The notes under the pieces: model-generated
The model's database searches: none
The model's input: the letters and a program-made list of their open reading frames with translations, nothing else
What the model was told of the DNA's origin: nothing
In this document: positions 1 to 64,000 of the stretch, piece by piece
Layout of the letters: every line of letters starts with the position of its first letter
Numbering within the stretch: position 1 is the first letter of the stretch
Made by a program: the position numbers and the translations under genes
NCBI GenBank assembly: GCA_000002445.1
Contig: CM000208.1
Location: 32,001-96,000, forward strand
Direction: 5' to 3'
DNA: 64,000 bases
Source: Trypanosoma brucei
Lineage: Eukaryota

Positions 1-3000
1 TTCCTATTCTGAGTATTTTGAATTGAAGGAAAAATAAGACTCCTCGTTCATCACATATTTTCTTCGCTGTGGAACGTCTGTAATAAACATGTCGCATCAC
101 ACAGCCCGTACAAACTAATTGGCAGCAAAGGCATAAAGGGTAGCGCCCGATCCAATCGTACGATTTTAGTAACCACAGTGTCAGGCCTTTAGAGGTCGTA
201 AAACTTTCATCATGACGACGAGCTCAGCGGAATTTAGCTTGAAACTCCTACGCTTCTTCCCTTGGATCAAACATGGACGCTTGGCAACACTTGAGGCACT
301 ATCAAACCTTGACGTGGCATGCTTTCCTCGCATGAAAGCACACCGTTTTATATAAGTGGCTTCTCACATGCGAGAAAAAAAAACGAATCATCATTTATTT
401 CTTTGCCGATCATTCTCCAGCAGCGACTCGCTCCCCAACACAAAGTGGCGAAAAAGGCCGTCGAGGCGCGGAACCACAAACATACGACGTGGATCCCCTC
501 GGCAACCATTAGGGTGGTTAAACCCTTCCATTGAGTTGATTAAATTTTTGATGTTTTCACATATCGGGAGATTTGCCGCCAGGTGGAATATCCTACCAGG
601 CTCTGAACACAATAGACACAGGCTCAACATTACAACGGTAAAGTGCCGGGAAGATGTTATTGAGTTTTGACATTTTACAGCGGCCTCAGCCTTATTTACC
701 CCCTTAAAGTCGCTACCATTGCCGCTTAGTAATGATTACTCATGCGGGCGCAGTTAACTTCAGGTGACATATTATTCTACTGTTACTGGCGCACCAATAG
801 GTAAGTTCATCTTCCTGTGTGATCGAATGATGCTACATGTCGCTGGTAATGATTTCACCGGTTTGGCTTCCCTGCTGCAGAACCCGTATGTGCGGGGTCA
901 ATAACTCCTTCGTCTTGGAAATGAAATTATAGTTTGTACATGCTGCGGACAACTTGAGTCTGTACTCCTGGTACCTCTCGCGAAAGTTTAATTTCGCCGC
1001 TGTTCTGGAGCTTCGTACTCCACCGCACATTTTTGTCGAGTTCATATTACATTCCGTTGTGTGTACGGTTGCCCCCGACCTTGCAACGTGACGGTTTAGG
1101 CCTTTGTGCGCTGATAAGCCTCTTGTTTTGTCAGATGTGAAACCATATAATTTGCACAGCGGCGGTGAGCTGTCTGTAGCAGTGCCGTCGGTTCCGTCAT
1201 TTGTTCTGTTGATGCCGCATTCTCGCGCTTCTCACTGCGTGGCTGCGCTTCCCCCACTACTCCCCGTTGTGAGCGGTTGCAATACTTCACCGCGACACTT
1301 TATCCCATGGTACATGGCGTAGCCTCTGTTTTCGCGCAATAAGTCCCTATCGATTGCACTTTACAATGCATTCCCTTTTGTGTTGTTTCCAGTCCCATTG
1401 CCGTCTATTTCAGGAAAGAGTACTCTTTGTTTGAACACGTTGTCCTTCTGTCAACTATACAACGTCAGTCCGCCTGTTTTGTCCGCCGCAGAACTTTGTA
1501 CTGCTCAAATCCAAGAATACAGACGGTTCTCCTCGTCCATACCTTTTTTCTGTTTTTGTTTCCTTTACCACACACACACACAGAAACTTTTGTGGCGTTT
1601 AGCGATGAGGTGTGTTAGCTATATCCTATTTCCGTTGGATTTACCGAATATTTCGCCTGCATAAGGCTCCGAAACTTTAGTAAAGGTTTCGCTCAATACT
1701 TAAAGCTGCACAGAACATTTTGGCATACATGATCGCCCATCGTAGGGGGTGGTATGATTCCGTTGGGATGTAGTCTCCCCTCTCGTGGTGTGAGCGGGGC
1801 GGATAAATGTACCATCACTATTCCATTAATCCAAAACTGAATGGTGTTATCCCTCATCCCGCGCACCAGACGCCATTCAGAGATGTTAGAATATTTTCCC
1901 AAACACCACACAAGGCACGCTGTGAAGTCATTACCCGAAGACAAGCAGGGAAAGCAATTGCTCACATGATGCATAGGAGCCTTGAGATCTCCCCGTTAAC
2001 TGCGAGCTACTGATATCATTGGCGGTAGTGTACGCATAACATCCCAGAATTTAAACAATACACCTCAACCACATATGTGAAAACACAACCCTTCGAAGGA
2101 TTTAACGTCCGCAAATCGGGTGGAAGAAGACGCTGACAAAACAAATTTTTAAAAAGCTGCAAGCAAGTCTGCTAAAAGTCAACCGCACAAGCTGTTGCAC
2201 ATCCATAACCCATACGTATTTCACCGCTCACAAAAGTTGCCCGTAAACTCAAATTCCCATCTTCCACCGCAAGATGCCACAACGAACCATGGCGCTCAAA
2301 GTTGCACCCCTTTTAAAGTAATGGCAGTCAAACCTCAACAGTCACCGTATAGCAACGCGCATATGTCCCAATAAAGAAATCGCAATCGTCTACACAACTA
2401 CTGAAATGGTGATACCCACCTCCAAAGAAGCAAAATTGCTTTTATGGTTCCTATGAAATCAGTCCTTGGTGTTTCAGGATTACTTTACGGGAAGCGACAG
2501 CACCCGACACAAGCACGGATCCACACGCACAAGCAAACAAACACGGTGAATCCCCCAGTACAGTGGGCTAGTTGTTGGATTCACAGTTTGATCGTAATAA
2601 AACAAAAAGAAAGTAAAGAAAAAAATAGGTGAAACATCAAGGAAAGCGACGAGATATCAGCACTTCTCACACAAAATATGGAGCCCTCCACTACACAGAG
2701 TTTACCGAAACGGCACCGCATTTTTAGAAGGACTCATTCGCATAGGTGAATAGTCTTGCCTTACTTCCCTATAAAGTATTAATAGAAAAAATATAACATA
2801 ATTAAAATGTTTTTGTTCATATCTGCTTTAATAAAATACAACTTATATCTCAATTATATTTTATTGTTACATATTTAACCACCACTATTACTTACGAAGC
2901 GGAAGTGTCTGAAAGCGCAGTTTTCTTACCCTCCGTGCTCCCCTTTGCTTGCCCTTTGGACAGCCGCGTGGTTATCTTTCTGAGGTCACGTAACTCCATG

Positions 3001-6000
3001 CAGAATTAATTCTTCCATCACACAGCACACTCCATCTATGGCTACGGCCACATGAATCATGGCATTGGAATGTGTGTTGCAATTCCCACCATATTCTTTT
3101 CATAATAATATGCATGATTGTTGTGTTTTGTTCACGCATACATAGTATGCCACTCTTCCTCCTCTTTCAGAAGGCAACTATTCACTACTGTTTCCCAAGC
3201 ACGACATTTAACCACGTCATGTGCCTGCAAATAATAAAACGATCCTCACAATCTATCCATGTTTGAGTCGTTAATCGTCATGGTTCGCGTTGCTGCAGTT
3301 TCACGACATCGGCGTCATGTCCTGAAAAGACCTTTGTAATGGTGTGTGAAACTCCAGTGCTCTCTTTATTAACTGATGGGGAGTTGATTCAAATTCAATA
3401 GTTCCTCATTTTCGCTAACGTATCGGAACCCCAGCCGAATATCTTCAGGCAACTTCACTTGGGAGAGGAATGACTTTAGATCAAACAATTCCACTGACTG
3501 GTCATGGAGAGTATTTAAATACTGGGAAAAGTGACCCAATGGGACATATGCCTCATAATCATCCCTGCTCTTTTTAGCCTTTGGTCATGCAATAAATCAA
3601 CGCCTTCTTCCAATTCCGTGTTTCCTCCATCACAAAGAATGGCGCACAACCCATCCTGTCGTATGTCTCTCTGAAACTGTGCTAATGATACGCGATTGCT
3701 TAATTATTTGGGACTTCTTTTTCCACAATGTGCAATTCTGACTCCTTCTTTGATACTTTCTCTCTTTCTTTCTGCATCATCTGTGCTATTCATGATGCTC
3801 CAACCCTCATCAAATCGCTTACTCGCTGCTTGCATCATCCTCTGTCAAATCCACGGAAGGGAAGTCATTCCCACATTCATTTCCTATTGGAGAGGTGAAG
3901 TCTTTTTTTTTCCTCATCCCGTGAGGTCACCTTTGTTTTCCCTTGTGAGTGCCAAGGAATGCTGTGCAATCGATAATTTGGGAAAGTTATTCACCGTTAT
4001 AAGTCCCGGCTTCCCTCACACTGAGGCCGCACATTCCTTCCAATTATATCTTACATCAAAAACACTCAAAGAATCGACTTGCTGACGGCAGCTGTCAAAC
4101 ATCTGAGATACCGCACTGTGCTTCGTGGCAGTTCTATTGTGTAGATGTGCTTTCCCAATTGTATTAATAATATGTTGTCAATGTCGTGCTCCATTGCAAC
4201 TACTGCCGCTCCGCGTGTCAGCAGTGCTCTTCTCTTTATGGGATGTTCTATCATTACGTATGGTCGTTTCAGTATGGTATCACTTTTCCCCTTTGTGGTA
4301 ATCGCTATGAACTTCTTCCTCTTTTCTCCAGAGGTTCCTCCCTATGACTTTTCTCACACTGGTAATATCCTTTTCCCAGTTGATAATTATGCATCGTGCG
4401 ACTCTGTGGGTATCGCTTTTGAATTTCTTTGGAAGGTTCCCTCCAAAAAAATTCCACTATTGAGGCTTGCTTTTCGTATGAGTGTGGTATAACATTTTCC
4501 TTTTTTGGAGCTGTGTAATTTCTTTTTGCCATCGAATGGCTGGGTGTAATTCAGGTCACTACTCATATTGCAACTGGATACCACTCTGGACGGAACTTCC
4601 TGCAAGATATTATCGAATCCCCATCACAACATCTGTTGTGCTTGTTTGATGGGTTCACCTGTTACCGTATTGTAAAGACAGACCCAAAAACAAAATCCGC
4701 GTCGGTGTGTCCAATAGAAATGATGGAAGAGCTCTCCTGTACTGAAATTGCAGTGCTCTTTGCGAGTCGTAAACTTACAACAACAAATGGAAGTGCAGTT
4801 ACATCCTATGCTAGCATGCGGTAATGATTTTCCGTCAATGCATAAAAACTCCACATGATGAATTCCCTATTCCTCACATGTTTTAGTCCTCGGCCACATT
4901 CACTTTGCTATTCTGTTGGCTCCTGAAACCAGTGCCATGATGTACGGACAGCTTTGTGTGGGAACTGCAATAAAAATAATAAGAATAATAATAACTCCTT
5001 TCACCAATGAGTTTACTATTGGTTGTAAAAGTGCTCTTGGTATCACTCCATTATTTTTTTTTTCCAATCCCCAGCTGCTGAGGGACTGTTGTATTTTTTT
5101 ATGTTAATGTATGGTTTTATTCCCCACCCCTTTCAGGTGACTTTCTCCTGCACGGTTTTTACTTTCCCATTGTATAATGTTTCTCAAGGTGTTTCCTTTG
5201 TGAAGCTTTGGTTATGCTATAATTAAAGGCCACTCAACTCCCTGCTTCCGGGAACTGTTGTTGCATTTATTCCCCTTTAGTTGCTGCAAATTTCTTTATT
5301 TGACAAGTTGTACTGCGATGCTTCACTTGACCATATGTGTAACATCGTGTCTCGTTGCTTTATAAAAACTCAAAAAGAACACATCAGCTGATATTCTTCT
5401 GTTCTTACTTCGTACATTCACATCTCTTCCCGTCAGTTCGGAAACTCCCACTCAAACTCACCACTCTGTGAAGATTTGTAGTTTCCGTTAGTGATGGACG
5501 TACTGAAGTGGACATGTTTGGCACTTCAAAAACTAATTCTTTAAACTTACACCTTCCTTCTTGCATACAGTTTAATTTCGAGAGTAAAGGAATAGTTGAG
5601 TATTACGAGAAACCATAAGCCTAAAACATTCTCAACGCAAGCTTTCAATAAAAGCAAACGCATTAAGATGGTTTAGTGAACACATGCAGGATAATCCCTA
5701 GCAAAGGTATTATTCACACCCAATAAACAACTCAAACAAATAACACCACCATACATATCGCAGACATACGAGTTGCACCTGCACAAACAAATAAAAACTG
5801 CTGTGACTCATCAAACGTAAAATATTATGAGCACAAAAACATAAATGTCCTTGATCCTCCATAAATGTATAACACAATATTATTTTGCATTATCATCGTA
5901 AAAATATTTATTTTTATATTGATATATATATATATATATATATATTCAGCTAAAAGTCAAGAGTATGCTTTGGCCTTGTAGAACTGTAAATGCGTGAATA

Positions 6001-6668
6001 TTCTGATATTATTGTTTCCCATTTTAAAACGAAGATACTTGAAGATGTGAGGAAACGACTCCATTAATGCTTATGATGCATCAAATAATTCTCTCGTAAA
6101 GAAAGGAGCAAGCAGATGCTCAGTACACCGTGTCCCTATTTGTATCTTTAAATTAAGGTTCTCTTGAATGAAGTAAAGAAAAAACAAAGAAAAGGCAAGA
6201 AGTATATGATATAAGTGATAATACATAATGAAATGACCCAACAAGAGGGAGAGGAAGTTGCATGCCTTCACTACAGTCATACAAATAAAGCCAGACCCTT
6301 TACACTCGTTTTACAATGTTCTGTCGTATCGCTCTGTATAAACGAAAAATACTAATAGGAAAGGGAAATGTAAGAAGAAAGTAAAAAGCATCAAGTAGTT
6401 CGAGGATTATCGACACTCAGCTACGTGGAATGATACGTATCGTCAATGTGAGTTTGAAATGCTCACCATCCCAATGAACTTACTTGTATGTTACTTAATC
6501 CTGGAAAATATTTCTCTGTTCGTTCAAGTTACCTGACAACTCTCCTTCCACACCCTATGCATTGTTACCACCTCCATTGTTTACTCCGTTGATCCTGTCA
6601 TATTCCTCAAGTTTTTCTTTGCATTCGACGTATAGTGCAATAATGCGCTCATTAAGTGAGACGGAAAA

Positions 6669-8008
6669 TTAACGCACTTCCCTTTTCCAAAATCTTTCCT
6701 CACGTTTACTTTGTTCATCCGTGGCTGTCCTGCTACAACATTGCGGTTTCGTAATTTTTTCGTCGTCAACCCTTTGGACGTAAATTATTTCCCATACCAT
6801 ATCATTGGAAAAATTGTCCCAATGTTTGAAGTAACTTCGCAAATACTTCTTCATCTTAAATAACCCACCGGTACTGCAGGGATGACTACCAGAAATTGTG
6901 TACTGTAGTCCCACAAAAGTCTTCGGGTTCTCAACAAAAAAGAACGCATCAACAACTGGGAAACTCCTTGATTGCGGCTTGTACAATTTCATGTATTGAA
7001 TTTCGGCTCCAGCTACAATTGGAACATCCTCAGGAACCACAATCGAAGGACTCATGAGTCTTGGTTCTTGCAGCACCTGCAGCACACTTTGTGGAATTTG
7101 ATCCTCAGAAAGTGAGAGGCCCTGTAACTCCTTTGCCAACTCAATTAGTGCATCCTCATGTGACAATGCTTCAATCCCACTCTGCTTGAAACGATAAGCA
7201 GCGAGGGTCCGGTTAGACAGCAGTTCAGATACTAAAGCAGACTTTTCCTGTATAAAAGGTTTCAGTCGATCTGAAATAGCTTCCCCCGTGTAGGATGAAA
7301 GCGGTCTCAAGCGATACGCATCACACAGGAGATCCTTTTCCTTCACTCGAACAGCCCTCACTAACTTGTGTGATACCTCATCTGTTTGCCACATACCTGC
7401 GTTTTGGAAAAATTTAGCGTAATCATTCATATCCTCATCTCTCATTTTGCCAATGACCTCTCGAATTAGTTCCCGCTGCCTTTTATACCAAAGTGAATCA
7501 ACAATGTGACGAAGCAGTGGACCAACGATACGAATGCGAGCTTGAATTTCTTGCCATTCACTTTCAATTTTCTCCTTCGCAACTGGAGGACTCCACTTGT
7601 AAGCAAGAGCAATTTTCCCCCATCTCGATATATGTATGGCTTCCAAATCCTTCAATGTGTCACAGTTTATGTAAATATGTGTGGCGCCGTTTTGCTTGGC
7701 CCATTCATAGAATTGTCTGACGTTTGGAGAACTCAAAGCAATACCAGAAAAATAACCAGGTGGTTTCACTGGAGCCGGATGATCCTTGTCCACGTCGAAT
7801 ATAAGGTATCCCTTGATTTCTCCTGTCTTACATGAATCTCTGGCTATTTGCTTAACAACTGTGAATCCATTGTCACAATCTTTGTAAAACGTAACATATC
7901 CTGCTCCATCGCCTTTGGGTTTACGAAACACATACGCCTCGCCCTCCACAACGTATATGATAATCTGAAGCTGACTCGCTTCATAATGCAGTAGTTTGTA
8001 TAACAGTA
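6669..8008 (-). pseudogene. RHS: C-terminal half of a retrotransposon hot spot (RHS) protein, truncated at the ingi insertion hot spot. The 469-aa track ORF (6669..8078) is a chimera whose first ~23 codons come from the ingi 3-prime end and poly(A).
   Basis: Single 447-codon frame. It matches the second RHS copy in this window along the whole length (ILLYKLLHYEASQLQ vs ILLQRLLHYDSELLR; FPVVDAFFFVENPKTF vs FPVVDAFFFVTEPAV). The leading MMADGRASWGKLPRRHEENSKKK is the reverse complement of the RIME/ingi terminal sequence plus poly(A). Confidence 0.8.
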
Positions 8009-8067
8009 TTTTTTTTTTGGAATTTTCTTCGTGCCTTCGTGGGAGTTTCCCCCAACTGGCGCGGCCA

Positions 8068-9393
8068 TCAGCCATCACCGTAGAGCCATGAAATGCTATC
8101 GGTCTGGCGACTTTGGCAGAGTCTCCCTTTTTTATTCATCCTAACACACTCTCTATAATTTTTTGTTGTAGCTCCGCATTTGAACGGAATACAGCAGATG
8201 GGGCGAGAAGTCCCCACACCCCATACTCTCCCAAAGATGTCAATTAGCAATCCTTTTGTTTTGATTTTTGCTATTCGTTTATTATTCTCTCCCCCTCTTT
8301 CTGCGTCTCTTGCTTGTTGACTGCATATCCTCTCTGTCTCTGAGGTGCCTGGACTATTCCTGCGTCCGGAGCTTTTCCTGCTAGCTCCACACTCGGCAAT
8401 AAGGGGGGAAGTTGCACAAGGGAGAGTGGGTTGTATGACTGTTACCTTAGGTGAGGACTTCACCTGTGGCCGGCTCCGTTCAACCGCAATGAGAAACTGC
8501 GCCAGCCTTTTATAGAAACATACATCCTGCACACACACACCTTCCACCGCAAACCTGACACGTAACTCCTTCAAACCGGGACAGCTCATCAAGTGCAGCG
8601 ACGTTTCTTCGCAGTCTCCGCGTTGGCTGGTAACAGCTCCCTCTACCTTCATACCGTGCATCTTCTTTTGATGTAGGGTGAGGCCAGTTTTGCTAGCACA
8701 CTGCCTTCCGCATGTCGGGCACACCAACATGGATGTGCTTGTATGCGGGGAATCAGTGGCACACAATTTTGTGCTTTTGCTGCATTTAAGCTCGACTCCC
8801 TCACCTTTGTTAAGAGCCTTGCAGTGTCGGATGAGGGAGTCCCTGCAACTGAGCACTTTTTGGCACACACCACACTGCACCTCGCCTTCCCCTGGAGGCG
8901 TCAACGTTTCCCTCACGGGCACGCTTACGAGGAAATTGCACCACCACCACGGTACCGTCCTCCGTCACTATGCTCTTATGCTTGAATTTCTTGTGTAGTG
9001 ACAGGGAAGAGCGTGGACCGAAGCTCGCCTCGCACAGGTCACATTGAAACGGCAGCTTCCGTGTGTATCCTGAGAGGCTGGCGCTGCTGGGACGCTACCA
9101 TCTCCTTGCACTGAGTCCTCGCTCTCTCGCCCCCTTTTCACGCGGCAACTACCGCTGCCTATGCCATGTATTGTTCTAAGGTGGTATAGTAGTCGGCCTG
9201 GCACTGCGAATTTGGAGGCACAGAGGGTACAATGAAGCACCTGCGGTCTCATCGGGACTCGTGTGCTCGATGGTAGAGGAACGATCGCCACCACTGGAGG
9301 GGGCTCCGGGGGGATGTCCACTGCAGGTGTTGCATCGCCGTATTTGATCCTCCGGAGGGCATCAGCTCGCACAAAGCCATGTTTGTTTACCAT
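8068..9393 (-). CDS. ingi ORF fragments: C-terminal C2H2 zinc-finger region, as two ORFs (8968..9393 and 8068..8922) ending in the RIME-half-B-encoded tail.
   Basis: HCTLCASKFAVPGRLLYHLRTIHG; CGVCQKVLSCRDSLIRHC; CPTCGRQCASKTGLTLHQKKMHG; terminal ..LIDIFGRVWGVG..SISWLYGDG is typical of the RIME/ingi 3-prime end. Confidence 0.7.
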
Positions 9394-9511
9394 GTGCGTT
9401 ACAGCACTCGAGCGGCATTGGTATGTGGCATCACATTCCGTACATTTGGTCGGTTCGGAGGTTCTCTGAAGAGTGCGTGTCGCAACAGTTGGGCTGTTTG
9501 TATTGTTGGTC

Positions 9512-10207
9512 CTATCGCTGCATGTTGCGGGTTACACCATCGGCACTGTGAGGGCACACACTCGGGTTGATCTTTCGCAACATCCATCCATAGTGTCTTG
9601 AAGACCCAACCCGAAAGCGTGCCAGTGCCGTTTCTTCTTCCCTCGTCAGTTCTTCCTTATGTTTTGTTGGAAAGTGGTTGCCCGTGATACCAAACCTATG
9701 AGTGTTCTCATGGACTTCTTCCGACCTAAGCACTCGCTTCGCATAAGCAATGATGTCGGGGATCCATGTGTCTCGCAACTGTGGTAAATCTGCGGCCTTT
9801 TTGGCCATTTCATCGCAAACCTCATTCCGTTTCACGCCACAATGGCCGAACACAAATTGCAGTCGGATACGCACCTTCCTTCTCTGAACTTGAAGCAGAA
9901 GCCTCCATAGTCGTCTTAGAATTGGGTCCGTTACGGCTAGGGGGCCTGTCTGCAGTGCTGTTAACATTGACAGCGAGTCAGAGAAGATGGACAACCTGCT
10001 CGGTGTGCTTCTGTATGCCGGAAGCCATTTCAGCAGCCGTTGCAGTCCTATCTCTAATGCTACGCATTCCGCTCTGTAACTGCATGAGAGTTCCCCTGCT
10101 CCAGTTTTGGGTGCACAAATCAGCGTGTTGTTTCTATAGAGCAGGGCAGCTGCTCCGGACTTCTCACCGAGGGACACGGATCCATCAGTCCACAATTCGT
10201 AGTGCAC
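9512..10207 (-). CDS. ingi ORF fragment: RNase H domain.
   Basis: 231-aa ORF with MHYELWTDGSV..YRAECVALEIGL..FVFGHCGVKRNEVCDEMAKKAA, the RNase H catalytic-motif pattern (D..E..D..H). Confidence 0.75.
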   Translation of the reverse strand: MHYELWTDGSVSLGEKSGAAALLYRNNTLICAPKTGAGELSCSYRAECVALEIGLQRLLKWLPAYRSTPSRLSIFSDSLSMLTALQTGPLAVTDPILRRLWRLLLQVQRRKVRIRLQFVFGHCGVKRNEVCDEMAKKAADLPQLRDTWIPDIIAYAKRVLRSEEVHENTHRFGITGNHFPTKHKEELTREEETALARFRVGSSRHYGWMLRKINPSVCPHSADGVTRNMQR

Positions 10208-11191
10208 TCATCGCGGTGGCTCCTTCCCCCTCCGTGCAAAATGCCGTGCAATCCACTTTTCGGAAGCCTCCCTTTTGACATCGTCAGGGTCATCAGCGCA
10301 CACAGGCTTTATCCGCGTGTGAAATAGCGGTCGGCAGCTGTGGCGGAGCGTCGATGTCTCTAGTGGGTGCTCGCGTGGCTCAATGCGGAGGTGGGGGTAA
10401 GACCGCATGATGCGGGAATGTATGGCTCTGACAGGGTGTTTGCTGTGGTATACTTCTTCAGCACTGCGCCGCAAACATCCGCCTTGCGACTCACACATCA
10501 GCATGAATTTCATGCTGCGCACAAGAGTGGCCGTCTTGAGTGGCAGGAGGTTTGCTTCCAGCAGAGAGTCCTCTTTGCGCGTCCCATGCGGTATGCCAGC
10601 TATGATGCGACTGGCTTTGTGTTGTGCTGATGCAAGGAGGTCGCGACTTCGTTCCGAAGCGTCCCAGTACCATACCTCAATGCCATACATGGTGTGTGCC
10701 TGTACGATTACTAGATAAAAAGCTCTCAGTACTTGTCGTCTTGGCCCCCATGTAGAAGCTGAGATGGCTGCTATCTGCAGTAGTCGGAAGTCCATCTTGC
10801 GTCTCGTTTCGGCCGCATGTGTTGCCATCCCATGCAGACGCTGGGATGTTACTCCTAGAAGCTTCGGTGTCCTGTCAGCTCCTATTCTTTCACCGTCCAG
10901 TTGTAATGTAAGGGGGTGGCGCTCTATACACCCGGAGAGTGTGCACTTCGTTTTCGCTACATTGACAGACATGAAGTACTCTTTTGACCACTGTAACACC
11001 ACGTTTAGGCCGCATTGCAGTGTGTGGTTGATGACATCCCTCTCTGTGTGCCTCGCAAGTAGCGTCAGGTCGTCTGCAAAGAATCCGTGCTGCAGTAACG
11101 GCACTTCTGCAAGGCGTTGGCTCAACGAGTTCATGACAATAATGAACATGATTGGGCCAAGGACAGTTTCCCTGTGGCACTCCTCGCTCAA
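10208..11191 (-). CDS. ingi ORF fragment: C-terminal part of the reverse transcriptase domain, in a different frame from the upstream fragment.
   Basis: 327-aa ORF with FFADDLTLLARH (YxDD-like RT motif context) and thumb-like region. It overlaps the end of the 822-aa fragment, which implies a frameshift. Confidence 0.7.
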   Translation of the reverse strand: MSEECHRETVLGPIMFIIVMNSLSQRLAEVPLLQHGFFADDLTLLARHTERDVINHTLQCGLNVVLQWSKEYFMSVNVAKTKCTLSGCIERHPLTLQLDGERIGADRTPKLLGVTSQRLHGMATHAAETRRKMDFRLLQIAAISASTWGPRRQVLRAFYLVIVQAHTMYGIEVWYWDASERSRDLLASAQHKASRIIAGIPHGTRKEDSLLEANLLPLKTATLVRSMKFMLMCESQGGCLRRSAEEVYHSKHPVRAIHSRIMRSYPHLRIEPREHPLETSTLRHSCRPLFHTRIKPVCADDPDDVKREASEKWIARHFARRGKEPPR

Positions 11192-13267
11192 ATGTTCTGC
11201 TTCTGGAAAGCTTCTCCTTGAATCTCACTCTGCCAGTTCGGTTACTCAGAAATGATACGCACCACTTCACAATGTGGGGTGATACCTTCATTCTGTGCAT
11301 TTTCCTCGCAATTTTGTCGTAGTCTACTGTATCAAATGCCTTCTCGTAGTCAACGAATACAGCACCCGTACGAGATTGGTGTGTGGGACGGCAGAGGGCA
11401 GCGCGGACGTGCAGCAGTTGTTCGAGCGTTGAGCATCCGGGGCGAAAACCTGATTGCTGCGGCGTCAGCTGTGACTCAACAGTGTCTCTAAGTCTCGCGG
11501 CAATTATGCGCTCCATGACTTTGCAGAGACAGCTCGTGAGTGTCACAGGCCTGTGAGAATCGAGGTCCTCCACCCTTTTTCCGGCCTTCAGGATGGGGGT
11601 GATAACACCAGTCTTCCATGCAGGCGGCACGACTCCCGTTCGTAGGCTCTCATTGAATAGCCTCAGCACAACATTCAGCGCTGTTCTACCGAGATGTTGC
11701 AGTGCCTCGTTGTATAAGCAATCAGGTCCTGCTGCGGATCCACTCGGTAGCAGTTTGATCGATCTCCGTAGTTCAGCCATCGTGATGGGACTGAACTCAC
11801 TCGCTATCGTCTTTATTGGTGCCGGTGGGTGTGAGTCGGGGTGCCTTCTTGCGCGGGACGAGTACAGTTTACTGAACCTCTCAGCTTGAAGGTAGTCCGT
11901 GATGGCCGCGTTATCAACAAGTACAGCCGGTGTGGTTAGTGGTCGTGGCGCATATACCTTCTTGACAATGTGCCAACTGCAGCGGTCTGACACCGCAAGT
12001 CTGGAGCATAGCGTGCTCCATCTCTTCTTTGTGGTACGGTCCAGGATCTGCTTACGCGTGGCTACCAACTTTTCCCTTCGGTGGGAGGGTCCGCATCCAG
12101 CGATCTCTTCATCGAGTTTCGCGAGCTCAGGTGTCCAATGTGGTGGCGTTGCTCTGCAGCCACGGGGGACGGAGACCTTCGTCGCAATGCGGATGGCGGA
12201 GCTCAATTTCTGTTCCAGGGTGTTGACGTTCTTCTCTCTACCAATTTTCCTGCAGAGCTCGTCAACCTTGAGACGGAAATTCCTCCAGTCAGCTTTTAGC
12301 CATGCGTACATGGGCTTTCGAAGCCGCGGGCAACTCAGTGCATCTGTGTCGTCTCCAACGATAACGTCGAAAAATATGTGATGGTGATCGCTATCGGGAG
12401 AATACAGCGATGTCCACGTGTACACTGTGCAATTCCTTGACAGTGTCACATCAGGGGTGGACTCCCCGTGGTGGCGCGCGTTCCTGGTGCACTCACCAGT
12501 GTTGCAGACCAGAAACTGGTTGTCAATGCACCACTGTGTGAGGGTTTCACCCTTGGTATTTGGTGGGCTCGCGCGATCCCATGCCAACGCGTGTGCGTTA
12601 GCGTCTGCACCGATGAGCTGGGCACCGTCAGTCGTCAGAAGCGTATCTACGTCAGTTGCCGTGAAGGTGTGTTTTGGTGGGATGTATGCCGACGTGGCGG
12701 TCAGCGCCGTTCCACGTGCAAGGTGAATTGTTGCATGCACTTGTTCAATGCAACCAACAACGGCCATACCGGTCTCGACTGGTAGGTCCTCCCTCACTAG
12801 TATTGATACACCACCTCCTTTGCAGTTACGAGCTATTCCATGATGCTGGTAGCCAGCAACGCTAAAGCAAGCCGACTCTCCAGGCGTCATCCTTGTCTCG
12901 CTCAACAGACAAAAGGCGATCCGCTCATCAACAAGGGTTTTGTGGAGTGCTAATCTCTTTCCTTGAGATAGTCCGGCGCAGTTCCACTGCATCCCGCGCA
13001 ACGACGGGCCGGGATTCTCTTCCACATCACCGGACAGCAGCATCTTAGTGCGGATGATACTGCTGATGGCACGCTGGCACGTGCCCAGGGACCGACAAAT
13101 GAAAAACGGTGTCCCAGCAAGACGCTGCTGATCCCTGTGCTGTATGATGCCGTAGCCGGAGCAAAGCAGTGTTCCCCATGAAAGGAATGCTGCTGGCTCT
13201 TGGCTTCCCCCGATGATACGGGGCACTGGTCCCTGGCACCACGTTGAGGTGGCAGGCATCGCCAGGG
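10890..13267 (-). CDS. ingi ORF fragment: N-terminal RIME-encoded segment, 2A-like peptide (DVEENPGP), apurinic/apyrimidinic endonuclease domain and N-terminal part of reverse transcriptase (degenerate). The track ORF runs on to 13358 into flanking DNA.
   Basis: 822-aa ORF containing MLLSGDVEENPGP, then MQWNCAGLSQGKRLALH..LLSETR (APE-like), then RT region ..FRPGCSTLEQLL..AVFVDYEKAFDTVDYD. Confidence 0.8.
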
Positions 13268-13399
13268 TGCAAACATTGTATGTCACCCACCGCATTCCCC
13301 CCGTCAAATGTATCGCACAATCATGCAGAAGCTCTTCGCTGTCGAAGTAGAAAGACAAAGAGAACCGCTACCACCAGTCACCCTAACTTTCTCCCCCAT

Positions 13400-16369
13400 T
13401 TTTTTTCTTCCATACAACACTGTCATCGGACGTGCATGCCGATTCCTAGGACGGCGTTCAGCTTGAATTGTGTAAGAAATGGATTGTAAGGCACTACCGT
13501 GCAAAGGGAACCCAACTAAATTCCATGCCGCATTTTGAAGTATGAGCAGACGGATATGTTTCCTTAGGAATAAAATCAGGGGCTTCCTCAACGACATATA
13601 GGAATGACAATCCCATCTCGACGGTTTGCTGTGGAGCCGGAACAATAGCGTGTAGCTACCAACCTGAGTGCATAGTAATGTTCGAGGTTTTGCATAAAAT
13701 GATAAACATATTAAAACCGAAGGGAGCTCATCCGTGTAAAATGTCTCTTTCTACTGACCGGCGGTCGCTGTTCGAGGCACTGCGAATGGGAGAAACAGCG
13801 GTAAAGGCAGGAATTTTTCGGCGGACTTGGATAGTACTCTTGGGTATCGGATATCATAACACCAGCATCTACCTTCAGCTTGTGTTTGATCATTGTAGTG
13901 TAGAAAAGAATGAATTGACGGACAAAAAAGCGAGGGCATCTGCCAACGTTCCTCAACAAGACGTTGGGTGAATACCCGACATCACTGCCTTGGAAAAGTG
14001 ACACCTCATGGCGAGCAGAGAGAAACTGAAGACACACAGGTTGGAAATGACCGGTGAATGGCAACCAACTAAAGAAGATTTGCCACTAAACCGATAGAGC
14101 AGGTGCAGTCGCCAATTCCGCATTGGGACATCGAATACATATGGATAGTTGCTGCTGAGGATAGACAAAACAGTTCCTGACAAGTGCAGATGGTGTGAAA
14201 CCCATCCCTGCGCACACTGCGGGAAATTAAATTCCGATAGAGCTCACATAGTGTTTCATACGAACCGAATTCACAGTGTACCCTACCATGAGGCATTGCG
14301 CCGGTTGAAACGTGCTGCACACCCTGGTAATGCTGGCCACATCAAGGTGGTGTCAGGGTCCAGTGCCCCGTATCATCGGGGGAAGCCAAGAGCCAGCAGC
14401 GTTCTTCTTATGGGGAACACTGCTTTGCTTCGGCTACAGCGTCATAGAGCACAGGGATCAGCAGCGTCTTTCTGGGACAGCGTCTTTTATTTGTCGGTCC
14501 CTGGGCACGTGGCAAGCGTGCCATCAGCAGTATCACCCGCACATGCTGCAGAACTTGGGGTGTTGCCTGAAATATCACCCTATAACCCCCGCCCCCCACC
14601 GAAGTCGCATGTTCTCATTGTCTGTAACAAATCCTATGGAAACAAAGGAGGGCTCACATTGCACAAAACTCGATGCCTTCACGGCAAAACGAGAAAGTTA
14701 GACGATGAAATGTCGGAGCAACGGAAAGATGATGAAAATATCAAAGAGCACAAATGGGTTTGCGCAGAACGTGGCTTTCAATCCAAGAGTGCAGGTGTAC
14801 TAACATTGCGCAGGCCACAGAAACACCCCATGACCAACGACAGTCCCTTTCCACCCCACACTGGCGGAACCATAATCCACACTGAATATGATAAAAAACA
14901 CACTCCAGTGAGAAATCTGTGGGTTCAAATTGATTTAGCAAAAAGGTTCGACAATACGTCATGGAATAAAGAGCAGAGGTCAGCTTTAGCACATCATTCC
15001 AGTGGTGGAGAAACGGATAGGCACACAAAGTGAAAACCGACCGCATCAACCCAACACCAATGAACAAAGTGATAACACCACCAGTTCAACCCCTGGAGAA
15101 AATGAAGCGATATATGGACCTCGCAGCTATATATTTCACACGTAAATTGGACTAGTGATAAGTCACGGGATGAAATACTGCGAAGTACAACCGCAAACGG
15201 GGTCGCGAGGAATAAAAAGGCAACGGGAACTCGAGGAGAATGCAAGTATTCCAACGAAGGGCTCCCGAGCGACGGAAACGAGAGGGCATCCAGTGAACGA
15301 CCCAGTAGGCACATCTGAGCCGCTACAATGCACGCAATGTGGCCTTGTATCACAATCAAAAGGGGGAACAACACCAAACACCAAGATTCAACACCGCAGA
15401 GGCCATCCCCTGGATAGTAACGCTGGTACAAAACGGAGCCGTTCCATCACAGAACAAGAGGTATCCCTCATTTGGAACACGCTAACTATAGGTGTAAATG
15501 ACGCCTGTTGCACGCAATGCCGTCATACGCATGTATCAAAAGACAGCCTGATGGAGCACTTCGGGGGAATGCATAGACAGCATCCCTTCTCCGTAGCAAA
15601 AGAATCTCCACCACCGCTCCAGAGCTTCAACGTCAGAGGGTTTCATCTACACTTCACGTTCGTGAACCGAAATAAGACGTCCCACTCAACATCAGGTTCA
15701 TCCGTACATCGCCATCAAAAACATGAAATCTGCGTTGAAAGGAAACATACACACTCCAACGAATGCGAAGAGAATCCCACCCACATACTCGTGCGCTCAA
15801 GCCTAAAGTGCTCTGCAGTTACTTCGGGCTTGAGGGCGAAAATATGCAGAAGATAGTGTTCACCAAGAACCTTGCACAATTCCTCCTAGAAATTGAGAAA
15901 CCCCTCATTCTCTTCCAACATGTACTTTCTTCCTCGTGGAGGAACACTCCACTCAAGGAGAGACTAAACACAATGGTGTGCCCAGCATTGGTAAAAACTG
16001 TAAACTCCCCACTACTCCTCCACATTTGGATCGTAAAAATATATGTAGAAGTCTTGAGCCCTCCAGCACGGTGTCAGAGCCACCGCAGGATTGAGAATTA
16101 AAAGTTCAGTAACGCCTACTTGTCCCTTACAATTAGTTCCAACCTAACCTATACAAATCATCAATAACACAAATATAGTTTTATCTAACACAGATAGTAA
16201 TAAATTAATAGCACACTCACAACAGAGCACCATATAAAGGAAAATGTTACATAAAGTTTTTAGCTCCCTTGAGATGCCGTGGCATCACCAGAGGGCTCTC
16301 CAAATAAACCACCGCTATCTTGATAACGGCACTCAGCGTTGCTGGTAGTTACTGCTAAACAAAAAAAAA
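13400..16369 (+). mobile_element. Composite degenerate ingi-related element (DIRE-like) on the plus strand. It comprises an RNase H-like fragment (13678-13971), a C2H2-finger fragment (14149-14320), a diverged RIME-half-A-like segment (14322-14560), further C2H2 fingers (14600-15860), and a degenerate 3-prime tail with (A)9 at 16361-16369.
   Basis: 13678..13971 ORF: YLQLVFDHCSVEKNELTDKKARASA vs ingi RLQFVFGHCGVKRNEVCDEMAKKAA. 14149 ORF: CRWCETHPCAHCGKLNSDRAHIVFHTNRIH. 14322ff: ccctggtaatgctggccacatcaaggtggtgtcagggtccagtgccccgtatcatcggggg resembles the RIME start. CNKSYGNKGGLTLHKTRCLHG matches ingi CASKTGLTLHQKKMHG. Boundaries are approximate. Confidence 0.5.
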
Positions 16370-16528
16370 TATTGATATCACATTCATTATTCATCTTAAC
16401 AAAACAAATTCATATGATATTATTTATACACTCACATATTAAAAAATTAAACAATATGCACACGTATACATGCACAAACCATAAAGAAAAAAGTCGGTAC
16501 ACAACAATGTTGGTAACGTACCAATAAA

Positions 16529-17891
16529 CTAAAACATACAAATAAGAGATAAAATTAATAATGTAAACCCCCCAGTTTCCATATTCAAATGAGTAAGTCC
16601 ATCATTATTTACATCAGTATCATCACCTTCACCGTCACCTTCGCTTTTACCTCGGCTACTCTTCCATAGCTCTGCATCACCACCAAGTTTCACTTCAAGA
16701 AATATTTCCTCTGCCTCATGTTGGTACTCTTCCAACTCATGAAGATGGCTGTCAGCTTCTTTGGCATACTTCGCCATTTCTTGTAGTTCCTTGGTGGCGT
16801 TAGTGAGGCGGTTGTACCAAGGAATTCCACCATTTTCAAGTGTGTGATTGTAACTGACGCATGTAAACCCAGCAGTGTGACCTGTGCATGTGCGATTATC
16901 GTTATGTTCTGTTTTCACATAACGAAGGATACCTTTCACCCGATGTCCGCGCTGTTCCAAATTTACTAAAGCATCAAACTGATCTAATGCACTCTTCAAG
17001 GTTTTCGCATTAGATGCAATATTCTTGTACATGCAAGCTTTACTAATCACATCCCATGCCTCAGTATGGTTGTATTTTATATTTTCAGGCTTGCAGGTAT
17101 TATAGTTGCTCGGACAATACTCAGCCATCATAGTCCAACTACCATTTTTAGGTCTCCTAATTTCATCCTTACAAGGACAGTTATATCCACTGTATATGTT
17201 TTCACTACTTGAGCCAGTATCCATTTGATATGTATTTTTCTTTCTTAACAATATCAATAGCCTCTCCCACACATAAACAGAAGAATTCATTAATTAGCGT
17301 CTTTCCAACTTGTCTCCATAAGAACCGCAGCTCGTGGCCGCGCTGTAGACACTATTAACAGCAGTGATTTGTTTCCTTTCATGGCTTCCTCCAGAGTTTA
17401 CTCTCATTTCTTGCCACATCCACAGCGTCGATATATACAGCTCTCGGCAAATTTCCTTCAGCAGAGCGCCTTGCATTTAAGGCTTTTGTCCTATTCACTT
17501 CTATTCCTTCCTTCAGCTTTTTCGCCTTTTCAAGTAGTTGCTTCATCTCCTGATATGCTGTCGTGCTGTTAGATGAATTGCTCGAGCCCTTATTGACACC
17601 AACAGCTTCTGCCTCACTGACCATTTCCTCCAAATTCTTCAGAATCTCTCCTTCCTTCTCACGATTCTTAAAGGAGGGTTGTGGGGCCTCTGCTTGCGTG
17701 ATTCGGTAAATCCTGCACAGTGTCTCGAATTCACCAACGTTGTGGTGCTTTTCTTCTTGATGGACATTATCCCTGATCGCCCTCCAATCAATCAACTCGG
17801 GGGTCCACTTGAAAGACCACATATCACCCTGAGAGGAAGGAGATAAGACAGCCGCAAGCAACGCAATGGCAAACACTGTTTCGCGCCTCAT
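16529..17891 (-). pseudogene. Gene for a secreted, probably GPI-anchored surface glycoprotein of ~450 aa. It has an N-terminal signal peptide, a Cys-rich middle, an acidic linker and a C-terminal hydrophobic GPI-signal-like tail. An internal stop/frameshift between 17379 and 17290 disrupts it. Family unresolved (ESAG2/VSG-related-like?).
   Basis: 17379..17972 ORF contains MRRETVFAIALLAAVLSPSSQG (signal peptide). 16529..17290 ORF has CPCKDE..C..C..C motifs and ends ..GDGEGDDTDVNNDGLTHLNMETGGFTLLILSLICMF*. The two ORFs are in different frames. No VSG 3-prime UTR 16-mer was seen. Confidence 0.5.
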
Positions 17892-17958
17892 CGTGATTTT
17901 GCCTCTACATTCATTAGTCAAAGAGAGGGGCAAAAGCTTATCATTACAATAATTATTG

Positions 17959-19839
17959 TTATTGACAGACACACTCAGTAAACAAATACATCAATATATC
18001 GAAATTAATAAGTGCCTGACACAGACCAACTACAGTATCCAACAAAGCAGGAAGCACATCCCAATACACATATTTACATGGGTTCACCCTCCTAAGCTGC
18101 ATATTAACATTAAACACCCTCACAGCTGTTTTCCCATTGATTGTCTTACTCTTACATATATCTGCATACAATAAATCCACTTTCTTAAGCACCATGCTAG
18201 GTCCTCCAATTTTCCAACTGAGTTCCTCTTGCACTCTCTTGATTTCCTCAATAATAAGCTTATCCATTCTCCTATCGAGCACCTGCACTTTTATGTTAAA
18301 ATTATCCAAATCCTTCATTGGCTTTATTAACTTCGGCTGCTACCTTATTGCTTTATTCGCTAGTACATTGCGTGCTTAATTCGAATGCACGTGTTACCCT
18401 TATCCAATGCACACAACTCTGCTGCTGAGCCTCATTTAGCATATCATCCCTTCTTCATACATGTGCTGACAACACTCTTCGTTGTCCTCTCTGCGTGCAT
18501 GCACAGCTCCTTGCCTCCAATTTTCTTTAATCACACACTCTTAAATGTAACAGTTAAATTTTCAAAACACTTTCATTAGACACTTGTGCTTATTATTGAA
18601 ACCTTTCATAATACTGTGATATGATGGAATATTATGTTAGTTGCCAACATACAAAACAGTCCCAGAACAACAAGTGACCTTCCCCATCAGCATCCTCATT
18701 TATATTATTTGCGACATGCAAAATAATCACCATCCTCTCAGTTAACTCTTGCCATCCTCACACCATATGCAAAGAGCATTAACACACTCCACCACCCCAG
18801 AGGAAAAATAATGGAGGGGCAGCCTTATTTATCATCACTCACGATTAAAATAACTCAAAACAGAAACACTCCAACGAAAGATATTATAACCTACGACAAA
18901 CATGTAAGTACGCACATGCAAAGTTATGTATATTTATTATTATTATGATTATGGTGAGGAGGAGTTATTTCTATCAATGCACTTTCTCACAGTAATACAA
19001 CTAGTACTATTCACACTGCCAATAAGATTCGTGTCGAGTTGCAGTTAGGCAACATTGCTGTTTACTTCGCTAAAGCATGAGCAGTTAAAAAAAGTATTTG
19101 ACACAAGGTAAGGTAAACGGAAGACGATTTGGCAGCAACAGCTGAAAGCAATGAAGGAAGAAATGATGTCGTGTACTTCAACTAACAGAAAGAAAACATT
19201 TCCATTTCACCAAATTATTTAATTAATTTACAGAGCCGCCCATATATAAATTATCCTGTGGAATGAGGAAGCTGCTTATGCTGCCGCTGACACAATCCCA
19301 CAATGGACGATATTCACCATATTGGGATACGGGCTTACCTATTTAATATCACCCCATACCGTCCTAACCGTCTCCGCAATAACTTCCTAGTGCGTATTTG
19401 CTTTCACAACAGCATTCGATAATATATTGCTTACTTACCTGACACTTTCGTTAACTTCAGCAAACAACCCACCAACCTTGGCCACGAGGTCTCCCATTAT
19501 ATTTCCGTAAGATATAAGTTTTTCCAATTTCTCACTTTCCCCTCCCATTTCACTACTAACAACACTCAAATATTTAACATTTTCACCTGTTTTCCCTTCC
19601 AAGTCATCAAGTATACGAGACGCATTTGCATATACTTCCTCATTGACAAGTAGCTTCTGTTCGCCATCGGTGTATAATTTGTTTAATGCATCCGAAAGGC
19701 ACTTTATATAGCACACAGCCTCATCCAAATTTATGCCGTCGTGGTCATCTATCGATGTACAACGACCCTCCTCTGCCTCACCAAAGAAGGTCACATAAAA
19801 TAACAAAATAACTAATCCCAGAACCGTACCCTTCATCAC
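17959..19839 (-). pseudogene. Second secreted/surface-protein-like gene, fragmented. It has an N-terminal signal peptide (19435..19839 ORF), a C-terminal hydrophobic tail (17959..18318 ORF) and intervening frameshifts.
   Basis: MMKGTVLGLVILLFYVTFFGEAEEGRC.. (signal peptide, Cys-containing N-domain). Distal ORF ends ..LLDTVVGLCQALINFDILMYLFTECVCQ*. No continuous frame joins them. Confidence 0.35.
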
Positions 19840-20748
19840 CTATGATTACATGTAACAAGAAGTATGAAGAAGAAAAACACATACAAATGTCCCACAAAAT
19901 GTATTCACCGCACTCCATCTACTCCCTTAATATTTGGAAATACCAAACGATCATATTTTCTGCAGCTGCTGAGGCCATGTCGTACATCCTACCACACAGA
20001 TATTCCACACCTCTGTCCACAGAATGAAGTCCTCTAGGAGATTTAACCGACATCATCAACCTACTTCGTGTGTAAAGATAATAGAAACAAAGCAGAACAA
20101 AGGGTAAGATCCTATTTATCAACGGCAAATTCATTAATAAACCCAACTCCTCAGCAGGGAATCAAGAACAGGAAGCCACGAAAAGCGTATGGCACATATG
20201 ATTTTCACCTCTCAGTTACTTGAGGTGGATTGCATGATTTACCCACCTTCTAAAAACACACCCTCCGAGAGGCCCGATTATAAGAAAAAAAAAACTATGA
20301 CGGTTGAAAAGACGTTTTTCATAAACCTTCACTTTACTCGTGAGGATGCATGCGTAAACAATGATAACGATGAGAATGCTAACGGAAACAATGACGAACC
20401 GTGAGGATCCTAGAAAAAAAAACACATACTTTTACATTAAGGAAACTTAATAAGCAACAAAATATAAATATTCCCTACACAGAGGTATAGGGGGTGTTCG
20501 CCAACTTTGCAACGTTGGCCAAAAAGTATTTAAATGTATCGATCATTCGTGTAGTCAACTAAATAAGAAGTAACATGTACTACACGCACAAAAGCACACT
20601 TATAAAGCCTACAAACCCACTTGTCCCCTTTTAGAGAAGATCACTCACTCGGCAGTGATAGGAGAGGTGATATTAAAAGTTTTCCCTTTATAATTATTTT
20701 TGACTCCTCAATTCGTTGCAACATAACATAACATGCAAAGATGTTGCA

Positions 20749-22178
20749 TCAGGCAGCGGGGCCACCAGCAATAGCGTTTGGTTCATCCTGGGTGATCTCC
20801 CTAACAATATCCTTTTCCATCTTCACTTGAAACTGGTTGATTCTATTCCACAACTCTGTAGTATGACCGCCTCTGCCCCCAACTGGTTCGCACCTCCGCC
20901 TCTCCTTGATTGCTCTGCTGTCACTGTACTGTATGTAAACCAGCTCCCATTTCAAGTTTCTTGCGAGCTCATCCCATTCACGAAACAATTGTTTCATTCC
21001 CTTGATAAACTTATCTACCTTCGTTCGTGCCAGGTGATGCGTCGGTGCCACTGTCGTCTGGAGCAGAACAATTGTTGTTGCGGTGATCGCCCTTCCTTCT
21101 GTATCAACAGCTGGCTCAGTCACAAAGAAAAAGGCGTCCACAACGGGGAAATTTCCCTGTACAGGTCGGTGAAGGCACCCGACCTCGATGTCTTGGCCTC
21201 TCGTTTCGGGGTAAATATGACGAAGTGAAGTTGGAACACGTCCCACGGCATTACCACTTGCCAGAACGGATACATGTAAATGCATATTTTCTCCAATGCG
21301 AGGGAAATACCGCAGGTGCGCCACAATCGTCTGCACAACATTTCTCATCGTGAAGGCATATATGCCCACATTTTCAAATTCATCAGCGGCATGCTCTGCT
21401 TTCCCACGAAAAAAATTCCGAAGGTAATTGTCTTGCATACATGCTTTGTCCACCCACACTCTCAATTTCTGCTCAATATAAACGGAAACAGCTCTGTTTC
21501 TGCATTCTTCTCCATTCTCAGTTACAACCCGGACCAACTTAGCTAACATGTATGTAGTCCCGTCATGGAGCTATTGAACTCGGCCATTCAGCACCTCCAT
21601 GCACTGTTCGGTATCGCGAGCAGCGATTTTTCTCAGTGCCCCTTTTACTTCTGTGATTTGGTCACGATAGCGTTTGTCACCTTCCAGTACTTGGCGGGCC
21701 AGTGGGCCCACCTTCTTAGCCCATCCTAATATTTTCTTCCATTCATTCTCAACTTTTATGATGTGAGTTTCGGTGATTTTACTTGCCTCCAACTTTGACA
21801 GCCGCCTCCACGCAACCGCAGCCTTCAGTTCCACCTCTTCATAGCAATTGATGCAAAGGAACTCGTAACCCCGTGGTTCCTTCCACTTTCTGTAGTTATT
21901 TGGATCTGGAGATGTCAAGACAATTACGGGCCACGTTTCCGGAAAGTCTGTTGGTCTTGGTATTTTTCTCTCTTTCGCCAGGTCGCAAATAATGTAACCA
22001 AGAAGCCATTCGTCAGCCAAGGCATTGACAGCATCCACTCCATCATTTTCCTCATAGAATACAACCCTTCCCGGGTGACCATTTGTCGCCCTGAAGAAAA
22101 TATACGCCCCACCCTTCACAAAACAAGCGATAATCCGCAGCAGCTCCGAATCGTAATGCAGCAACCTTTGGAGCAGGA
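20749..22178 (-). pseudogene. RHS: RHS pseudogene copy 2, C-terminal half (downstream of the RIME insertion). An internal stop/frameshift lies near 21550-21571.
   Basis: 21571..22230 ORF ILLQRLLHYDSELLRIIACFVKGGAYIFFRATNGHPGRVVFYEEND.. and 20749..21549 ORF ..FPVVDAFFFVTEPAVDTEGRAI..WELVYIQYSDSRAIKERRRCEP are collinear with RHS copy 1 but sit in two frames. Confidence 0.75.
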
Positions 22179-22674
22179 TTTTTTTTTTCTTCGTGCCTTC
22201 GTGGGAGTTTCCCCCAACTGCCGCGGCCATCAGCCATCACCGTAGAGCCCTGAGATGCTATCGGTCTGGCGACTGTGGCAGAGTCTCCCTTTTTTATTAA
22301 ACCTAACACACTCTCTATAATTTTTGTTGTAGTTCCGCAGTTGAACGGGACACAGCAGATGGGGCGAGAAGCCCCCCTCACCCCGGACTCTCCCAAAGAT
22401 GTCAATTGGCAATCCTTTTTTTGGAGTTCCACATCACCGGACAGCAGCATCTTAGTGCGGATGATACTGCTGATGGCACGCTGTCACGTGCCCAGGGACC
22501 GACAAATGAAAGACGGTGTCCCAGCAAGACGCTGCTGATCCCTGTGCTGTATGATGCCGTAGCCGGAGCACAGCAGTGTTCCCCATGAAAGGAATGCTGC
22601 TGGCTCTTGGCTTCCCCCGATGATACGGGGCACTGGACCCTGGCACCATGTTGAGGTGGCCGGCATCGCCAGGG
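22179..22674 (-). mobile_element. RIME: RIME (ribosomal mobile element; ingi half-A + half-B, ~496 bp incl. (A)10), inserted in RHS copy 2 with a perfect 12-bp target-site duplication tttggagcagga.
   Basis: Reverse complement of CCCTGGCGATGCCGGCCACCTCAACATGGTGCCAGGG..MLLSGDVELQKKDCQLTSL..GATGGCTGATGGCCGCGGCAGTTGGGGGAAACTCCCACGAAGGCACGAAG(A)10. The 12-mer tttggagcagga occurs at 22167-22178 and at 22675-22686. Confidence 0.85.
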
Positions 22675-23735
22675 TTTGGAGCAGGAACGAGCCAACACCA
22701 ACTGATTTCCCAATACCTGCAGTGCCGACGAGGACGCAAGGAATCTGTTTTTCGATCAGCCCTCACTCCAGCCACAAATCCAGCCTCTGCTTCACAAGAT
22801 ACCACACTCTCATTACCTCTCGACGAATGTGCACATCTCGGTCAAACACATGGACCTTTGGATTTTCCTCACCCTCTTGAATTACTCTTCGCGGAATGCG
22901 GAACCGGTTATATGGCCAACCCTTGTGCGAGGTGAGCACCGCAATCTCTAAATTACCACGTCGAGGAAGAGGTTCATTCATAGTTCCCGGGCCGTGGCTG
23001 ACATCCACCACTCTTTCCGTCCACAGCTCAGGTTCTCGACCACAATTTCTCACCACCTTCATCATAACCCGACATCACATAACTCCACGTCGCATTGTAT
23101 ATGGATTCATACACTCCTTTAAGTTCGGCACCACCAGCTGTTAGGGCAGCTCGTATCATTGCTTTTTTGACGGCCATCAATGCTGCATCCAGTTTTCTCC
23201 TCACTACGGGACCAACAAATTCCCTTATCTGAGTGGTTGCATTCTCTTCCCATTGTTGTATGTCTTCAATTCCATTACGAGGCAGATAAATAACCGCCCT
23301 CAGTAATTGAAACTCATCGATATCCTGTATTTCTCCAAGAATCCCTGTATCAACAATATAATCCTCCCGGATTCTTAACAAACACATTCAGGGCCACATT
23401 CTCTGTGTTGTACGTGTTCGAAAACTTTTGCATCAAAAATTCATGCAGTTTCATATCCTTCAAACCCGCATAGCGTTCCAGTAACACATCTTCCACGCTA
23501 CTTTCCAACACCCATTTGCGACAATTGGTTTCCTTCCCCGTAAAGTACAGTGGGACTGCAACGGAAGATATTCCGATGAGTACTCCAGAGAGGCAGAGTT
23601 ACGGTGAGAGGAGAAAAGAAATATGGTCTTGTACCATACCGTCTCAGGGATCCACAAAGTGGAAGTGCAAAACAGCGTTTGGAAAACATCATCAACAGAA
23701 TTGATAGCCTTAGACTTAAAAATAAATAAAAACAA
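22675..23735 (-). pseudogene. RHS: RHS pseudogene copy 2, N-terminal half including the P-loop (GTAGIGKS) just upstream of the insertion hot spot. It is spread over three frames.
   Basis: Translation of the minus strand next to the RIME gives ..LIEKQIPCVLVGTAGIGKSVGVGSFLLQT. Upstream ORFs 22763..23065, 23028..23387 and 23460..23735 are collinear but out of frame with each other. Confidence 0.6.
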
Positions 23736-26700
23736 GAGTTGTATAAGGTATAATAATAATATGATACTGCGTCGTCAAGTATCATTCGAAGAGATGCATG
23801 CACATGACTAGCCTTTGAAAGTCAACAACACAGTTTATCCACAGTGCTAATAGATTTCACTCACTGCACCAAGCAAAGATACAAACAGTTGAATCAAAGT
23901 AACAAGAACACATTATATATCATATCAATATAGGATTAAATGTGTAAGGGCATCCAACCACATACGCGATACGTAAATGTGATAGCAACCACTACACATA
24001 CCGTAACTAAACTGCTGCGCAAGAATATACTTTATTCTTAATGAATATCCAGTCTCATATGACAGTTACTCGACATACATGTAGACAATTTCTTTTAAAT
24101 AGAATCCACATATGATAAATGGATACAATCCCCTTGAACAGTGTTGGAGATGTATTAATGGTAACATGACTCAAAGGGAACGCAGTACAATAACGGTCCG
24201 CGTACTTTCCATAGGATTCACATATCATACCCAGTGTAATTATAATGAGATACAAATCACATACACCGACACACATATATTGAAGAACTTTAGTGGAAGA
24301 GTAACTCAATCACAAGTCACGATTAATCAAAACAGTAAACACAACATAAAATGCAGTAAAGAATGTGTGAGTAAAGGAAAATATACAAATTATCGGACAG
24401 CAACACACATATATATGAAATATGAGTAGAACAATTCATGTAAATATACAGCAAGATCAACAACAGCATAATCTACGGCATTACAACAATTGTTGTATTT
24501 TCATTGTCGGCTGAATGAAGTAACTAACTGCAGAAAAAAAACCCACATACACCTATGTTGCTGTGAGGAGCAGCTGTGATAAAGGTCTGGTGAGAACTGT
24601 TGCTCGATCACTTCTGCGCCCCACATGTGCAGGGTAATGTTGCTGCGGCTTTCTACTATTATTAATGCATTTGTTCTTACCTTCATACGTATCAGCAAGC
24701 TCTGGAATTTTAAAAGAACTGCGGGACATAAATGGTTTGTGGTTTCTCTTTGTCCAAAATTTTAATGATAGAAAATGAAAAATACTGTGAGTGATGTTAA
24801 ATACAAACAAAATTGCGTTACTCTCCTTGTTAATATCAACGGTACACAAGGACATACCCTGTTACTCTCATGACGATCCATGAAGTAAGAAAAGTGTCTT
24901 TCATTATAACAAAGCGGAAAGAAAACTGAAAAAGAGAGATAAGTTCCCAAATATTTCCCACATGTTCGCCTTTCTTCCTATAGAAGAGCAACTAACTGAA
25001 GCAACACATGAATTTCTAAAATAGAAGTATATACCTTTTTTCCAGTTGCAGCGTGAGTTTGCAGCACACACACTCACTCACCACCACCGACATGTTTTTA
25101 CGCGCTCTCTACGCTCACATTACACAACCAACTGAAAGCATTAATATTCAAAAAAGGAAGCCTATCACTATTGTATGAATTTTACGCCCTCTGATGATGC
25201 TGATGATAAGGATTAACCGAGGCAGATGTATTCCCAAGTCCCTTCCTCCACTCCGTTATTTAAGAAATTCCGATATTCTAAAATAACAAAACACAACAAA
25301 AAGGTGCAACAGTACCAACGTACGCACACCAGTCGAACACTCTCCTTTAGAAGACCATATGCACGCTCCCTCATACTTTCATTCTCTTGGAAAGTCATGT
25401 CCCATCTAGAAAAGCAAAAATAAAGAGAATCATTACTGATTAGATTAATCATGCAAGTAGTAATATCCGTCCAAATTCATTCATCAATGAAAGACAATAT
25501 CTGAAGTACAGCAGTGTAAGTGGATCGTGCAAACAAAAACAATTACCCATATTTTGCTCCGTCATTGAATCTTTGTGATAGAGAACGCCGATGGTAGAAT
25601 AAAGGAGACACTATTAATGTGATGGGGTTATGCATGCGCCACTCCGACTGTTCACAAATAAATGCAAATATCACAGTCTCAATATTTTCCAAATATACCC
25701 AACAAATAGGAAGCAAGTATTTTCTAGAATATGTGAAATACACGTCACCGCATCCACAATATAATAAGCGAAGATGAGACTCCATTTTCAAAAGCAAACA
25801 TACAATCATGACAATACCGAGCACCATTTCCCTCGTGTATCCAAAAGACTCTGATACATAAGAGAGCAATTCATAAAAGATGTTTAGAATAATATGGGGA
25901 AGTAGGAAATAATGATCGGTGCTTCTGGTACTCAGCCTAACAGAAATGAATATGATTGACGCAAATTATGTATTTTCTTTTTTTTTTAAGATGGAAAAGA
26001 TAAACTGAAATGGGAGCAAACATGCAGGATGGTAATTTTCCAACGGGTTGAAGCACAAGCTCTCTTTGTATCAACAGTTTGTGCTCAACATTTTTTACTC
26101 AGTGCACTTTTTTTTTTTTACGTGCATGCTTTAGTGAGACTTCATTCAATCATCCAGCTGAAACGCGGAACACTCCCAAGCCAATCATCCAACACTTCTC
26201 TGATGTGTTTTTTCTCCATTTCCTCTTGCCTAATTGCTAGAACTCAGCTTTCCGTGACTTCTGTTGGAAATACCACCTCATTCCTACTGTTTGAAACCGC
26301 AGTCACGTCACCAGAAAAAGAAATCTTTAGTTTTATTTCCAAGTCCCGCTATGACGTTTTCAGCTTAGGAAGGCGACTACCTCTTCTCCATCTGAATTCG
26401 CGTATTCTGTGCGGTAAGAATCTTGCACTTTGGCACCTAGTTATAAAAAAAAATCCATTTTTTAATCGGATGCTCGGTCAGTACATTCGGTTTCTAACAT
26501 AACAGATCCACTGCCACAGCCCCATGTATCTCTCACTCCACACTTTGGACCCTCGACGTTATGCAGCGCCGAAAGCGCTCGGGTCACTCCATCATCACAC
26601 AATCCCCCTGAAGAAGAGGACATCACAGGCGTTTCGTTTCCTCATTGACGGCATGACGGGTCTCGAGACCACATCGACGTGACCTGTGGAGTCAGAACTC

Positions 26701-28643
26701 AAAGAGGGTACGTTGAACTAATTCACCTTTTTTTTTTCTGTTATGGGCGGCTGTCTTTACAGAACTCTTATCGATCGACTTTACAATGCACTAGAAGAGA
26801 AAGTGTGTGCGGAATCACGTGTTTTGCTACTATGACGGTGGGTCAACCCTCAACAACAAATGCTTTTCGGGCCATGAAGTTCCATTGGCATGCAAATGCC
26901 TGCAGAGGTCTTGTTTGCCCTGTGGAAGCTTCGTGACCAAATAAATGTCACAGACTCCAGAGCCCACAAATGCGCACGTATTGCACCTGCTTATGCTACA
27001 CCACTTTTTCCATTTGACCCCATTACGAACTTCTTTCGTCCGCAAGCAAAAGTCTCATCCGTAAATGAAACCAAGCAACCGACGTAGCTACGCACCACAT
27101 CGTGGTGTGGTGTTGTCCTTTAACGCCTCCAGGAGCGGAAAGATGCCCCACCGCAGTTTTGCTCATGCACAAATACCCTTAGGCGACGATGCGGAGGGGA
27201 TCCCGGTTCTATTTCCACCATGAACTCGCACGGGACAGGTTGGTACTCCTGCATCTGTTGTTGTTAGCAGAGAGGATAACCTCCAGTCCGTTATGCCGGA
27301 CAAAGTTCGTCACCACTCTCCAGCCAAACGGTCCCCGCTCCGGCTTACTCAAAGATGACGATACAATGAGGAAAACCAACGGTGGTGGCGTGCCAGACTC
27401 TGGTGCGTGTCAACCTCCCGGTAGAAACCGGAGAAGAAGAGGGAGGAGAAGTGGCGGCGTGAAAGCCTCACTGCCAATACGTCAGAGGAAGCTAAACCGA
27501 CATTAGCGATGGTGTATTTTTCTAGAAGGGCGAAACCACTCTAAAGTGCGGGTTGCCTGCCATTGGTGTTGGAGCATCAAAACCGTTCTTCCTCTCACAT
27601 GGATCCTTTCTTGAGCATGGCAAGCCGAAGTCGTCGAGTGACCGCCTATGCGGCATCCGTCAACGACGCGCACATATATTTCGGCGAATCTCCCACATCC
27701 CTGTAATGGGACAGTTCGCACATATTTCTGCCTATTCCGCAGCAAATCCATGACCGAAGAAAGCATGATGGCTTTGATTGCGGCGAAACGTGTGGCTACG
27801 GTTGCGCGGTTGTAGTACACCAGCATGTTTACGGCAATGATGAAGTTGGATCAACGACTGTTGGACGTGATGATCTTGTGCCTACAGAAGATTGTGGCGA
27901 TAAGCGAGATCAAACACGCAAGTCCCTTGACAAAAGGTCGGAATGGCTCAGATTATTACTTTTCGTCCGGATTGGAAGGAGTGTGTGGTTTTTGCGTTTG
28001 GTGTGGATTACGACAAGTCGTCGGGTGGAGATCCCGGCACCGATACGGAAGCATTTCCAATGGAACAGGGACAGTGTAGCGCTCCTCGATTGGTTGGTGA
28101 CACCCAAGACAGCCAAGTCCAATTCACACCGAGCAGGTCGTTAAGTTCGCATTCGGGGATTAGGACGCTCTCGATATTACGCGACTACTCTCCACTATGA
28201 AGCTCAAGGAACGTATAACAACGCTCACAACAACCAAAGTCGAACGTATTCGGGCTTCATGGGAGATGATGACGCACCCCGTTAGAAGAAGGAGTTTTAC
28301 AGCATGCTACAGCCACAATTTGTGGAAGAGCACAGCATGGATCCTCACATTATTCCCCAACCGATTGAGCACATTTATCTGTTCCACTTGCCGAGGAACA
28401 CTGTCAGCCGCTTGGACAAATACACCGCCATGTTGACTAATATGTAGAATATCGTCTCTATGATGTAACCCATGTCTTAGATGAAGGATAAGAGCCATGG
28501 GAGCCGCCAGGGCGGTGTCCCTTCAAGACGCACGGTTACACGATAACAAGGAGGGCGCACGCCACACGCCTGTTGAATACTCAGGACAAGGCTTCCATTC
28601 CTTTACAGCAAGTGCACGTCCCACTGCTGGAGATATATTGAAT

Positions 28644-29142
28644 CCCTGGCGATGCCGGCCACCTCAACGTGGTGCCAGGGTCCAGTGCCCCGTATCATCG
28701 GGGAAAGCAAGAGCCAGCAGCATTCCTTTCATGGGGAACACTGCTGTGCTCCGGCTACGGCATCATACAGCAGAGGGATCAGCAGCGTCTTGCTGGGACA
28801 CCGTCTTTCATTTGTCGGTCCCTGGGCACGTGCCAGCGTGCCATCAGCAGTATCATCCGCACTAAGATGCTGCTGTCCGGTGATGTGGAACTCCAAAAAA
28901 GGATTGCCAATTGACATTTTTGGGAGAGTCCGGGGTGGGGGGCTTCTTGCCCCATCTGCTGTATTCCGTTCAACTGCGGAGCTACAACAAAAATTATAGA
29001 GAGTGTGTTAGGTTTAATAAAAAAGGGAGACTCTGCCACAGTCGCCAGACCGATAGCATCTCAGGGCTCTACGGTGATGGCTGATGGCCGCGGCAGTTGG
29101 GGGAAACTCCCACGAAGGCACGAAGAAAATTCCAAAAAAAAA
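28644..29142 (+). mobile_element. RIME: Intact RIME (~499 bp incl. (A)10 tail at 29134-29143) flanked by an 11-bp TSD atatattgaat (28633-28643 and 29143-29153), in a non-RHS context.
   Basis: Begins CCCTGGCGATGCCGGCCACCTCAACGTGGTGCCAGGGTCCAGTGCCCCGTATCATCGGGG. The half-A/half-B junction is ..ATGCTGCTGTCCGGTGATGTGGAACTCCAAAAAAGGATTGCCAATTGACATTTTTGGGAG. Ends ..GGGAAACTCCCACGAAGGCACGAAGAAAATTCC(A)10. The flanking direct repeat is identical on both sides. Confidence 0.9.
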
Positions 29143-30362
29143 ATATATTGAATCATTTCTCGCTTAAATTCGAGTGTGGAATGTAGATTTCAGCATCTCT
29201 GGGGACTGATCGGACTGAGACCAAAAGGGACCAGTGAAAGGAGCCCTCAGGTTATTTCCATCGGCGATGATCGTCTACTTTGGAAGGTCGGTATCGTAAA
29301 GGATGCCTCCTCCGTACCAACAGGAGCTCGGGTCATCCCTCTTCTCAATTGCAGAGGATAAACTCTCCAACGAGCGTCGCTGGTGAATTGCGGGGCCTCA
29401 AGAGAAATAACAAAAGCGGATAAGCCTTACGAGGCAATTGTTCCTTTTGGAACACATTTCAAAATACCTTCATGCGGTTACTATCCTGAGTTGTCGACTT
29501 TTTCTGTCTGTTTTTTTTTGTTTTTTCTTAGAGGCGTTACGTCGTCGTCTTTTGCCTCGTACAGAGAACTTGTCCCCGCCACAGAGGCCGCTTTGTTACC
29601 ACTGTCCGCACTTGGTTTAGTAAGTGGGTATTGCTTTTTTGCCTGTTTAAAAATAAGAAACGCACGGTTACATCCGATTGGGAACCCGCAGTTGATTTGG
29701 TCACAGATGGCTCTTTGAGGGGTTGTGGGTCTGGGGCATGTCCTCTTATTGGATTCCGGTGAGGTGAAAGTAATGTTATGTGCTCTCGTTGGTTTAACTT
29801 CCCTTTTCTTATCATGCAGGCTCAGGCCCGTGTCCTCCGACTCTTCTCAGTAGCATTCGTGGAATCCTTTCCCCCTGAGTATTGACATTTGGGTTGATAA
29901 TACATTCCTGTAAGGCGCGGAAACAAAAGGAAACACAAAAGCCTACGGTCTTTCCGTGGCCATGGATGAGATGTTTATGATATTTGATTCCCACAACATT
30001 AGCACAAATTACTCGTTTAACCGCTCCGTCACCAAACCGGCGGTCGGCTCCCGCGGAGGCACACGGTTTAACTGTGCAAAGTTGGTGAAAGAGTTTAACT
30101 TACAAAAGGAAGTGGCGGTGTCCCGAGGCTTTTGGGGACCACATGAACTGCCCTTTCACAAGTCTACAGTGAAATAAATATTCCGCTGCTGCTTCTCACC
30201 CAAGTATTCTCTAAGTGTGCATGGATGGTTATAGATTTTGTTTATAATTCCTTGACTCTCTCTCTCTCTCTTTAATCTTCTTCCATAGATTAAGGAATTG
30301 GACCGTCCCTAAGTTTATATTCTACTTTGTGTAGCCTGCCCTTGACTTCCTTTCCGTCTCTT

Positions 30363-30380
30363 GGGGGGGGGGGGGGGGGG
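30363..30380 (+). repeat. G18 homopolymer, preceded by a (CT)n microsatellite at 30256-30272.
   Basis: ttgggggggggggggggggggaag read directly; ctctctctctctctctc ~90 bp upstream. Confidence 0.9.
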
Positions 30381-32799
30381 AAGTTTATATTGTGTGTGGC
30401 TCCAACGTGTAAAAGTAAAAGTCAGATACCCTGAAAATATTTCTCCTCGGCCCCCCCAGCAGCAAACAGACATCTCCGAGCTGCAGGGGTCTGACGTTAG
30501 CGGTGTTCTTACTTTTTGTTACGTGTCTCGAAAGCTCTTTGTGCGGATGCACAGTTGCCTCCAACGCTTTTCCGTTCCCATCCCCTAATAAGCGTTTGCT
30601 ACCCGCCTTAGGGGTTAGAGGTTCCTTAAGCAGGAGCCCTCCAAACAAAAAATATATTTAGTTTTCTTCGCGTCCAGTTGCATAAAGTTTTTTCGGCCTT
30701 ACGCTGCTATAGTACCTAGTTCTCTGTGCAAAATTTTTTCGAGTTGCAGTCTTTGCGTGCCTGTGCACGTCATCGTTCCGTAATCTGTGAGGCCACAGGG
30801 TTGGGGGCTGGGGTTTGTGTCGTACTGACTGCTAAGAAGGGGTTTCACGACAGTTGTAAATAAAAAGGATCCGACTACTTTGCCTCGTGTCGCTTTGCTT
30901 GGTAAGGGTTCCGGCTTCAATAACGCTTTCTTTAGTCGAAATGTTTACAGCATCCAGTGAGGAAGGGAAACTCTCCGGCGTCTGAGTTATATTTATCTAC
31001 TAAACTTCCACACTTCACTCACATTCCTCTCATGACCCACACTTTCAAGTTTTTTTTTTGGTGTAAAAGGCAAATGAAGAAACGGTTCGAGCAACATTAC
31101 CACCGCGGGGCAGTGCTGTGCGGATATGCTGCAACTCATAGGGCGCCAAAGCGCTCGGGCGAAGCGACATTGACCGCTCATTGGCCGGCGCTTTTCTGTG
31201 TTTGTGACTTTTGTTCCCTCGATCCGTTGCTTTGTCATCGATATTGTGCCAGTAAACTCTAGTGAGTGAAGCGAGACGATGTCGGTGGTACGTCCACTAA
31301 CTTTTAGAAATGTTGCAATGGTTATCCGACTTTTTCACCTAACTACTGCTGTTGTGTGTCGTGGACTTTGGTTCAAATTTCAGCGTGCCCTTTAGCCAAC
31401 ATATCGATGATTTAGTTCTCAGAAGTAAGCATCACTCTCCCGCCACCGTTTCGCGTGATGATTCTCCTATCAACTTTTGTCATTTCAGTGTTTGTATATC
31501 GTTTGAGAGAGTGTGTGGGGTTTGTGATGCTGTGAATGTTCATCCTTGCGGCTGTCATAGTATTCATGGAACAATTCACATACATATCCTCAGAATTCCA
31601 CGGCCTCTGTTTCCTTTTCTTGTGGCGGGTTCCTCTTCCGTTATTAGGGAAGGAATCTATAATAATGGTGCTGTGAATAATTCTTTCAATAAGGTACGAA
31701 GTTTTTCTTTGTCTCATCTATTAGCAGTTTTGAGGTGTATCTTCCAGCATGTCCTCACAGCTGTTATATTCAGCACCCTCCTTTATGTGATGAATGAGGA
31801 ACAACATTTTCTTCCTATGAATTGTTTTTTGGTACTGTCTAATCCACTACAGATGCAATGGCGTCATTGGTGTTTTCAACTGCCATCAACACGTGTTTTT
31901 ACCTATTTGCCGAGTTCGGGCACACAATGTTTTGGTAAATTTGGACAATCCACAATTTTGTTCGTGTCCCTTGATACTGCTACATTGAGTAATATCCAAC
32001 TGCAATAACCGCTAAAGTTTCGCATCGCTTTCCAAGATGTAACATCGCTGTGCGTAAAACAGGTAACTTCTATTGAAAGCAGTGCGCCTCCGAATGCTGT
32101 ATATCAAATTGGAGCTTCATTGTTGGTAACTGTTAAACTCTTCTCCAGCTATCAATTCAATGTCAGCTTCATCACCCTTCCCCTCTGGAATACGTGGGGC
32201 TGAGGAACGTAGCACCGCTTCACGTCAGCTCCGGTGGCTACTGAATCTTGATCCCCGCTTCTAATTCCTACAACCTTTACACGTTTACATTAGAGTTATT
32301 GGGAAAGCAGGCAAATGCCACACCAAGCTGTCCATCGTTTTCAGGCGCCAGCGTAACGGTTATGATTTCCAAAACCACAATTATTTTTTGGAGCGTTAGT
32401 TACTCATATCCCGTTTCCAATGAGTATTGATACGTTTTTGTTCTTCATTTTACAGCAAGAGAACGCTGTGTATTGGTAATGGAAGCAAGCGTTCATTCTG
32501 CCTTCCCCAACATTCGTCAGTGTCTCCAAAAGAAGGCGAAAGATCGCCACGTAGTTTTTTGTTGTTTCCGATATATGTGGCCCCTTTCCGCCGGCGAGAT
32601 CTTACGTACTCCACTGAGACCTGTGGAAAATATGGGGTGGACACCTGCTGACACCGGCCCCGGGGAGGCGGGGGATTCAGTTAACGCACGGGGCGGGTCA
32701 GCATCAGTGCCTCTGAAGGGTACACACGGAAGGAGAATGTGTACTTATGTGATGCGGTGGCCGCTCATTCTAACCGTCGTATGTTAAGGTTCAATATTG

Positions 32800-35700
32800 A
32801 GCCGCTGCCACGATGCGGGTGATAGCCCATAGCTTTCTTTTGGGTGGTGCACCGGGTCCCGGAATCGCTCTCTCGTGGCTCGCGTGGTCGCAATGCAGCT
32901 CGGATTTTGTGAGTGAACATCTTTTCCGCCTCTGTGGGACTTTGGTGGAGGTTGGTGGCGGAAGTTTTGGTGCTGCTGGTTTTGCCGTACACCCGGTTTG
33001 GTGTAGTCTTCCCCCTTTGCTGCGGTTTTTAGCCGTTTGGTCTGAAAGTGCATGGTCTTTTTACAAAGTGATTTGCTGGGTTGGGCACTGATGCGTTGCC
33101 TATTGTGGTCTCGCGTGCCTTAGGAAATGTTTTCGCTGGTGCTTTTGCTGTTGTATCACCCTGCTTTCAAGTCATTTGTTACATGTGTCGGGGTATGTTT
33201 GGTGCGTTACAAATGGTAGTGGTTAGTGTACGGCTATTGGCTGTTAGGCATATTGAAGGGTGTAGCATTAACATTTCGTAATGACTTTTTTCCCGTGTCG
33301 TGAGGGAAGTTGGTGGGAGTTGCAGTACTTTGCAGTGGCTACATAGGCTACCCGATTTTTTTTATTTAGTAAGTCTTGTAGTGCACACCTCCACCGCTAG
33401 ATCTTTGATGACAACAGATGCGCCTTCCCTTTTGAGTTGTGGGGACCACCCAGTGTTGTGGCAGGTGGGGGTGAAAGCGTGGAACTAATTGAATTTCGGG
33501 GTGAGGATTTGGTCTCACGGAAGAAATGGGAGGTTGACGACACCCTAACAACGATGTCGCTAACATCTGCTTCTCCTGGGTGAAGGGGTCCGGCGGGCTT
33601 CCACCTTGGGTTTTGGACGTCGCCACCGTACTGCACTTCGCTGCGAGAAATTTAACTAACATTAGGCTTATACCCCACCAGAGGCCCACAAGAGGTAATT
33701 CGTCACATGTCGCAAAGCTAATACACCTACCATCATAATCTGAGGCCGTAACCGTTGTATTTCCGTTCCGGCACTGCCAAAACAGGTTGCAATATCTTGG
33801 GTTCTTACATAAGAAGTCAACCGGTGATGACATTAGTTCGTTAGGTTGGTGAGCGATGCCGTGAGCCACTATGCATTTACATTAGCACAACTTCCGTTTA
33901 ATTGGTGGTGCCATTTTCGCATATCGAAACTCGAGCGCTGATACTTCCCGCGTGGCATTGCGTGGTTGGCGGCAGTAAGTTCTTGTTTTTCTTTTGCATG
34001 TTTACCTGGGCCCGAGCGATCTCTTTTTCTGTTAGATGTTTCGAAACCTTGGTTCATTTTACTTGTGCAAACGTAAATAGGTAGCATATTCGTTCCTTTC
34101 GTCTTTTAGAAATAGTTACTTTAGGGACACTCGAGTCGCTTTGCTGTGATTGCCAGCTGCGGCTGATTTTTTAAAATTATTCTTCCAACAGTGTTTGTAA
34201 TAGCATTGCTATTGTTTAGCTTTGGCGAGGGATATATTAAATATTTTTTGTGGGACATTATTTTTGTTGTGTGCTGCTGGTGGCGCATACTGAAGAGCCG
34301 TGGGCAAATCAAGTGCTTCTCGAGACATCCATATCCCACTGCTTTTGTGACTGCTTTTCTTCTTTATCTTTTTTGGATGTCTATGTTTTTTTACTTTAGT
34401 CTACAGGTGTATTTTTAAGTGATGGTGTAGATACTACCTATTTCGTACTGTGAGTCTCTGCTACTTTGTGCCGGGAATAGTTGTACAGTTTCTCACTTCC
34501 TTTTTACTTTTTTTTTGCAGCGGTTTTGAATAATTGTTTTGACACTGGTTGCTATGACATATTGTTCACGATGCATCCTTAAAAGTTTTGCGAGGTTAAG
34601 AAAATAAATTTATTGGCCGGATGTTTATATGTTTTCGGCAATATAATTTGTACTATTATTTTTGGTGCCTTTCTTCCCTTGTTTTGTTAACACTTTTACA
34701 TATATATATTTTTCATACTTAGATTGCGGTACGAGGTGCTCTTCGTACCATTACTTTTTTTCGCCCTTGTTTCCGGACCGAAAGGCACCTCTGCTAGTAG
34801 AATGATCGAACTTTTTATGTTATGCTTGTTATCTAAGTTACCTGCTTCAGGTGGGTTACTGTCCCTCTCGTGCCATTGTTGGATGATTGCAGATTGTTTT
34901 GAAGTATTTTTTTTGTTTATCGTTACTCACTTTTTTGTTGGATGTTTTGAAACTAGTTGTTATCCCGTTACGTTGTACACACTTTCCCTCCTCCCTGGTC
35001 GTGTACTGTCACTTTCTCTCTAAACATGGTTTTTGTGTATATGGCACTGGCTCCTTTGGACTGGGTCTTTTCATTACCCCTTATAAAAGAAAAATATACT
35101 TTATATATCTAATGTTTTTGTTTTGTGTTGCTCATTTTTTTTTTCTGGTGAACGTTTCACCGAATGTTGTTTTTGTACAACCGGCTACTGTGCATTGTTT
35201 GCGCCGTTAGTCGTTTTTAAGCTGTGAAGGGGAAGATGCTCACGTAATAGCAAAAATGAACTCGATGTTTTCCTCCCATATTTGAGCTCCGTACTTCACG
35301 AGCAGGGCACCAGATTGCGTGTGTGTACACTTTCTGCCATGTATTGCGCACACATTTGGTATGCGAACTTCAAGCTGTTGGGAGTGACTGCATTTGGCTT
35401 CTTTCCCCCTTTGTACTGTGTTATAAAAAAAAAAAATAAAATATCGTTTGCTACAACGGTGCCCCAACAATGTGGTTTGAGGTATGGGAATGGCATTTTA
35501 GGACCCTGCCTGTATTATTGTGTTTTCTTAAAACACATTTTCGTACGCGTTGGTGTTTGGTAGTTGCACATGTACCGCTTACTTCTTTTAAGTTTAATTC
35601 TCATTCCATGTTGTTCATACATTTGTCCCGGTGCAAGCGAGTGACAACAACAGTTGAGTACTTAAGTACCCCATTTCCGTCATGTATGGAAACCAAGGTC
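32800..35700 (+). promoter_or_regulatory. Extended GT-rich (G+T skewed) tract on the plus strand immediately upstream of the first gene of the plus-strand array. Candidate RNA pol II transcription start region / GT-rich promoter.
   Basis: Visible strand asymmetry, e.g. ggtggcggaagttttggtgctgctggttttgccg.., gtgcttttgctgttgt.., gtttgtaatagcattgctattgtttagctttggcgagg.., with very few A/C runs on this strand for ~3 kb. It ends where coding starts at 35786. Confidence 0.3.
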
Positions 35701-35785
35701 TTGTGCTATGTTCTATTTAGTAACAAGCCATCATGTTTTACAACGCGATTATATATATTACTATATTTTCTCTTTTAGTCACCGA

Positions 35786-36310
35786 ATGAGCACTAGTGAA
35801 CGGCGTCGCTATGGGTTTCAGCGTACCTCCAAAGAGATAAGAAATGAAAGGAAGCTTAACAAGATGCAAAAATGGAGTGAAAAGCTAGACAGCTGTGATG
35901 TCGTTAAATTGCGCACGGAGCTACGTTCCATGGAGAAAGCCGACTTCCTGCTCCCTCGTCAGAAAGAACGAAAGACACTGATAGAAAGAATGATACGAGA
36001 TGCTGAGCTAAGGAAGTGTGTTGAGGGTACCGCTCCCATTTCATGTGAACAGCGACCCAATGAAGATACCCAAGACAATTCGAGCTGCTCCAGTAGATGT
36101 GACGATATTATCCTTAGTCCCCGTCTGGGTGTAGGGGATGGTGTTGTGGTTACGACGCCAGATCACTTCATTCCGAGATCATTGAGAAAAAGGTGTGGTG
36201 GGAACAACAGTCAGGAGGGTCTAAAGAAACGGGTGAAGAGGGCAGAAGAGCACTTGATTGCTAACAATTCGTTGGAGGAAGATATTGATGATTTTTTTGA
36301 TTCTCTCTAG
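35786..36310 (+). CDS. Hypothetical protein (174 aa, charged/basic), first gene of the plus-strand array.
   Basis: ATG at 35786 within the 35708 ORF, preceded by a pyrimidine tract (ctatattttctcttttag). No recognisable domain. Confidence 0.45.
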   Translation: MSTSERRRYGFQRTSKEIRNERKLNKMQKWSEKLDSCDVVKLRTELRSMEKADFLLPRQKERKTLIERMIRDAELRKCVEGTAPISCEQRPNEDTQDNSSCSSRCDDIILSPRLGVGDGVVVTTPDHFIPRSLRKRCGGNNSQEGLKKRVKRAEEHLIANNSLEEDIDDFFDSL

Positions 36311-36494
36311 TTGGTGTGAATCTAACTTTGCTCCGCTCTTGCTTGCCTGGGTCTCTGTGGACTGCTGCCAACCGAGTTCACAGAGCTCCGTCATCGTTAT
36401 TTTGTCGTATGCCAGAATTCGACTTTCTCTGGATGGTATATTGCGGTCACCCTATTATACTACTGGGAAAAGGGGGATTACACTATACCTATTT

Positions 36495-37622
36495 ATGGCT
36501 TTAGTTCGTAGGATAGGATCATCCCTGCTATCTCACAAGGAGTACAGCCGTTTCCTTGATAACAGAAAGTGGCTTGAAGGTGCCCTTGAGGGGTTTTCGA
36601 TTGAGAATGTTTTAGGTATTTCTCAATTGTCTTCTCGACCCTCTGTTTTAATGTATGGGTCGTGTGTTTCTGGAACGGCTTTTAGCAATGCAGATGCTGA
36701 TTACGCAGTGTTATTTCTCACGCAAGGGAATACTGAGGAGTCGTCAATGGCTAACATGCTGAACTATACGCATTCAAAATTTATTGAAGTGAAACGAGAG
36801 CATCATCAGAGGGTTCTCTTGGCAATTTTGGAGCATATCAGGGTATCTTTCTGTTCGACGGTGCTGAAGTGCGAGCAAATTTACTCGGCTCGTGTTCCTT
36901 TTATTCGGCTTTTCAAGAGTAGTGCGAATAACACAGAGGGAAGTCACTTGGATGTGTCTCTTTCTTTTGATGGTCCCAGAAATTCTTTGTTGCTTAGGCT
37001 TTACATGGAGGGGGACCCACGCCTTAGGTGCGGCGTTCTTTGTGCGAAGAAATGGTGCCGCTCTCAAGGTATTCTTGATGCTCGTCGAGGTTGGATTTCT
37101 GCATACGCCCTCACTGTCATGTATATATTTTACATGCAGGTGACGAAGAGAGCAGTGCGTATTATTGATGAAAGTGAAGTCAACAATATTCTGTATTGTA
37201 TGTCGAAGCAAATGTTGGAGGGGGTCAATGAATGCTTTCCTTTTGTTGGAGATGTATGTTCTTGTAGTGACGTTGACATACAGAATGTTTTAAGTGATTT
37301 ACATGGCTTTTTTCATTTCTTTGGGGGCTCAATGTGTTTTGATTTTGATACTGATGTCGTTGACATTAGGAAAAATGACAAACTTGTTTCGAAAGAATCT
37401 TGGTTGGAGGGAATCAATCATTTTGATGAGAAGACTCGTTGGAATCTCCTGGGTTACGAAACTATTATGATCCGTGACCCATACGAAGACCACAATTTAG
37501 GTCGTAGTGTGGATTTCTTTCGCGGCGAGAGAATCAGAGAGGTTTTTCGTTTGGCGTCGGAGACCAAGATTGAGGATGTTTTAAACGAGTTAGCAAAACA
37601 AGGAAGGCTTTCTAGTGTTTGA
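36495..37622 (+). CDS. Cid1-family nucleotidyltransferase (terminal uridylyltransferase / non-canonical poly(A) polymerase-like), ~375 aa.
   Basis: Pol-beta NTase motif YGSCVSGTAFSNADADYAVLF (hG[GS]x9-13DhD). PAP/TUTase nucleotide-recognition motif ..CAKKWCRSQGILDARRGWISAYALTVMYIFYMQV. Start ATG 36495 was chosen as the first ATG downstream of the previous gene, and an earlier in-frame start overlaps the upstream CDS. Confidence 0.7.
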   Translation: MALVRRIGSSLLSHKEYSRFLDNRKWLEGALEGFSIENVLGISQLSSRPSVLMYGSCVSGTAFSNADADYAVLFLTQGNTEESSMANMLNYTHSKFIEVKREHHQRVLLAILEHIRVSFCSTVLKCEQIYSARVPFIRLFKSSANNTEGSHLDVSLSFDGPRNSLLLRLYMEGDPRLRCGVLCAKKWCRSQGILDARRGWISAYALTVMYIFYMQVTKRAVRIIDESEVNNILYCMSKQMLEGVNECFPFVGDVCSCSDVDIQNVLSDLHGFFHFFGGSMCFDFDTDVVDIRKNDKLVSKESWLEGINHFDEKTRWNLLGYETIMIRDPYEDHNLGRSVDFFRGERIREVFRLASETKIEDVLNELAKQGRLSSV

Positions 37623-37947
37623 AACACTAGCCGGTGCTGCGAATTGCAACTACGTCTTCCTATCAAGGAACAAAGAATTCTAATAATAATATATTTTGCA
37701 AATGGATGCGCGCACACTGAACTAGCAGCTCTGCACTGACTGTAGTGAGAAGGTGTTTTTTCTTGTTTATTATCGGTTTTTGTTTGCACGGGTAAGTTAG
37801 GTCCCCCCTATTTATGCGCCCACAGTGTAACTCTTATGCCACTTATGTGTTCGAAGAAAACGGGGACGTGTTGTGTGCATATTTCCATGTTTTTTCTCTG
37901 TATAAGAATTGTTGAGAAGAATAAGCTACTCGATAACGAAGTTACCT

Positions 37948-39231
37948 ATGGTCAGTAAGAAGCTTGGTGAGGCACAACGTAAAGAGGATTTTTGCATTCC
38001 CCTGGAGGGCCAACATACGGATTGCGCACTCTCACCGGAAGAATGGCCGCTTTTACTGAAAAACTATGACAGGCTGAACGTGCGGTCTTCCCACTTTACG
38101 GTTTTGGATTGTGGATGGTCTCCGCTTCGGAGACCCCTGTCCCAGTATGTGAAGTACGGCATGATTAACCTTGACAAGCCCTCTAATCCTAGTTCACACG
38201 AAGTGGTGTCATGGATTAAACGCATTTTGAAGTGTGAAAAAACCGGGCATGCGGGAACGTTGGATCCTAAAGTAACCGGAGCCCTCATCATTTGTATTGA
38301 CCGAGCAACACGTTTAGTGAAGTCTCAGCAGAATGCCGGTAAAACATACATTGGTGTGTTGCGCCTTCATGACACGGTGAGTGAAAAAAAGGTTGTTGCC
38401 TCGCTGCAGCGCCTTACAGGTCCCTGTTTTCAAAGACCACCGTTAATTGCGGCGGTGAAGCGTCAGCTTCGTATCCGCAATATATATTCAAATCAGCTTA
38501 TTGAGTATGACAAACATCGTCACTTGGCCGTGTTTGAGACTCACTGCGAGGCAGGCACGTACATACGAACCCTTTGTGTTCATCTCGGGTTGATTTTGGG
38601 TGTCGGTGGCCATATGGAAGAGTTACGACGAATTCGAACCGGGGTGATATCTGAAGACGACCACATCTCGACCATGCATGACGTTCTTGATGCGCAGTGG
38701 CTGTATGATAACGAGAAGGATGAAACGTACCTTCGGAGAGTAATTCTCCCCTGTGAATATTTATTAACAAACTACAAGCGTGTGGTTGTGAAAGATTCTG
38801 CCGTAAACGCGGTCTGCTACGGGGCTAAGCTCATGATTCCTGGACTCGCGCGCTTCGACAACGGAATTGAAAGGGATGATGTTATTGTCCTCATGACCAC
38901 TAAGGGGGAGGCCATTGCATTAGCTTATGCTGAAATGTCCACATCACAAATGGCTTCAGTGGATCATGGTATCGTGGCTCGAAGCAAACGTGTGATCATG
39001 GATCGAGACACGTATCCGAGACGTTGGGGACTTGGCCCCGTTGCTGTGAAGAAGCGTACGATGATGAAAGATGGACTTCTGGACAAGTACGGCCGTCCCC
39101 AAGCAAACACGCCGTCCGACTGGTTTTACGTGGACTACGGTGGCGTTAGTACGAATGCTGAAGGCGTTCAGTACGGGGAGGCCCCAAGAAAGAATGGAAA
39201 GCGCCCTAGGTCAGAAGCAGATGACACCTAA
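37948..39231 (+). CDS. CBF5: H/ACA snoRNP pseudouridine synthase Cbf5/dyskerin (TruB family).
   Basis: [75 protein letters not shown], and a PUA-like C-terminal region with a basic tail. Confidence 0.9.
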
Positions 39232-39404
39232 TAAGTAAGTTTTTTTTGTTAAATCGTTAAGAGCACAAGGGGGATAGGGAGAGAGGGTGATCGATGATTT
39301 ATTTTCGTTTTGTTTGTGTCCGCGGTTATCGTCGCTAGGTTCCCTCATTGGGTTATTTGACAACTCTATTATCTCTGTAGTGAATGCATGCTTACACTAT
39401 TGCT

Positions 39405-39450
39405 TTACTGCGTACTCTTCTTCTTCTTCTTCCTTTTTTTAACCTCTCTG
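39405..39450 (+). promoter_or_regulatory. Polypyrimidine tract plus downstream AG. Candidate trans-splicing acceptor signal for the ATP synthase gamma mRNA. Similar tracts precede most plus-strand genes (e.g. 42486-42545, 44680-44760, 59700-59735).
   Basis: tactcttcttcttcttcttcctttttttaacctctctg followed by AG dinucleotides 20-60 nt upstream of the ATG. Confidence 0.4.
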
Positions 39451-39479
39451 AAACATATTAAAGTGGAAAGGGAAAGAAA

Positions 39480-40397
39480 ATGTCAGGTAAGCTTCGTCTT
39501 TACAAAGAAAAACTTGAGGGGTACAACCGGTTTTACTCTATCGTTAAAACTATTAAGATGGTGACTTTGGCGAAGTATCGTGCGGCGCAGGGACGGATAA
39601 GGACACGCGATTTCAGCCTCCGCTATACGGAGTTGGCGTTCAGCAAACCACAAGCATCGAGAGATGCCGTGGCCGCAGCGAAGAATGCCCTTGTTTACAT
39701 ACCGATAACTACGAATCGTGGGTCATGCGGTGCCCTGAACAGCAATATTGTGCGTTGTATCGATTCCGTGGTATCGAGTAAGATGGTATTGATGCCGGTC
39801 GGCAAACGTGGTATAGACTCGTTTTCTAAACTGTTTCCCGATGAATTCAGATACGGTATCATTAACGATATGAAGGAATCAATGCATTTTGGTTATGCAA
39901 CCTTTGTAATTGAAAATGCATATGAAGTGTCCAAGGATGCGGATCGGTATCAGGTGATTTTCAATCGTTTCGTTTCTGCGGGTGTCCAAAGGAATGCCGT
40001 TTACAACATTCCATCATATGAGAAGTGGAAAGAGGACCTTGCCGATGCCGGTAGCTCGGACAACCAGAAGAATCGTTACCTTTTTGCGAATGCGCTGCAG
40101 AATGAGGAGGAACAGCTTATTCGGGACTTCTTCGATTTTCATGCTGCGCTCGCGGTCCTCAATGCCGTTGGAGAAAACGAGCTTTCCGAGCAAGCTGCCC
40201 GTCTGGTTGCTGTTGAGGGTCAGTTGACTAATATCAGCAGCCTGCAACAGAGAACTAGCTCGCTTTACAACAAGACACGGCAGTTTGGTATTACGGCGGC
40301 GCTAATTGAAATTCTTTCTGCTATGAGTTCGTTGGAAGGCAATGCTATGAAGGGCGTCAGACGCAACAAATTCTGGGAAGGGGCAGTAACCAAGTAG
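39480..40397 (+). CDS. F1Fo ATP synthase gamma subunit (305 aa).
   Basis: KTIKMVTLAKYRAAQ, TNRGSCGALNSNI, FNRFVSAGVQ and the C-terminal QFGITAALIEILSAMSSLEG align to the conserved blocks of the ATP synthase gamma chain. Preceded by pyrimidine tract 39405-39450. Confidence 0.9.
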   Translation: MSGKLRLYKEKLEGYNRFYSIVKTIKMVTLAKYRAAQGRIRTRDFSLRYTELAFSKPQASRDAVAAAKNALVYIPITTNRGSCGALNSNIVRCIDSVVSSKMVLMPVGKRGIDSFSKLFPDEFRYGIINDMKESMHFGYATFVIENAYEVSKDADRYQVIFNRFVSAGVQRNAVYNIPSYEKWKEDLADAGSSDNQKNRYLFANALQNEEEQLIRDFFDFHAALAVLNAVGENELSEQAARLVAVEGQLTNISSLQQRTSSLYNKTRQFGITAALIEILSAMSSLEGNAMKGVRRNKFWEGAVTK

Positions 40398-40662
40398 TAT
40401 TTGTTCATAAATGCGGTAGGTATGCGTGCGACCGTGATGTTTGTGGTATAGGTAGGCAACATGTTTTTTTTGTGGTTCGTAGGTGTAAGGCTCTTTCTAT
40501 CACTTCTATTGGTTTTTGGTGCAGATGTGCACTCCCTTTCCCTACTGAGTGATAAAAAAAAATGGTTTGGTTAATGCCGTTTCTGAGTGTATGTATGAAG
40601 TACACGAAAATGGACACCTATGTACATTCTTTTTTGTAATTTGTCAAGAAAGAGTGGCTCCG

Positions 40663-41415
40663 ATGAAGTTGAATGTCGCCTATCCACGGAACGGCACCGT
40701 CAAGCAGGTTGAAGTAACCGATGAGGTCCTCCGCCGTGTCAACTTGGGCGACTACCGCCTTGGCAACGAGGTGGACGGCGCCATATTTGGTGAGGCCTTT
40801 AGGGGTTACACCTTCAAACTTCGTGGCGGTTCCGATAAAGAGGGATTTCCAATGGTGCAAGGCGTAATGGCCCCAAGTCGTGTGTCACTTCTTGTGAAGC
40901 GTGGCGCTGTTGGCTTCAACACCTTCCGTGGTTATCAGGGTGAGCGTCGCCGCAAGTCCCTCCGTGGCTGCATTCTTGGGAGCGACATTGCCGTGCTGAA
41001 CGTCACTGTGGAGAAGGTCGGTGAGCAACCAATCGAGGGTGTGACAGACGTGTCGGTACCTCGGCGTTTGGGACCCAAGCGCGCGAACAAAATACGTAAG
41101 CTCTTCAATCTCGGTCGCACGGATGACGTACGCAAGTATGTGATCCGTCGGAAGGTGACGAAAGAGGGCAAGAAGGACCGTTTCAAGGCACCCAAGATCC
41201 AACGTCTCATCACCTCCACGATTAGGGCACGCCGCGCCAAGAAAGTGCGCGTCGCCATTGATAAAGTTCGCAAATCGGCAGCCGAGCGCCGTGAGTACCT
41301 CCGCCTCGTTGGTGCTCGCCGCCGCGCTGCCCGCCAGCGTAAGGCGGCTCGTCATCACTCAAGCAGGGTGAATGCACAGAGGAAGGAGGTTGATGCCTTC
41401 AAGGCACGGAAGTAG
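40663..41415 (+). CDS. RPS6: 40S ribosomal protein S6 (eS6), 250 aa.
   Basis: MKLNVAYPRNGTVKQVEV..DGAIFGEAFRGYTFKLRGGSDKEGFPMVQGV..RRKSLRGCI..; C-terminal K/R-rich tail. Confidence 0.9.
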   Translation: MKLNVAYPRNGTVKQVEVTDEVLRRVNLGDYRLGNEVDGAIFGEAFRGYTFKLRGGSDKEGFPMVQGVMAPSRVSLLVKRGAVGFNTFRGYQGERRRKSLRGCILGSDIAVLNVTVEKVGEQPIEGVTDVSVPRRLGPKRANKIRKLFNLGRTDDVRKYVIRRKVTKEGKKDRFKAPKIQRLITSTIRARRAKKVRVAIDKVRKSAAERREYLRLVGARRRAARQRKAARHHSSRVNAQRKEVDAFKARK

Positions 41416-41626
41416 TAACGCTGAACGGGTCACTCCGGAATTATTTTTTTATTTTTTCGTTAAAAATTTTCACTTATAAGGTCTCACCACGAGGCATAAC
41501 CTAATGTGTACTTCGAAGTTGTTTGATGTTGCTACTAGCGGCGAGGTGCCCCCCTTTTGTCATCCCCTTACTTACATACGCTGGTACAAATAGTTTGTTT
41601 AGCTACAGCAAGGATATAAGTGAAGA

Positions 41627-42202
41627 ATGAAGACACAAAACTTGCTTTTTGCTGCGTCTGCTGCTGTGTCTGCCGGGGCTGCGGCCGCCGGTGCCGTTTC
41701 GTGCGATGAGATGTATCCTCAATCGGCTGCTTTCTTTGGGTCAATGGGATGTGCATCCGCTCTCATTTTTGCGAACCTGGGCTCTGCCTATGGTACGGCG
41801 AAATCAGGTGTTGGTGTCGCTCACCTCGGTATACTTCACGCCGATCGGATCATGCGCGGTATTGTGCCTGTTGTCATGGCCGGTATTCTCGGTATATACG
41901 GGCTCATTGTGTCCGTCATTATCAACAATAATATCAAAACGGAGCTACATGCATATGCGGCATTTTCCGGATACCTGCATTTTGGTGCGGGACTCGCTGC
42001 CGGTTTGTCTTCCTTGGCCGCGGGACTTTCCATCGGGATCGCCGGTGACGCATCCGTCCGCGCGTACGGTAAGCAGGAAAAAATATTTGTTGCTATGATT
42101 CTGATGCTTATTTTTGCGGAGGCTCTTGGACTCTATGGACTCATTATTGCTCTTCTAATGAACAATACCGCGAACAAAGTTAACTACGGACCGTGTCAGT
42201 GA
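41627..42202 (+). CDS. V-type H+-ATPase 16-kDa proteolipid subunit c, with an Ala-rich N-terminal extension (alternative ATG at 41711).
   Basis: AAFFGSMGCASALIFANLGSAYGTAKSGVGV .. IVPVVMAGILGIYGLIVSVI .. IAGDASVRAYGKQEKIFVAMILMLIFAEALGLYGLIIALLMN closely matches yeast Vma3. Confidence 0.85.
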   Translation: MKTQNLLFAASAAVSAGAAAAGAVSCDEMYPQSAAFFGSMGCASALIFANLGSAYGTAKSGVGVAHLGILHADRIMRGIVPVVMAGILGIYGLIVSVIINNNIKTELHAYAAFSGYLHFGAGLAAGLSSLAAGLSIGIAGDASVRAYGKQEKIFVAMILMLIFAEALGLYGLIIALLMNNTANKVNYGPCQ

Positions 42203-42631
42203 AGGCATCTCTGCTCTATCATCTTTTTTTTTGTTCGATGCCACGCTTTAGGGAGTTAAGATGGATGAGGGAAAAAGGAAAAGGATTTTTTTTCATGAAA
42301 TTGTTTCCACGAAGGGAAAGATATATATATATATATACAATGAAAACTAGAAGAAAAAACTGATGCTGCGCCGGTGAGGTGCCGAGGGTTGAAGAAAGGT
42401 AATGAATAAGGGCGAAGGGACAAAGTGAAAAAGGCGCTGCAACTCGAAGCATTCACCCGGGACCATCTTCTGCTTACGTAAGTAGTAAAAAAATAATGTG
42501 TTTTTTCCTTTTTCCTTTTTTTTTTGGATCCTTTTCTTTTTGCGCTTTATACCGCTTGTTCTCTTTTTTTTTATATCTGTGGAAGAATACTACTTTGGTT
42601 AGGTATCACTTTAAGTCGGTGCACAATAAGT

Positions 42632-44017
42632 ATGTTGCAGGCGGGAACAAAGAAGTTTCTTAGGGAGTATGGAAGCACATGCGCTCCCCTGTTCTTGGCA
42701 CTTGGCGTATGCCTTATATGCTGCTTACCTGCCGCGTGCCCAAAGGAAAACTTCATTGATGAAAATGCCATCAGCGTCTCGAGAGTTCCGGTAATTACTG
42801 GGATGTTGGGTGAGCTCCATATGGACACGAGGATTTCACAATATACGCGCGTGGTTCGTGGCCGACGCTCCGTGGGCTCCGAATCTATTGCCGTTTACGT
42901 TAATGCTGCCTTTGAATCCTCCGTTGTGTTGGCTAATCACCTGATTTACGTGCTGCGAGAGAAGGAAAACATGGCATGCGATACGAATTTTTACTTTTTT
43001 AATGACACAAGCAAAGATTGGCCAATCCCCGATTCCTTCGTCCGCGCGGCTATAGTTATTAACGTGACGTCGTTTCACACAAATAACCTTTGTTTTAATG
43101 TGTTTGGTGCCAACGGAATGCAACCAAATCAAGATCTATTCAACCTCGCAGTAGCGATAGCGGAGAAGTGGAGGTTTAATATTGATGTTTTATGCCAAAA
43201 TCCGTATATTTCATTTTCCACGAGTCGACCAATATACGAACACTACTTCCTTGCTCTGCAGACGGCGTTGGTCGCACCGTTACGCTACCAACCGTGGTAT
43301 AAAATGCGGTCGCGTGGCATCAGTTTGTTGGCAATTAGCACCGAAAAGTCCGAACGCAGGACCAAATCGTCTTACGGTTATAACATGGCCGCTGCGCACG
43401 AGCAGCTCATCGCAACTCTTAGTTATCTGCACGAACGTTTTCATCACTCAACATCTGTTTGGATACCACTAAGTGTTGATCAGTACGTCGAGTATGATGT
43501 CATCCAATTTGCCACGATTTTATTTGTCGCTTCCCTCCTATCGACGTGTTACTCCATATACGAAGTAGAGGGGTTCAGCTTTTCCCCGTGCGCGGCGTTG
43601 GTTAGTGCAACCGGCTTGGCTGCCTTGGTTTCAACATTGAATTTTGGTACCGCTGGATTTTTTGTGAGCAGTGGTGTCCTGACGGTTGGGCTTGGTGCAT
43701 TTTCATGGGACATGTCGTGGGGTGCCATAAATGCCGTGGTGTTATGTCTTCTCATCATTCTTCAACCTGTAGCGGGGTTGGTCATGGGGTTTGGTGCCAC
43801 TCTGCAGCTTCAGTTTATCCATGTAAGGTGCCGCAAGTGGCACGTGTTGCTGATTGGAGCGATCCTTTCATGGATCGTTTTAGTTGCCTTGACGGAAGTG
43901 ATGAAAGCAAAATTGTTTGACACAGAGACTACAGCTGGCGTATATTTCTCGTTTTTTCTATATCCCAATGCCTTATGGATTTCCAGCAGGCTGATTCGGT
44001 CGACGTTGGGTGCTTAG
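42632..44017 (+). CDS. Multi-pass membrane protein (~461 aa). It has one N-terminal TM, a ~330-aa lumenal/extracytosolic domain with N-glycosylation sequons, and a cluster of ~6 C-terminal TMs. Function unknown (GAA1-like topology).
   Basis: Hydropathy by eye: LFLALGVCLICCL. Then a long hydrophilic stretch with NxS/T sites (NVTSF, NDTS). Then ILFVASLLSTCY, AALVSATGLAALV, FFVSSGVLTVGLGAF, AINAVVLCLLIIL, VLLIGAILSWIVLVAL. ATG 42632 follows a long pyrimidine tract, which the 42524 ORF start reads through. Confidence 0.55.
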   Translation: MLQAGTKKFLREYGSTCAPLFLALGVCLICCLPAACPKENFIDENAISVSRVPVITGMLGELHMDTRISQYTRVVRGRRSVGSESIAVYVNAAFESSVVLANHLIYVLREKENMACDTNFYFFNDTSKDWPIPDSFVRAAIVINVTSFHTNNLCFNVFGANGMQPNQDLFNLAVAIAEKWRFNIDVLCQNPYISFSTSRPIYEHYFLALQTALVAPLRYQPWYKMRSRGISLLAISTEKSERRTKSSYGYNMAAAHEQLIATLSYLHERFHHSTSVWIPLSVDQYVEYDVIQFATILFVASLLSTCYSIYEVEGFSFSPCAALVSATGLAALVSTLNFGTAGFFVSSGVLTVGLGAFSWDMSWGAINAVVLCLLIILQPVAGLVMGFGATLQLQFIHVRCRKWHVLLIGAILSWIVLVALTEVMKAKLFDTETTAGVYFSFFLYPNALWISSRLIRSTLGA

Positions 44018-44234
44018 ATGGGTTTAACTGTAACAAAAAGTCAGGGCGCATTCTGGTGGTATGTTGTCTTCGTTTTCCCACTCCCTCCGCTTCACTTCTT
44101 GTACTTTGTTCCCCCCTGAAGGTTTTGCCCCTTATTTCACTTTTGTACTTCGTAAACAAAGACACGACGTGAAACCTCCCTCTTTCCTGCTTTCCCCTAC
44201 TTTGCTCGTTTTCTTTAGCTGCTGCGAAGTTACG

Positions 44235-44516
44235 ATGGCAAAGCGTACCGTCAAGATGGGCGTCATGGGGCGCTATGGCGCCCGCTATGGTTCGAACCCA
44301 CGTAAGCGCGCCAAGAAGCTGGAGGTGTCTCAGCATGCGAAACACTTCTGCTCCTTCTGCGGGAAGTTTGCCTTTCGGCGCAAGGCCGTTGGCATTTGGC
44401 GCTGCGATGGTTGCAGCAAAACTGTCGCTGGTGGCGCCTACACGCTTAGCACACCAAACAACACCACGGTGCGTTCCACCGTTCGCCGCCTTCGTGAGCT
44501 GAAGCAGTCTAACTAA
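44235..44516 (+). CDS. RPL37A: 60S ribosomal protein L37a (eL43), 93 aa.
   Basis: [50 protein letters not shown] (C4 zinc ribbon). Confidence 0.9.
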
Positions 44517-44762
44517 AATGGAGGGGAACAACCTCTTTCTTTTTTGTTTTTTCTCTATTTTACCTGTGAAACACCGTCGAAGGTGTTTGCACAATTTTGT
44601 GATGCTTCAAATATGTTGTAGGGATGCATGACACACATCACGGTTGTTTTCTCCCCTTCAAACCACTCCTGCACGTTTCATCTTTGTTATCCTTCGCTTT
44701 CCTTGGATATACCCTAAACATGTATTTGCCTGTGTTTTACCCTGTCAGAGAAAAAAGAAAAA

Positions 44763-45503
44763 ATGTTCTCCTCCAAAACCGAGTATGACCGTGGCGTTAA
44801 CACCTTTAGCCCAGAGGGTCGCATTTTCCAAATTGAATACGCCATCGAGGCAATCAAGTTGGGAAGCACAAGCTTGGGAATTCAAACCCCCGATGCTGTT
44901 ATCATTGCTGCCGAGAAGCGGGTGCCATCAACACTGGTTGATCCGTCAAGTGTAAATAAGATCCTGGAAATCGATCATCATATCGGGACCGTTCTTAGTG
45001 GCATGGTGGCGGATGCGAGAATACTTGTGGACCATGCGCGTGTGGAGGCACAAAATCACCGTTTCACCTATGATGAGCCGATGAGCGTTGAATCGTGTGC
45101 CTTGGCGACGTGCGACCTGTCAGTTCAGTTTGGTGAAAGCGGGGGACGGAAGAAACTCATGTCGAGGCCCTTCGGTGTCTCATTATTGATTGCCGGTGTT
45201 GACGAAAACGGACCCCAGCTTTGGCAAACAGACCCGAGCGGCACTTATACACGTTACGATGCTCAAGCAATCGGTGGTGGTGCCGAGGCTGCTCAAACTG
45301 TTTTCAGTGAGCGTTATCATCGGAACATGACAGTTGAGGAGGCAGAGAATCTCACCGTGCAGATTTTACGGCAGGTGATGGAAGAGAAGCTAACGAAGAC
45401 CAGCGTTGAAATTGCAATTGTTCCGGTTTCCACTGGGCGGCTTCAAATATATGACCAGGAACAGATACAGCGGATCATTGATCGGCAGGCCGAGGAAAAT
45501 TAA
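44763..45503 (+). CDS. 20S proteasome alpha subunit type 5.
   Basis: MFSSKTEYDRGVNTFSPEGRIFQIEYAIEAIKLGSTSLGIQT.. is the alpha-5 N-terminal signature; 246 aa. Confidence 0.9.
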   Translation: MFSSKTEYDRGVNTFSPEGRIFQIEYAIEAIKLGSTSLGIQTPDAVIIAAEKRVPSTLVDPSSVNKILEIDHHIGTVLSGMVADARILVDHARVEAQNHRFTYDEPMSVESCALATCDLSVQFGESGGRKKLMSRPFGVSLLIAGVDENGPQLWQTDPSGTYTRYDAQAIGGGAEAAQTVFSERYHRNMTVEEAENLTVQILRQVMEEKLTKTSVEIAIVPVSTGRLQIYDQEQIQRIIDRQAEEN

Positions 45504-45731
45504 CATCGCGCGTCGTCCAAACTCCCTGCGACGTGCCCTTTTCTTTTGTTTTTGATATGTTTCTGTAGGACTCAGTGCTCGCGTGTTAAGTGACCGTAAG
45601 AACGTACGCATAAGTTCTTTTTGTGGATGTGTCTCGAAGGAGGATCGTATCATCTTCCTTTTTTTTTTTCAAATGCGTGTACCATCTCTAGGCAAATATT
45701 TGAGGATATATAATCACGTAAGTCACGCAAT

Positions 45732-46832
45732 ATGTCTTTGCTGCTGTCGGGGGTAGTGGATGACGGCAAGTCGAAACCAGAAGTGGAACACACTCACTCT
45801 GAACGTGAGAAACGTGTTTCAAACGCCGTCGAGTTTCTCCTCGATTCACGTGTGAGGCGGACGCCCACGTCGAGCAAGGTGCACTTTTTGAAGTCGAAAG
45901 GCCTTTCTGCGGAAGAAATATGTGAGGCGTTCACCAAAGTTGGACAACCGAAGACACTAAACGAAATCAAAAGAATTTTGAGCGAGCGGCCATATGTGCC
46001 AACAGGACCGAATAGCCAGCACATGACTCAGCCTTTGAGGGATGAGAGCGCCGATTCGGTTCCCACGCCTCATCCAAACCAATCCCGGCGTCACACTAGT
46101 TTACTTTACGCGCCACAAGCTCCACCGCTCCCCGAAGCGGCTGCTGCCACTCGCGGTGTGGACTGGAGGGATTTGGTAATCGGCGCCGGTGCTGCCGTGA
46201 TTGGCGGTTTTGCTGCTTTTAAAGCATTTCAATTGTATTCGCCTTATGAAATCCGTCTAAAAGACGAAGGAAGCAAGCCACGATCGCGACGCAGTCGGAG
46301 AGGGGGACGTCACGCGTCATCTGACAGTGAGGCTGAGCGGTCACTCGTGCATCGTGAAGTTCCTGCTCTTCCTGTACCCGCAATTCCTGTTGCATCTGAA
46401 AGCCACGTGGATGCAAAGCAAGCTGAAATTGAGAGGTTAAAGACTGAGTTGAAGGAGACTCAGGAAGCTCTTGAAGCAGAGAAAAAGGGCAAGGCTGAAC
46501 TCTCCATCACCCTCGGGAAGTTGCGGGGTCAGGTCACAGCATATTCAAGAACAAACGAAAAGCAGGAGTCACAAATCAAGAGTCTTCAAGAGGAGGTAAA
46601 CAGGTTGAAAAGTGAAATTGAGAGGAAAGAAGATTCTGCTAAAGTCAACGCCAATAGTAATGTGGAGGAAACCTTGGACTCTAAGGAAGAAGGTTTACCA
46701 TCCAGCGACACCGAGTCAAGTAACCCTAATGGTGCCTCATCTGAGGTTGCCCGGGACACCCAACAGCAGGATGGCCCTGCCCCATTAAGCACGGAAACGG
46801 ACGGAACAGTTGTTGGCGGCGAGGCAGCTTGA
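45732..46832 (+). CDS. PEX14: Peroxin 14 (PEX14), glycosomal membrane docking protein, 366 aa.
   Basis: Conserved Pex14 N-domain VSNAVEFLLDSRVRRTPTSSKVHFLKSKGLSAEEICEAF. Hydrophobic segment IGAGAAVIGGFAAFKAF. Coiled coil EIERLKTELKETQEALEAEKKGKAEL..EEVNRLKSEIERKE. Acidic/Ser-rich C-terminus. Confidence 0.8.
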   Translation: MSLLLSGVVDDGKSKPEVEHTHSEREKRVSNAVEFLLDSRVRRTPTSSKVHFLKSKGLSAEEICEAFTKVGQPKTLNEIKRILSERPYVPTGPNSQHMTQPLRDESADSVPTPHPNQSRRHTSLLYAPQAPPLPEAAAATRGVDWRDLVIGAGAAVIGGFAAFKAFQLYSPYEIRLKDEGSKPRSRRSRRGGRHASSDSEAERSLVHREVPALPVPAIPVASESHVDAKQAEIERLKTELKETQEALEAEKKGKAELSITLGKLRGQVTAYSRTNEKQESQIKSLQEEVNRLKSEIERKEDSAKVNANSNVEETLDSKEEGLPSSDTESSNPNGASSEVARDTQQQDGPAPLSTETDGTVVGGEAA

Positions 46833-47082
46833 CGCGGAGGCGTGTAGAGTGGCTGAAAGCTGCAATCTTGTTAGTATATCAATGGAGTGGGTGAATTTAA
46901 TAAGAGTGTGCACTTGCAGAGTGCATTCACCCTCTTAAAATTCTTTATGTTTCGTCTGACGAGATAAGTGCCTGTGCAATCGAGCAAAGCACCCACCTAT
47001 TTGTATCATTTCTCTGTCGTTTTATCTATTTCTTTCCAACTTAAATGTTACTAAAAAGAGGCAACGGGGAAGTCGTTACAAA

Positions 47083-49254
47083 ATGTCAGAGCTGACGGCC
47101 GGTGGCAAAAGCAGAGGTGCTGAAAATCTAAGTGGTGTGACCTGTGGAAACGTAAACGATTTCGTGGCGAGTACAGATTCTGATACCGATACGTTGAATG
47201 CAACGGCTAGACCGGTTACACCTCAGCAATCACCACCGCCTCAGAGTAGTCGCGCCGGGCCCCGGCCGAATGAAGTGGTAGGCGACAATTGGGCGACAAA
47301 CCGTTCGGGAGGACCGCCTGGTTCTAATGTGGCTAACTCCGGCGCTTCCGGGGTGGTATCTGATCTGCAGTTCAACTCTCAGGATCGTGCAGCGGAGGGT
47401 GCAGTGCCGAACTTGAGTGGTGGGTTTTTTTCTCTGCCATTAAATAGCCAACTGCCGCCGCATCTAGCCGCGCCAAAGGACTCAAACAATGGGCTGAATT
47501 TGACGGATTTACCGACGCACACTAACAGTATAAACTGCCGGGAGGAGGTGGCGGTTCCTGCCAGGCGGACCAAACCGAAGAGTGAGAATTGTCTGGCTAA
47601 GTTATACTACAGTGGAATGGCGCGGCGAAAAAGAGTAGAAGAGCGACTAGAGATTTTACGAGCGCGCGATAAGGAGCTAAGGAACTGTACTTTTAAACCG
47701 GTTATCACGGATCTCGCCAAGACAATGGAACGGCCTGGAGCATTTCCTTACTGCCGCAGTGAGGAAGCTCAGCTACGTCAAAGGGCCCTTCTCGAGACGT
47801 GGGAGTCCAAGATTGAGAAAGAATGTCGCCCCACCCCTAAGATTTCCAAGGGGTCGGAACAGATTGTCCAGCGTGTCAGGAGCAGCAGCGCTTGCGTGAT
47901 ACCTGTGGCGGATCGCCTGTACATGGAGTCGGCTCGCCGTCAGTGCCGTAAGCAGGAGGAAGAGGAAAAGGGATTTCAGCAAACTATTCCACTTAGACGA
48001 AGTGCCAGTGATGTGAATGCACTCATCCATAGACTTTATGAGTTAGAGGAGAAGCGGGTAGCGACTATTGAGCGGAAGCGAGGCGAGTTATGGTTAGATA
48101 CAAAGCCAAAACGTCGGTGTGAAAATAGCGAGCAGCTCGTGGAGCGCCTTTATCGACCCACACCAAGGAGGCGACGCCCTTGTAAGAGTGAGCCGATTTT
48201 GTTTTCACCCCAAGTAAATGAAACAACGAAGGAGCTAAGCCTTCGGGCAAATAGACGGAGGTTGGAGCAGTGGCACCAGCTGTGGTCCAAGGTGTGGAAG
48301 GGGTATGGCGAAAAACAAGAACGTCAAATTATTTGCTGTGAACACCTCATGATTCTCAAGAAGATAGACGATGTGGCGCGGTCTTCTGGACTCACGGGAA
48401 ACTGTACCCTGAATGATTTTTGCACGGCAATGGAGGACTACGAGAGGACACACGGTGTGCAACATTGGCGCTTAACACCTCTCCCGCTAAAACCCCATGT
48501 GAATGAAGATCTGACGTTTTCCCCGGTGATTCTCCCCAGTCACAGGGAGCGGAAAGGCTCCCCTCCAGCACACCAGCGTCTATTCGAAGCGGCAAAAGCG
48601 AAACAACTGCAGCAGAGGGAGGAAGAGAGGAAGAGACGTGAAGAGGAGCTTCGACAAGAGGAGAAAAGCAGGGCGGTGTCACGTCGTGCCTCCAGAAGGA
48701 GCTCAAAGCAACTAGACATAAAAGATCCCGCGGAGAAGGGGGCATCCGCGTGGCCTTGTTCACCAACTGAATCTGTAAGTAGTACCGACCATTCCCGTGG
48801 CTACAAGTCCGTCGAACTTTCTTCCTTATCACCTTCCAGTTCACCTGAGAGGATGCCAGTGGGGTTTTCTCCACCTCCGGTTTGGCTGACACCGGGGCTT
48901 ATAGAGGTTGCGGAGGATCTGAAGCAGCTGATGGATGAGCCAAGAGGAGGTTGGAGTTACGCGCAGCTCAATCATTCGCGAACGAAGGTGGATGCACCAC
49001 CTGACGCCACATTGCGGCCTTCTCCGTCGGTGGGACCGAAGAGGAGTGGTTCAAACCATAGACCGTTGCGTGCACCGCAAAAGAAAAAAAAGAGGAGGCC
49101 GGTCAGTGAGTTGCTTTCTGATGAACTTCTGCTTGAGTGCGCAGCGAGCAGGTGCTCCCCATTTTCGTGGAATGTTTCTGCTAGAAACAGAGAACACCGT
49201 GACAGCAACCGACGTCTCCGCAATATGGGAAAGCTGCTTTATCACAAAATGTGA
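47083..49254 (+). CDS. Hypothetical protein, 723 aa, Ser/Pro/Arg-rich low complexity with basic patches.
   Basis: Long uninterrupted ORF in array orientation with coding-like codon usage. No recognisable domain by eye. Confidence 0.55.
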   Translation: MSELTAGGKSRGAENLSGVTCGNVNDFVASTDSDTDTLNATARPVTPQQSPPPQSSRAGPRPNEVVGDNWATNRSGGPPGSNVANSGASGVVSDLQFNSQDRAAEGAVPNLSGGFFSLPLNSQLPPHLAAPKDSNNGLNLTDLPTHTNSINCREEVAVPARRTKPKSENCLAKLYYSGMARRKRVEERLEILRARDKELRNCTFKPVITDLAKTMERPGAFPYCRSEEAQLRQRALLETWESKIEKECRPTPKISKGSEQIVQRVRSSSACVIPVADRLYMESARRQCRKQEEEEKGFQQTIPLRRSASDVNALIHRLYELEEKRVATIERKRGELWLDTKPKRRCENSEQLVERLYRPTPRRRRPCKSEPILFSPQVNETTKELSLRANRRRLEQWHQLWSKVWKGYGEKQERQIICCEHLMILKKIDDVARSSGLTGNCTLNDFCTAMEDYERTHGVQHWRLTPLPLKPHVNEDLTFSPVILPSHRERKGSPPAHQRLFEAAKAKQLQQREEERKRREEELRQEEKSRAVSRRASRRSSKQLDIKDPAEKGASAWPCSPTESVSSTDHSRGYKSVELSSLSPSSSPERMPVGFSPPPVWLTPGLIEVAEDLKQLMDEPRGGWSYAQLNHSRTKVDAPPDATLRPSPSVGPKRSGSNHRPLRAPQKKKKRRPVSELLSDELLLECAASRCSPFSWNVSARNREHRDSNRRLRNMGKLLYHKM

Positions 49255-49557
49255 TATCTCCACCAAAAGACAAATATCCATAAACATGCGCACATCTATA
49301 GATGACGTTTTTTTTTCCCCCTTTTGAGCGAGGATTGTTACACTTCCTGTGTGACTTGCATGAGGCAGGTGTGGTAGCAGGTGTGTCTTTTTTTTTTTGA
49401 TTTCGGTTTATATATATATATATATATATATTATTTTTTTTTTTGCTGCTTGATGGAAATTCATGCTCAAGTTACCACTGCAGTGAAAAAGAGTATCACT
49501 TTTCTTATTTTATTTTTTTTCCTCTTTGACCAGTTTTCAGCTGTGGAGGTAGCAGGG

Positions 49558-49791
49558 ATGGTCACTCAAACTGAAATGGAGGAACGGATTCGCGTGTCTT
49601 TGGAACCGGAGTCGTGTGATGTGGTTGTGTTAAGTGAGGAAGACCGGAAGTATGGTGTGGTCATTGTTTCCAGAAAGTTCAACGATGTTCCACTGGTAAA
49701 AAGACACCGTATGGTAAATGACCTTTTTAAGGATGAGTTGTTGTCCGGTGAAATTCATGCCTTAACAATAACGGCGAAGCCATTACCGTAG
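49558..49791 (+). CDS. BolA-like protein (~77 aa).
   Basis: MVTQTEMEERIRVSLEPESCDVVVLSEEDRKYGVVIVSRKFNDVPLVKRHRMVNDLFKDELLSGEIHALTITAKP follows the BolA pattern (..H..V....F.......HAL.I.T). The upstream part of the 49381 ORF is the translated (TA)n/T-rich tract. Confidence 0.65.
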   Translation: MVTQTEMEERIRVSLEPESCDVVVLSEEDRKYGVVIVSRKFNDVPLVKRHRMVNDLFKDELLSGEIHALTITAKPLP

Positions 49792-50489
49792 CACCCATCA
49801 CGATCGCTAAGACATGTTGTTGCTCACTTTTGCACGTTCGTTTCGCTTTGCTCGAAGGAAACGCACGGCGGAGGCAATTTGCCGGAAACTCCAGTAAATA
49901 TTCGCCCGGTATGTACCCGAGCGCTGCGGAGGTTGTTTCCTTAACAACGATACGGTTTACCCAGAACACAATTTGCAGCACTTCCGCTTCACATCGTGCT
50001 TGTTAAGATGGCCAAGATTTCTCTTGTGCATTCCCTTCATATGGTAGTCAATGAACGATTCCTTGTTTCCGTGGTGCATACGGATTATGGATAATGGGGT
50101 TTAGCAGCCTCTACACTGGAAGGTTGTGTGTAACTGAAATATGACAGTATCAATGCCTCTGAGAATCCACTGTATTTTTGCGTTTATCACGATGCTAGGG
50201 TTTCCATCCTGTTGGCTCCGCCGGTCATAGTTTAATTCGAAGAAAATAGTCTTTGGGACTATTAAATTCCCTCTGCTGAGTCTAAACAGCGACGTGTCGT
50301 CAATTTGTATTGCTTCGTTTCGCTGAGTTGTGTGCCCTCAATCGCGGCTACCGTGGCTTGCGCTTACTGCTATCTCTATATGATCCTTTTCTGATGTTTC
50401 TCGCCCCGTTTTTTTTCTTTGCCTAATATATATGTTGCTTAATGCAACTGTGATGATGTTTGTTCATCGGTAGTGTGGAGGTCCTTAGG

Positions 50490-50888
50490 ATGGTGAAGCC
50501 GTTCGTGCCCCGGAATATCGTGAAGAAGCGCACGAAGAAGTTCACGCGCCATAGGTGTGAGCTCTTCCCGCAGCTAAGCAGCAGTTGGCGGAAGCCTCGT
50601 GGTGAGGACTCGCCGGTTCGTCGCCGCTACAAGGGACAGAAGGCAATGCCAAACAAGGGTTATGGAAGCGACCGCAGAACAAAGTATATCACCCCGTCAG
50701 GTTTCAAAAACTTTCCCGTCAACAACGTGCAAGATCTTTATATGCTCCTAATGCAAAACCGCAAGTACGCTGGTGTCATTTCACATACTGTGGGAGCCAA
50801 AGCCCGCAAAGCGATTGTCCGGAAGGCTCACGAGCTTGACGTACGTCTGATTAATGGTAATGCCAAATTGCGGCGTGTTGACGTTTAA
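50490..50888 (+). CDS. RPL32: 60S ribosomal protein L32 (eL32).
   Basis: MVKPFVPRNIVKKRTKKFTRH..SSWRKPRGEDSPVRRRYKGQ..VISHTVGAKARKAIV.. Confidence 0.9.
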   Translation: MVKPFVPRNIVKKRTKKFTRHRCELFPQLSSSWRKPRGEDSPVRRRYKGQKAMPNKGYGSDRRTKYITPSGFKNFPVNNVQDLYMLLMQNRKYAGVISHTVGAKARKAIVRKAHELDVRLINGNAKLRRVDV

Positions 50889-51140
50889 TGAGATTCGTCC
50901 TTCACACATGTGATGCTTTTTTGTCATTTCTTATAGGTGTTATATATACCATAAACTTTCAAAGCAGCAAATATTACTATTTTTTTTCATTTGTTTGCGT
51001 CTGTGTTGCTCGTGTGAAGCATCAAGGACACCTATTGGCTTCTTGACCCATTCATCAGACATACATTTTTCCCTCTGATGTTTCCTGCGCATTGTGTGTA
51101 GTGTAGCAAATAAGTCCTTAGCGTCTTCGAGAAAGTAATC

Positions 51141-51617
51141 ATGCCCTTTGTCGATCACAATAAATACAAGATTCAGAGGGAGGATTTGCCAGCCCTTCCC
51201 CATTTCACAGATTTTAACGACCCCCGCTTCTGTGGGACCAACAACAAACAGAAGAATGGTATACTTGCGTACTACCAGTGGCTTCACTGTGTTGGAAACT
51301 GGGGAGAGGAACATTCCATGTGCAAGAAGATGCGGTGGTACGTGGAACGCATGATGCAGGAGGTTTGGTTGGAAAAATGGGAGGAGAAGCGTGCTCTAGG
51401 ACATTTTGATCACGTTCTTCTGTACGGTGTTAAACCGTGGAAAGACTTTGAGCCGTTGTACCAACCTGTAAAGACAAACCGCAAGGGCGCCTACGAGTTC
51501 TGGCTGGACCGCGACTTTGAACCACTTTATGATGCCGATGCTTCGGATTTCTGCGAAAAAGCACCGATTCTCCATGACATTTTTGTCAAGGGGAAGAAAC
51601 CCGTATATGATGAGTAG
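51141..51617 (+). CDS. Conserved hypothetical small protein (158 aa), Trp/Tyr/Cys-rich; possibly a respiratory-complex accessory subunit (unassigned).
   Basis: Clean ORF in array orientation, MPFVDHNKYKIQRED..YYQWLHCVGNWGEEHSMCKKMRWYVERMMQEVWLEKWEEKRALGHFD... No confident family. Confidence 0.5.
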   Translation: MPFVDHNKYKIQREDLPALPHFTDFNDPRFCGTNNKQKNGILAYYQWLHCVGNWGEEHSMCKKMRWYVERMMQEVWLEKWEEKRALGHFDHVLLYGVKPWKDFEPLYQPVKTNRKGAYEFWLDRDFEPLYDADASDFCEKAPILHDIFVKGKKPVYDE

Positions 51618-52002
51618 TTAGTGACGAAAAGGTTGTCTTAGTAGTAGCGATCGTTTCCTTTTCTTTGTAGCATAATTTCCTCATGTATTTCTTTAGCTTA
51701 TTTAGTATGGGTTGCGTTTTCAAGGGGTTGTCCTGGGTAGCGGAAGTGTTTGTGGAATTGGAAAAGTTACTATTCCTGTTCCTATTTCTTATTTTTCTAT
51801 GGCTAATCATACTGAGGGAGTTTTTTTTTGCCATTTGCGGATTATTGCCTAACCGCTTGGTTTTATAGACTTTTTGATTGCTTTCCCTTCATCATCTTTT
51901 ATGCTTTTTCTGTTGATTCTTCCTCCTATCCCATTTATGAAAGAAGAAAGTTTCATCTTTTTTTGTTTGCTTGTGCTTTGTAATACTCGCCTGCGCCGAC
52001 CA

Positions 52003-52698
52003 ATGTCTGAGTCTTCGTACGGTCTTACAACATTCAGTCCTTCCGGAAGACTTGTGCAGATTGAGTATGCAACGACGGCCGCCTCCAAAGGGACAACAGC
52101 CTTAGGTGTCAAGGCAACTGATGGTGTTGTCATTGCAGCAGAAAAGAAAACAACATCACCCCTCGCTGACTCCTTAACACTTCATAAAGTGTTTGCTTTG
52201 GATGATCATGTTGGCTGTACGTATAGTGGGATTGGTCCTGATTGCCGCGTGCTTGTTGATGCTGCCCGACGCGCATGCCAGCGCTACCGCCTGACATATC
52301 ATGAGCCAATGCCTATTAGTCAACTGGTTCGTCAAATCAGTTTCTTATTTCAAGAATTCACGCAATCCGGCGGTGTCCGTCCGTTTGGGTGTTCTCTTCT
52401 CGTTGCCGGGGCGGATTCTCGTGGAAATCACCTTTATCAACTGGACCCCAGTGGAACCTTCTGGACGTGGAAGGCGACATCTATCGGCAAAGGCAGCCCC
52501 GATGCGAGAACATTCCTCGAGAAACGGTACACCAATGAAATGGAAATTGAAGACGCCGTACACACTGCGCTTTTGACACTGAAGGAGGGGTTTGATGGGA
52601 GAATGACAGCTGAAAACACGCAAGTGGGTCGGGTGGTTGAAGGTCGCTTTGAACTGCTTACGGTAGAGCAGTTGAAGGATTACCTGGACCAAATCTAA
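52003..52698 (+). CDS. 20S proteasome alpha subunit type 2 (231 aa).
   Basis: MSESSYGLTTFSPSGRLVQIEYATTAASKGTTALGVKATDGVVIAAEKK.. The ORF upstream of the ATG is a translated pyrimidine tract. Confidence 0.9.
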   Translation: MSESSYGLTTFSPSGRLVQIEYATTAASKGTTALGVKATDGVVIAAEKKTTSPLADSLTLHKVFALDDHVGCTYSGIGPDCRVLVDAARRACQRYRLTYHEPMPISQLVRQISFLFQEFTQSGGVRPFGCSLLVAGADSRGNHLYQLDPSGTFWTWKATSIGKGSPDARTFLEKRYTNEMEIEDAVHTALLTLKEGFDGRMTAENTQVGRVVEGRFELLTVEQLKDYLDQI

Positions 52699-53149
52699 TG
52701 TGGTAGAATGTTTTCTCCGCTGTGATTGCGAGTAGGGTGCTTCCTTATTTTTTTCCTTTGTAGGCAACCCGCGGCGGAAAAGCAACGAATGAGACATTGA
52801 CGCAATTTGAGAGGAAAAAAGAGGGGCCACTAAAGAGTGCAGGGTAGTAAATGGTGGGTGCGTGATGGTTTCAACTGCCCTTCTGGATTGTGTCCCACTA
52901 TTATTGGGCACCATTCTATACGCCTGCCCGAAAAGGTGTGTGCGTGTGTGGTTCAACTGAACATGTGTAGTTGTGCACTTGCTTCGCACGTTCTCCGTGT
53001 TTTTTTTTTCCGGCGGGTGGGCCTCGATTATTCGTCTATCTCTTCACATCTGTTTTCCCCCCTTTTTTTTAAAAAAATTGAACTAGTACTTTTAGTTTCT
53101 TTTTTATCTGAGGTTGCTAAAACACACTCACACGTGTAAGAATAATACA

Positions 53150-53914
53150 ATGGAGCACGTAGTAGCCAGGGTCGCAGGTGTTCAAAAGCCAGTGGATATG
53201 CCGTTACGGCTCCTGAAGAAACAACAGTGGGTTAGATGTGCTTTGGACTGCAGTCACAAGAGAGTGCTGAGGAAAGAAGCATTTATTGAACTGTGCACCT
53301 CCAACCCGTACACACCGTTGTGTGAGCGAATGTCTAAAAGCGAAGGCATAAAATTCCTTCAGGCGCTTCATAACGCAAGGCAAGTAATAGTAGTGCAAGA
53401 TTACGTGTACATCAATCCAGCTGATGTTGTTGACGCTGTTCATGTGCGATTAGAACTTCCTAATGTTGCGCGGAGGGCACCTGTAACCTCACGAAATTGC
53501 TCTTCTGGACAACCCAAGGACTCTGAAGTAACTTTGAGAAGTGACATGGAGCGCCGCCGCTTCTTCTGGGCCATTGTTTCCCTCCTCAGTAGTGCCCAAA
53601 TGTCAATTTTAGCTTACTTGACGTTTAGTGTTTATGGTTGGAGTGTCATGGAGCCTATTTGCTATTTTGTAACAACCTCAACGTCACTTTGTGCTTACGC
53701 CTATGGTCTTTGCTACAAGAGGAACTGCTCATATGAGGCTATTGACTCCCAGTTGGCGTCTTCAGACACTTTGGTGGAAGGAAAGTCCCCTTCCACCGTG
53801 TGTACACAACCATTTTTCATGGAAGCAGTGGAACTTTTGCGGACCGTGCAAGCGGAAAGCGACAACAGTGGATTGGCTGAAGCTTCTTCTTCCGATACCA
53901 AAGACAAAGCTTAA
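53150..53914 (+). CDS. Hypothetical protein (~254 aa) with two predicted transmembrane segments.
   Basis: ORF in array orientation. FFWAIVSLLSSAQMSILAYLTFSVYGW and ICYFVTTSTSLCAYAYGLCY are hydrophobic stretches. Confidence 0.45.
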   Translation: MEHVVARVAGVQKPVDMPLRLLKKQQWVRCALDCSHKRVLRKEAFIELCTSNPYTPLCERMSKSEGIKFLQALHNARQVIVVQDYVYINPADVVDAVHVRLELPNVARRAPVTSRNCSSGQPKDSEVTLRSDMERRRFFWAIVSLLSSAQMSILAYLTFSVYGWSVMEPICYFVTTSTSLCAYAYGLCYKRNCSYEAIDSQLASSDTLVEGKSPSTVCTQPFFMEAVELLRTVQAESDNSGLAEASSSDTKDKA

Positions 53915-54581
53915 AATGCAAACCAATGAAGGGGAGAATATAAAGATTCCGGAGTGGTTAGCGGAAGTAGCAGTAGTGCAAGAAAAGCGATAATATTGGA
54001 ATGTGTAATACGTATTTGGATAAAGCTCAAGAGACCTTGCATCATCTACTATTCGAATGATAGGGTTCCCGTACTTTTTGTTGGCAGCTCAGCAATGGCG
54101 ACGATCTACGTTCAAAACGCTTCACCGTATGACAGTTGCTTTATGGCAGAAAGTTGCTGTTTACTCAATGAAATCGTCCGCAAGGTGATGACATTGTTGT
54201 GATGGACGCGCCAGTAAGAGTAGGAAAACAAAAGAGAAAATGCGTTTTTGTAAAAATGGCGTACGCAACCGGCGAGATAAGGGTGTAATCACTTTAAATT
54301 TGCTTCCTTCTATCTACAGTAACGTTGTGCCCGTAATGCGGGACCAGTCATCTGCCTCTCCTCAGCGTTACAGTTAAGCATTTTCGCGGGTTAGGACGGT
54401 CATTTTTTGTTTTTTTTCACTGTTTCCGTGGATCCTTCATTGTGCCGCATTGTTAGTGCGCGTACACACTCGCCCCCCCCTCCGACACACATGCCTGTGC
54501 ATGTGTTCCAGTTCCCAAGGATCATTATCATTGTTTTTATTTGTTTTGTTTGCACTTAAGGTATCATTTTGGGTATATAGG

Positions 54582-56258
54582 ATGTGGACTGTGCAGGAGG
54601 ACGAGTACAAGAACACTGAACTCAGTTTTTCAGGTTTGGAGTTAAGTCCGCTCAGTGGAACTGAGGACGCGGCGTTCAAACCTATTGGAGTGTACACGAA
54701 AAGTTCACAGGTGTTTGTTAATGCCTCCACGACACCATTGACGGGCACCCCACCAAATGACCGTTGCCCAACAGCAACTTTACTTCCACCACAACGAACT
54801 CCTGGAAGTCCTGCTGCGGCGGGACGTTTTTTCCCACGTTCCCAAGCTGCTAATGTCAGTGTCATGCGCGTCGATGCGCCGCCTTTTGAGCCGTCGTCTA
54901 ACAATTTGGCGGCTGCCATTACTTTTGTTGAGACGCCAACCGGAGGGAAACGTGGCGGGTTGCCTTTCACAGGACCTTCAGAGCGCCGCAGCCCCCATTT
55001 AATGATGCCTATTGATGACACACCCGGGAGGGATAAGGATCGTACCACATCTCAATATGTGGAATGGAGTGGCCATCATGTTAATTCATACCACTCCCAC
55101 AACGCCATGCGCCCCTTTACCACTGGTGGTAGTGGCAACAGTACTGTAAGTGTCGAGAATTTAAGGGGAAACGTTTACGAGCTGGCAAAGGATCAACATG
55201 GTTGTCGCTTCCTTCAGCGCTTGCTGTGCGATCCGGAGGCAGATTGTGAGATTCCTCGGACGATAATGAGCGAAATTGTTCCACACGTCGCTGAATTGAT
55301 GACAGATCAATATGCCAACTTCTTGGTTCAAAAGCTGTTTGATATTATGCCTAAAGATGTAAGGTACAGCGTCGCATGTGTTGCGGCCCCGAAAATTGCT
55401 GCCATAGCGCTTACGCCGCACGGTACCTTCAGCGTGCAAAAGATGATCGAAACTATTTCCTCACGTGAGGAGTTAGTGATCATTCGTGAAGCGCTATCCA
55501 AAGATGTTGTGCGTCTTGTGAAGGATGCGAATGGTAATCACGCTATTCAAAAGGTTCTTCAGCTGTTTGAACCGGATGATAAAGAGTTCGTTTACGCTGC
55601 CGTTGCTGTGGACTGCATTACCATTGCAAAGAATAAGCAGGGTTGCTGTGTGCTGCAACGTTGCCTCGAGTATGCTTCCCCTGCTCAGCGGTCCACCCTA
55701 GTGAGACATATTTTGGAGTGCTGTTTGCAAATTGCTGAGGATCCGTATGGAAATTATGTTCTCCAGTACGTGATTTCCGCGGGTGATAGCAAAACCATTG
55801 ACACGATTGCAATCGCATTTCTGCCTCATTTAGTCCAATTATGCATGAACAAATTTAGCTCCAACGTCATGGAGAAGGTTTTATGCCGAGTGTCACCACT
55901 CGTGCAGGAAATGTACGTGGATACTATGTGTACACCGGAGGTTGCAGCTCGATTAATTCAGGATGATTTCGGCAACTACGTACTTCAAACAGCATTGACT
56001 ATATGCACGGCAGGACAAGCGGAAGCGCTTGTTTCTGTCATTCGGCCTCTGATGCCATCAATTAGGAATACGCCTTATGCAAAGAAGCTTGAGGGAAAAA
56101 TTGAGAGCGCCATGTTGAAGAATGCGAATGGTCACGTGCCTGCAGTTGGTGTTGAAATGGGCCGACTGTTGGAAATGCAGGAAGCGGGAAGTGAACATTC
56201 GCCCTCTTGCCACAGTTCTGATATTCGTGCGCCTCAAAACCAACCGCTCTCCGGCTGA
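54582..56258 (+). CDS. Pumilio/PUF-family RNA-binding protein (~558 aa) with 8 PUF repeats.
   Basis: Repeats with the characteristic helices: HGCRFLQRLL, YANFLVQKLF, HGTFSVQKMI, NGNHAIQKVL, QGCCVLQRCLE, YGNYVLQYVI, SSNVMEKVL, FGNYVLQTAL. ATG 54582 follows a pyrimidine tract, and the annotated 54450 ORF start reads through it. Confidence 0.9.
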   Translation: MWTVQEDEYKNTELSFSGLELSPLSGTEDAAFKPIGVYTKSSQVFVNASTTPLTGTPPNDRCPTATLLPPQRTPGSPAAAGRFFPRSQAANVSVMRVDAPPFEPSSNNLAAAITFVETPTGGKRGGLPFTGPSERRSPHLMMPIDDTPGRDKDRTTSQYVEWSGHHVNSYHSHNAMRPFTTGGSGNSTVSVENLRGNVYELAKDQHGCRFLQRLLCDPEADCEIPRTIMSEIVPHVAELMTDQYANFLVQKLFDIMPKDVRYSVACVAAPKIAAIALTPHGTFSVQKMIETISSREELVIIREALSKDVVRLVKDANGNHAIQKVLQLFEPDDKEFVYAAVAVDCITIAKNKQGCCVLQRCLEYASPAQRSTLVRHILECCLQIAEDPYGNYVLQYVISAGDSKTIDTIAIAFLPHLVQLCMNKFSSNVMEKVLCRVSPLVQEMYVDTMCTPEVAARLIQDDFGNYVLQTALTICTAGQAEALVSVIRPLMPSIRNTPYAKKLEGKIESAMLKNANGHVPAVGVEMGRLLEMQEAGSEHSPSCHSSDIRAPQNQPLSG

Positions 56259-58373
56259 ACTCCCATGGCCAAGTGTTTTAGTGGTGGTGGGTAATCACTC
56301 CCCCATTTTTTTTTATTCTCTTCGTGAAGTTGTATATTGTGTATGATAAATTTTTTTTTTTAAAGGAGAAGCGAAGGAAATAATAAATTAAAAAAAAAGG
56401 CCCAAAAGGGGAAGAAAAAGAGCAAAAAAAAATCTAGTAGGAAATCGAGAATAGTAACAGCATCAACAAAAAAGTGTGAAAGGATACATAAAAGGGAATG
56501 AGTGAAGAGAGGAGAAGTGGTGTGATGCAAGGGATTCAAAGAAAGAAGGTGAAAGGACAAATGACAACAACTATTATTTCAAACGCACCGGAGAAGTAAA
56601 AGAAAAGACAAGGAAGACTAATGTGAGTTGTCGCACATATGTTTGCGCTAGCGTGCATTCATATATGTATCACTATATAAATGAAGTTAGGAGCGGAAAC
56701 AGTTAACGCTGCAATGAAAAAAAAAAAGAGAGAAAGGAACAAAGAAAAAAAAACATGCATAAAAAATGATAGTATAAAATTAAAAAAAACAGAGAAACGT
56801 AAGGAACGGAAGTGGATCTCCGAAAGGAAGTAAAAAATAAAAAATAAAAAAATGGTGTGAACTGCCCCCCTGGTGAACGGGGTTACCACAAGTGTTTCCA
56901 CGACTCCCCCCCCCTTCCCCAAAGATAAAAAAAAGTTAATGAAGCAAACAAACGGAAACGAAAAAAAAGAAAAGAAAGAAAAAAGAAAACATGCCTGTAT
57001 AATCAAATGTGAAAGGAAGAAGCGTGACTTATCATCTTTGGATTCTGTCTTTCCTTTTAAATACGTCGAAGGAGGTTTGTGCAGTCGCTCTGCTTTGCCA
57101 TTAAGCCAGTGGTGAGTAAAAGGTACGAATCAAAAGGTAGAAGATGTCATACGTGTGCGTGGTTTTTGCGAGAAAAAAAAAATTGAGCATCGTTTCTCAA
57201 AGTGATGGGTGACACGGAAATGAAGGTGGGGAAAAAGTGAGGGCCTTATGTTTCGGGAGATGTGTGTGTGTGTGTGCCTGTGTATTTGAACTTCAAGTAT
57301 TAAAACGATTGCAGTGGTCGTTTTAATTTCCTTTTGAGGGGGTTTATCTTCATAGTTTGTACCATTTCACCTCCCATCGCCGTAACCCTGCGTGTTTTTG
57401 TAAAGTTTTGACGGTAATTGGTTGTCTATTACGCGTTGTAGTACTCGTTTGTTGTTTTTTTTTAAATGCAAGTTTCCATTTTCTCCTCGTATATTCCTTC
57501 TGCCACCCGGTCTTTTCCCGTTCCCTTCGCTTTTCCCCCATGCCGCTGCACGTTGCCGCCTTGCGGGTTGAAGGTGAGATGTTGGGTTTGTTATTATTAT
57601 TATTATTGAAAATTGTAAAAATGGAGTGAAATGTCGGACGATGCGAAAGTGAGGAATCAAAAATCAAAAAAAAAGCATACACACATATATATATATTTAT
57701 ATATAAAGGGGGAAATCGTAAGAATCACAATAAAAGGAGGGGGAAACGGTGAAAAGTTTACCATGTCACATGAGAGAGCATATGCGTGTGATGCCTTTTG
57801 AACATTACTTTTGTAGGGTCAGCAACCATTTGATGGAAGCAGCAGTAAACAACAAAAAAAGAAGTGGATGTGAAAGGTGGGAATATGGTGGTGGGGATGT
57901 TATACCAATTTTTATATTTGTGTTGTTTTCCCCCGTATAGAACACACAGGGATGAAAGGCGAGGGGGGGGGCGATTTTGTCTAGTGGTATCAACGGGAAG
58001 GAGAAGTGTGCTAAATGAACGAATCATCTTTTTTTTTCTTTTATCTTCTTTTGGGTTGTATCATATGAAAACGCAACCACAGGGGAGGGAAAAGGGGGGA
58101 AAGTGACGTGAAATATATGCAAAGGAAAGGAAAACAAAGTAAGTTGCTATTCTGTATAGTTGCTTGTTTCACGCGTATGGACCAAACATCTTCGAATGCG
58201 GTTCTCAGCGAGTCTTTGTGCTCAATTTCCTTTTCATTCGTTTTCTCACTTGAGTAACCTCTCATTGCTTTGGTATTTCTTTACACACAAGCACGCTTTC
58301 TTCCTTTTTTTTAAAAAAACTCCTGTAAGTGATATCTTTATATGGCTAGGAGAACACAGATACGCATATACGT

Positions 58374-58375
<2 letters not shown>

Positions 58376-58409
<34 letters not shown>
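58376..58409. repeat. (TA)n microsatellite. Other (TA)n/(AT)n runs at 5922-5946, 42321-42338, 49409-49431 and 58847-58869; (TG)n at 57262-57276; (CA)n at 1569-1583.
   Basis: Direct reading of dinucleotide runs. Confidence 0.9.
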
Positions 58410-58411
<2 letters not shown>

Positions 58412-59040
58412 TGACGGATTGTGTGGGTGCGTAGAGCCCCTCTGAGCCCCCTCTTCTTTTACTTTTGTACTGAACTATTGATTTCATTTTGCCTTCGTGG
58501 GCCCTCCCTTTTCAATCACATGTGGTGTAAAAAAAAAAATAATTACCGAAACTCAGGCACGCATGGCACTCGCTTCCCTTCCCCTTGACTTACACACTGC
58601 GCTGCGTGGCAACAAGCGACCTCGACTCTGAAGGGACGACTGGAGGAAAGTGGAAAAAAGAAAGGAGGTTTTTCTCGTTGTCTCACTCAGTTCGTTCTCC
58701 TCACTTTTTTTTTTGTTTCTGTGCTGCTGCCACAGTCACAACGGCAACCGATACAATATGCTTTTAAATTCCTCCTTTTTTGTTTATTTTGTTCTTATTG
58801 CCGTTGTATTCATCACACCTCACCGGGTGTGGTTCGTATATATATATATATATATATATGTCTACGTGTTTCTGCATTGCTCTGTATATATTTATATATA
58901 CGTATGTGCAGATGTTGCTCCTGTTCTTTACTGTGTTCTGTTTCTCCTTCACTGCGTTGGCGCTTTCCTTCAAATTTCTTTATATAATTTACTTTTTTTT
59001 TGTCGGCACATCCTCCTTTCGATCAGTTTGGGCTTATGGG

Positions 59041-59436
59041 ATGGACCCTGCCGATCCCACGGCGTCTGAATGTGACAAAATCAGTAGCATCGTGTCGAGG
59101 TTAGAAATGAATGAGAAGCGTCAACATGAACTGATGCTCCAAATCAGCGCATGCGAAGCCCGCATTAGGGCTATTGAAGCTCATATGTCTAGGAATTCCG
59201 ATGAGGTGCCGAAAAAATCATTAGATTCACAAGTTAATGATCGCATGAAAACCGATGATAGAAAGCAGGCGGTGGCTGTAACGGAGGAAAGGATATGCGA
59301 TTACTGTCTTATTTTCACGCAGTGTTGGTCATGCCCGGCTTGTGGACGTGAGTGGTACTGCAGTAGCCGATGCCAGCGCTTAAGGACTTACCTTCATGGG
59401 CCATTTTGTGGTTGTCAGAGACCTGCGGTTGCATAG
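59041..59436 (+). CDS. Small MYND-type zinc-finger protein (~131 aa) with an N-terminal coiled coil.
   Basis: CDYCLIFTQCWSCPACGREWYCSSRCQRLRTYLHGPFC fits C-x2-C-x7-C-x2-C-x5-YCSxxCQ-x6-H-x3-C (zf-MYND). The upstream part of the 58780 ORF is a translated (TA)n/pyrimidine tract. Confidence 0.6.
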   Translation: MDPADPTASECDKISSIVSRLEMNEKRQHELMLQISACEARIRAIEAHMSRNSDEVPKKSLDSQVNDRMKTDDRKQAVAVTEERICDYCLIFTQCWSCPACGREWYCSSRCQRLRTYLHGPFCGCQRPAVA

Positions 59437-59762
59437 GCGCGTCACAAAATCCCCACGTGTTAGATATTTCTTCTTTTCGTTGCTTCCGCCTTCACATGTG
59501 GTAAACGAGGCGAACCCAAGACAAAAATGGAAGTGTGTGGCGTCTCATACGTACACGCATAATTCACCTGTATTTCACATTTAACATTTGCTTATGTAGA
59601 ATGCATAGATGGAATAGTCACTGCTATTACTATTGTTGTCAAACTTGTTTGACACGAACATCTTTCGACCCCCTCCCCAACCCGTTCCCTTCGTAGGCTG
59701 TGAAGTGTTATCTTTTTCTTCCCCAAACTTTCCCAGCAGGTGCGGAAGCAGTTTTCGAAGAA

Positions 59763-61070
59763 ATGGAAAAGGCCCGTCAATGGGCCTCTGAACTTTTCTC
59801 TGCGGATGTCGTGGAGGTGATGAGAGCTCGACAGGCGCTGGCGCGTTTGATGTCACCGAGGGATTTACTCGAACTGTGGCGAGGAGGGCAACAGGATGCA
59901 GCAGCAGCACTCCTTAATGAAGCGGAGGAGGTTGGGTGCCCTGAAGTGTACGCATCTCTGGGGGAAAGCTTCAACCAATTGCTTGGTTCCGGTTGCCAAG
60001 CGTCAATTGCGAGTGAGTTTCTTATTCTGGACGAGTCCCACATTGTTCTGCGTTTTCTTTTAGCTGGAGTAGGGCATGAAGATGTCATGAGGGCGGGTTG
60101 CTTACGTCCCGCGCTTATCGGTGCACTGGCCGTTTTGCCCGAGCGGATGGCTCCAGCTGTAGGCGAACTGTTCTGTGCATCCTTGAGGAGCGAGAAAATA
60201 TTGAGGTTGTTTGATGAAAATTCCCCCGAGTCGGAGGATAATTTGAGGGTTTGTGAGTTCCTTGCTGCTCACACTGATTTACCGTCTTTCATTGTCAACG
60301 CCACGCTCGAAGCGTTCGAGAGTGACCCCCTACTCGTTGCGAATTACCTTATAGTGAGCGGCATTGTAAGTCGTCACACGGAGTTATCGACACAGTTACT
60401 CGGTAGGATCTACCATGAGCTCACGAATGGCATAAACGGTTTTTTGTTCCCGTTTGTGTGTCGTGCGTGCGCAATAACCCTCAACAAGCACGAGGAAAAC
60501 GCCGGGAAGTATGCTGAGTTGTGGGGAACTGCCGTTGCTGCTCAGTTGGACCGCTGCGATCCGGACACTCGCGATGCAATTTACGATCTTCTCGGCGCGG
60601 CAAGCACTACACAAACGGGATGGGGAGCTGTACAATCTTTTGTTAAGGAGGAAGACCTGCTGCATGCACTCGGTGCGAAGAAACTGTGCGCTGGTGCGCT
60701 GAGCTTTATGAGTGTTGTTGTGCAGTCTCTTTTCGTACCTGATACATTTTTTACTCGACAGATTCTCACTGCGGCGTGGCAGTTACGAGTCAGCCAGGAC
60801 GATACCACTCGAGAGAGGTTGTGGGAGTTTATTGTTAAGTGTCTTTCACGTGAGTCGTTGGTGTTTATTATCTTTCCACTGTGTGCTTCTTACCTCTGCT
60901 CTTCACGTCAAGAGCATTTGGTTAACATTCGTGGTTTGCAACTCGACGCGGCCACTCGTCTTGTTGCTTCTGGGGTCCTTCCACCTGAATTGACAGAACG
61001 GCTACAAGTCTACATCTCCCGAGGGCTTTATCCTCCTGGGTCAGTGGGTGTAGAAACAATGTCACATTAA
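59763..61070 (+). CDS. Hypothetical protein (~435 aa), Leu/Ala-rich helical (ARM/HEAT-like?).
   Basis: Long ORF in array orientation. ATG 59763 follows tatctttttcttccccaaactttcccagcag (pyrimidine tract + AG). Confidence 0.5.
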   Translation: MEKARQWASELFSADVVEVMRARQALARLMSPRDLLELWRGGQQDAAAALLNEAEEVGCPEVYASLGESFNQLLGSGCQASIASEFLILDESHIVLRFLLAGVGHEDVMRAGCLRPALIGALAVLPERMAPAVGELFCASLRSEKILRLFDENSPESEDNLRVCEFLAAHTDLPSFIVNATLEAFESDPLLVANYLIVSGIVSRHTELSTQLLGRIYHELTNGINGFLFPFVCRACAITLNKHEENAGKYAELWGTAVAAQLDRCDPDTRDAIYDLLGAASTTQTGWGAVQSFVKEEDLLHALGAKKLCAGALSFMSVVVQSLFVPDTFFTRQILTAAWQLRVSQDDTTRERLWEFIVKCLSRESLVFIIFPLCASYLCSSRQEHLVNIRGLQLDAATRLVASGVLPPELTERLQVYISRGLYPPGSVGVETMSH

Positions 61071-61363
61071 GAGTTTTTGCAGATGTTGCTTTATGATCAG
61101 CTATCGCGCGAAACGATGTGAGGCACTGCAGTCGCGTTGCGCGTGTGCAGGCGACTCGTAAATATTATTCCACCCTTGTTGCGGTACTTGTGCATCGTGG
61201 GTCAATTTGTCTGGGGGTGTGTAAGGTTATTCTAATCATCCTTTTGTGTGGGTTGCGCTTGCTTTGTCGGTTGCTGCCGCTCTAGTTTCTCGTTTGCTCT
61301 TTCCTTTTCTTTTGTAATCTCCTTTTGCTTGCTTCTTTAACAACGAGGTTAGGTGCGGGTGCG

Positions 61364-62251
61364 ATGTCGGTACGGGAACGAGCTGTGGTACTTATTGATG
61401 GCCCAGCGTTGATTCACCGTTGGTATTACCGTTGGTTGTACACTAATAGAAATAACCCCGTTGATGTGAAGCGCTTTGCCATAACAAATGCGCGGCACAC
61501 AATTGCTATAGCGCATAGCTTTGATCCCAGTCACTTGATGCAGCACCTTCTCTCGCCGCAGGTGGAGTACACGCATACACCCAAACATAACAAGCTAATT
61601 ATATGTTTCGATCAAGGTGATGGCGGCCGTCGAGAGATTTACCCAAAGTACAAGTTAAATCGTGAGGGACGAGAAGTAGGGGAAGAGCTTGGAGTCATAC
61701 AAAAGGTCGCCACGAAGGTGTTTCTGGGTGAGCCGAAGAATACGCTTTTAATTGTACCTCACTTTGACTCGAAGCTCAAGAATGTGAATGCCGAAGCCGA
61801 CGATATGATTTCCACCTTAGCACAACATACCCAACGAATTAGAATTCCCACTGTCATAATGTCGCATGACCATGACCTGTACCAGCTTATCGATGAGGCG
61901 AGTAGGTGTTATTACTACGACATTCGTACGAAGCATCTCATATCTGAAAAGGGTGTAATTGAGCGTCTCGGCGTTCACCCAAAGCTCGTACGGGATTACA
62001 AATGCTTAGCGGGTGACCCTTCTGACAATATTCCTGGTGTGAAGGGAATTGGGAAAACCCGAGCACTGCAGCTGCTAAAAAAGTACGGTGACTTGGAGGG
62101 AGTGCTCACCAAAGGCACTAAGAAGCAAGGTGGGGTTGTTGGTGATTTACTGAGGGCTGGTGTCGAGGGTGCCGAACTTTCACGGAAACTTGTAGAGCTG
62201 CGTGACTGTCCTAGTGTACTTAGGGTGTGTGAATTCTTCCTGAAGCTATAA
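61364..62251 (+). CDS. 5-prime-3-prime exonuclease / flap endonuclease of the bacterial Pol I N-terminal-domain type (kinetoplastid SSE1-like structure-specific endonuclease), ~295 aa.
   Basis: N-terminal AVVLIDGPALIHRWYY. Central acidic cluster ..HDHDLYQL... Helix-hairpin-helix (H3TH) motif KCLAGDPSDNIPGVKGIGKTRALQLLKKYGDLEGVL. Confidence 0.7.
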   Translation: MSVRERAVVLIDGPALIHRWYYRWLYTNRNNPVDVKRFAITNARHTIAIAHSFDPSHLMQHLLSPQVEYTHTPKHNKLIICFDQGDGGRREIYPKYKLNREGREVGEELGVIQKVATKVFLGEPKNTLLIVPHFDSKLKNVNAEADDMISTLAQHTQRIRIPTVIMSHDHDLYQLIDEASRCYYYDIRTKHLISEKGVIERLGVHPKLVRDYKCLAGDPSDNIPGVKGIGKTRALQLLKKYGDLEGVLTKGTKKQGGVVGDLLRAGVEGAELSRKLVELRDCPSVLRVCEFFLKL

Positions 62252-63518
62252 AAGTATCGAGGTTTATCAGCTCACATGTTGTCGGTTGTCACTCTCTGTC
62301 ATCCTTCCATATACATTGTTTGTTGTATTTCGTTCTCACCCATTTCCCCCTTGCCGATGTCGCTGAGTTTGGCTTTTTGGCATTCCGCGTTGTGACGTGG
62401 ATGCATCTCACAACAGTGCAGCGGTGCTCCCATTTGGAGAGTTGATGCTTACCGTTGCGTTGACGGGGGTGGTGGTGGACTTTTAACTGTTCACGTACGA
62501 GGACCCCTTTTAATTTGTTCCATAGAAACACGCCGTCCCGCCGTGCAGTGGGGTTGAAATAGAGAAGGAGATTTAGTGCGAAATGTAGCGTTTTGGGGGA
62601 GGGGGGGGGAATGAAGTGTGGTCTGGATTGGGAATGTAGCTTTGAAAATGGTGGTCCCAAATGCGGTTGCGGTAGGCAGCCGAAGTTGGTGCGTTTTGAC
62701 AAGCAACAGTGGCCGCACTCACCTTTTGACTGCGAGAAGAGGAACTAAAAGGAAGCATCTCGATGTGTCGAATACTCAATGCACTAATTATAAAATGTAG
62801 CGGTATTTGGTAAGGGACGTGTATCTCATCGTCTTTAGTTCATGGCGGAGGGGATTCTTGTGCCTTTTTGTTTTTTTTTAATACTGCTTTGCCCTCCTCC
62901 ATTTCTTTCCGATATTCTTGGCTTCTCAAGGGAGAAAGTGCGTGTGTCATATCTATTGTACTTCTCACTTTTGTGTTTTTTTTCTTTCAGCTCCACGAAT
63001 GTTGAGCATGCGTTCCTAAACATGACCATTCCTCTTCTTTTTGTTGTCATTGTGACCATGCCTTTTTTTTTAAAAAAAAAAAACAGGAGTGTTTCCCCCT
63101 TCCATTCTTTGTGTTTCTATCTCCATTCCATCACTTTTCGGATCTTGTTGAACCACTTTGCGCACTCCACCGGGGCACAGCCGTAGAAATATAGAAACAA
63201 ATAAAGAAGGACTAAATATATTTGTAGAATTTATTCGTCAAGTAGGAAGAGGGTTCCAACAGCGGTAAGTTCCTCCTTGGTGTGTGTGAACTTGGGGACA
63301 TATTGAGTTCAAGACGAACAAAATCAACTAAGCCATTTACGAAAGAGTGAGAGGAAGGATTGAAGTATTGATAATCGACTTATTGAAATCTTTTTTTTTT
63401 TTTGAATAGAGCAACTTAAGAGATAGAATAAGCGAGCAAATACACAAAAGGGGAGAAACCCGAAAGTAAACCCATTGGAAGAAGAGGCGATAGGGGCAAA
63501 GGTAATTATTTGCACACT

Positions 63519-64000
63519 ATGATTTCCGTCTTGTCGCCCTCTGACTTCGAAAAGGCAAAAGAGTTCCGTGCCTTCTTGCGAAACCTCGGGCTATCGAAAT
63601 CTTTGGACCTTTTTTCGGAACAATGGGATGAACTCGTAAAACAGCAAAAGGAGATTACCACCAACGAGGAAAGGATGTCGGAACAGGATAAAGAAAAGTC
63701 TCAGAGGGTTTCAAGTGCAGGCTCTACGCCATCCGTAACAGCCGCTCGTGTGCTACGCGTGAAGCATCGTGTGGTGTCGGCAGTTGGTATAGAAGATGAT
63801 TTGTGGCAACCTGTTGGTCATGAGTTTCTCTCCCCCGCCTTCACTACAGGAGCTGGTATTTCGTTGGAAGCCTATGAGATGGCAAGGCAGAATGACGCTG
63901 TCACTTTGGTTTGTACAAACCCGTACTTTAAGGAACCACCACCATCTAATCTACCGCTGGAGCACTTTGATTTACGAGTGTGGTATGAAAGCGGTAAGAC
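63519..64000 (+). CDS. 5-prime part of an ORF running off the window end (>=160 codons without stop). Hypothetical protein.
   Basis: ATG at 63519 after a T-run/pyrimidine tract. Translation MISVLSPSDFEKAKEFRAFLRNLGLSKSLDLFSEQWDELVKQQKEITTNEERMSEQDKEKSQRVSS.. has no stop to position 64000. Confidence 0.4.
   Translation, partial: MISVLSPSDFEKAKEFRAFLRNLGLSKSLDLFSEQWDELVKQQKEITTNEERMSEQDKEKSQRVSSAGSTPSVTAARVLRVKHRVVSAVGIEDDLWQPVGHEFLSPAFTTGAGISLEAYEMARQNDAVTLVCTNPYFKEPPPSNLPLEHFDLRVWYESGK

What the first reader, a model, noticed from the sequence alone, without database searches (positions are those of the whole stretch)
16529..19839. Two tandem pseudogenes for secreted/GPI-type surface proteins wedged between retroelements; family unassigned
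Gene B (17891 to 16529) has a clear signal peptide (MRRETVFAIALLAAVLSPSSQG), a Cys-rich domain, an acidic GDGEGDD linker and a C-terminal hydrophobic tail. This is the architecture of GPI-anchored trypanosome surface proteins (~450 aa). It is split by a stop/frameshift. Gene A (19839 to 17959) likewise has a signal peptide and a hydrophobic C-terminus but is more decayed. No VSG 3-prime-UTR 16-mer is present. A short 70-bp-repeat-like motif sits immediately 5-prime of gene B: ..taataagtgcctgacacagacc.. / aataacaataattattgtaatgataag on the minus strand, 17905-17960. They may be ESAG2-like/VSG-related or an undescribed surface family.
Basis: partly seen in the sequence, partly recalled or inferred. 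Interest (0 to 1): 0.5.

Follow-up and report, generated by a model that had tools for sequence, protein, structure and literature searches.

The report
Dead ESAG1 and ESAG2 gene copies
The two "unassigned" surface-protein relics are decayed, non-telomeric copies of two well-known Trypanosoma brucei families, ESAG1 and ESAG2 (GRESAGs), in a retroelement-rich chromosome-end region; this is ordinary for this genome.

Summary
Gene B (17891→16529, minus strand) is real. It belongs to the ESAG2/GRESAG2 family, which derives from b-type VSG. It matches Pfam VSG_B and is collinear over 100% of its length with 12 annotated ESAG2 proteins (E down to 6e-223, 59–75% identity). It keeps the signal peptide, all 11 conserved cysteines and the family's GPI-signal tail. 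Four deletions (1, 1, 4 and 11 nt) disable it. It is a recombination mosaic: the 5′ 350 nt are ~99% identical to a T. b. gambiense chr 1 ESAG2, and the central ~540 nt are 100% identical to the published, frameshifted GRESAG 2.1.

Gene A is an ESAG1 pseudogene, but it covers only 19836→~18950. It carries multiple stops and a 56-codon deletion, which the chr 1 paralogue shares. The remaining ~1 kb down to 17959 is spacer. Its 119-aa ORF is annotated "hypothetical protein, unlikely" in paralogous loci.

The VSG 16-mer is indeed absent. The "70-bp-repeat-like" motif is not distinguishable from chance (E = 29); that stretch holds the polypyrimidine tract and AG upstream of gene B.

There are no telomere repeats, 70-bp repeats or VSG, and housekeeping genes start ~16 kb away. 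These are therefore non-expression-site copies, already known as a class. Interest is low.

The parts
18950..19839 (-). ESAG1-family pseudogene ('gene A' proper; ATG at 19836, GTG at 19839).
   Evidence: Pfam ESAG1 PF03238 scores 3.3e-18 for ORF 19435-19839 and 9.7e-37 for the stitched reading. tblastn with the 328-aa ESAG1 P0019 (itself PF03238, 7.8e-110) aligns aa 1-164 at 63% identity to 19836-19342. In-frame stops lie at 19437, 19389 and 19341. Residues ~165-220 are deleted. Only weak similarity (28-39%) continues to ~19000.
17949..18949 (-). Spacer between the two pseudogenes, including a 119-aa ORF (17959-18318). It is not part of ESAG1.
   Evidence: There is no ESAG1 similarity and no Pfam hit. 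The ORF's only homologues are two proteins named 'hypothetical protein, unlikely' on chr 1 of T. b. gambiense DAL972 and TREU927, at 78-79% identity. Substitutions against the chr 1 copy fall 12/15/7 on codon positions 1/2/3, so there is no sign of purifying selection.
17892..17948 (-). Conserved 5' leader of gene B: a polypyrimidine tract (cttttgcccctctcttt) followed by AG, ~20 nt before the ATG.
   Evidence: Homology to the GRESAG 2.1 locus (L001) starts at 17948. The 70-bp-repeat HMM gives E = 29 here. Reading it as a trans-splice acceptor is an inference from the general architecture of trypanosome splice sites.
16529..17891 (-). ESAG2/GRESAG2-family pseudogene ('gene B').
   Evidence: Pfam VSG_B scores 4.5e-12 and 2.3e-6 on the two ORF halves. 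There are 16 homologues, 15 of them source-named ESAG/ESAG2/GRESAG2; the best is E = 6e-223, 75% identity, 100% coverage. All 11 conserved Cys, the signal peptide and the GPI-type tail are retained, and the gene clusters with non-BES copies. Relative to an intact paralogue there are four deletions, at ~17400 (1 nt), ~17357 (1 nt), ~17311 (4 nt) and ~17216 (11 nt).
16860..17400 (-). Gene-conversion tract 100% identical to the procyclin-locus GRESAG 2.1 (Q03849/L001). It includes the shared 4-nt and 11-nt deletions and the TAA stop.
   Evidence: Alignment A1. Sliding identity and maximum chi-square of 159, with 0 of 1000 permutations reaching it. L001 equals the TREU927 chr 6 GRESAG2 (P0008) outside this tract only.
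17535..17891 (-). 5' segment of gene B, 95-100% identical to the T. b. gambiense chr 1 ESAG2 (P0001).
15715..16528 (-). 3' flank of gene B, still part of the segment duplicated on T. b. gambiense chr 1.
   Evidence: L003 8788-12618 matches window 19539-15715 at 86% over 3856 nt.
13267..16039 (.). Segment shared at 94% with a T. b. gambiense chr 3 ESAG2-ESAG11-ESAG1 cluster. It contains a RIME half at 14313-14549.
8012..13268 (-). Full-length ingi retrotransposon downstream of the pair.
   Evidence: RIME halves at both ends. Pfam RVT_1, Exo_endo_phos and RNase_H hits.
20749..22677 (-). RHS pseudogene fragments with an inserted RIME (22185-22677), upstream of the pair.
   Evidence: Pfam RHSP 1.5e-29 and 5.6e-77. 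RIME matches.

Best explanation
The interval holds two non-functional, non-expression-site copies ('GRESAG' relics) of known Trypanosoma brucei families. An ESAG1 pseudogene (19836→~18950) is followed, after ~1 kb of spacer, by an ESAG2/GRESAG2 pseudogene (17891→16529).

They lie in the RHS/ingi-rich region next to the first housekeeping gene cluster of a chromosome end. By gene content this looks like the left end of chr 10.

The pair is one copy of a ~3.8-kb segmental duplication that is also present inside chr 1. ESAG1 was already dead before that duplication, because both copies share the same internal deletion.

The ESAG2 copy was then reshaped by patchwise gene conversion with other family members and disabled by four small deletions.

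Neither copy can make a full-length protein. Their most likely remaining activity is passive, as sequence donors and recipients in the frequent recombination among non-ES ESAG copies. The tract shared with the procyclin-locus GRESAG 2.1 shows this.

Shown: family membership, the lesions, the duplication and the mosaicism.
Inferred: the direction of conversion, the lack of expression and the chromosome assignment.
For: Family membership:
- Pfam VSG_B and ESAG1 hits.
- Full-length collinear ESAG2 hits.
- An ESAG1 hit with P0019.

Lesions.

Retention of family hallmarks and clustering with chromosome-internal copies rather than the BES clade.

Segmental duplication:
- L003 (T. b. gambiense DAL972 chr 1, FN554964.1 290-310 kb) matches window 19539-15715 at 86%.
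- Both copies have the same 54-nt gap replacing ESAG1 aa 165-220.

Mosaicism:
- Maximum chi-square 159, with 0/1000 permutations reaching it.
- A 100%-identical ~540-nt tract shared with GRESAG 2.1.

Not an expression site:
- No 70-bp repeats, no 16-mer, no telomere repeats.
- Housekeeping genes (CBF5, ATP synthase gamma, S6e, GAA1, proteasome, PEX14, MCU, PUF) run from ~36 kb.

Literature:
- T. brucei has 21 non-ES ESAG1-like and 18 non-ES ESAG2-like copies, with significant recombination among the non-ES copies (PMC3605285, Table 2).
- ESAG2 is a GPI-anchored cell-body surface protein (PMC11298655).
Against: - The strain and assembly of the window could not be identified. The two private 1-nt deletions (one in an A-run) could therefore be assembly errors. 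Even so, the 4-nt and 11-nt deletions and the intervening TAA occur in two independent short-read assemblies whose product matches the UniProt entry Q03849 exactly, so the pseudogene call stands.
- Expression was not tested. A truncated signal-peptide-bearing N-terminal product (~170-194 aa) cannot be excluded.
- The sequences compared for mosaicism come from three different genomes. Donor and recipient are inferred, not shown.
- SignalP and GPI predictors were not available.
Confidence: 0.93

Rival explanations
1. Gene B is a b-type VSG pseudogene from a silent VSG array, not an ESAG2-family gene.
For: The only Pfam family hit is VSG_B. ESAG2 is itself derived from b-type VSG (PMC3605285).
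Against: All 16 homologues are ESAG2/GRESAG2, collinear over the whole length including the ESAG2-specific C-terminus; no VSG is among them. There is no VSG C-terminal domain hit, no 3'-UTR 16-mer and no upstream 70-bp repeat.
Confidence: 0.02
2. The pair represents an undescribed surface-protein family.
For: None after the searches.
Against: Strong, full-length matches to two curated families.
Confidence: 0.01
3. Gene B is functional in vivo. The frameshifts are assembly errors, or they are bypassed, so that a GPI-anchored GRESAG2 is made.
For: The signal peptide, all 11 Cys and the GPI tail are perfectly preserved. Two of the four lesions are single-base deletions private to this window.
Against: The 4-nt and 11-nt deletions put ~95 nt out of frame, with a TAA in that stretch. 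They are found identically in independent assemblies encoding a product identical to UniProt Q03849. Good preservation elsewhere is explained by recent gene conversion from intact paralogues.
Confidence: 0.04
4. The interval is a remnant of a former bloodstream expression site (ESAG1 followed by a 70-bp repeat) into which an ESAG2/VSG-like gene was transposed.
For: ESAG1 is the last ESAG before the 70-bp repeats in a BES. A short (TAA)6 run follows the ESAG1 remnant at 18934-18952.
Against: The 70-bp HMM finds nothing significant anywhere in the window. The same ESAG1ψ-spacer-ESAG2 unit sits chromosome-internally on chr 1. Gene B clusters with non-ES copies.
Confidence: 0.03

Closest known systems
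GRESAG 2.1 of the procyclin GPEET/PAG3 (PARP A) transcription unit, chr 6. UniProt Q03849, named GRESAG 2.1 in the database. From my own knowledge its source is Berberof et al. 1991, which could not be read here.
   Same: Same family. The central ~540 nt are 100% identical, including the 4-nt and 11-nt deletions and the out-of-frame 'MNSSVYVWERLL…' ORF start. Overall 88% nt identity over 1.4 kb.
   Different: It is a different locus: the flanks do not match beyond 17948/16526. The 5' 500 nt are only ~42-90% identical. The window copy has two extra 1-nt deletions. No procyclin-locus homology was detected: the flanks of the GRESAG 2.1 contig L001 find no match in the window.
Chromosome-internal ESAG2 of T. 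b. gambiense DAL972 chr 1 (P0001, in L003), with its upstream ESAG1 remnant
   Same: Same ESAG1ψ-spacer-ESAG2 unit, 86% identical over 3.86 kb. The ESAG1 internal deletion is shared. The 119-aa 'unlikely' ORF is shared. The first 350 nt of ESAG2 are ~99% identical.
   Different: The chr 1 ESAG2 ORF is intact (457 aa). Its surroundings are housekeeping genes rather than RHS/ingi.
Bloodstream-expression-site ESAG2 and ESAG1 (e.g. Tb427.BES40.18; P0009-P0012, P0018)
   Same: Same two families, with the same signal peptide and GPI-tail design for ESAG2.
   Different: BES copies form a separate clade with an N-terminal 'EEAVDDECTR' insert, at 59-61% identity. The gene order ESAG2-ESAG11-ESAG1 was seen here in two chromosome-internal T. 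b. gambiense clusters (L005, L006), and from my own knowledge it is also the BES order. Here the order is ESAG1-ESAG2 and there is no ESAG11. There is no 70-bp array, VSG or telomere here.

Membership tests
ESAG2 / GRESAG2 (b-type-VSG-derived family) | VSG_B-type N-terminal domain (Pfam PF13206) | tested here: met
   46.3 bits (4.5e-12) and 27.6 bits (2.3e-6) on the two ORF halves. Both exceed the 25-bit cut-off.
ESAG2 / GRESAG2 (b-type-VSG-derived family) | Full-length collinear similarity to annotated ESAG2 proteins (~455 aa) | tested here: met
   12 hits cover 97-100% of the repaired 453-aa reading, at E 6e-223 to 3e-163; all 11 conserved Cys are present.
ESAG2 / GRESAG2 (b-type-VSG-derived family) | N-terminal signal peptide and C-terminal GPI-insertion signal | tested here: inconclusive
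   Both termini are conserved with the family and hydrophobic. 'VNNDGLTHLNMETGGFTLLILSLIC' is near-identical to intact members. The GPI signal of a BES ESAG2 works experimentally (PMC11298655). SignalP and PredGPI were not available.
ESAG2 / GRESAG2 (b-type-VSG-derived family) | Intact ORF (functional member) | tested here: not met
   Four frameshifting deletions and premature stops. It is therefore a pseudogene of the family.
ESAG sensu stricto (expression-site resident) | Location in a telomeric BES, upstream of 70-bp repeats, a VSG and telomere repeats | tested here: not met
   No 70-bp repeat, no 16-mer, no TTAGGG repeats. Core housekeeping genes lie in the same window. The gene clusters with non-ES copies.
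ESAG1 | Match to Pfam PF03238 and collinearity with ESAG1 proteins (~328 aa) | tested here: met
   (66 and 127 bits against a cut-off of 27); aa 1-164 at 63% identity. The second half is largely deleted or decayed.
ESAG1 | Intact ORF | tested here: not met
   There are at least 8 stops in the main frame and a ~56-codon deletion.
VSG | VSG C-terminal domain, 3'-UTR 16-mer and upstream 70-bp repeat | tested here: not met
   No Trypan_glycop_C hit. 16-mer absent. The 70-bp HMM is not significant.

The most novel reading that the evidence does not exclude
The dead ESAG2 copy acts as a live recombination donor. A ~540-nt tract carrying its two deletions and a stop codon was copied into the procyclin-locus GRESAG 2.1 in some T. 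brucei lineages (those whose GRESAG 2.1 matches Q03849, i.e. the contigs from ERR7929159 and ERR7929164). That inactivated a gene which is intact in TREU927 (P0008). The classic 251-aa 'GRESAG 2.1 protein' would then be an ORF artefact of a pseudogene-to-gene conversion. It would be a non-VSG example of pseudogene-driven mosaic formation in trypanosome surface-gene families.
Probability: 0.4. Interest if true: 0.3.

Novelty: already known. Interest (0 to 1): 0.12.

Why it matters
It matters little beyond annotation. It assigns two 'unassigned' relics to ESAG1 and ESAG2, corrects the extent of gene A, and removes a spurious 70-bp-repeat lead.

The one point of modest interest is the evidence for patchwise gene conversion among dispersed ESAG2 copies. 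One tract is shared, deletions included, with the procyclin-locus GRESAG 2.1. This illustrates how pseudogenes can inactivate or remodel paralogues in T. brucei surface-gene families, a process already reported statistically for non-ES ESAG copies (PMC3605285).

Tried and rejected
- Exact-protein look-ups of window ORFs failed: the gene B halves, the ESAG1 ORF and a nucleotidyltransferase ORF found nothing. Nor did the TREU927 proteins P0008 and P0024. The window's PEX14 matched only a 1.2-kb Logan contig. The strain and annotated locus IDs therefore could not be established.
- Berberof et al. 1991 (PMC369427) is not held. What that paper says about GRESAG 2.1 comes from my memory and from the UniProt name only.
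- 70-bp repeat hypothesis: I built an HMM from 40 repeats of Lister 427 BES1/BES4 (PMC4858185, S1 Dataset). There was no significant hit, so it is rejected.
- Rfam gathering scan of the whole window: no RNA genes.
- Tandem repeat scan of 15-21 kb: only trivial short repeats.
- The bacterial promoter/terminator scan is irrelevant for a trypanosome and was ignored.
- I considered that the 119-aa ORF might be the ESAG1 C-terminus or an ESAG11 remnant. It has no similarity to ESAG1, and the putative ESAG11 (by gene-order position) 367-aa protein of L005 finds nothing in the window.
- I considered that 14549-15715 is ingi. It has no nucleotide or protein similarity to the window's ingi beyond the RIME half and no Pfam hit.
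- Structure prediction was not run, because the sequence evidence is decisive.
Full report
**What is there**

The minus strand of 16529-19839 carries broken ORFs (sequence). ORF 19435-19839 begins gene A.

A Pfam scan gave VSG_B (PF13206) for both halves of gene B (27.6 and 46.3 bits). It gave ESAG1 (PF03238, 66 bits) for the gene A ORF.

**Gene B is an ESAG2-family pseudogene**

- A repaired 453-aa reading finds 16 proteins, 15 of them source-named ESAG, ESAG2 or GRESAG2, from T. brucei brucei, T. b. gambiense and T. equiperdum. Twelve cover 97-100% of the query at 59-75% identity, with E from 6e-223 to 3e-163.
- In a family alignment, gene B keeps the signal peptide (MRRETVFAIALLAAVLSPSSQG|D) and all 11 conserved cysteines.
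- It also keeps the family's C-terminus: an acidic linker, VNNDG, a polar spacer and a hydrophobic tail.
- It groups with chromosome-internal copies, not with the clade P0009-P0012, which are probably expression-site copies.
- ESAG2 is an experimentally localised GPI-anchored protein of the cell-body membrane, and its GPI signal functions on a reporter (PMC11298655). The family derives from b-type VSG (PMC3605285).

Nucleotide alignment with an intact paralogue (T. b. gambiense chr 1, P0001 in L003) shows four deletions. They are 1 nt at ~17400, 1 nt at ~17357, 4 nt at ~17311 and 11 nt at ~17216. The resulting stops lie at 17381-17379 and 17296-17294.

**Relation to GRESAG 2.1**

The 251-aa database protein 'GRESAG 2.1' (Q03849, P0013) is 92% identical to ORF 16529-17290. 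It starts with the same MNSSVYVWERLL… sequence. Relative to intact ESAG2, that start is an out-of-frame reading of …LINEFFCLCVGEAID….

A 3.7-kb contig carrying this gene (L001) matches the window only from 17948 to 16526, at 88%. It is therefore a different locus. The central ~540 nt are nevertheless 100% identical, and both sequences share the 4-nt and 11-nt deletions.

Outside that tract, L001 equals the intact TREU927 chr 6 GRESAG2 (P0008), at aa 1-182 and 362-454. The literature places GRESAG2.1 as the last gene of the chr 6 procyclin unit (PMC2731899). It also reports frameshifts in T. evansi copies (PMC4288722).

**Mosaicism**

Gene B's first ~350 nt are 95-100% identical to the gambiense chr 1 gene but only 42-90% identical to GRESAG 2.1. 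The pattern is the reverse in the centre. On 254 informative sites the maximum chi-square is 159, and 0 of 1000 permutations reach it. This fits the published finding that non-ES ESAG1 and ESAG2 copies (21 and 18 per genome) recombine significantly (PMC3605285, Table 2).

**Gene A is an ESAG1 pseudogene, but shorter than claimed**

- A library-wide HMMER search gave a 328-aa protein, P0019. It is a full ESAG1 by Pfam (7.8e-110).
- tblastn maps its aa 1-164 to 19836-19342 at 63% identity, with in-frame stops at 19437, 19389 and 19341.
- Residues ~165-220 are missing: only 54 nt remain for that stretch.
- The rest is barely recognisable and ends near 19000-18950.
- Intact ESAG1 has no hydrophobic C-terminal tail.

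The ~1 kb between 18950 and 17949 is spacer. Its 119-aa ORF has only two homologues, both named 'hypothetical protein, unlikely', on chr 1 of DAL972 and TREU927. Substitutions fall 12/15/7 on codon positions 1/2/3, which gives no evidence of coding constraint.

**Origin**

The DAL972 chr 1 locus (L003, FN554964.1 290-310 kb) matches window 19539-15715 at 86% over 3.86 kb. The match covers the ESAG1 remnant, the spacer, the 'unlikely' ORF, ESAG2 and 0.8 kb of 3' flank. It shares the same ESAG1 internal deletion. ESAG1 was therefore already dead when the unit was duplicated.

Two other gambiense loci (L005 on chr 3 and L006 on chr 11) have the BES-like order ESAG2-ESAG11-ESAG1. L005 also shares window 16039-13267 at 94%. 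The window has no ESAG11 remnant. The region is a patchwork of segments exchanged among dispersed ESAG clusters.

**Context**

- Minus strand, going from upstream to downstream of the pair: RHS pseudogene fragments (20749-22230) with a RIME at 22185-22677; the two pseudogenes; a RIME half (14313-14549); a complete ingi (8012-13268); and another RHS (6669-8078).
- Plus strand, from ~36 kb: housekeeping genes follow, namely a nucleotidyltransferase, CBF5, ATP synthase gamma, S6e, GAA1, proteasome alpha subunits, PEX14, MCU and a PUF protein. From my knowledge of TREU927 numbering (e.g. PEX14 = Tb927.10.240), this is the left end of chr 10. That is an inference, not a tested result.
- There are no telomere repeats, no Rfam RNAs and no VSG 16-mer.

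**The 70-bp claim**

I built a profile HMM from 40 authentic 70-bp repeats (PMC4858185, S1 Dataset). The site 17936-17978 scores 1.4 bits, E = 29. The best site anywhere in the window has E = 0.54. The stretch just upstream of the ATG is a polypyrimidine run followed by AG. It is conserved in the GRESAG 2.1 locus. It is most simply read as the trans-splice acceptor region, which is an inference.

**Verdict**

These are ordinary decayed members of two long-known families in a typical T. brucei chromosome-end landscape. Gene A's family and extent, and the 70-bp motif, needed correction.

The shared conversion tract with GRESAG 2.1 is the only mildly noteworthy by-product. I could not establish the strain, the locus IDs or expression. 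I also could not read the original GRESAG 2.1 paper.

Noticed in passing
window 16860-17400 vs L001 1436-1990 (GRESAG 2.1 contig, Logan ERR7929159): The published 251-aa 'GRESAG 2.1' ORF (Q03849) begins out of frame. In this lineage the chr 6 gene equals the intact TREU927 GRESAG2 (P0008) at both ends. Its central ~540 nt, with a 4-nt and an 11-nt deletion and a TAA, are identical to the window's pseudogene. This suggests that a pseudogene-to-gene conversion inactivated GRESAG 2.1 in some strains.
   Followed up: partly
window 17959-18318 (-): A 119-aa ORF is preserved, with only 3-nt indels, in the paralogous chr 1 loci of DAL972 and TREU927, where it is annotated 'hypothetical protein, unlikely'. 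The codon-position pattern of substitutions (12/15/7) gives no sign of coding constraint.
   Followed up: yes
window 13267-16039; L005 15723-18499: A 2.8-kb non-coding-looking segment with an embedded RIME half (14313-14549) is 94% identical to sequence downstream of an ESAG2-ESAG11-ESAG1 cluster near the left end of T. b. gambiense chr 3. The ORFs in it (14149-15033 and 15155-15856, + strand, with C2H2-like CxxC…H motifs) have no Pfam match and no similarity to the neighbouring ingi.
   Followed up: partly
L006 5895-13777 (T. b. gambiense chr 11, 3.83 Mb): A chromosome-internal cluster laid out like an expression site: two Trypan_glycop (ESAG6/7- or PAG-like) genes, two VSG_B/ESAG2 genes, a 368-aa ESAG11-like gene and an ESAG1 fragment. 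It lies next to housekeeping helicase genes.
   Followed up: no
window ~26000-35700: ORF-poor stretch containing a RIME (28641-29140). The cumulative GC skew has its minimum here. Coding orientation changes from minus (RHS/ESAG side) to plus (housekeeping side), consistent with a divergent strand-switch region.
   Followed up: no
window 8012-13268 and 6669-8078 (-): A full-length ingi (endonuclease, RT, RNase H and C2H2 parts in several broken ORFs) lies immediately upstream of an RHS P-loop ORF on the same strand. This is the classic retrotransposon-hot-spot arrangement.
   Followed up: partly

What the first reader, a model, noticed from the sequence alone, without database searches (positions are those of the whole stretch)
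23736..35785. ~12-kb gene-poor divergent strand-switch region with a compositional flip at ~26 kb: candidate pol II transcription start zone at a subtelomere/core boundary
To the left, all recognisable units (RHS, surface-protein pseudogenes) are on the minus strand. To the right, 20+ housekeeping genes are all on the plus strand. Between them the plus strand is A/C-rich up to ~25.9 kb and abruptly becomes T(G)-rich from ~26.0 kb (ctttttttttttttaag at 25970, cactttttttttttttacg at 26105). This is the compositional signature of sense-strand switching in trypanosomatid intergenic DNA. In T. brucei, divergent strand-switch regions are where pol II polycistronic transcription initiates, marked by H2A.Z/H4K10ac. 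A fresh RIME (28644-29142) sits inside the zone.
Basis: partly seen in the sequence, partly recalled or inferred. Interest (0 to 1): 0.55.

Follow-up and report, generated by a model that had tools for sequence, protein, structure and literature searches.

The report
Known trypanosome transcription start region

Summary
The window is T. brucei TREU927 chromosome 10, Tb927_10_v4 32001-96000. Published ORF, splice-site and poly(A) coordinates match at an exact offset of 32000. Kolev et al. 2010 (Table S14) list the first chromosome 10 Pol II unit as starting at Tb10.100.0045 (window 35708-36310), plus strand, type "Divergent". Their Table S7 places three plus-strand transcripts inside the "gene-poor" zone (33370-34256, 34395-35021, 35211-35663). 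Plus-strand transcription therefore starts left of 33370.

The flip at 26 kb is only partly right. GT-AC skew falls until about 25.85 kb, is flat from 26.0 to 29.5 kb, and rises from about 29.5 kb. The best single breakpoint is 29.5 kb. The flat zone is an unskewed 50% GC block plus the RIME.

The rising arm carries the published coding-strand signature of start regions. It has a G18 run (30363-30380), the only G or C run of 10 or more in 64 kb, and the most GT-rich 750 bp of the window (32.55-32.9 kb).

The RIME (28644-29143, plus strand, 10-12 bp target-site duplication) is confirmed.

A productive leftward unit is not shown.

Verdict: interpretation supported, already known, low interest.

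The parts
20749..23387 (-). RHS pseudogene, the nearest recognisable minus-strand unit. It is interrupted by a RIME at 22179-22674 (minus strand) with the 12-bp target-site duplication TCCTGCTCCAAA.
   Evidence: Pfam RHSP/RHS_N hits. RIME alignment and duplication.
23388..25969 (-). A/C-rich arm on the plus strand, so GT-rich on the minus strand. GC 0.37, AT skew +0.16, GT-AC -0.13. It is the upstream flank of the RHS pseudogene. It has no C run of 10 or more and only 4 start-region 10-mers on the minus strand.
25970..26600 (+). Short T/C-rich stretch with T10 (25978-87) and T12 (26108-19).
26601..28643 (.). Compositionally neutral block of 50% GC. It has no Pfam hit in six frames and only weak codon log-odds. 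It may be a long-decayed gene or element.
   Evidence: One weak tblastn hit, 28328-28441 against 4069-4341(-).
28644..29143 (+). RIME of 500 bp in sense orientation. It has the Pr77 5' hallmark (CCCTGGCG...CCACCTCAACGTGG), an A10 tail, and the target-site duplication TATATTGAAT at 28634-43 and 29144-53.
29158..35785 (+). Plus-sense GT-rich zone and the inferred extent of the Pol II start region (6.6 kb). GT-AC +0.136, AT skew -0.22. It has 25 polypyrimidine tracts on the plus strand against 7 on the minus strand, and 49 published start-region 10-mers on plus against 7 on minus in 29-36 kb.
30363..30380 (+). G18 run. It is the only G or C run of 10 or more, and the only canonical G-quadruplex motif on the plus strand, in the 64 kb. 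About 3e-7 such runs are expected by chance.
   Evidence: G10 is the top coding-strand 10-mer of the 5' fifth of start regions in Wedel 2017 Dataset EV1.
32551..33369 (+). GT-rich block holding the most GT-rich 750-bp windows of the whole window (GT-AC about +0.26 to +0.28). It lies directly upstream of the first mapped 5' end of a plus-strand transcript.
33370..34256 (+). Published novel transcript Tb10.NT.1 (chr10 65370-66256, 1.49 RNAs per cell). Its 5' end follows a polypyrimidine tract and an AG at 33368-9.
34395..35021 (+). Published novel transcript Tb10.NT.2 (chr10 66395-67021, 0.27 RNAs per cell). The listed 5' end does not follow an AG. The nearest AG is at 34398-9.
35211..35663 (+). 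Published novel transcript Tb10.NT.3 (chr10 67211-67663, 0.43 RNAs per cell). Its 5' end follows the AG at 35209-10.
35593..36415 (+). Transcript of the first annotated gene, Tb10.100.0045 (probably Tb927.10.150). [quoted passage not shown] A splice site was reported inside the annotated ORF, so the likely start codon is the ATG at 35786. Polypyrimidine plus AG at 35777-8 is my prediction of that site.

Best explanation
The interval holds the RNA polymerase II transcription start region (TSR) of the first core polycistronic unit of T. brucei chromosome 10. That unit runs from Tb10.100.0045 to Tb10.70.7140 on the plus strand.

Initiation on the plus strand is dispersed, as is usual for trypanosome start regions. 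It takes place somewhere between about 29.2 and 33.4 kb. This is downstream of a sense-oriented RIME and a G18 run, and within or upstream of the most GT-rich block of the window.

The primary transcript is then cut by trans-splicing and polyadenylation. This yields three short unannotated RNAs (33370-35663), followed by the first mRNA (SL sites at 35593 and, predicted, 35779; ATG at 35786).

The stretch from 23.4 to 26.0 kb is the upstream flank of a minus-strand RHS pseudogene. The stretch from 26.0 to 29.2 kb is a neutral spacer made of a decayed GC-rich block and the RIME.

What is shown: the identity of the locus, the published start of the unit, the published transcripts and splice sites, and the sequence signatures. 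What is inferred: the position and 6.6-kb extent of the start region, and its H2A.Z/H4K10ac chromatin.
For: Locus identity:
- Tb10.100.0045 is annotated at 67708-68310, which is window 35708-36310.
- The PUF stop at 88258 is window 56258, and the Tb10.100.0200 stop at 91436 is window 59436.
- The CBF5 and ATPase gamma poly(A) sites (71330, 72507) equal the window stop codons plus the published 3'UTR lengths of 99 and 110 nt.
- Three of four published 5' ends fall exactly after polypyrimidine plus AG.
- Gene content (KPAP2-like, CBF5, ATPase gamma and others) matches.

Published function:
- Kolev 2010 Table S14 lists this unit as a putative Pol II transcription unit of type Divergent.
- The paper states that 5'-triphosphate reads were enriched at all such sites.
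- Table S7 gives three plus-strand novel transcripts at 33370-35663.

Sequence signature:
- In Wedel 2017 Dataset EV1, GGGGGGGGGG occurs 132 times on the coding strand against 17 on the non-coding strand in the 5' fifth of 199 start regions. GT/T-rich 10-mers are also enriched.
- Here the only G run of 10 or more is G18 on the plus strand at 30363.
- Start-region 10-mers peak on the plus strand at 29-31 kb (25 hits), and total 49 against 7 over 29-36 kb.
- The top GT-rich windows are at 32.55-32.9 and 33.9-34.25 kb.
- The best skew breakpoint is 29.5 kb.
- Start regions are described as 5-10 kb wide, which fits 29.2-35.8 kb.
Against: - No ChIP-seq, nascent-RNA or 5'-triphosphate read data could be inspected at this locus.
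- Table S14 names only the first and last ORF of the unit and gives no start-site coordinate.
- The placement of initiation at 29.2-33.4 kb rests on sequence signatures and on the first mapped transcript 5' end.
- The A-to-T flip at about 25.97 kb is real. Weak plus-sense initiation as far left as 26 kb is not excluded.
- Kolev's data come from procyclic forms only.
- One published 5' end (34395) does not follow an AG.
Confidence: 0.85

Rival explanations
1. This is a classical bidirectional start region. Two productive units start back to back, with the centre of divergence at about 26 kb. Leftward Pol II transcription covers the RHS, VSG-pseudogene and ingi array.
For: - Table S14 labels the unit 'Divergent'.
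- Kolev et al. report antisense 5'-triphosphate reads at all putative start sites.
- 23.4-26.0 kb has a minus-sense skew of the same size as the plus arm (-0.133 against +0.136).
- RHS pseudogene transcripts are detected elsewhere in the genome (Table S6 row for Tb927.2.1140).
Against: - No minus-strand partner unit is listed for the left end of chromosome 10, unlike most other divergent pairs.
- The left arm has no C run of 10 or more and only 4 start-region 10-mers.
- Polypyrimidine tracts there show no strand bias, 4 against 5.
- The best breakpoint is 29.5 kb, not 26 kb.
Confidence: 0.35
2. The sense-oriented RIME supplies the promoter. Its Pr77 internal Pol II promoter at 28644-28720 drives, or adds to, initiation of the plus-strand unit.
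For: - The RIME is in sense orientation, 1.2 kb upstream of the G18 run.
- It has an intact Pr77 with the CCACC...CGTG element.
- Pr77 promoter activity, and the idea that it acts at strand-switch regions, are published.
- Seven RIME-derived 10-mers appear among the coding-strand 10-mers of the 5' fifth of start regions, at 6-7 against 0-1.
Against: - The RIME is a recent insertion, with an intact target-site duplication and 97% identity to another copy. The housekeeping unit must have had a promoter before it arrived.
- The GT-rich and G-run signatures lie downstream of it and are independent of it.
- The promoter assays I read were done with T. cruzi L1Tc.
Confidence: 0.1
3. The compositional pattern is only a mosaic of unrelated blocks: an RHS flank, a decayed insert, a RIME and long upstream sequences. 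It has no promoter role, and plus-strand transcription enters from further left.
For: - The interval is visibly a patchwork of blocks with different GC content (0.37, 0.50, 0.54, 0.44).
- Plus-strand retroelement relics exist at 13.5-15.9 kb.
Against: - The published classification marks this as the start of a Pol II unit.
- The intervening 16-23.4 kb carries minus-strand genes.
- The G18 run and the GT block match the start-region signature.
Confidence: 0.05

Closest known systems
T. brucei RNA polymerase II transcription start regions (dTSR/sTSR), marked by H2A.Z, H2B.V, H4K10ac and BDF3 (Siegel 2009; Kolev 2010; Wedel 2017; Staneva 2022)
   Same: It lies upstream of the first gene of a polycistronic unit, at a change of gene orientation. 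It is several kb wide, has no focused promoter motif, and contains short unannotated transcripts. It is listed as a unit start in Kolev 2010 Table S14.
   Different: Nothing differs in kind. It sits at the edge of a subtelomere-like RHS/VSG/ingi array, and no partner unit is listed on the other side. It may therefore behave as a unidirectional start region despite the 'Divergent' label.
GT-rich dispersed promoters of African trypanosomes (Wedel et al. 2017, EMBO J)
   Same: It has a coding-strand G run and GT/T-rich 10-mers concentrated at the 5' end, and the highest GT skew of the window just upstream of the first transcript.
   Different: Promoter activity of these particular sequences has not been assayed. 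The G18 run lies 3 kb upstream of the first mapped transcript 5' end.
RIME / ingi non-LTR retroposons with the Pr77 hallmark
   Same: The element is 500 bp with a Pr77 5' end, an A tail and a 10-12 bp target-site duplication. Accumulation of such elements at strand-switch and start regions is already reported.
   Different: Here it is a passenger inside the start zone. No role in initiation has been shown.
Leishmania major chromosome 1 strand-switch region and the kinetoplastid strand-specific G/C and T/A skew (McDonagh 2000, as cited by Wedel 2017; details of the Leishmania case are from my own knowledge)
   Same: The skew polarity follows the coding strand and changes sign between divergent clusters.
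   Different: The sign change here is interrupted by a neutral zone of about 3.5 kb and is much wider than the sub-kb Leishmania chromosome 1 region.

Membership tests
T. brucei Pol II transcription start region (TSR) | Lies immediately upstream of the first gene of a polycistronic unit, with all downstream genes on one strand. | tested here: met
   About 20 plus-strand genes follow from 35786 onward. The nearest left-hand gene is on the minus strand.
T. brucei Pol II transcription start region (TSR) | Experimental mapping of initiation (5'-triphosphate RNA) assigns a unit start here. | tested here: met
   Kolev 2010 Table S14 lists Tb10.100.0045 to Tb10.70.7140, plus strand, Divergent. The coordinate offset of 32000 is verified by ORFs, splice sites and poly(A) sites. 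I checked the published table only, not the raw reads.
T. brucei Pol II transcription start region (TSR) | Enrichment of H2A.Z, H2B.V, H4K10ac and BDF3 over 5-10 kb. | not testable with these tools
   No ChIP-seq tracks are available. Kolev et al. state that their sites coincide with the histone-marked sites in general. The predicted extent of 29.2-35.8 kb is inference.
T. brucei Pol II transcription start region (TSR) | Coding-strand G runs and GT/T-rich 10-mers concentrated in the 5' part. | tested here: met
   G18 on the plus strand at 30363-80. There are 49 plus-strand against 7 minus-strand Dataset EV1 10-mers in 29-36 kb. The top GT-skew windows are at 32.55-32.9 kb.
Divergent (bidirectional) strand-switch region | A second productive unit starts on the opposite strand in the same region. 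| tested here: inconclusive
   Gene orientation is divergent and 23.4-26.0 kb has a minus-sense skew. However, no minus-strand unit is listed for this end of chromosome 10, and the left arm lacks the G-run signature.
RIME (ingi-derived SINE) | About 500 bp, Pr77 5' hallmark, 3' A tail, target-site duplication of about 12 bp. | tested here: met
   28644-29143. It is 97% identical to the copy at 22179-22674. Pr77 is present, the tail is A10, and the duplication TATATTGAAT has ambiguous A and C at its ends.
Protein-coding gene or structured RNA gene inside the interval | An ORF with family homology or coding-like codon usage, or a match to a known RNA family or tRNA. | tested here: not met
   Pfam six-frame scan of 26.4-30.2 kb and of ORF 31352-32008 found nothing. 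The maximum codon log-odds is 0.16, against 0.33-0.40 for the top windows of real genes. Rfam gave 0 hits and tRNA search gave 0.

The most novel reading that the evidence does not exclude
Sense-oriented RIMEs may be recurrent functional parts of the 5' edge of T. brucei start regions. At this locus the RIME, through its Pr77 element, together with the adjacent G18 run, would set the upstream boundary of the first core unit against the silent subtelomere-like array. The lead is that seven RIME-derived 10-mers sit in the published list of coding-strand-specific 10-mers of the 5' fifth of start regions. The source paper's text, as far as I read it, stresses the G and T stretches.
Probability: 0.1. 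Interest if true: 0.4.

Novelty: already known. Interest (0 to 1): 0.12.

Why it matters
It matters little beyond confirmation. The case shows that sequence composition alone can find a trypanosome Pol II start region: a GT-AC skew change, a coding-strand G run and a GT-rich block. It also shows that the point of the first A/T flip can be several kb away from the true start of the sense zone.

The locus is a tidy example of a start region that abuts a subtelomere-like array and has a recent retroposon inside it. It could serve as a test case for promoter directionality and boundary function. The existence and role of the region are already in the literature.

Tried and rejected
- Exact-protein look-ups of ATP synthase gamma, CBF5 and two ORFs from the interval found nothing on record.
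- A homology search with the first gene returned only one unnamed 99% identical cluster. These protein collections evidently lack annotated trypanosome data, so I did not use them further.
I repeated it with stops masked, and it found nothing.
- tblastn of all ORFs from the left part against the interval gave only RIME matches and one marginal 30-bit hit, 28328-28441 against 4069-4341(-). I judged this hit unreliable after allowing for about 150 queries.
- Siegel 2009 (PMC2682952) is not held, so the original histone-variant maps could not be consulted.
- I considered a protein-coding gene, a tRNA, snoRNA or other Rfam RNA, and a decayed ingi, RHS or VSG copy as the content of 26-29 kb. None is supported.
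- I considered a replication-origin reading of the G-C minimum at 27350. It could not be tested, and skew in kinetoplastids follows the coding strand.
Full report
**What the window is**

The left third of the window carries, on the minus strand:
- RHS genes (Pfam RHSP at 6669-8078 and 20749-22230, RHS_N at 23028-23387);
- a full ingi retroposon (endonuclease, RT and RNase H at 8.0-13.3 kb);
- a VSG_B pseudogene (16.5-18.0 kb).

From 35.7 kb onward every sizeable ORF is on the plus strand. These ORFs encode housekeeping proteins: a PAP/NTase, CBF5/dyskerin, ATP synthase gamma, S6e, V-ATPase proteolipid, GAA1, two proteasome alpha subunits, PEX14, MCU, a PUF protein and a 5'-3' exonuclease. This identifies Trypanosoma brucei.

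Published coordinates then fix the locus exactly. In Kolev et al. 2010 (PMC2936537):
- Tb10.100.0045 is annotated at Tb927_10_v4 67708-68310, and the window ORF is 35708-36310.
- The PUF gene ends at 88258 (window 56258).
- Tb10.100.0200 ends at 91436 (window 59436).
- The poly(A) sites of CBF5 (71330) and ATPase gamma (72507) equal the window stop codons plus the published 3'UTR lengths of 99 and 110 nt.

The window is therefore chromosome 10, 32001-96000. Independent papers give Tb927.10.160 as KPAP2 and Tb927.10.180 as the ATPase gamma subunit.

**Checking the observation**

The gene-poor interval is real.
- Between 23.4 and 35.7 kb no ORF exceeds 218 aa.
- A stop-masked six-frame Pfam scan of 26.4-30.2 kb, and a scan of the longest ORF, found nothing.
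- A codon log-odds scan trained on the window's own genes peaks at 0.16 in the interval. The best windows of real genes reach 0.33-0.40.
- Rfam and tRNA searches of the whole window are empty.

The RIME is confirmed at 28644-29143 on the plus strand. It is 97% identical to the copy inserted in the RHS pseudogene at 22179-22674. It has the Pr77 5' end and an A10 tail, and is flanked by TATATTGAAT on both sides. The quoted T runs exist as T10 at 25978 and T12 at 26108.

The compositional flip is real but is not one abrupt step at 26 kb.
- Cumulative GT-AC skew falls to about 26.0 kb, stays flat to about 29.2 kb, then rises. The global minimum is at 28722 and the G-C minimum at 27350.
- A three-segment fit gives breakpoints at 25850 and 29500, with means of -0.10, -0.02 and +0.12.
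- The best single breakpoint is 29500, with a gain of 239 against 203 at 26000.
- The 0.6 kb just right of 26.0 kb is T/C-rich, not T/G-rich. The next 2.5 kb is unskewed and GC 0.50-0.54.

The statement that all units on the left are on the minus strand is slightly too strong. Diverged ingi-like relics lie on the plus strand at 13.5-15.9 kb.

**What it is**

[quoted passage not shown] They report enrichment at every divergent unit and summarise the units in Table S14. The first chromosome 10 entry in that table is Tb10.100.0045 to Tb10.70.7140, plus strand, type Divergent. This is the unit that starts at the right edge of the finding.

Their Table S7 also lists three novel plus-strand transcripts inside the interval:
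- Tb10.NT.1, 65370-66256, window 33370-34256;
- Tb10.NT.2, 66395-67021, window 34395-35021;
- Tb10.NT.3, 67211-67663, window 35211-35663.

The paper says transcripts lacking a spliced leader or a poly(A) tail were left out of its novel-transcript count. In the window, the 5' ends at 33370, 35211 and 35593 each follow a pyrimidine tract and an AG. The end at 34395 does not. The site at 35593 is the 5'-most SL site of the first gene.

Plus-strand transcription must therefore begin left of 33370. The gene is in Kolev's list of ORFs with a splice site inside the annotated ORF. The strong polypyrimidine tract plus AG at 35777-8 is my prediction of that internal site.

**Where initiation most likely happens**

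Wedel et al. 2017 (PMC5579346) found that 10-mers specific to the coding strand cluster in the 5' fifth of the 199 start regions. They are mostly G or T stretches, and synthetic GT-rich elements drive directional transcription and H2A.Z deposition. In their Dataset EV1, GGGGGGGGGG occurs 132 times on the coding strand against 17 on the non-coding strand in that 5' fifth.

In this window:
- The only G or C run of 10 or more is a G18 on the plus strand at 30363-30380. About 3e-7 such runs are expected by chance. It is also the only canonical G-quadruplex motif on the plus strand.
- Scanning with the full 10-mer list gives a plus-strand peak at 29-31 kb, and 49 plus-strand against 7 minus-strand hits over 29-36 kb. 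After removing the G run and the RIME hits the count is 33 against 7 (binomial p = 4e-5).
- The most GT-rich 750-bp windows of the entire 64 kb lie at 32.55-32.9 kb, directly upstream of the first transcript 5' end, and at 33.9-34.25 kb.
- Polypyrimidine tracts are 25 on plus against 7 on minus over 29.2-35.8 kb.

Start regions are described as 5-10 kb wide. The stretch 29.2-35.8 kb is 6.6 kb. My inference is that the start region spans roughly this stretch and that dispersed initiation occurs between the RIME/G18 edge and 33.4 kb.

**The left arm and the middle**

The stretch 23.4-26.0 kb has a minus-sense skew as strong as the plus arm. It lacks a C run, has only four start-region 10-mers on the minus strand, and shows no strand bias in polypyrimidine tracts. 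Table S14 lists no minus-strand unit for this end of chromosome 10, unlike most divergent pairs on other chromosomes. Leftward productive initiation is therefore possible but not shown.

The block 26.6-28.6 kb has coding-like GC content but no detectable homology. One 30-bit tblastn hit to a fragment at 4.1-4.3 kb is marginal. I regard the block as a long-decayed insert of unknown origin.

**The RIME**

Its intact target-site duplication and high identity to another copy show that it is recent. It therefore cannot be the original promoter of a housekeeping unit.

Retroelement accumulation at strand-switch and start regions, and the idea that the Pr77 internal promoter could add to polycistronic initiation, are already published. 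One small new observation came up. Seven 10-mers in Wedel's list (TGGGCACGTG, TAGCATCTCA, GGTGATGGCT, GTGATGGCTG, GGCTGATGGC, CGAAGAAAAT, GAAGAAAATT) are RIME sequence. Each is counted 6-7 times on the coding strand and 0-1 times on the non-coding strand in the 5' fifth of start regions. This implies that sense-oriented RIMEs recur at the upstream edge of a handful of start regions, probably including this one.

**Comparison, novelty and verdict**

- Its position, the published initiation mapping and the sequence signature were checked and met.
- The chromatin marks could not be tested here.
- True bidirectionality is inconclusive.

Its observation is partly confirmed, because the sense switch is a 3.5-kb neutral zone with the main breakpoint at 29.5 kb, and because the gene-poor zone contains three published transcripts. 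The finding is already known. Interest is low (0.12).

The most novel reading left open is a functional boundary or promoter role for the sense RIME plus the G run, with probability about 0.1.

Noticed in passing
window 13531-15856 (+): Diverged ingi-like relics lie on the plus strand. There is an RNase H-like stretch at 13531-14175 (37% identical to the ingi ORF at 9515-10207 on the minus strand). There is also an ingi/RIME 5'-end-like segment at 14300-14550 (88% nucleotide identity), with plus-strand ORFs at 14149-15856. These lie head-to-head with the full ingi at 8.0-13.3 kb.
   Followed up: partly
window 28823-29131 (RIME) and Wedel 2017 Dataset EV1: Seven 10-mers in the published list of coding-strand-specific 10-mers of the 5' fifth of start regions are RIME sequence, counted 6-7 against 0-1. 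This implies that sense-oriented RIMEs recur at the upstream edge of several start regions.
   Followed up: partly
window 22167-22686 (-): A RIME (22179-22674) is inserted in the RHS pseudogene with a perfect 12-bp target-site duplication, TCCTGCTCCAAA. This is the classic retrotransposon hot-spot arrangement. A second RHS (6669-8078) is interrupted by the full ingi.
   Followed up: yes
window 26601-28643: An unskewed block of 50% GC with no ORF over 107 aa, no Pfam hit and weak codon signal. It may be a long-decayed gene. One marginal 30-bit protein-level hit links 28328-28441(+) to 4069-4341(-).
   Followed up: partly
window 35708-35786: The annotated start codon of Tb10.100.0045 (ATG at 35708) is listed by Kolev 2010 as misannotated, because a splice site maps inside the ORF. 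A strong polypyrimidine tract plus AG at 35777-8 sits 7 nt before the ATG at 35786.
   Followed up: partly
window 56300-58750: This stretch is dense in A, T, C and G homopolymer runs and has an AT skew of +0.3 at 56-57 kb. It corresponds to the very long published PUF transcript 3' region (chr10 transcript 86561-90911).
   Followed up: no
window 34395: The published 5'-most end of Tb10.NT.2 does not follow an AG dinucleotide. The nearest AG is at 34398-9. It may be a minor non-canonical site or a read-alignment ambiguity.
   Followed up: no

What the first reader, a model, noticed from the sequence alone, without database searches (positions are those of the whole stretch)
32800..35700. 3-kb GT-rich tract directly upstream of the first array gene: candidate GT-rich pol II promoter
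Over ~3 kb the plus strand is strongly G+T skewed (runs such as ggtttggtgtagtcttccccctttgctgcggttttt, gtgcttttgctgttgtatcaccctgctttc, ttgctattgtttagctttggcgagg). GT-rich elements have been reported to drive pol II initiation and H2A.Z deposition in African trypanosomes (established knowledge). The position, just upstream of the first plus-strand CDS (35786), is exactly where such an element is expected.
Basis: partly seen in the sequence, partly recalled or inferred. Interest (0 to 1): 0.55.

Follow-up and report, generated by a model that had tools for sequence, protein, structure and literature searches.

The report
Known trypanosome transcription-start region, mostly transcribed
The T-rich tract lies at the published start of the first housekeeping gene cluster on Trypanosoma brucei chromosome 10, but about 80% of it is already transcribed and processed RNA, and only its first ~630 bases look like a real GT-rich promoter element, so it is an ordinary, already described feature.

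Summary
The window is T. brucei TREU927 chromosome 10, bases 32001-96000 (window = chromosome coordinate - 32000). This rests on exact matches to published gene, splice-site and poly(A)-site coordinates.

The G+T excess is real. The tract has G+T 0.599, against 0.512 for the window and 0.549 for intergenic DNA of the same gene cluster. It opens the top-scoring GT-rich segment of the 64 kb.

The tract is composite, and the excess is mostly T:
- Only 32738-33369 is enriched in both G and T (0.657).
- 33370-35700 does not differ significantly from ordinary intergenic DNA.
- Published promoter-associated 10-mers are no denser here than in ordinary intergenic DNA (6.55 vs 6.49 per kb).

Kolev et al. 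2010 list the first gene (Tb10.100.0045) as the first ORF of a divergent Pol II transcription unit, so initiation does occur upstream of it. They also map three spliced-leader-capped, polyadenylated non-coding transcripts inside the tract (33370-34256, 34395-35021, 35211-35663). Most of the tract therefore lies downstream of the first splice acceptor.

A G18 run, the commonest start-region hallmark, lies 2.4 kb upstream of the tract at 30363.

Verdict: observation partly confirmed, interpretation partly supported, feature already known, low interest.

The parts
32738..33369 (+). G+T-rich block, with G and T both enriched, directly upstream of the first mapped splice acceptor. Best candidate for a natural GT-rich promoter element or sense initiation zone.
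   Evidence: G .299, T .358, A .153, C .190; G+T .657. It holds the most GT-rich 210-nt window of the 64 kb (from 32943.71). GC skew turns positive here, +.17 to +.25. It is richer in G than intergenic bins, but with only 3 bins (p about .015-.02).
33370..34256 (+). Tb10.NT.1, a spliced-leader-capped, polyadenylated novel transcript (1.49 RNAs per cell) with no long ORF.
   Evidence: Kolev 2010 Table S7 gives 65370-66256 on Tb927_10_v4. The 5' end follows gattttttttatttAG in the window, and the longest ATG ORF is 28 aa.
34395..35021 (+). Tb10.NT.2, a novel SL/poly(A) transcript (0.27 per cell), very T-rich (T .437, G .187).
   Evidence: Kolev Table S7 gives 66395-67021. A polyY tract at 34351-34374 has its next AG placing a 5' end at 34400. 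The longest ATG ORF is 73 aa.
35211..35663 (+). Tb10.NT.3, a novel SL/poly(A) transcript (0.43 per cell).
   Evidence: Kolev Table S7 gives 67211-67663. The 5' end follows an AG at 35209-35210, and the longest ATG ORF is 74 aa.
35593..36415 (+). mRNA of Tb10.100.0045, the first protein-coding gene of the unit. The annotated ORF is 35708-36310 and the likely true CDS is 35786-36310.
   Evidence: Kolev Table S1 gives ORF 67708-68310, 5'-most SL site 67593 and poly(A) site 68415, and lists the start codon as misannotated. An AG sits at 35591-35592, and a polyY+AG lies at 35777-35778, just before the ATG at 35786.
30363..30380 (+). G18 run on the coding strand, with (CT)8 at 30256-30271.
   Evidence: GGGGGGGGGG is by far the most enriched coding-strand 10-mer in the first fifth of start regions, 132 vs 17 (Wedel Dataset EV1).
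29146..32737 (+). Unique spacer with no GC skew (G = C = .228) but T over A. It has no mapped processed transcript and no recognisable coding relic.
   Evidence: Composition is, fine-scale skews and Pfam screens. Tb10.NT.1 is the first novel transcript listed on chromosome 10.
28641..29145 (+). RIME retroposon in + orientation, with its poly(A) tail at 29134-29143.
   Evidence: Inverted repeats with the RIME at 22185-22683 and with both ends of the ingi element at 8007-13269, 95-98% complementary. A10 run at 29134.
23633..25878 (-). Mirror-image skew: GT-rich on the - strand (.576), upstream of the - strand RHS pseudogene. This is the other arm of the divergent strand-switch region.
   Evidence: Maximal-segment scan and skews.
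20749..23598 (-). RHS pseudogene interrupted by a RIME (22185-22683). It is the first gene on the opposite strand.
   Evidence: Pfam RHSP hits at 20749-21549 and 21571-22230. DUF7578 hit at 23353-23598. Repeats.

Best explanation
The tract is the gene-proximal part of the + strand arm of a divergent Pol II transcription start region. It lies at the boundary between subtelomere-like DNA (RHS, ingi/RIME, VSG pseudogene) and the housekeeping core of T. brucei TREU927 chromosome 10. It is not one 3-kb promoter but two different things.

(1) A ~630-bp block (32738-33369) is enriched in both G and T on the coding strand and ends at the first splice acceptor of the unit. This is the most likely natural GT-rich element. 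By analogy with Wedel 2017, such DNA favours directional, dispersed Pol II initiation and H2A.Z deposition.

(2) From 33370 to 35663 the DNA is already being transcribed. It is cut by trans-splicing and polyadenylation into three low-abundance transcripts without long ORFs. Its T-richness is that of polypyrimidine tracts and U-rich processing sequence, and it is statistically like other intergenic DNA of the cluster.

Shown: the genomic identity, the composition, the processed transcripts, and the gene-level assignment as a unit start. Inferred: that initiation concentrates in or just upstream of the GT block, and that the block acts as a promoter.
For: Identity and offset: published coordinates of six ORFs fit window ORFs exactly after subtracting 32000. 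Three come directly from Table S1 (Tb10.100.0045.0150.0190). For three more (.0060.0070.0080) the ORF ends are derived from the predominant poly(A) site minus the 3' UTR length. Three of four published 5' ends directly follow an AG.

Unit start: Kolev Table S14 and the method text.

Processed transcripts inside the tract: Kolev Table S7. The paper's text says novel transcripts carry both SL and poly(A).

Composite composition.

The GT block holds the window's most GT-rich 210-nt stretch (.71, against .79 for the synthetic active GT_210 element).

GC skew turns positive at 32.75 kb. The opposite arm shows a mirror skew.

Start regions are 5-10 kb wide, and every 1.8-kb fragment of two tested regions had promoter activity, highest at the 5' end.

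No coding relic, tRNA, Rfam family or repeat explains the tract.
Against: No H2A.Z, Pol II or base-resolution 5'-triphosphate data for this locus could be consulted; Kolev's table resolves only to the gene.

Wedel's 10-mers are no denser in the tract (6.55/kb) or in the GT block (4.75/kb) than in ordinary intergenic DNA (6.49/kb).

The hallmark G run lies 2.4 kb upstream, and T over A skew already begins at ~29.5 kb. Wedel places most initiation at the 5' end of the H2A.Z domain, so the main start sites may be upstream of the tract.

The GT block's G-richness rests on only three 190-bp bins.
Confidence: 0.62

Rival explanations
1. The skew is a passive by-product. The T (and local G) excess reflects transcription-associated mutation bias plus splice and poly(A) signals on a long non-coding stretch. 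Real initiation is set elsewhere: at the 5' end of the H2A.Z domain near the RIME and G18 (29.1-31 kb), or by a short sequence-specific core promoter of the Cordon-Obras 2022 type.
For: 33370-35700 is not distinguishable from ordinary intergenic DNA. The 10-mer density equals background. The G18 run and the onset of T over A skew lie upstream of the tract. Wedel locates initiation at the 5' end of start regions. Six RIME-derived 10-mers from Wedel's first-fifth list occur in the + oriented RIME at 29054-29122, which hints that such RIMEs lie in the first fifth of some start regions.
Against: A long transcribed non-coding stretch of the same cluster, the 2.6-kb PUF 3' UTR at 56259-58857, has no T excess (TA skew -.04, G+T .516), so transcription alone does not give this composition. 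Strong polyY+AG sites at 29498-29531 and 30248-30288 have no reported spliced transcript, and the first is at 33370. That argues for little sense transcription upstream of ~32 kb. GC skew starts only at 32.75 kb.
Confidence: 0.28
2. The tract exists to encode functional RNAs: Tb10.NT.1-3 are regulatory long non-coding RNAs or small-protein mRNAs, and the composition reflects their function.
For: All three are processed like mRNAs and were detected in procyclic cells. ATG ORFs of 73 and 74 aa exist in NT.2 and NT.3.
Against: Abundance is low, 0.27-1.49 RNAs per cell. No open frame of 55 codons or more in the tract hit Pfam. The transcripts are absent from Kolev's tables of novel transcripts with homologues or peptides and from the table of putative non-coding transcripts (occurrences only in Table S7). 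No paper in the library mentions them.
Confidence: 0.07
3. The tract is a decayed relic of a gene or mobile element left at the subtelomere-core junction.
For: It borders RHS, RIME, ingi and VSG-pseudogene DNA. A neutral, GC-richer sub-block at 33331-33980 carries a 167-aa - strand ORF.
Against: There are no Pfam hits for any open frame in 23600-35785. There is no repeat shared with the rest of the window and no internal repeat family. There are no tRNA or Rfam hits.
Confidence: 0.03

Closest known systems
GT-rich dispersed Pol II promoters / transcription start regions of T. brucei (Wedel, Forstner, Derr & Siegel 2017, PMC5579346)
   Same: It lies at the 5' end of a polycistronic unit, with G+T excess on the coding strand and a strong strand bias of the published 10-mers (19 on + vs 4 on -). 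A 630-bp block approaches the composition of the active synthetic element (.66-.71 vs .79).
   Different: Most of the tract is T-rich only and equals ordinary intergenic DNA. The 10-mer density is not above background. The tract has no G run. Chromatin marks and promoter activity were not tested. Start regions are 5-10 kb wide, and this one probably starts upstream of the tract.
Divergent strand-switch-region Pol II start sites mapped by 5'-triphosphate RNA-seq (Kolev et al. 2010, PMC2936537)
   Same: This very locus is listed: the first chromosome 10 unit starts with Tb10.100.0045, on the + strand, type 'Divergent'. Low-abundance transcripts are present near the start.
   Different: The listing is by first ORF only, with no coordinates for the start sites. 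No partner - strand unit is listed; that side is RHS/VSG/ingi DNA.
Ordinary trans-splicing and polyadenylation intergenic regions (polypyrimidine tract plus AG)
   Same: Mapped 5' ends at 33370, 35211 and 35593 follow polyY+AG. T content and skews of 33370-35700 match other intergenic DNA of the cluster.
   Different: It is unusually long (2.3 kb with three successive non-coding transcripts) and is preceded by a G-rich block not seen in the other intergenic regions.
Sequence-specific Pol II core promoters in strand-switch regions (Cordon-Obras et al. 2022, Cell Rep 38:110221)
   Same: The genomic setting is the same: a divergent strand-switch region with directional initiation.
   Different: The paper is not held in the library, so its motifs could not be searched. 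No claim is made either way.

Membership tests
GT-rich dispersed Pol II promoter / transcription start region (Wedel 2017) | Lies at the 5' end of a Pol II polycistronic unit where primary (5'-triphosphate) transcripts are enriched | tested here: met
   Kolev 2010 Table S14 names Tb10.100.0045 (annotated ORF at window 35708-36310) as the first ORF of a 'Divergent' unit. Resolution is to the gene only.
GT-rich dispersed Pol II promoter / transcription start region (Wedel 2017) | Enrichment of H2A.Z/H2B.V (and H4K10ac, H3K4me3) over 5-10 kb | not testable with these tools
   No ChIP-seq tracks are available. Siegel 2009 is not held and the Staneva 2021 supplement gives no start-region coordinates for this site.
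GT-rich dispersed Pol II promoter / transcription start region (Wedel 2017) | G+T excess on the coding strand relative to the non-coding strand | tested here: met
   G+T is .599. The tract opens the top-scoring GT segment of the window, which 0 of 300 block shuffles reach.
   For the whole tract p=.007-.037. For 33370-35700 alone the difference is not significant (p=.06-.20). For 32738-33369 it is significant, but on 3 bins only.
GT-rich dispersed Pol II promoter / transcription start region (Wedel 2017) | Enrichment of the published coding-strand 10-mers (Dataset EV1) | tested here: not met
   Density is 6.55/kb in the tract against 6.49/kb in pooled intergenic DNA. The strand bias of 19:4 is present but is also seen in intergenic DNA.
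GT-rich dispersed Pol II promoter / transcription start region (Wedel 2017) | Long G runs on the coding strand (the most enriched 10-mer of the first fifth of start regions) | tested here: not met
   The tract has no G run of 7 or more. A G18 run lies at 30363, 2.4 kb upstream of the tract.
GT-rich dispersed Pol II promoter / transcription start region (Wedel 2017) | Lies upstream of, or at, the sites where transcripts begin | tested here: inconclusive
   Only 32738-33369 precedes the first mapped splice acceptor. 33370-35663 is inside three processed transcripts. Dispersed initiation inside the region is not excluded.
GT-rich dispersed Pol II promoter / transcription start region (Wedel 2017) | Orientation-dependent promoter activity and H2A.Z deposition when moved to a silent site | not testable with these tools
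   This needs an experiment.
Sequence-specific Pol II core promoter (Cordon-Obras 2022) | Presence of the defined short core-promoter sequence | not tested
   The paper is not held, and the citing papers read give no motif.
Ordinary trans-splicing/polyadenylation intergenic DNA | Polypyrimidine tract plus AG at mapped spliced-leader addition sites, with T-rich composition like other intergenic DNA | tested here: met
   3 of 4 published 5' ends follow an AG. PolyY tracts are listed. Composition of 33370-35700 is not different from intergenic DNA.

The most novel reading that the evidence does not exclude
The ~630-bp G+T block at 32738-33369 is a discrete natural GT-rich core promoter. On its own it would fix the start and direction of the first housekeeping polycistron of chromosome 10, and it might act as the boundary separating core chromatin from the RHS/VSG/ingi subtelomere-like DNA. 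The three short non-coding transcripts downstream would then be promoter-proximal products with a role in keeping the region open.
Probability: 0.15. Interest if true: 0.4.

Novelty: already known. Interest (0 to 1): 0.12.

Why it matters
It matters little beyond annotation. GT-rich start regions in T. brucei were described in 2017. This locus was listed as a Pol II unit start in 2010, and the transcripts inside the tract were catalogued in the same paper.

The useful outcome is a sharper map. A short, testable fragment (32738-33369) replaces a vague 3-kb tract. The result also gives a caution: G+T content, or the published 10-mers, do not separate start regions from ordinary T-rich intergenic DNA.

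Tried and rejected
- Comparative analysis. A homology search with the first gene's product found a single 99%-identical protein on a 2-kb Logan contig with only 64 bases upstream. The collections evidently lack trypanosome genomes, so conservation of the tract could not be tested.
- tRNA and Rfam scans of the window found nothing.
- Pfam scan of all 100 stop-to-stop frames of 55 codons or more in 23294-36307. The only real hit was DUF7578 at 23353-23598 (-), which belongs to the RHS pseudogene. One other frame, not identified by position, gave a marginal MSL2-CXC match (E=0.002), read as chance. The tract's largest open frame (33369-33881, - strand) was also scanned separately, and nothing was found.
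- Repeat searches found no motif family or tandem array in the tract.
- Literature for direct marks. Cordon-Obras 2022 and Siegel 2009 are not held. The Staneva 2021 supplement has no start-region coordinates for this site. No paper mentions Tb10.NT.1-3 or Tb10.100.0045.
- G-quadruplex motifs. The only three-tetrad motif is the G18 run outside the tract. Two-tetrad motifs cluster at 32-34 kb, but this was not pursued.
- The idea that the tract is a gene relic or an unannotated coding gene was rejected for lack of any supporting hit.
Full report
**Where the window comes from**

Pfam scans show two halves. The left half carries subtelomere-type DNA on the - strand:
- RHS genes or pseudogenes at 6669-8078 and 20749-22230;
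- an ingi-type retroelement with endonuclease, reverse transcriptase and RNase H at about 8.0-13.3 kb;
- VSG pseudogene pieces at 16.5-18 kb.

The right half is a + strand housekeeping cluster. It holds a mitochondrial poly(A) polymerase-like gene, CBF5, ATP synthase gamma, RPS6, V-ATPase c, GAA1, a proteasome alpha subunit and PEX14. Tb927.10.160 is KPAP2, a putative mitochondrial poly(A) polymerase of T. brucei, which fits the poly(A) polymerase-like gene.

Supplementary tables of Kolev et al. 2010 (PMC2936537) fix the position:
- Tb10.100.0045 ORF 67708-68310, Tb10.100.0150 81453-81791 and Tb10.100.0190 86501-88258 equal window ORFs 35708-36310, 49453-49791 and 54501-56258 after subtracting 32000.
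- The published poly(A) sites and 3' UTR lengths of Tb10.100.0060.0070 and .0080 give ORF ends at window 39231, 40397 and 41415, as observed.
- Three of four published 5' ends near the tract fall directly after an AG preceded by pyrimidines.

The window is therefore Tb927_10_v4 bases 32001-96000.

The quoted runs are present. The tract 32800-35700 has G+T .599. The window has .512, the + strand cluster .534 and pooled intergenic DNA of that cluster .549.

A maximal-segment scan puts the strongest GT-rich segment of the 64 kb at 32738-37582, with score 336 against 114 for the next best. None of 300 block shuffles reaches it.

The description needs correcting, however.
- GC skew of the tract (.085) equals that of the rest of the cluster (.089), so the excess is T over A.
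- The tract is a mosaic. 32800-33330 is rich in both G and T (G+T .663). 33331-33980 is neutral. 33981-35250 is T-rich but G-poor (T .428, G .198). 35251-35785 is neutral.
- In 190-bp bins the whole tract exceeds intergenic DNA in G+T (p=.007, or .037 without one atypical 3' UTR), but not in G content or GC skew.
- 33370-35700 alone is not significantly different from ordinary intergenic DNA.

**Anatomy of the surroundings**

Between the last - strand gene and the first + strand CDS lie 12 kb without a long ORF. The layout is as follows:
- An RHS pseudogene runs to about 23600 and is interrupted by a RIME at 22185-22683.
- 23633-25878 is GT-rich on the - strand, a mirror image of the tract.
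- A second RIME in + orientation lies at 28641-29145.
- 29146-32737 is unique DNA with no GC skew. It contains (CT)8 at 30256 and a G18 run at 30363.
- The G+T block follows at 32738-33369, and the T-rich remainder extends to the first CDS.

No open frame of 55 codons or more between 23600 and 35785 gave a convincing Pfam match. No tRNA or Rfam family is present, and there is no repeat family inside the tract.

**Published experimental evidence for this exact locus**

[quoted passage not shown] It gives Tb10.100.0045 to Tb10.70.7140, + strand, type 'Divergent', as the first unit of chromosome 10. Initiation upstream of the first gene is therefore documented at gene resolution.

Table S7 of the same paper lists three novel transcripts on the + strand inside the tract:
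- Tb10.NT.1, 65370-66256 (window 33370-34256), 1.49 RNAs per cell;
- Tb10.NT.2, 66395-67021 (window 34395-35021), 0.27 per cell;
- Tb10.NT.3, 67211-67663 (window 35211-35663), 0.43 per cell.

The text states that novel transcripts carry both a spliced leader and a poly(A) tail. Their longest ATG ORFs are 28, 73 and 74 aa.

The 5'-most spliced-leader site of the first gene is at window 35593. Its annotated start codon is flagged as misannotated, which fits the ATG at 35786.

Only 32738-33369 lies upstream of the first splice acceptor, which is gattttttttatttAG ending at 33369.

**Test against the published definition of GT-rich promoters**

Wedel et al. 2017 defined the elements as 10-mers at least sixfold more frequent on the coding strand of 199 start regions. 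These are most numerous in the first fifth of each region and are dominated by G runs and T runs with G. Synthetic concatenates of them drove directional transcription and H2A.Z deposition. Start regions are about 5-10 kb wide, initiation peaks at their 5' end, and all 1.8-kb fragments of two regions had some activity.

Scoring the window with the 157 usable 10-mers gave these results:
- The tract has 19 hits on + and 4 on -, or 6.55 per kb.
- Pooled intergenic DNA of the cluster has 6.49 per kb, and CDS has 0.99.

The 10-mers therefore do not distinguish the tract from ordinary intergenic DNA.

The tract has no G run of 7 or more. The only one nearby is the G18 at 30363.

The synthetic GT_210 element has G+T .79. 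The best natural 210-nt stretch of the whole window (.71) starts at 32943, inside the G+T block.

**Where does transcription most likely begin?**

Two lines of inference point to slightly different places. Pointing to 29-30.5 kb, upstream of the tract:
- the G18 run;
- the onset of T over A skew just after the RIME at about 29.5 kb;
- the presence in that + oriented RIME of six 10-mers from Wedel's first-fifth list.

Pointing to about 32-33.4 kb:
- GC skew turns positive only at 32.75 kb.
- The first spliced transcript starts at 33370.
- Good polyY+AG sites at 29498-29531 and 30248-30288 have no reported transcript, which suggests little sense transcription that far upstream.

I favour a start region spanning roughly 29.5-36 kb, with sense initiation concentrated in or just upstream of the G+T block. 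This step is inferred, not shown.

**Mechanism and rivals**

Best explanation (0.62).
- a short natural GT-rich promoter element (32738-33369);
- 2.3 kb of transcribed, processed, non-coding leader DNA. Its T-richness is that of splice and poly(A) signals.

Main rival (0.28). The skew is passive, and initiation is set upstream or by a short sequence-specific core promoter. One observation argues against pure passivity. The 2.6-kb PUF 3' UTR (56259-58857) is also transcribed non-coding DNA in the same unit, and it has no T excess.

Minor rivals are functional non-coding RNAs or small ORFs (0.07) and a decayed gene or element (0.03). Neither has positive support.

**Comparison with what is known, and novelty**

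The feature behaves like a published T. brucei transcription start region, and it is one. Three things are already in the literature:
- the locus is listed as a Pol II unit start;
- the transcripts inside the tract are catalogued;
- the GT-rich property of start regions is described.

Membership in the 'GT-rich promoter' class holds for position and strand skew. It fails for 10-mer enrichment and G runs within the tract. It is untestable here for chromatin marks and activity.

The finding is already known and of low interest. Its practical value is a narrowed, testable 630-bp candidate. It also shows that T-richness alone does not mark a promoter in this genome.

**What could not be done**

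No trypanosome genomes or ChIP-seq tracks were reachable, so conservation and chromatin marks are untested. The Cordon-Obras 2022 motifs could not be searched.

Noticed in passing
window 29054-29131 (RIME at 28641-29145); also 22226-22260 and 22485-22494 on the - strand: Several 10-mers in Wedel 2017 Dataset EV1 are RIME/ingi sequence rather than GT-rich motifs: TAGCATCTCA, GGTGATGGCT, GTGATGGCTG, GGCTGATGGC, CGAAGAAAAT, GAAGAAAATT and TGGGCACGTG. Each occurs 6-7 times in the first fifth of start regions on the coding strand. At least six start regions therefore appear to carry a sense-oriented RIME/ingi end near their 5' border. This could bias the published motif list, or it could reflect an insertion preference.
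   Followed up: partly
window 30256-30380: A (CT)8 repeat is followed 90 bp later by an uninterrupted G18 run on the + strand. This is the only three-tetrad G-quadruplex motif on that strand in the 64 kb.
   Followed up: partly
window 36258-36495: The longest ORF of the KPAP2-like gene (ATG at 36288) overlaps the end of the upstream CDS (36310) and its mapped poly(A) site (36415). The next in-frame ATG, at 36495, is a more plausible start codon. The same 444-aa call was made on a Logan contig.
   Followed up: no
window 8007-13269, 14313-14514 and 6669-8078: A full-length ingi element (5.26 kb, - strand) has its coding region split into several ORFs. It is inserted next to an RHS gene, and a further inverted partial RIME/ingi end lies 1 kb beyond it. 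This is a typical retrotransposon hot-spot arrangement.
   Followed up: partly
window 56259-58911: There is an unusually long 3' UTR for the pumilio gene Tb10.100.0190 (about 2.65 kb; poly(A) site 90911 in Kolev Table S1). It has an A-rich stretch (G+T .38 at 56.5 kb), C9 and G9 runs and several (TA)n tracts. Its composition is opposite to that of the tract.
   Followed up: no
window 23633-25878: A mirror-image skew (GT-rich on the - strand, .576) lies upstream of the RHS pseudogene, but with no G runs and few Wedel 10-mers on that strand. Kolev lists no - strand unit here. This arm of the divergent region may be a weak or silent promoter.
   Followed up: partly
window 32000-34000: Two-tetrad G-quadruplex motifs on the + strand cluster at 32-34 kb (13 and 8 overlapping starts per kb, against 0-5 in most neighbouring kilobases; 30-31 kb, with 14, is the exception). 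They coincide with the G+T block, and none occurs on the - strand there.
   Followed up: no
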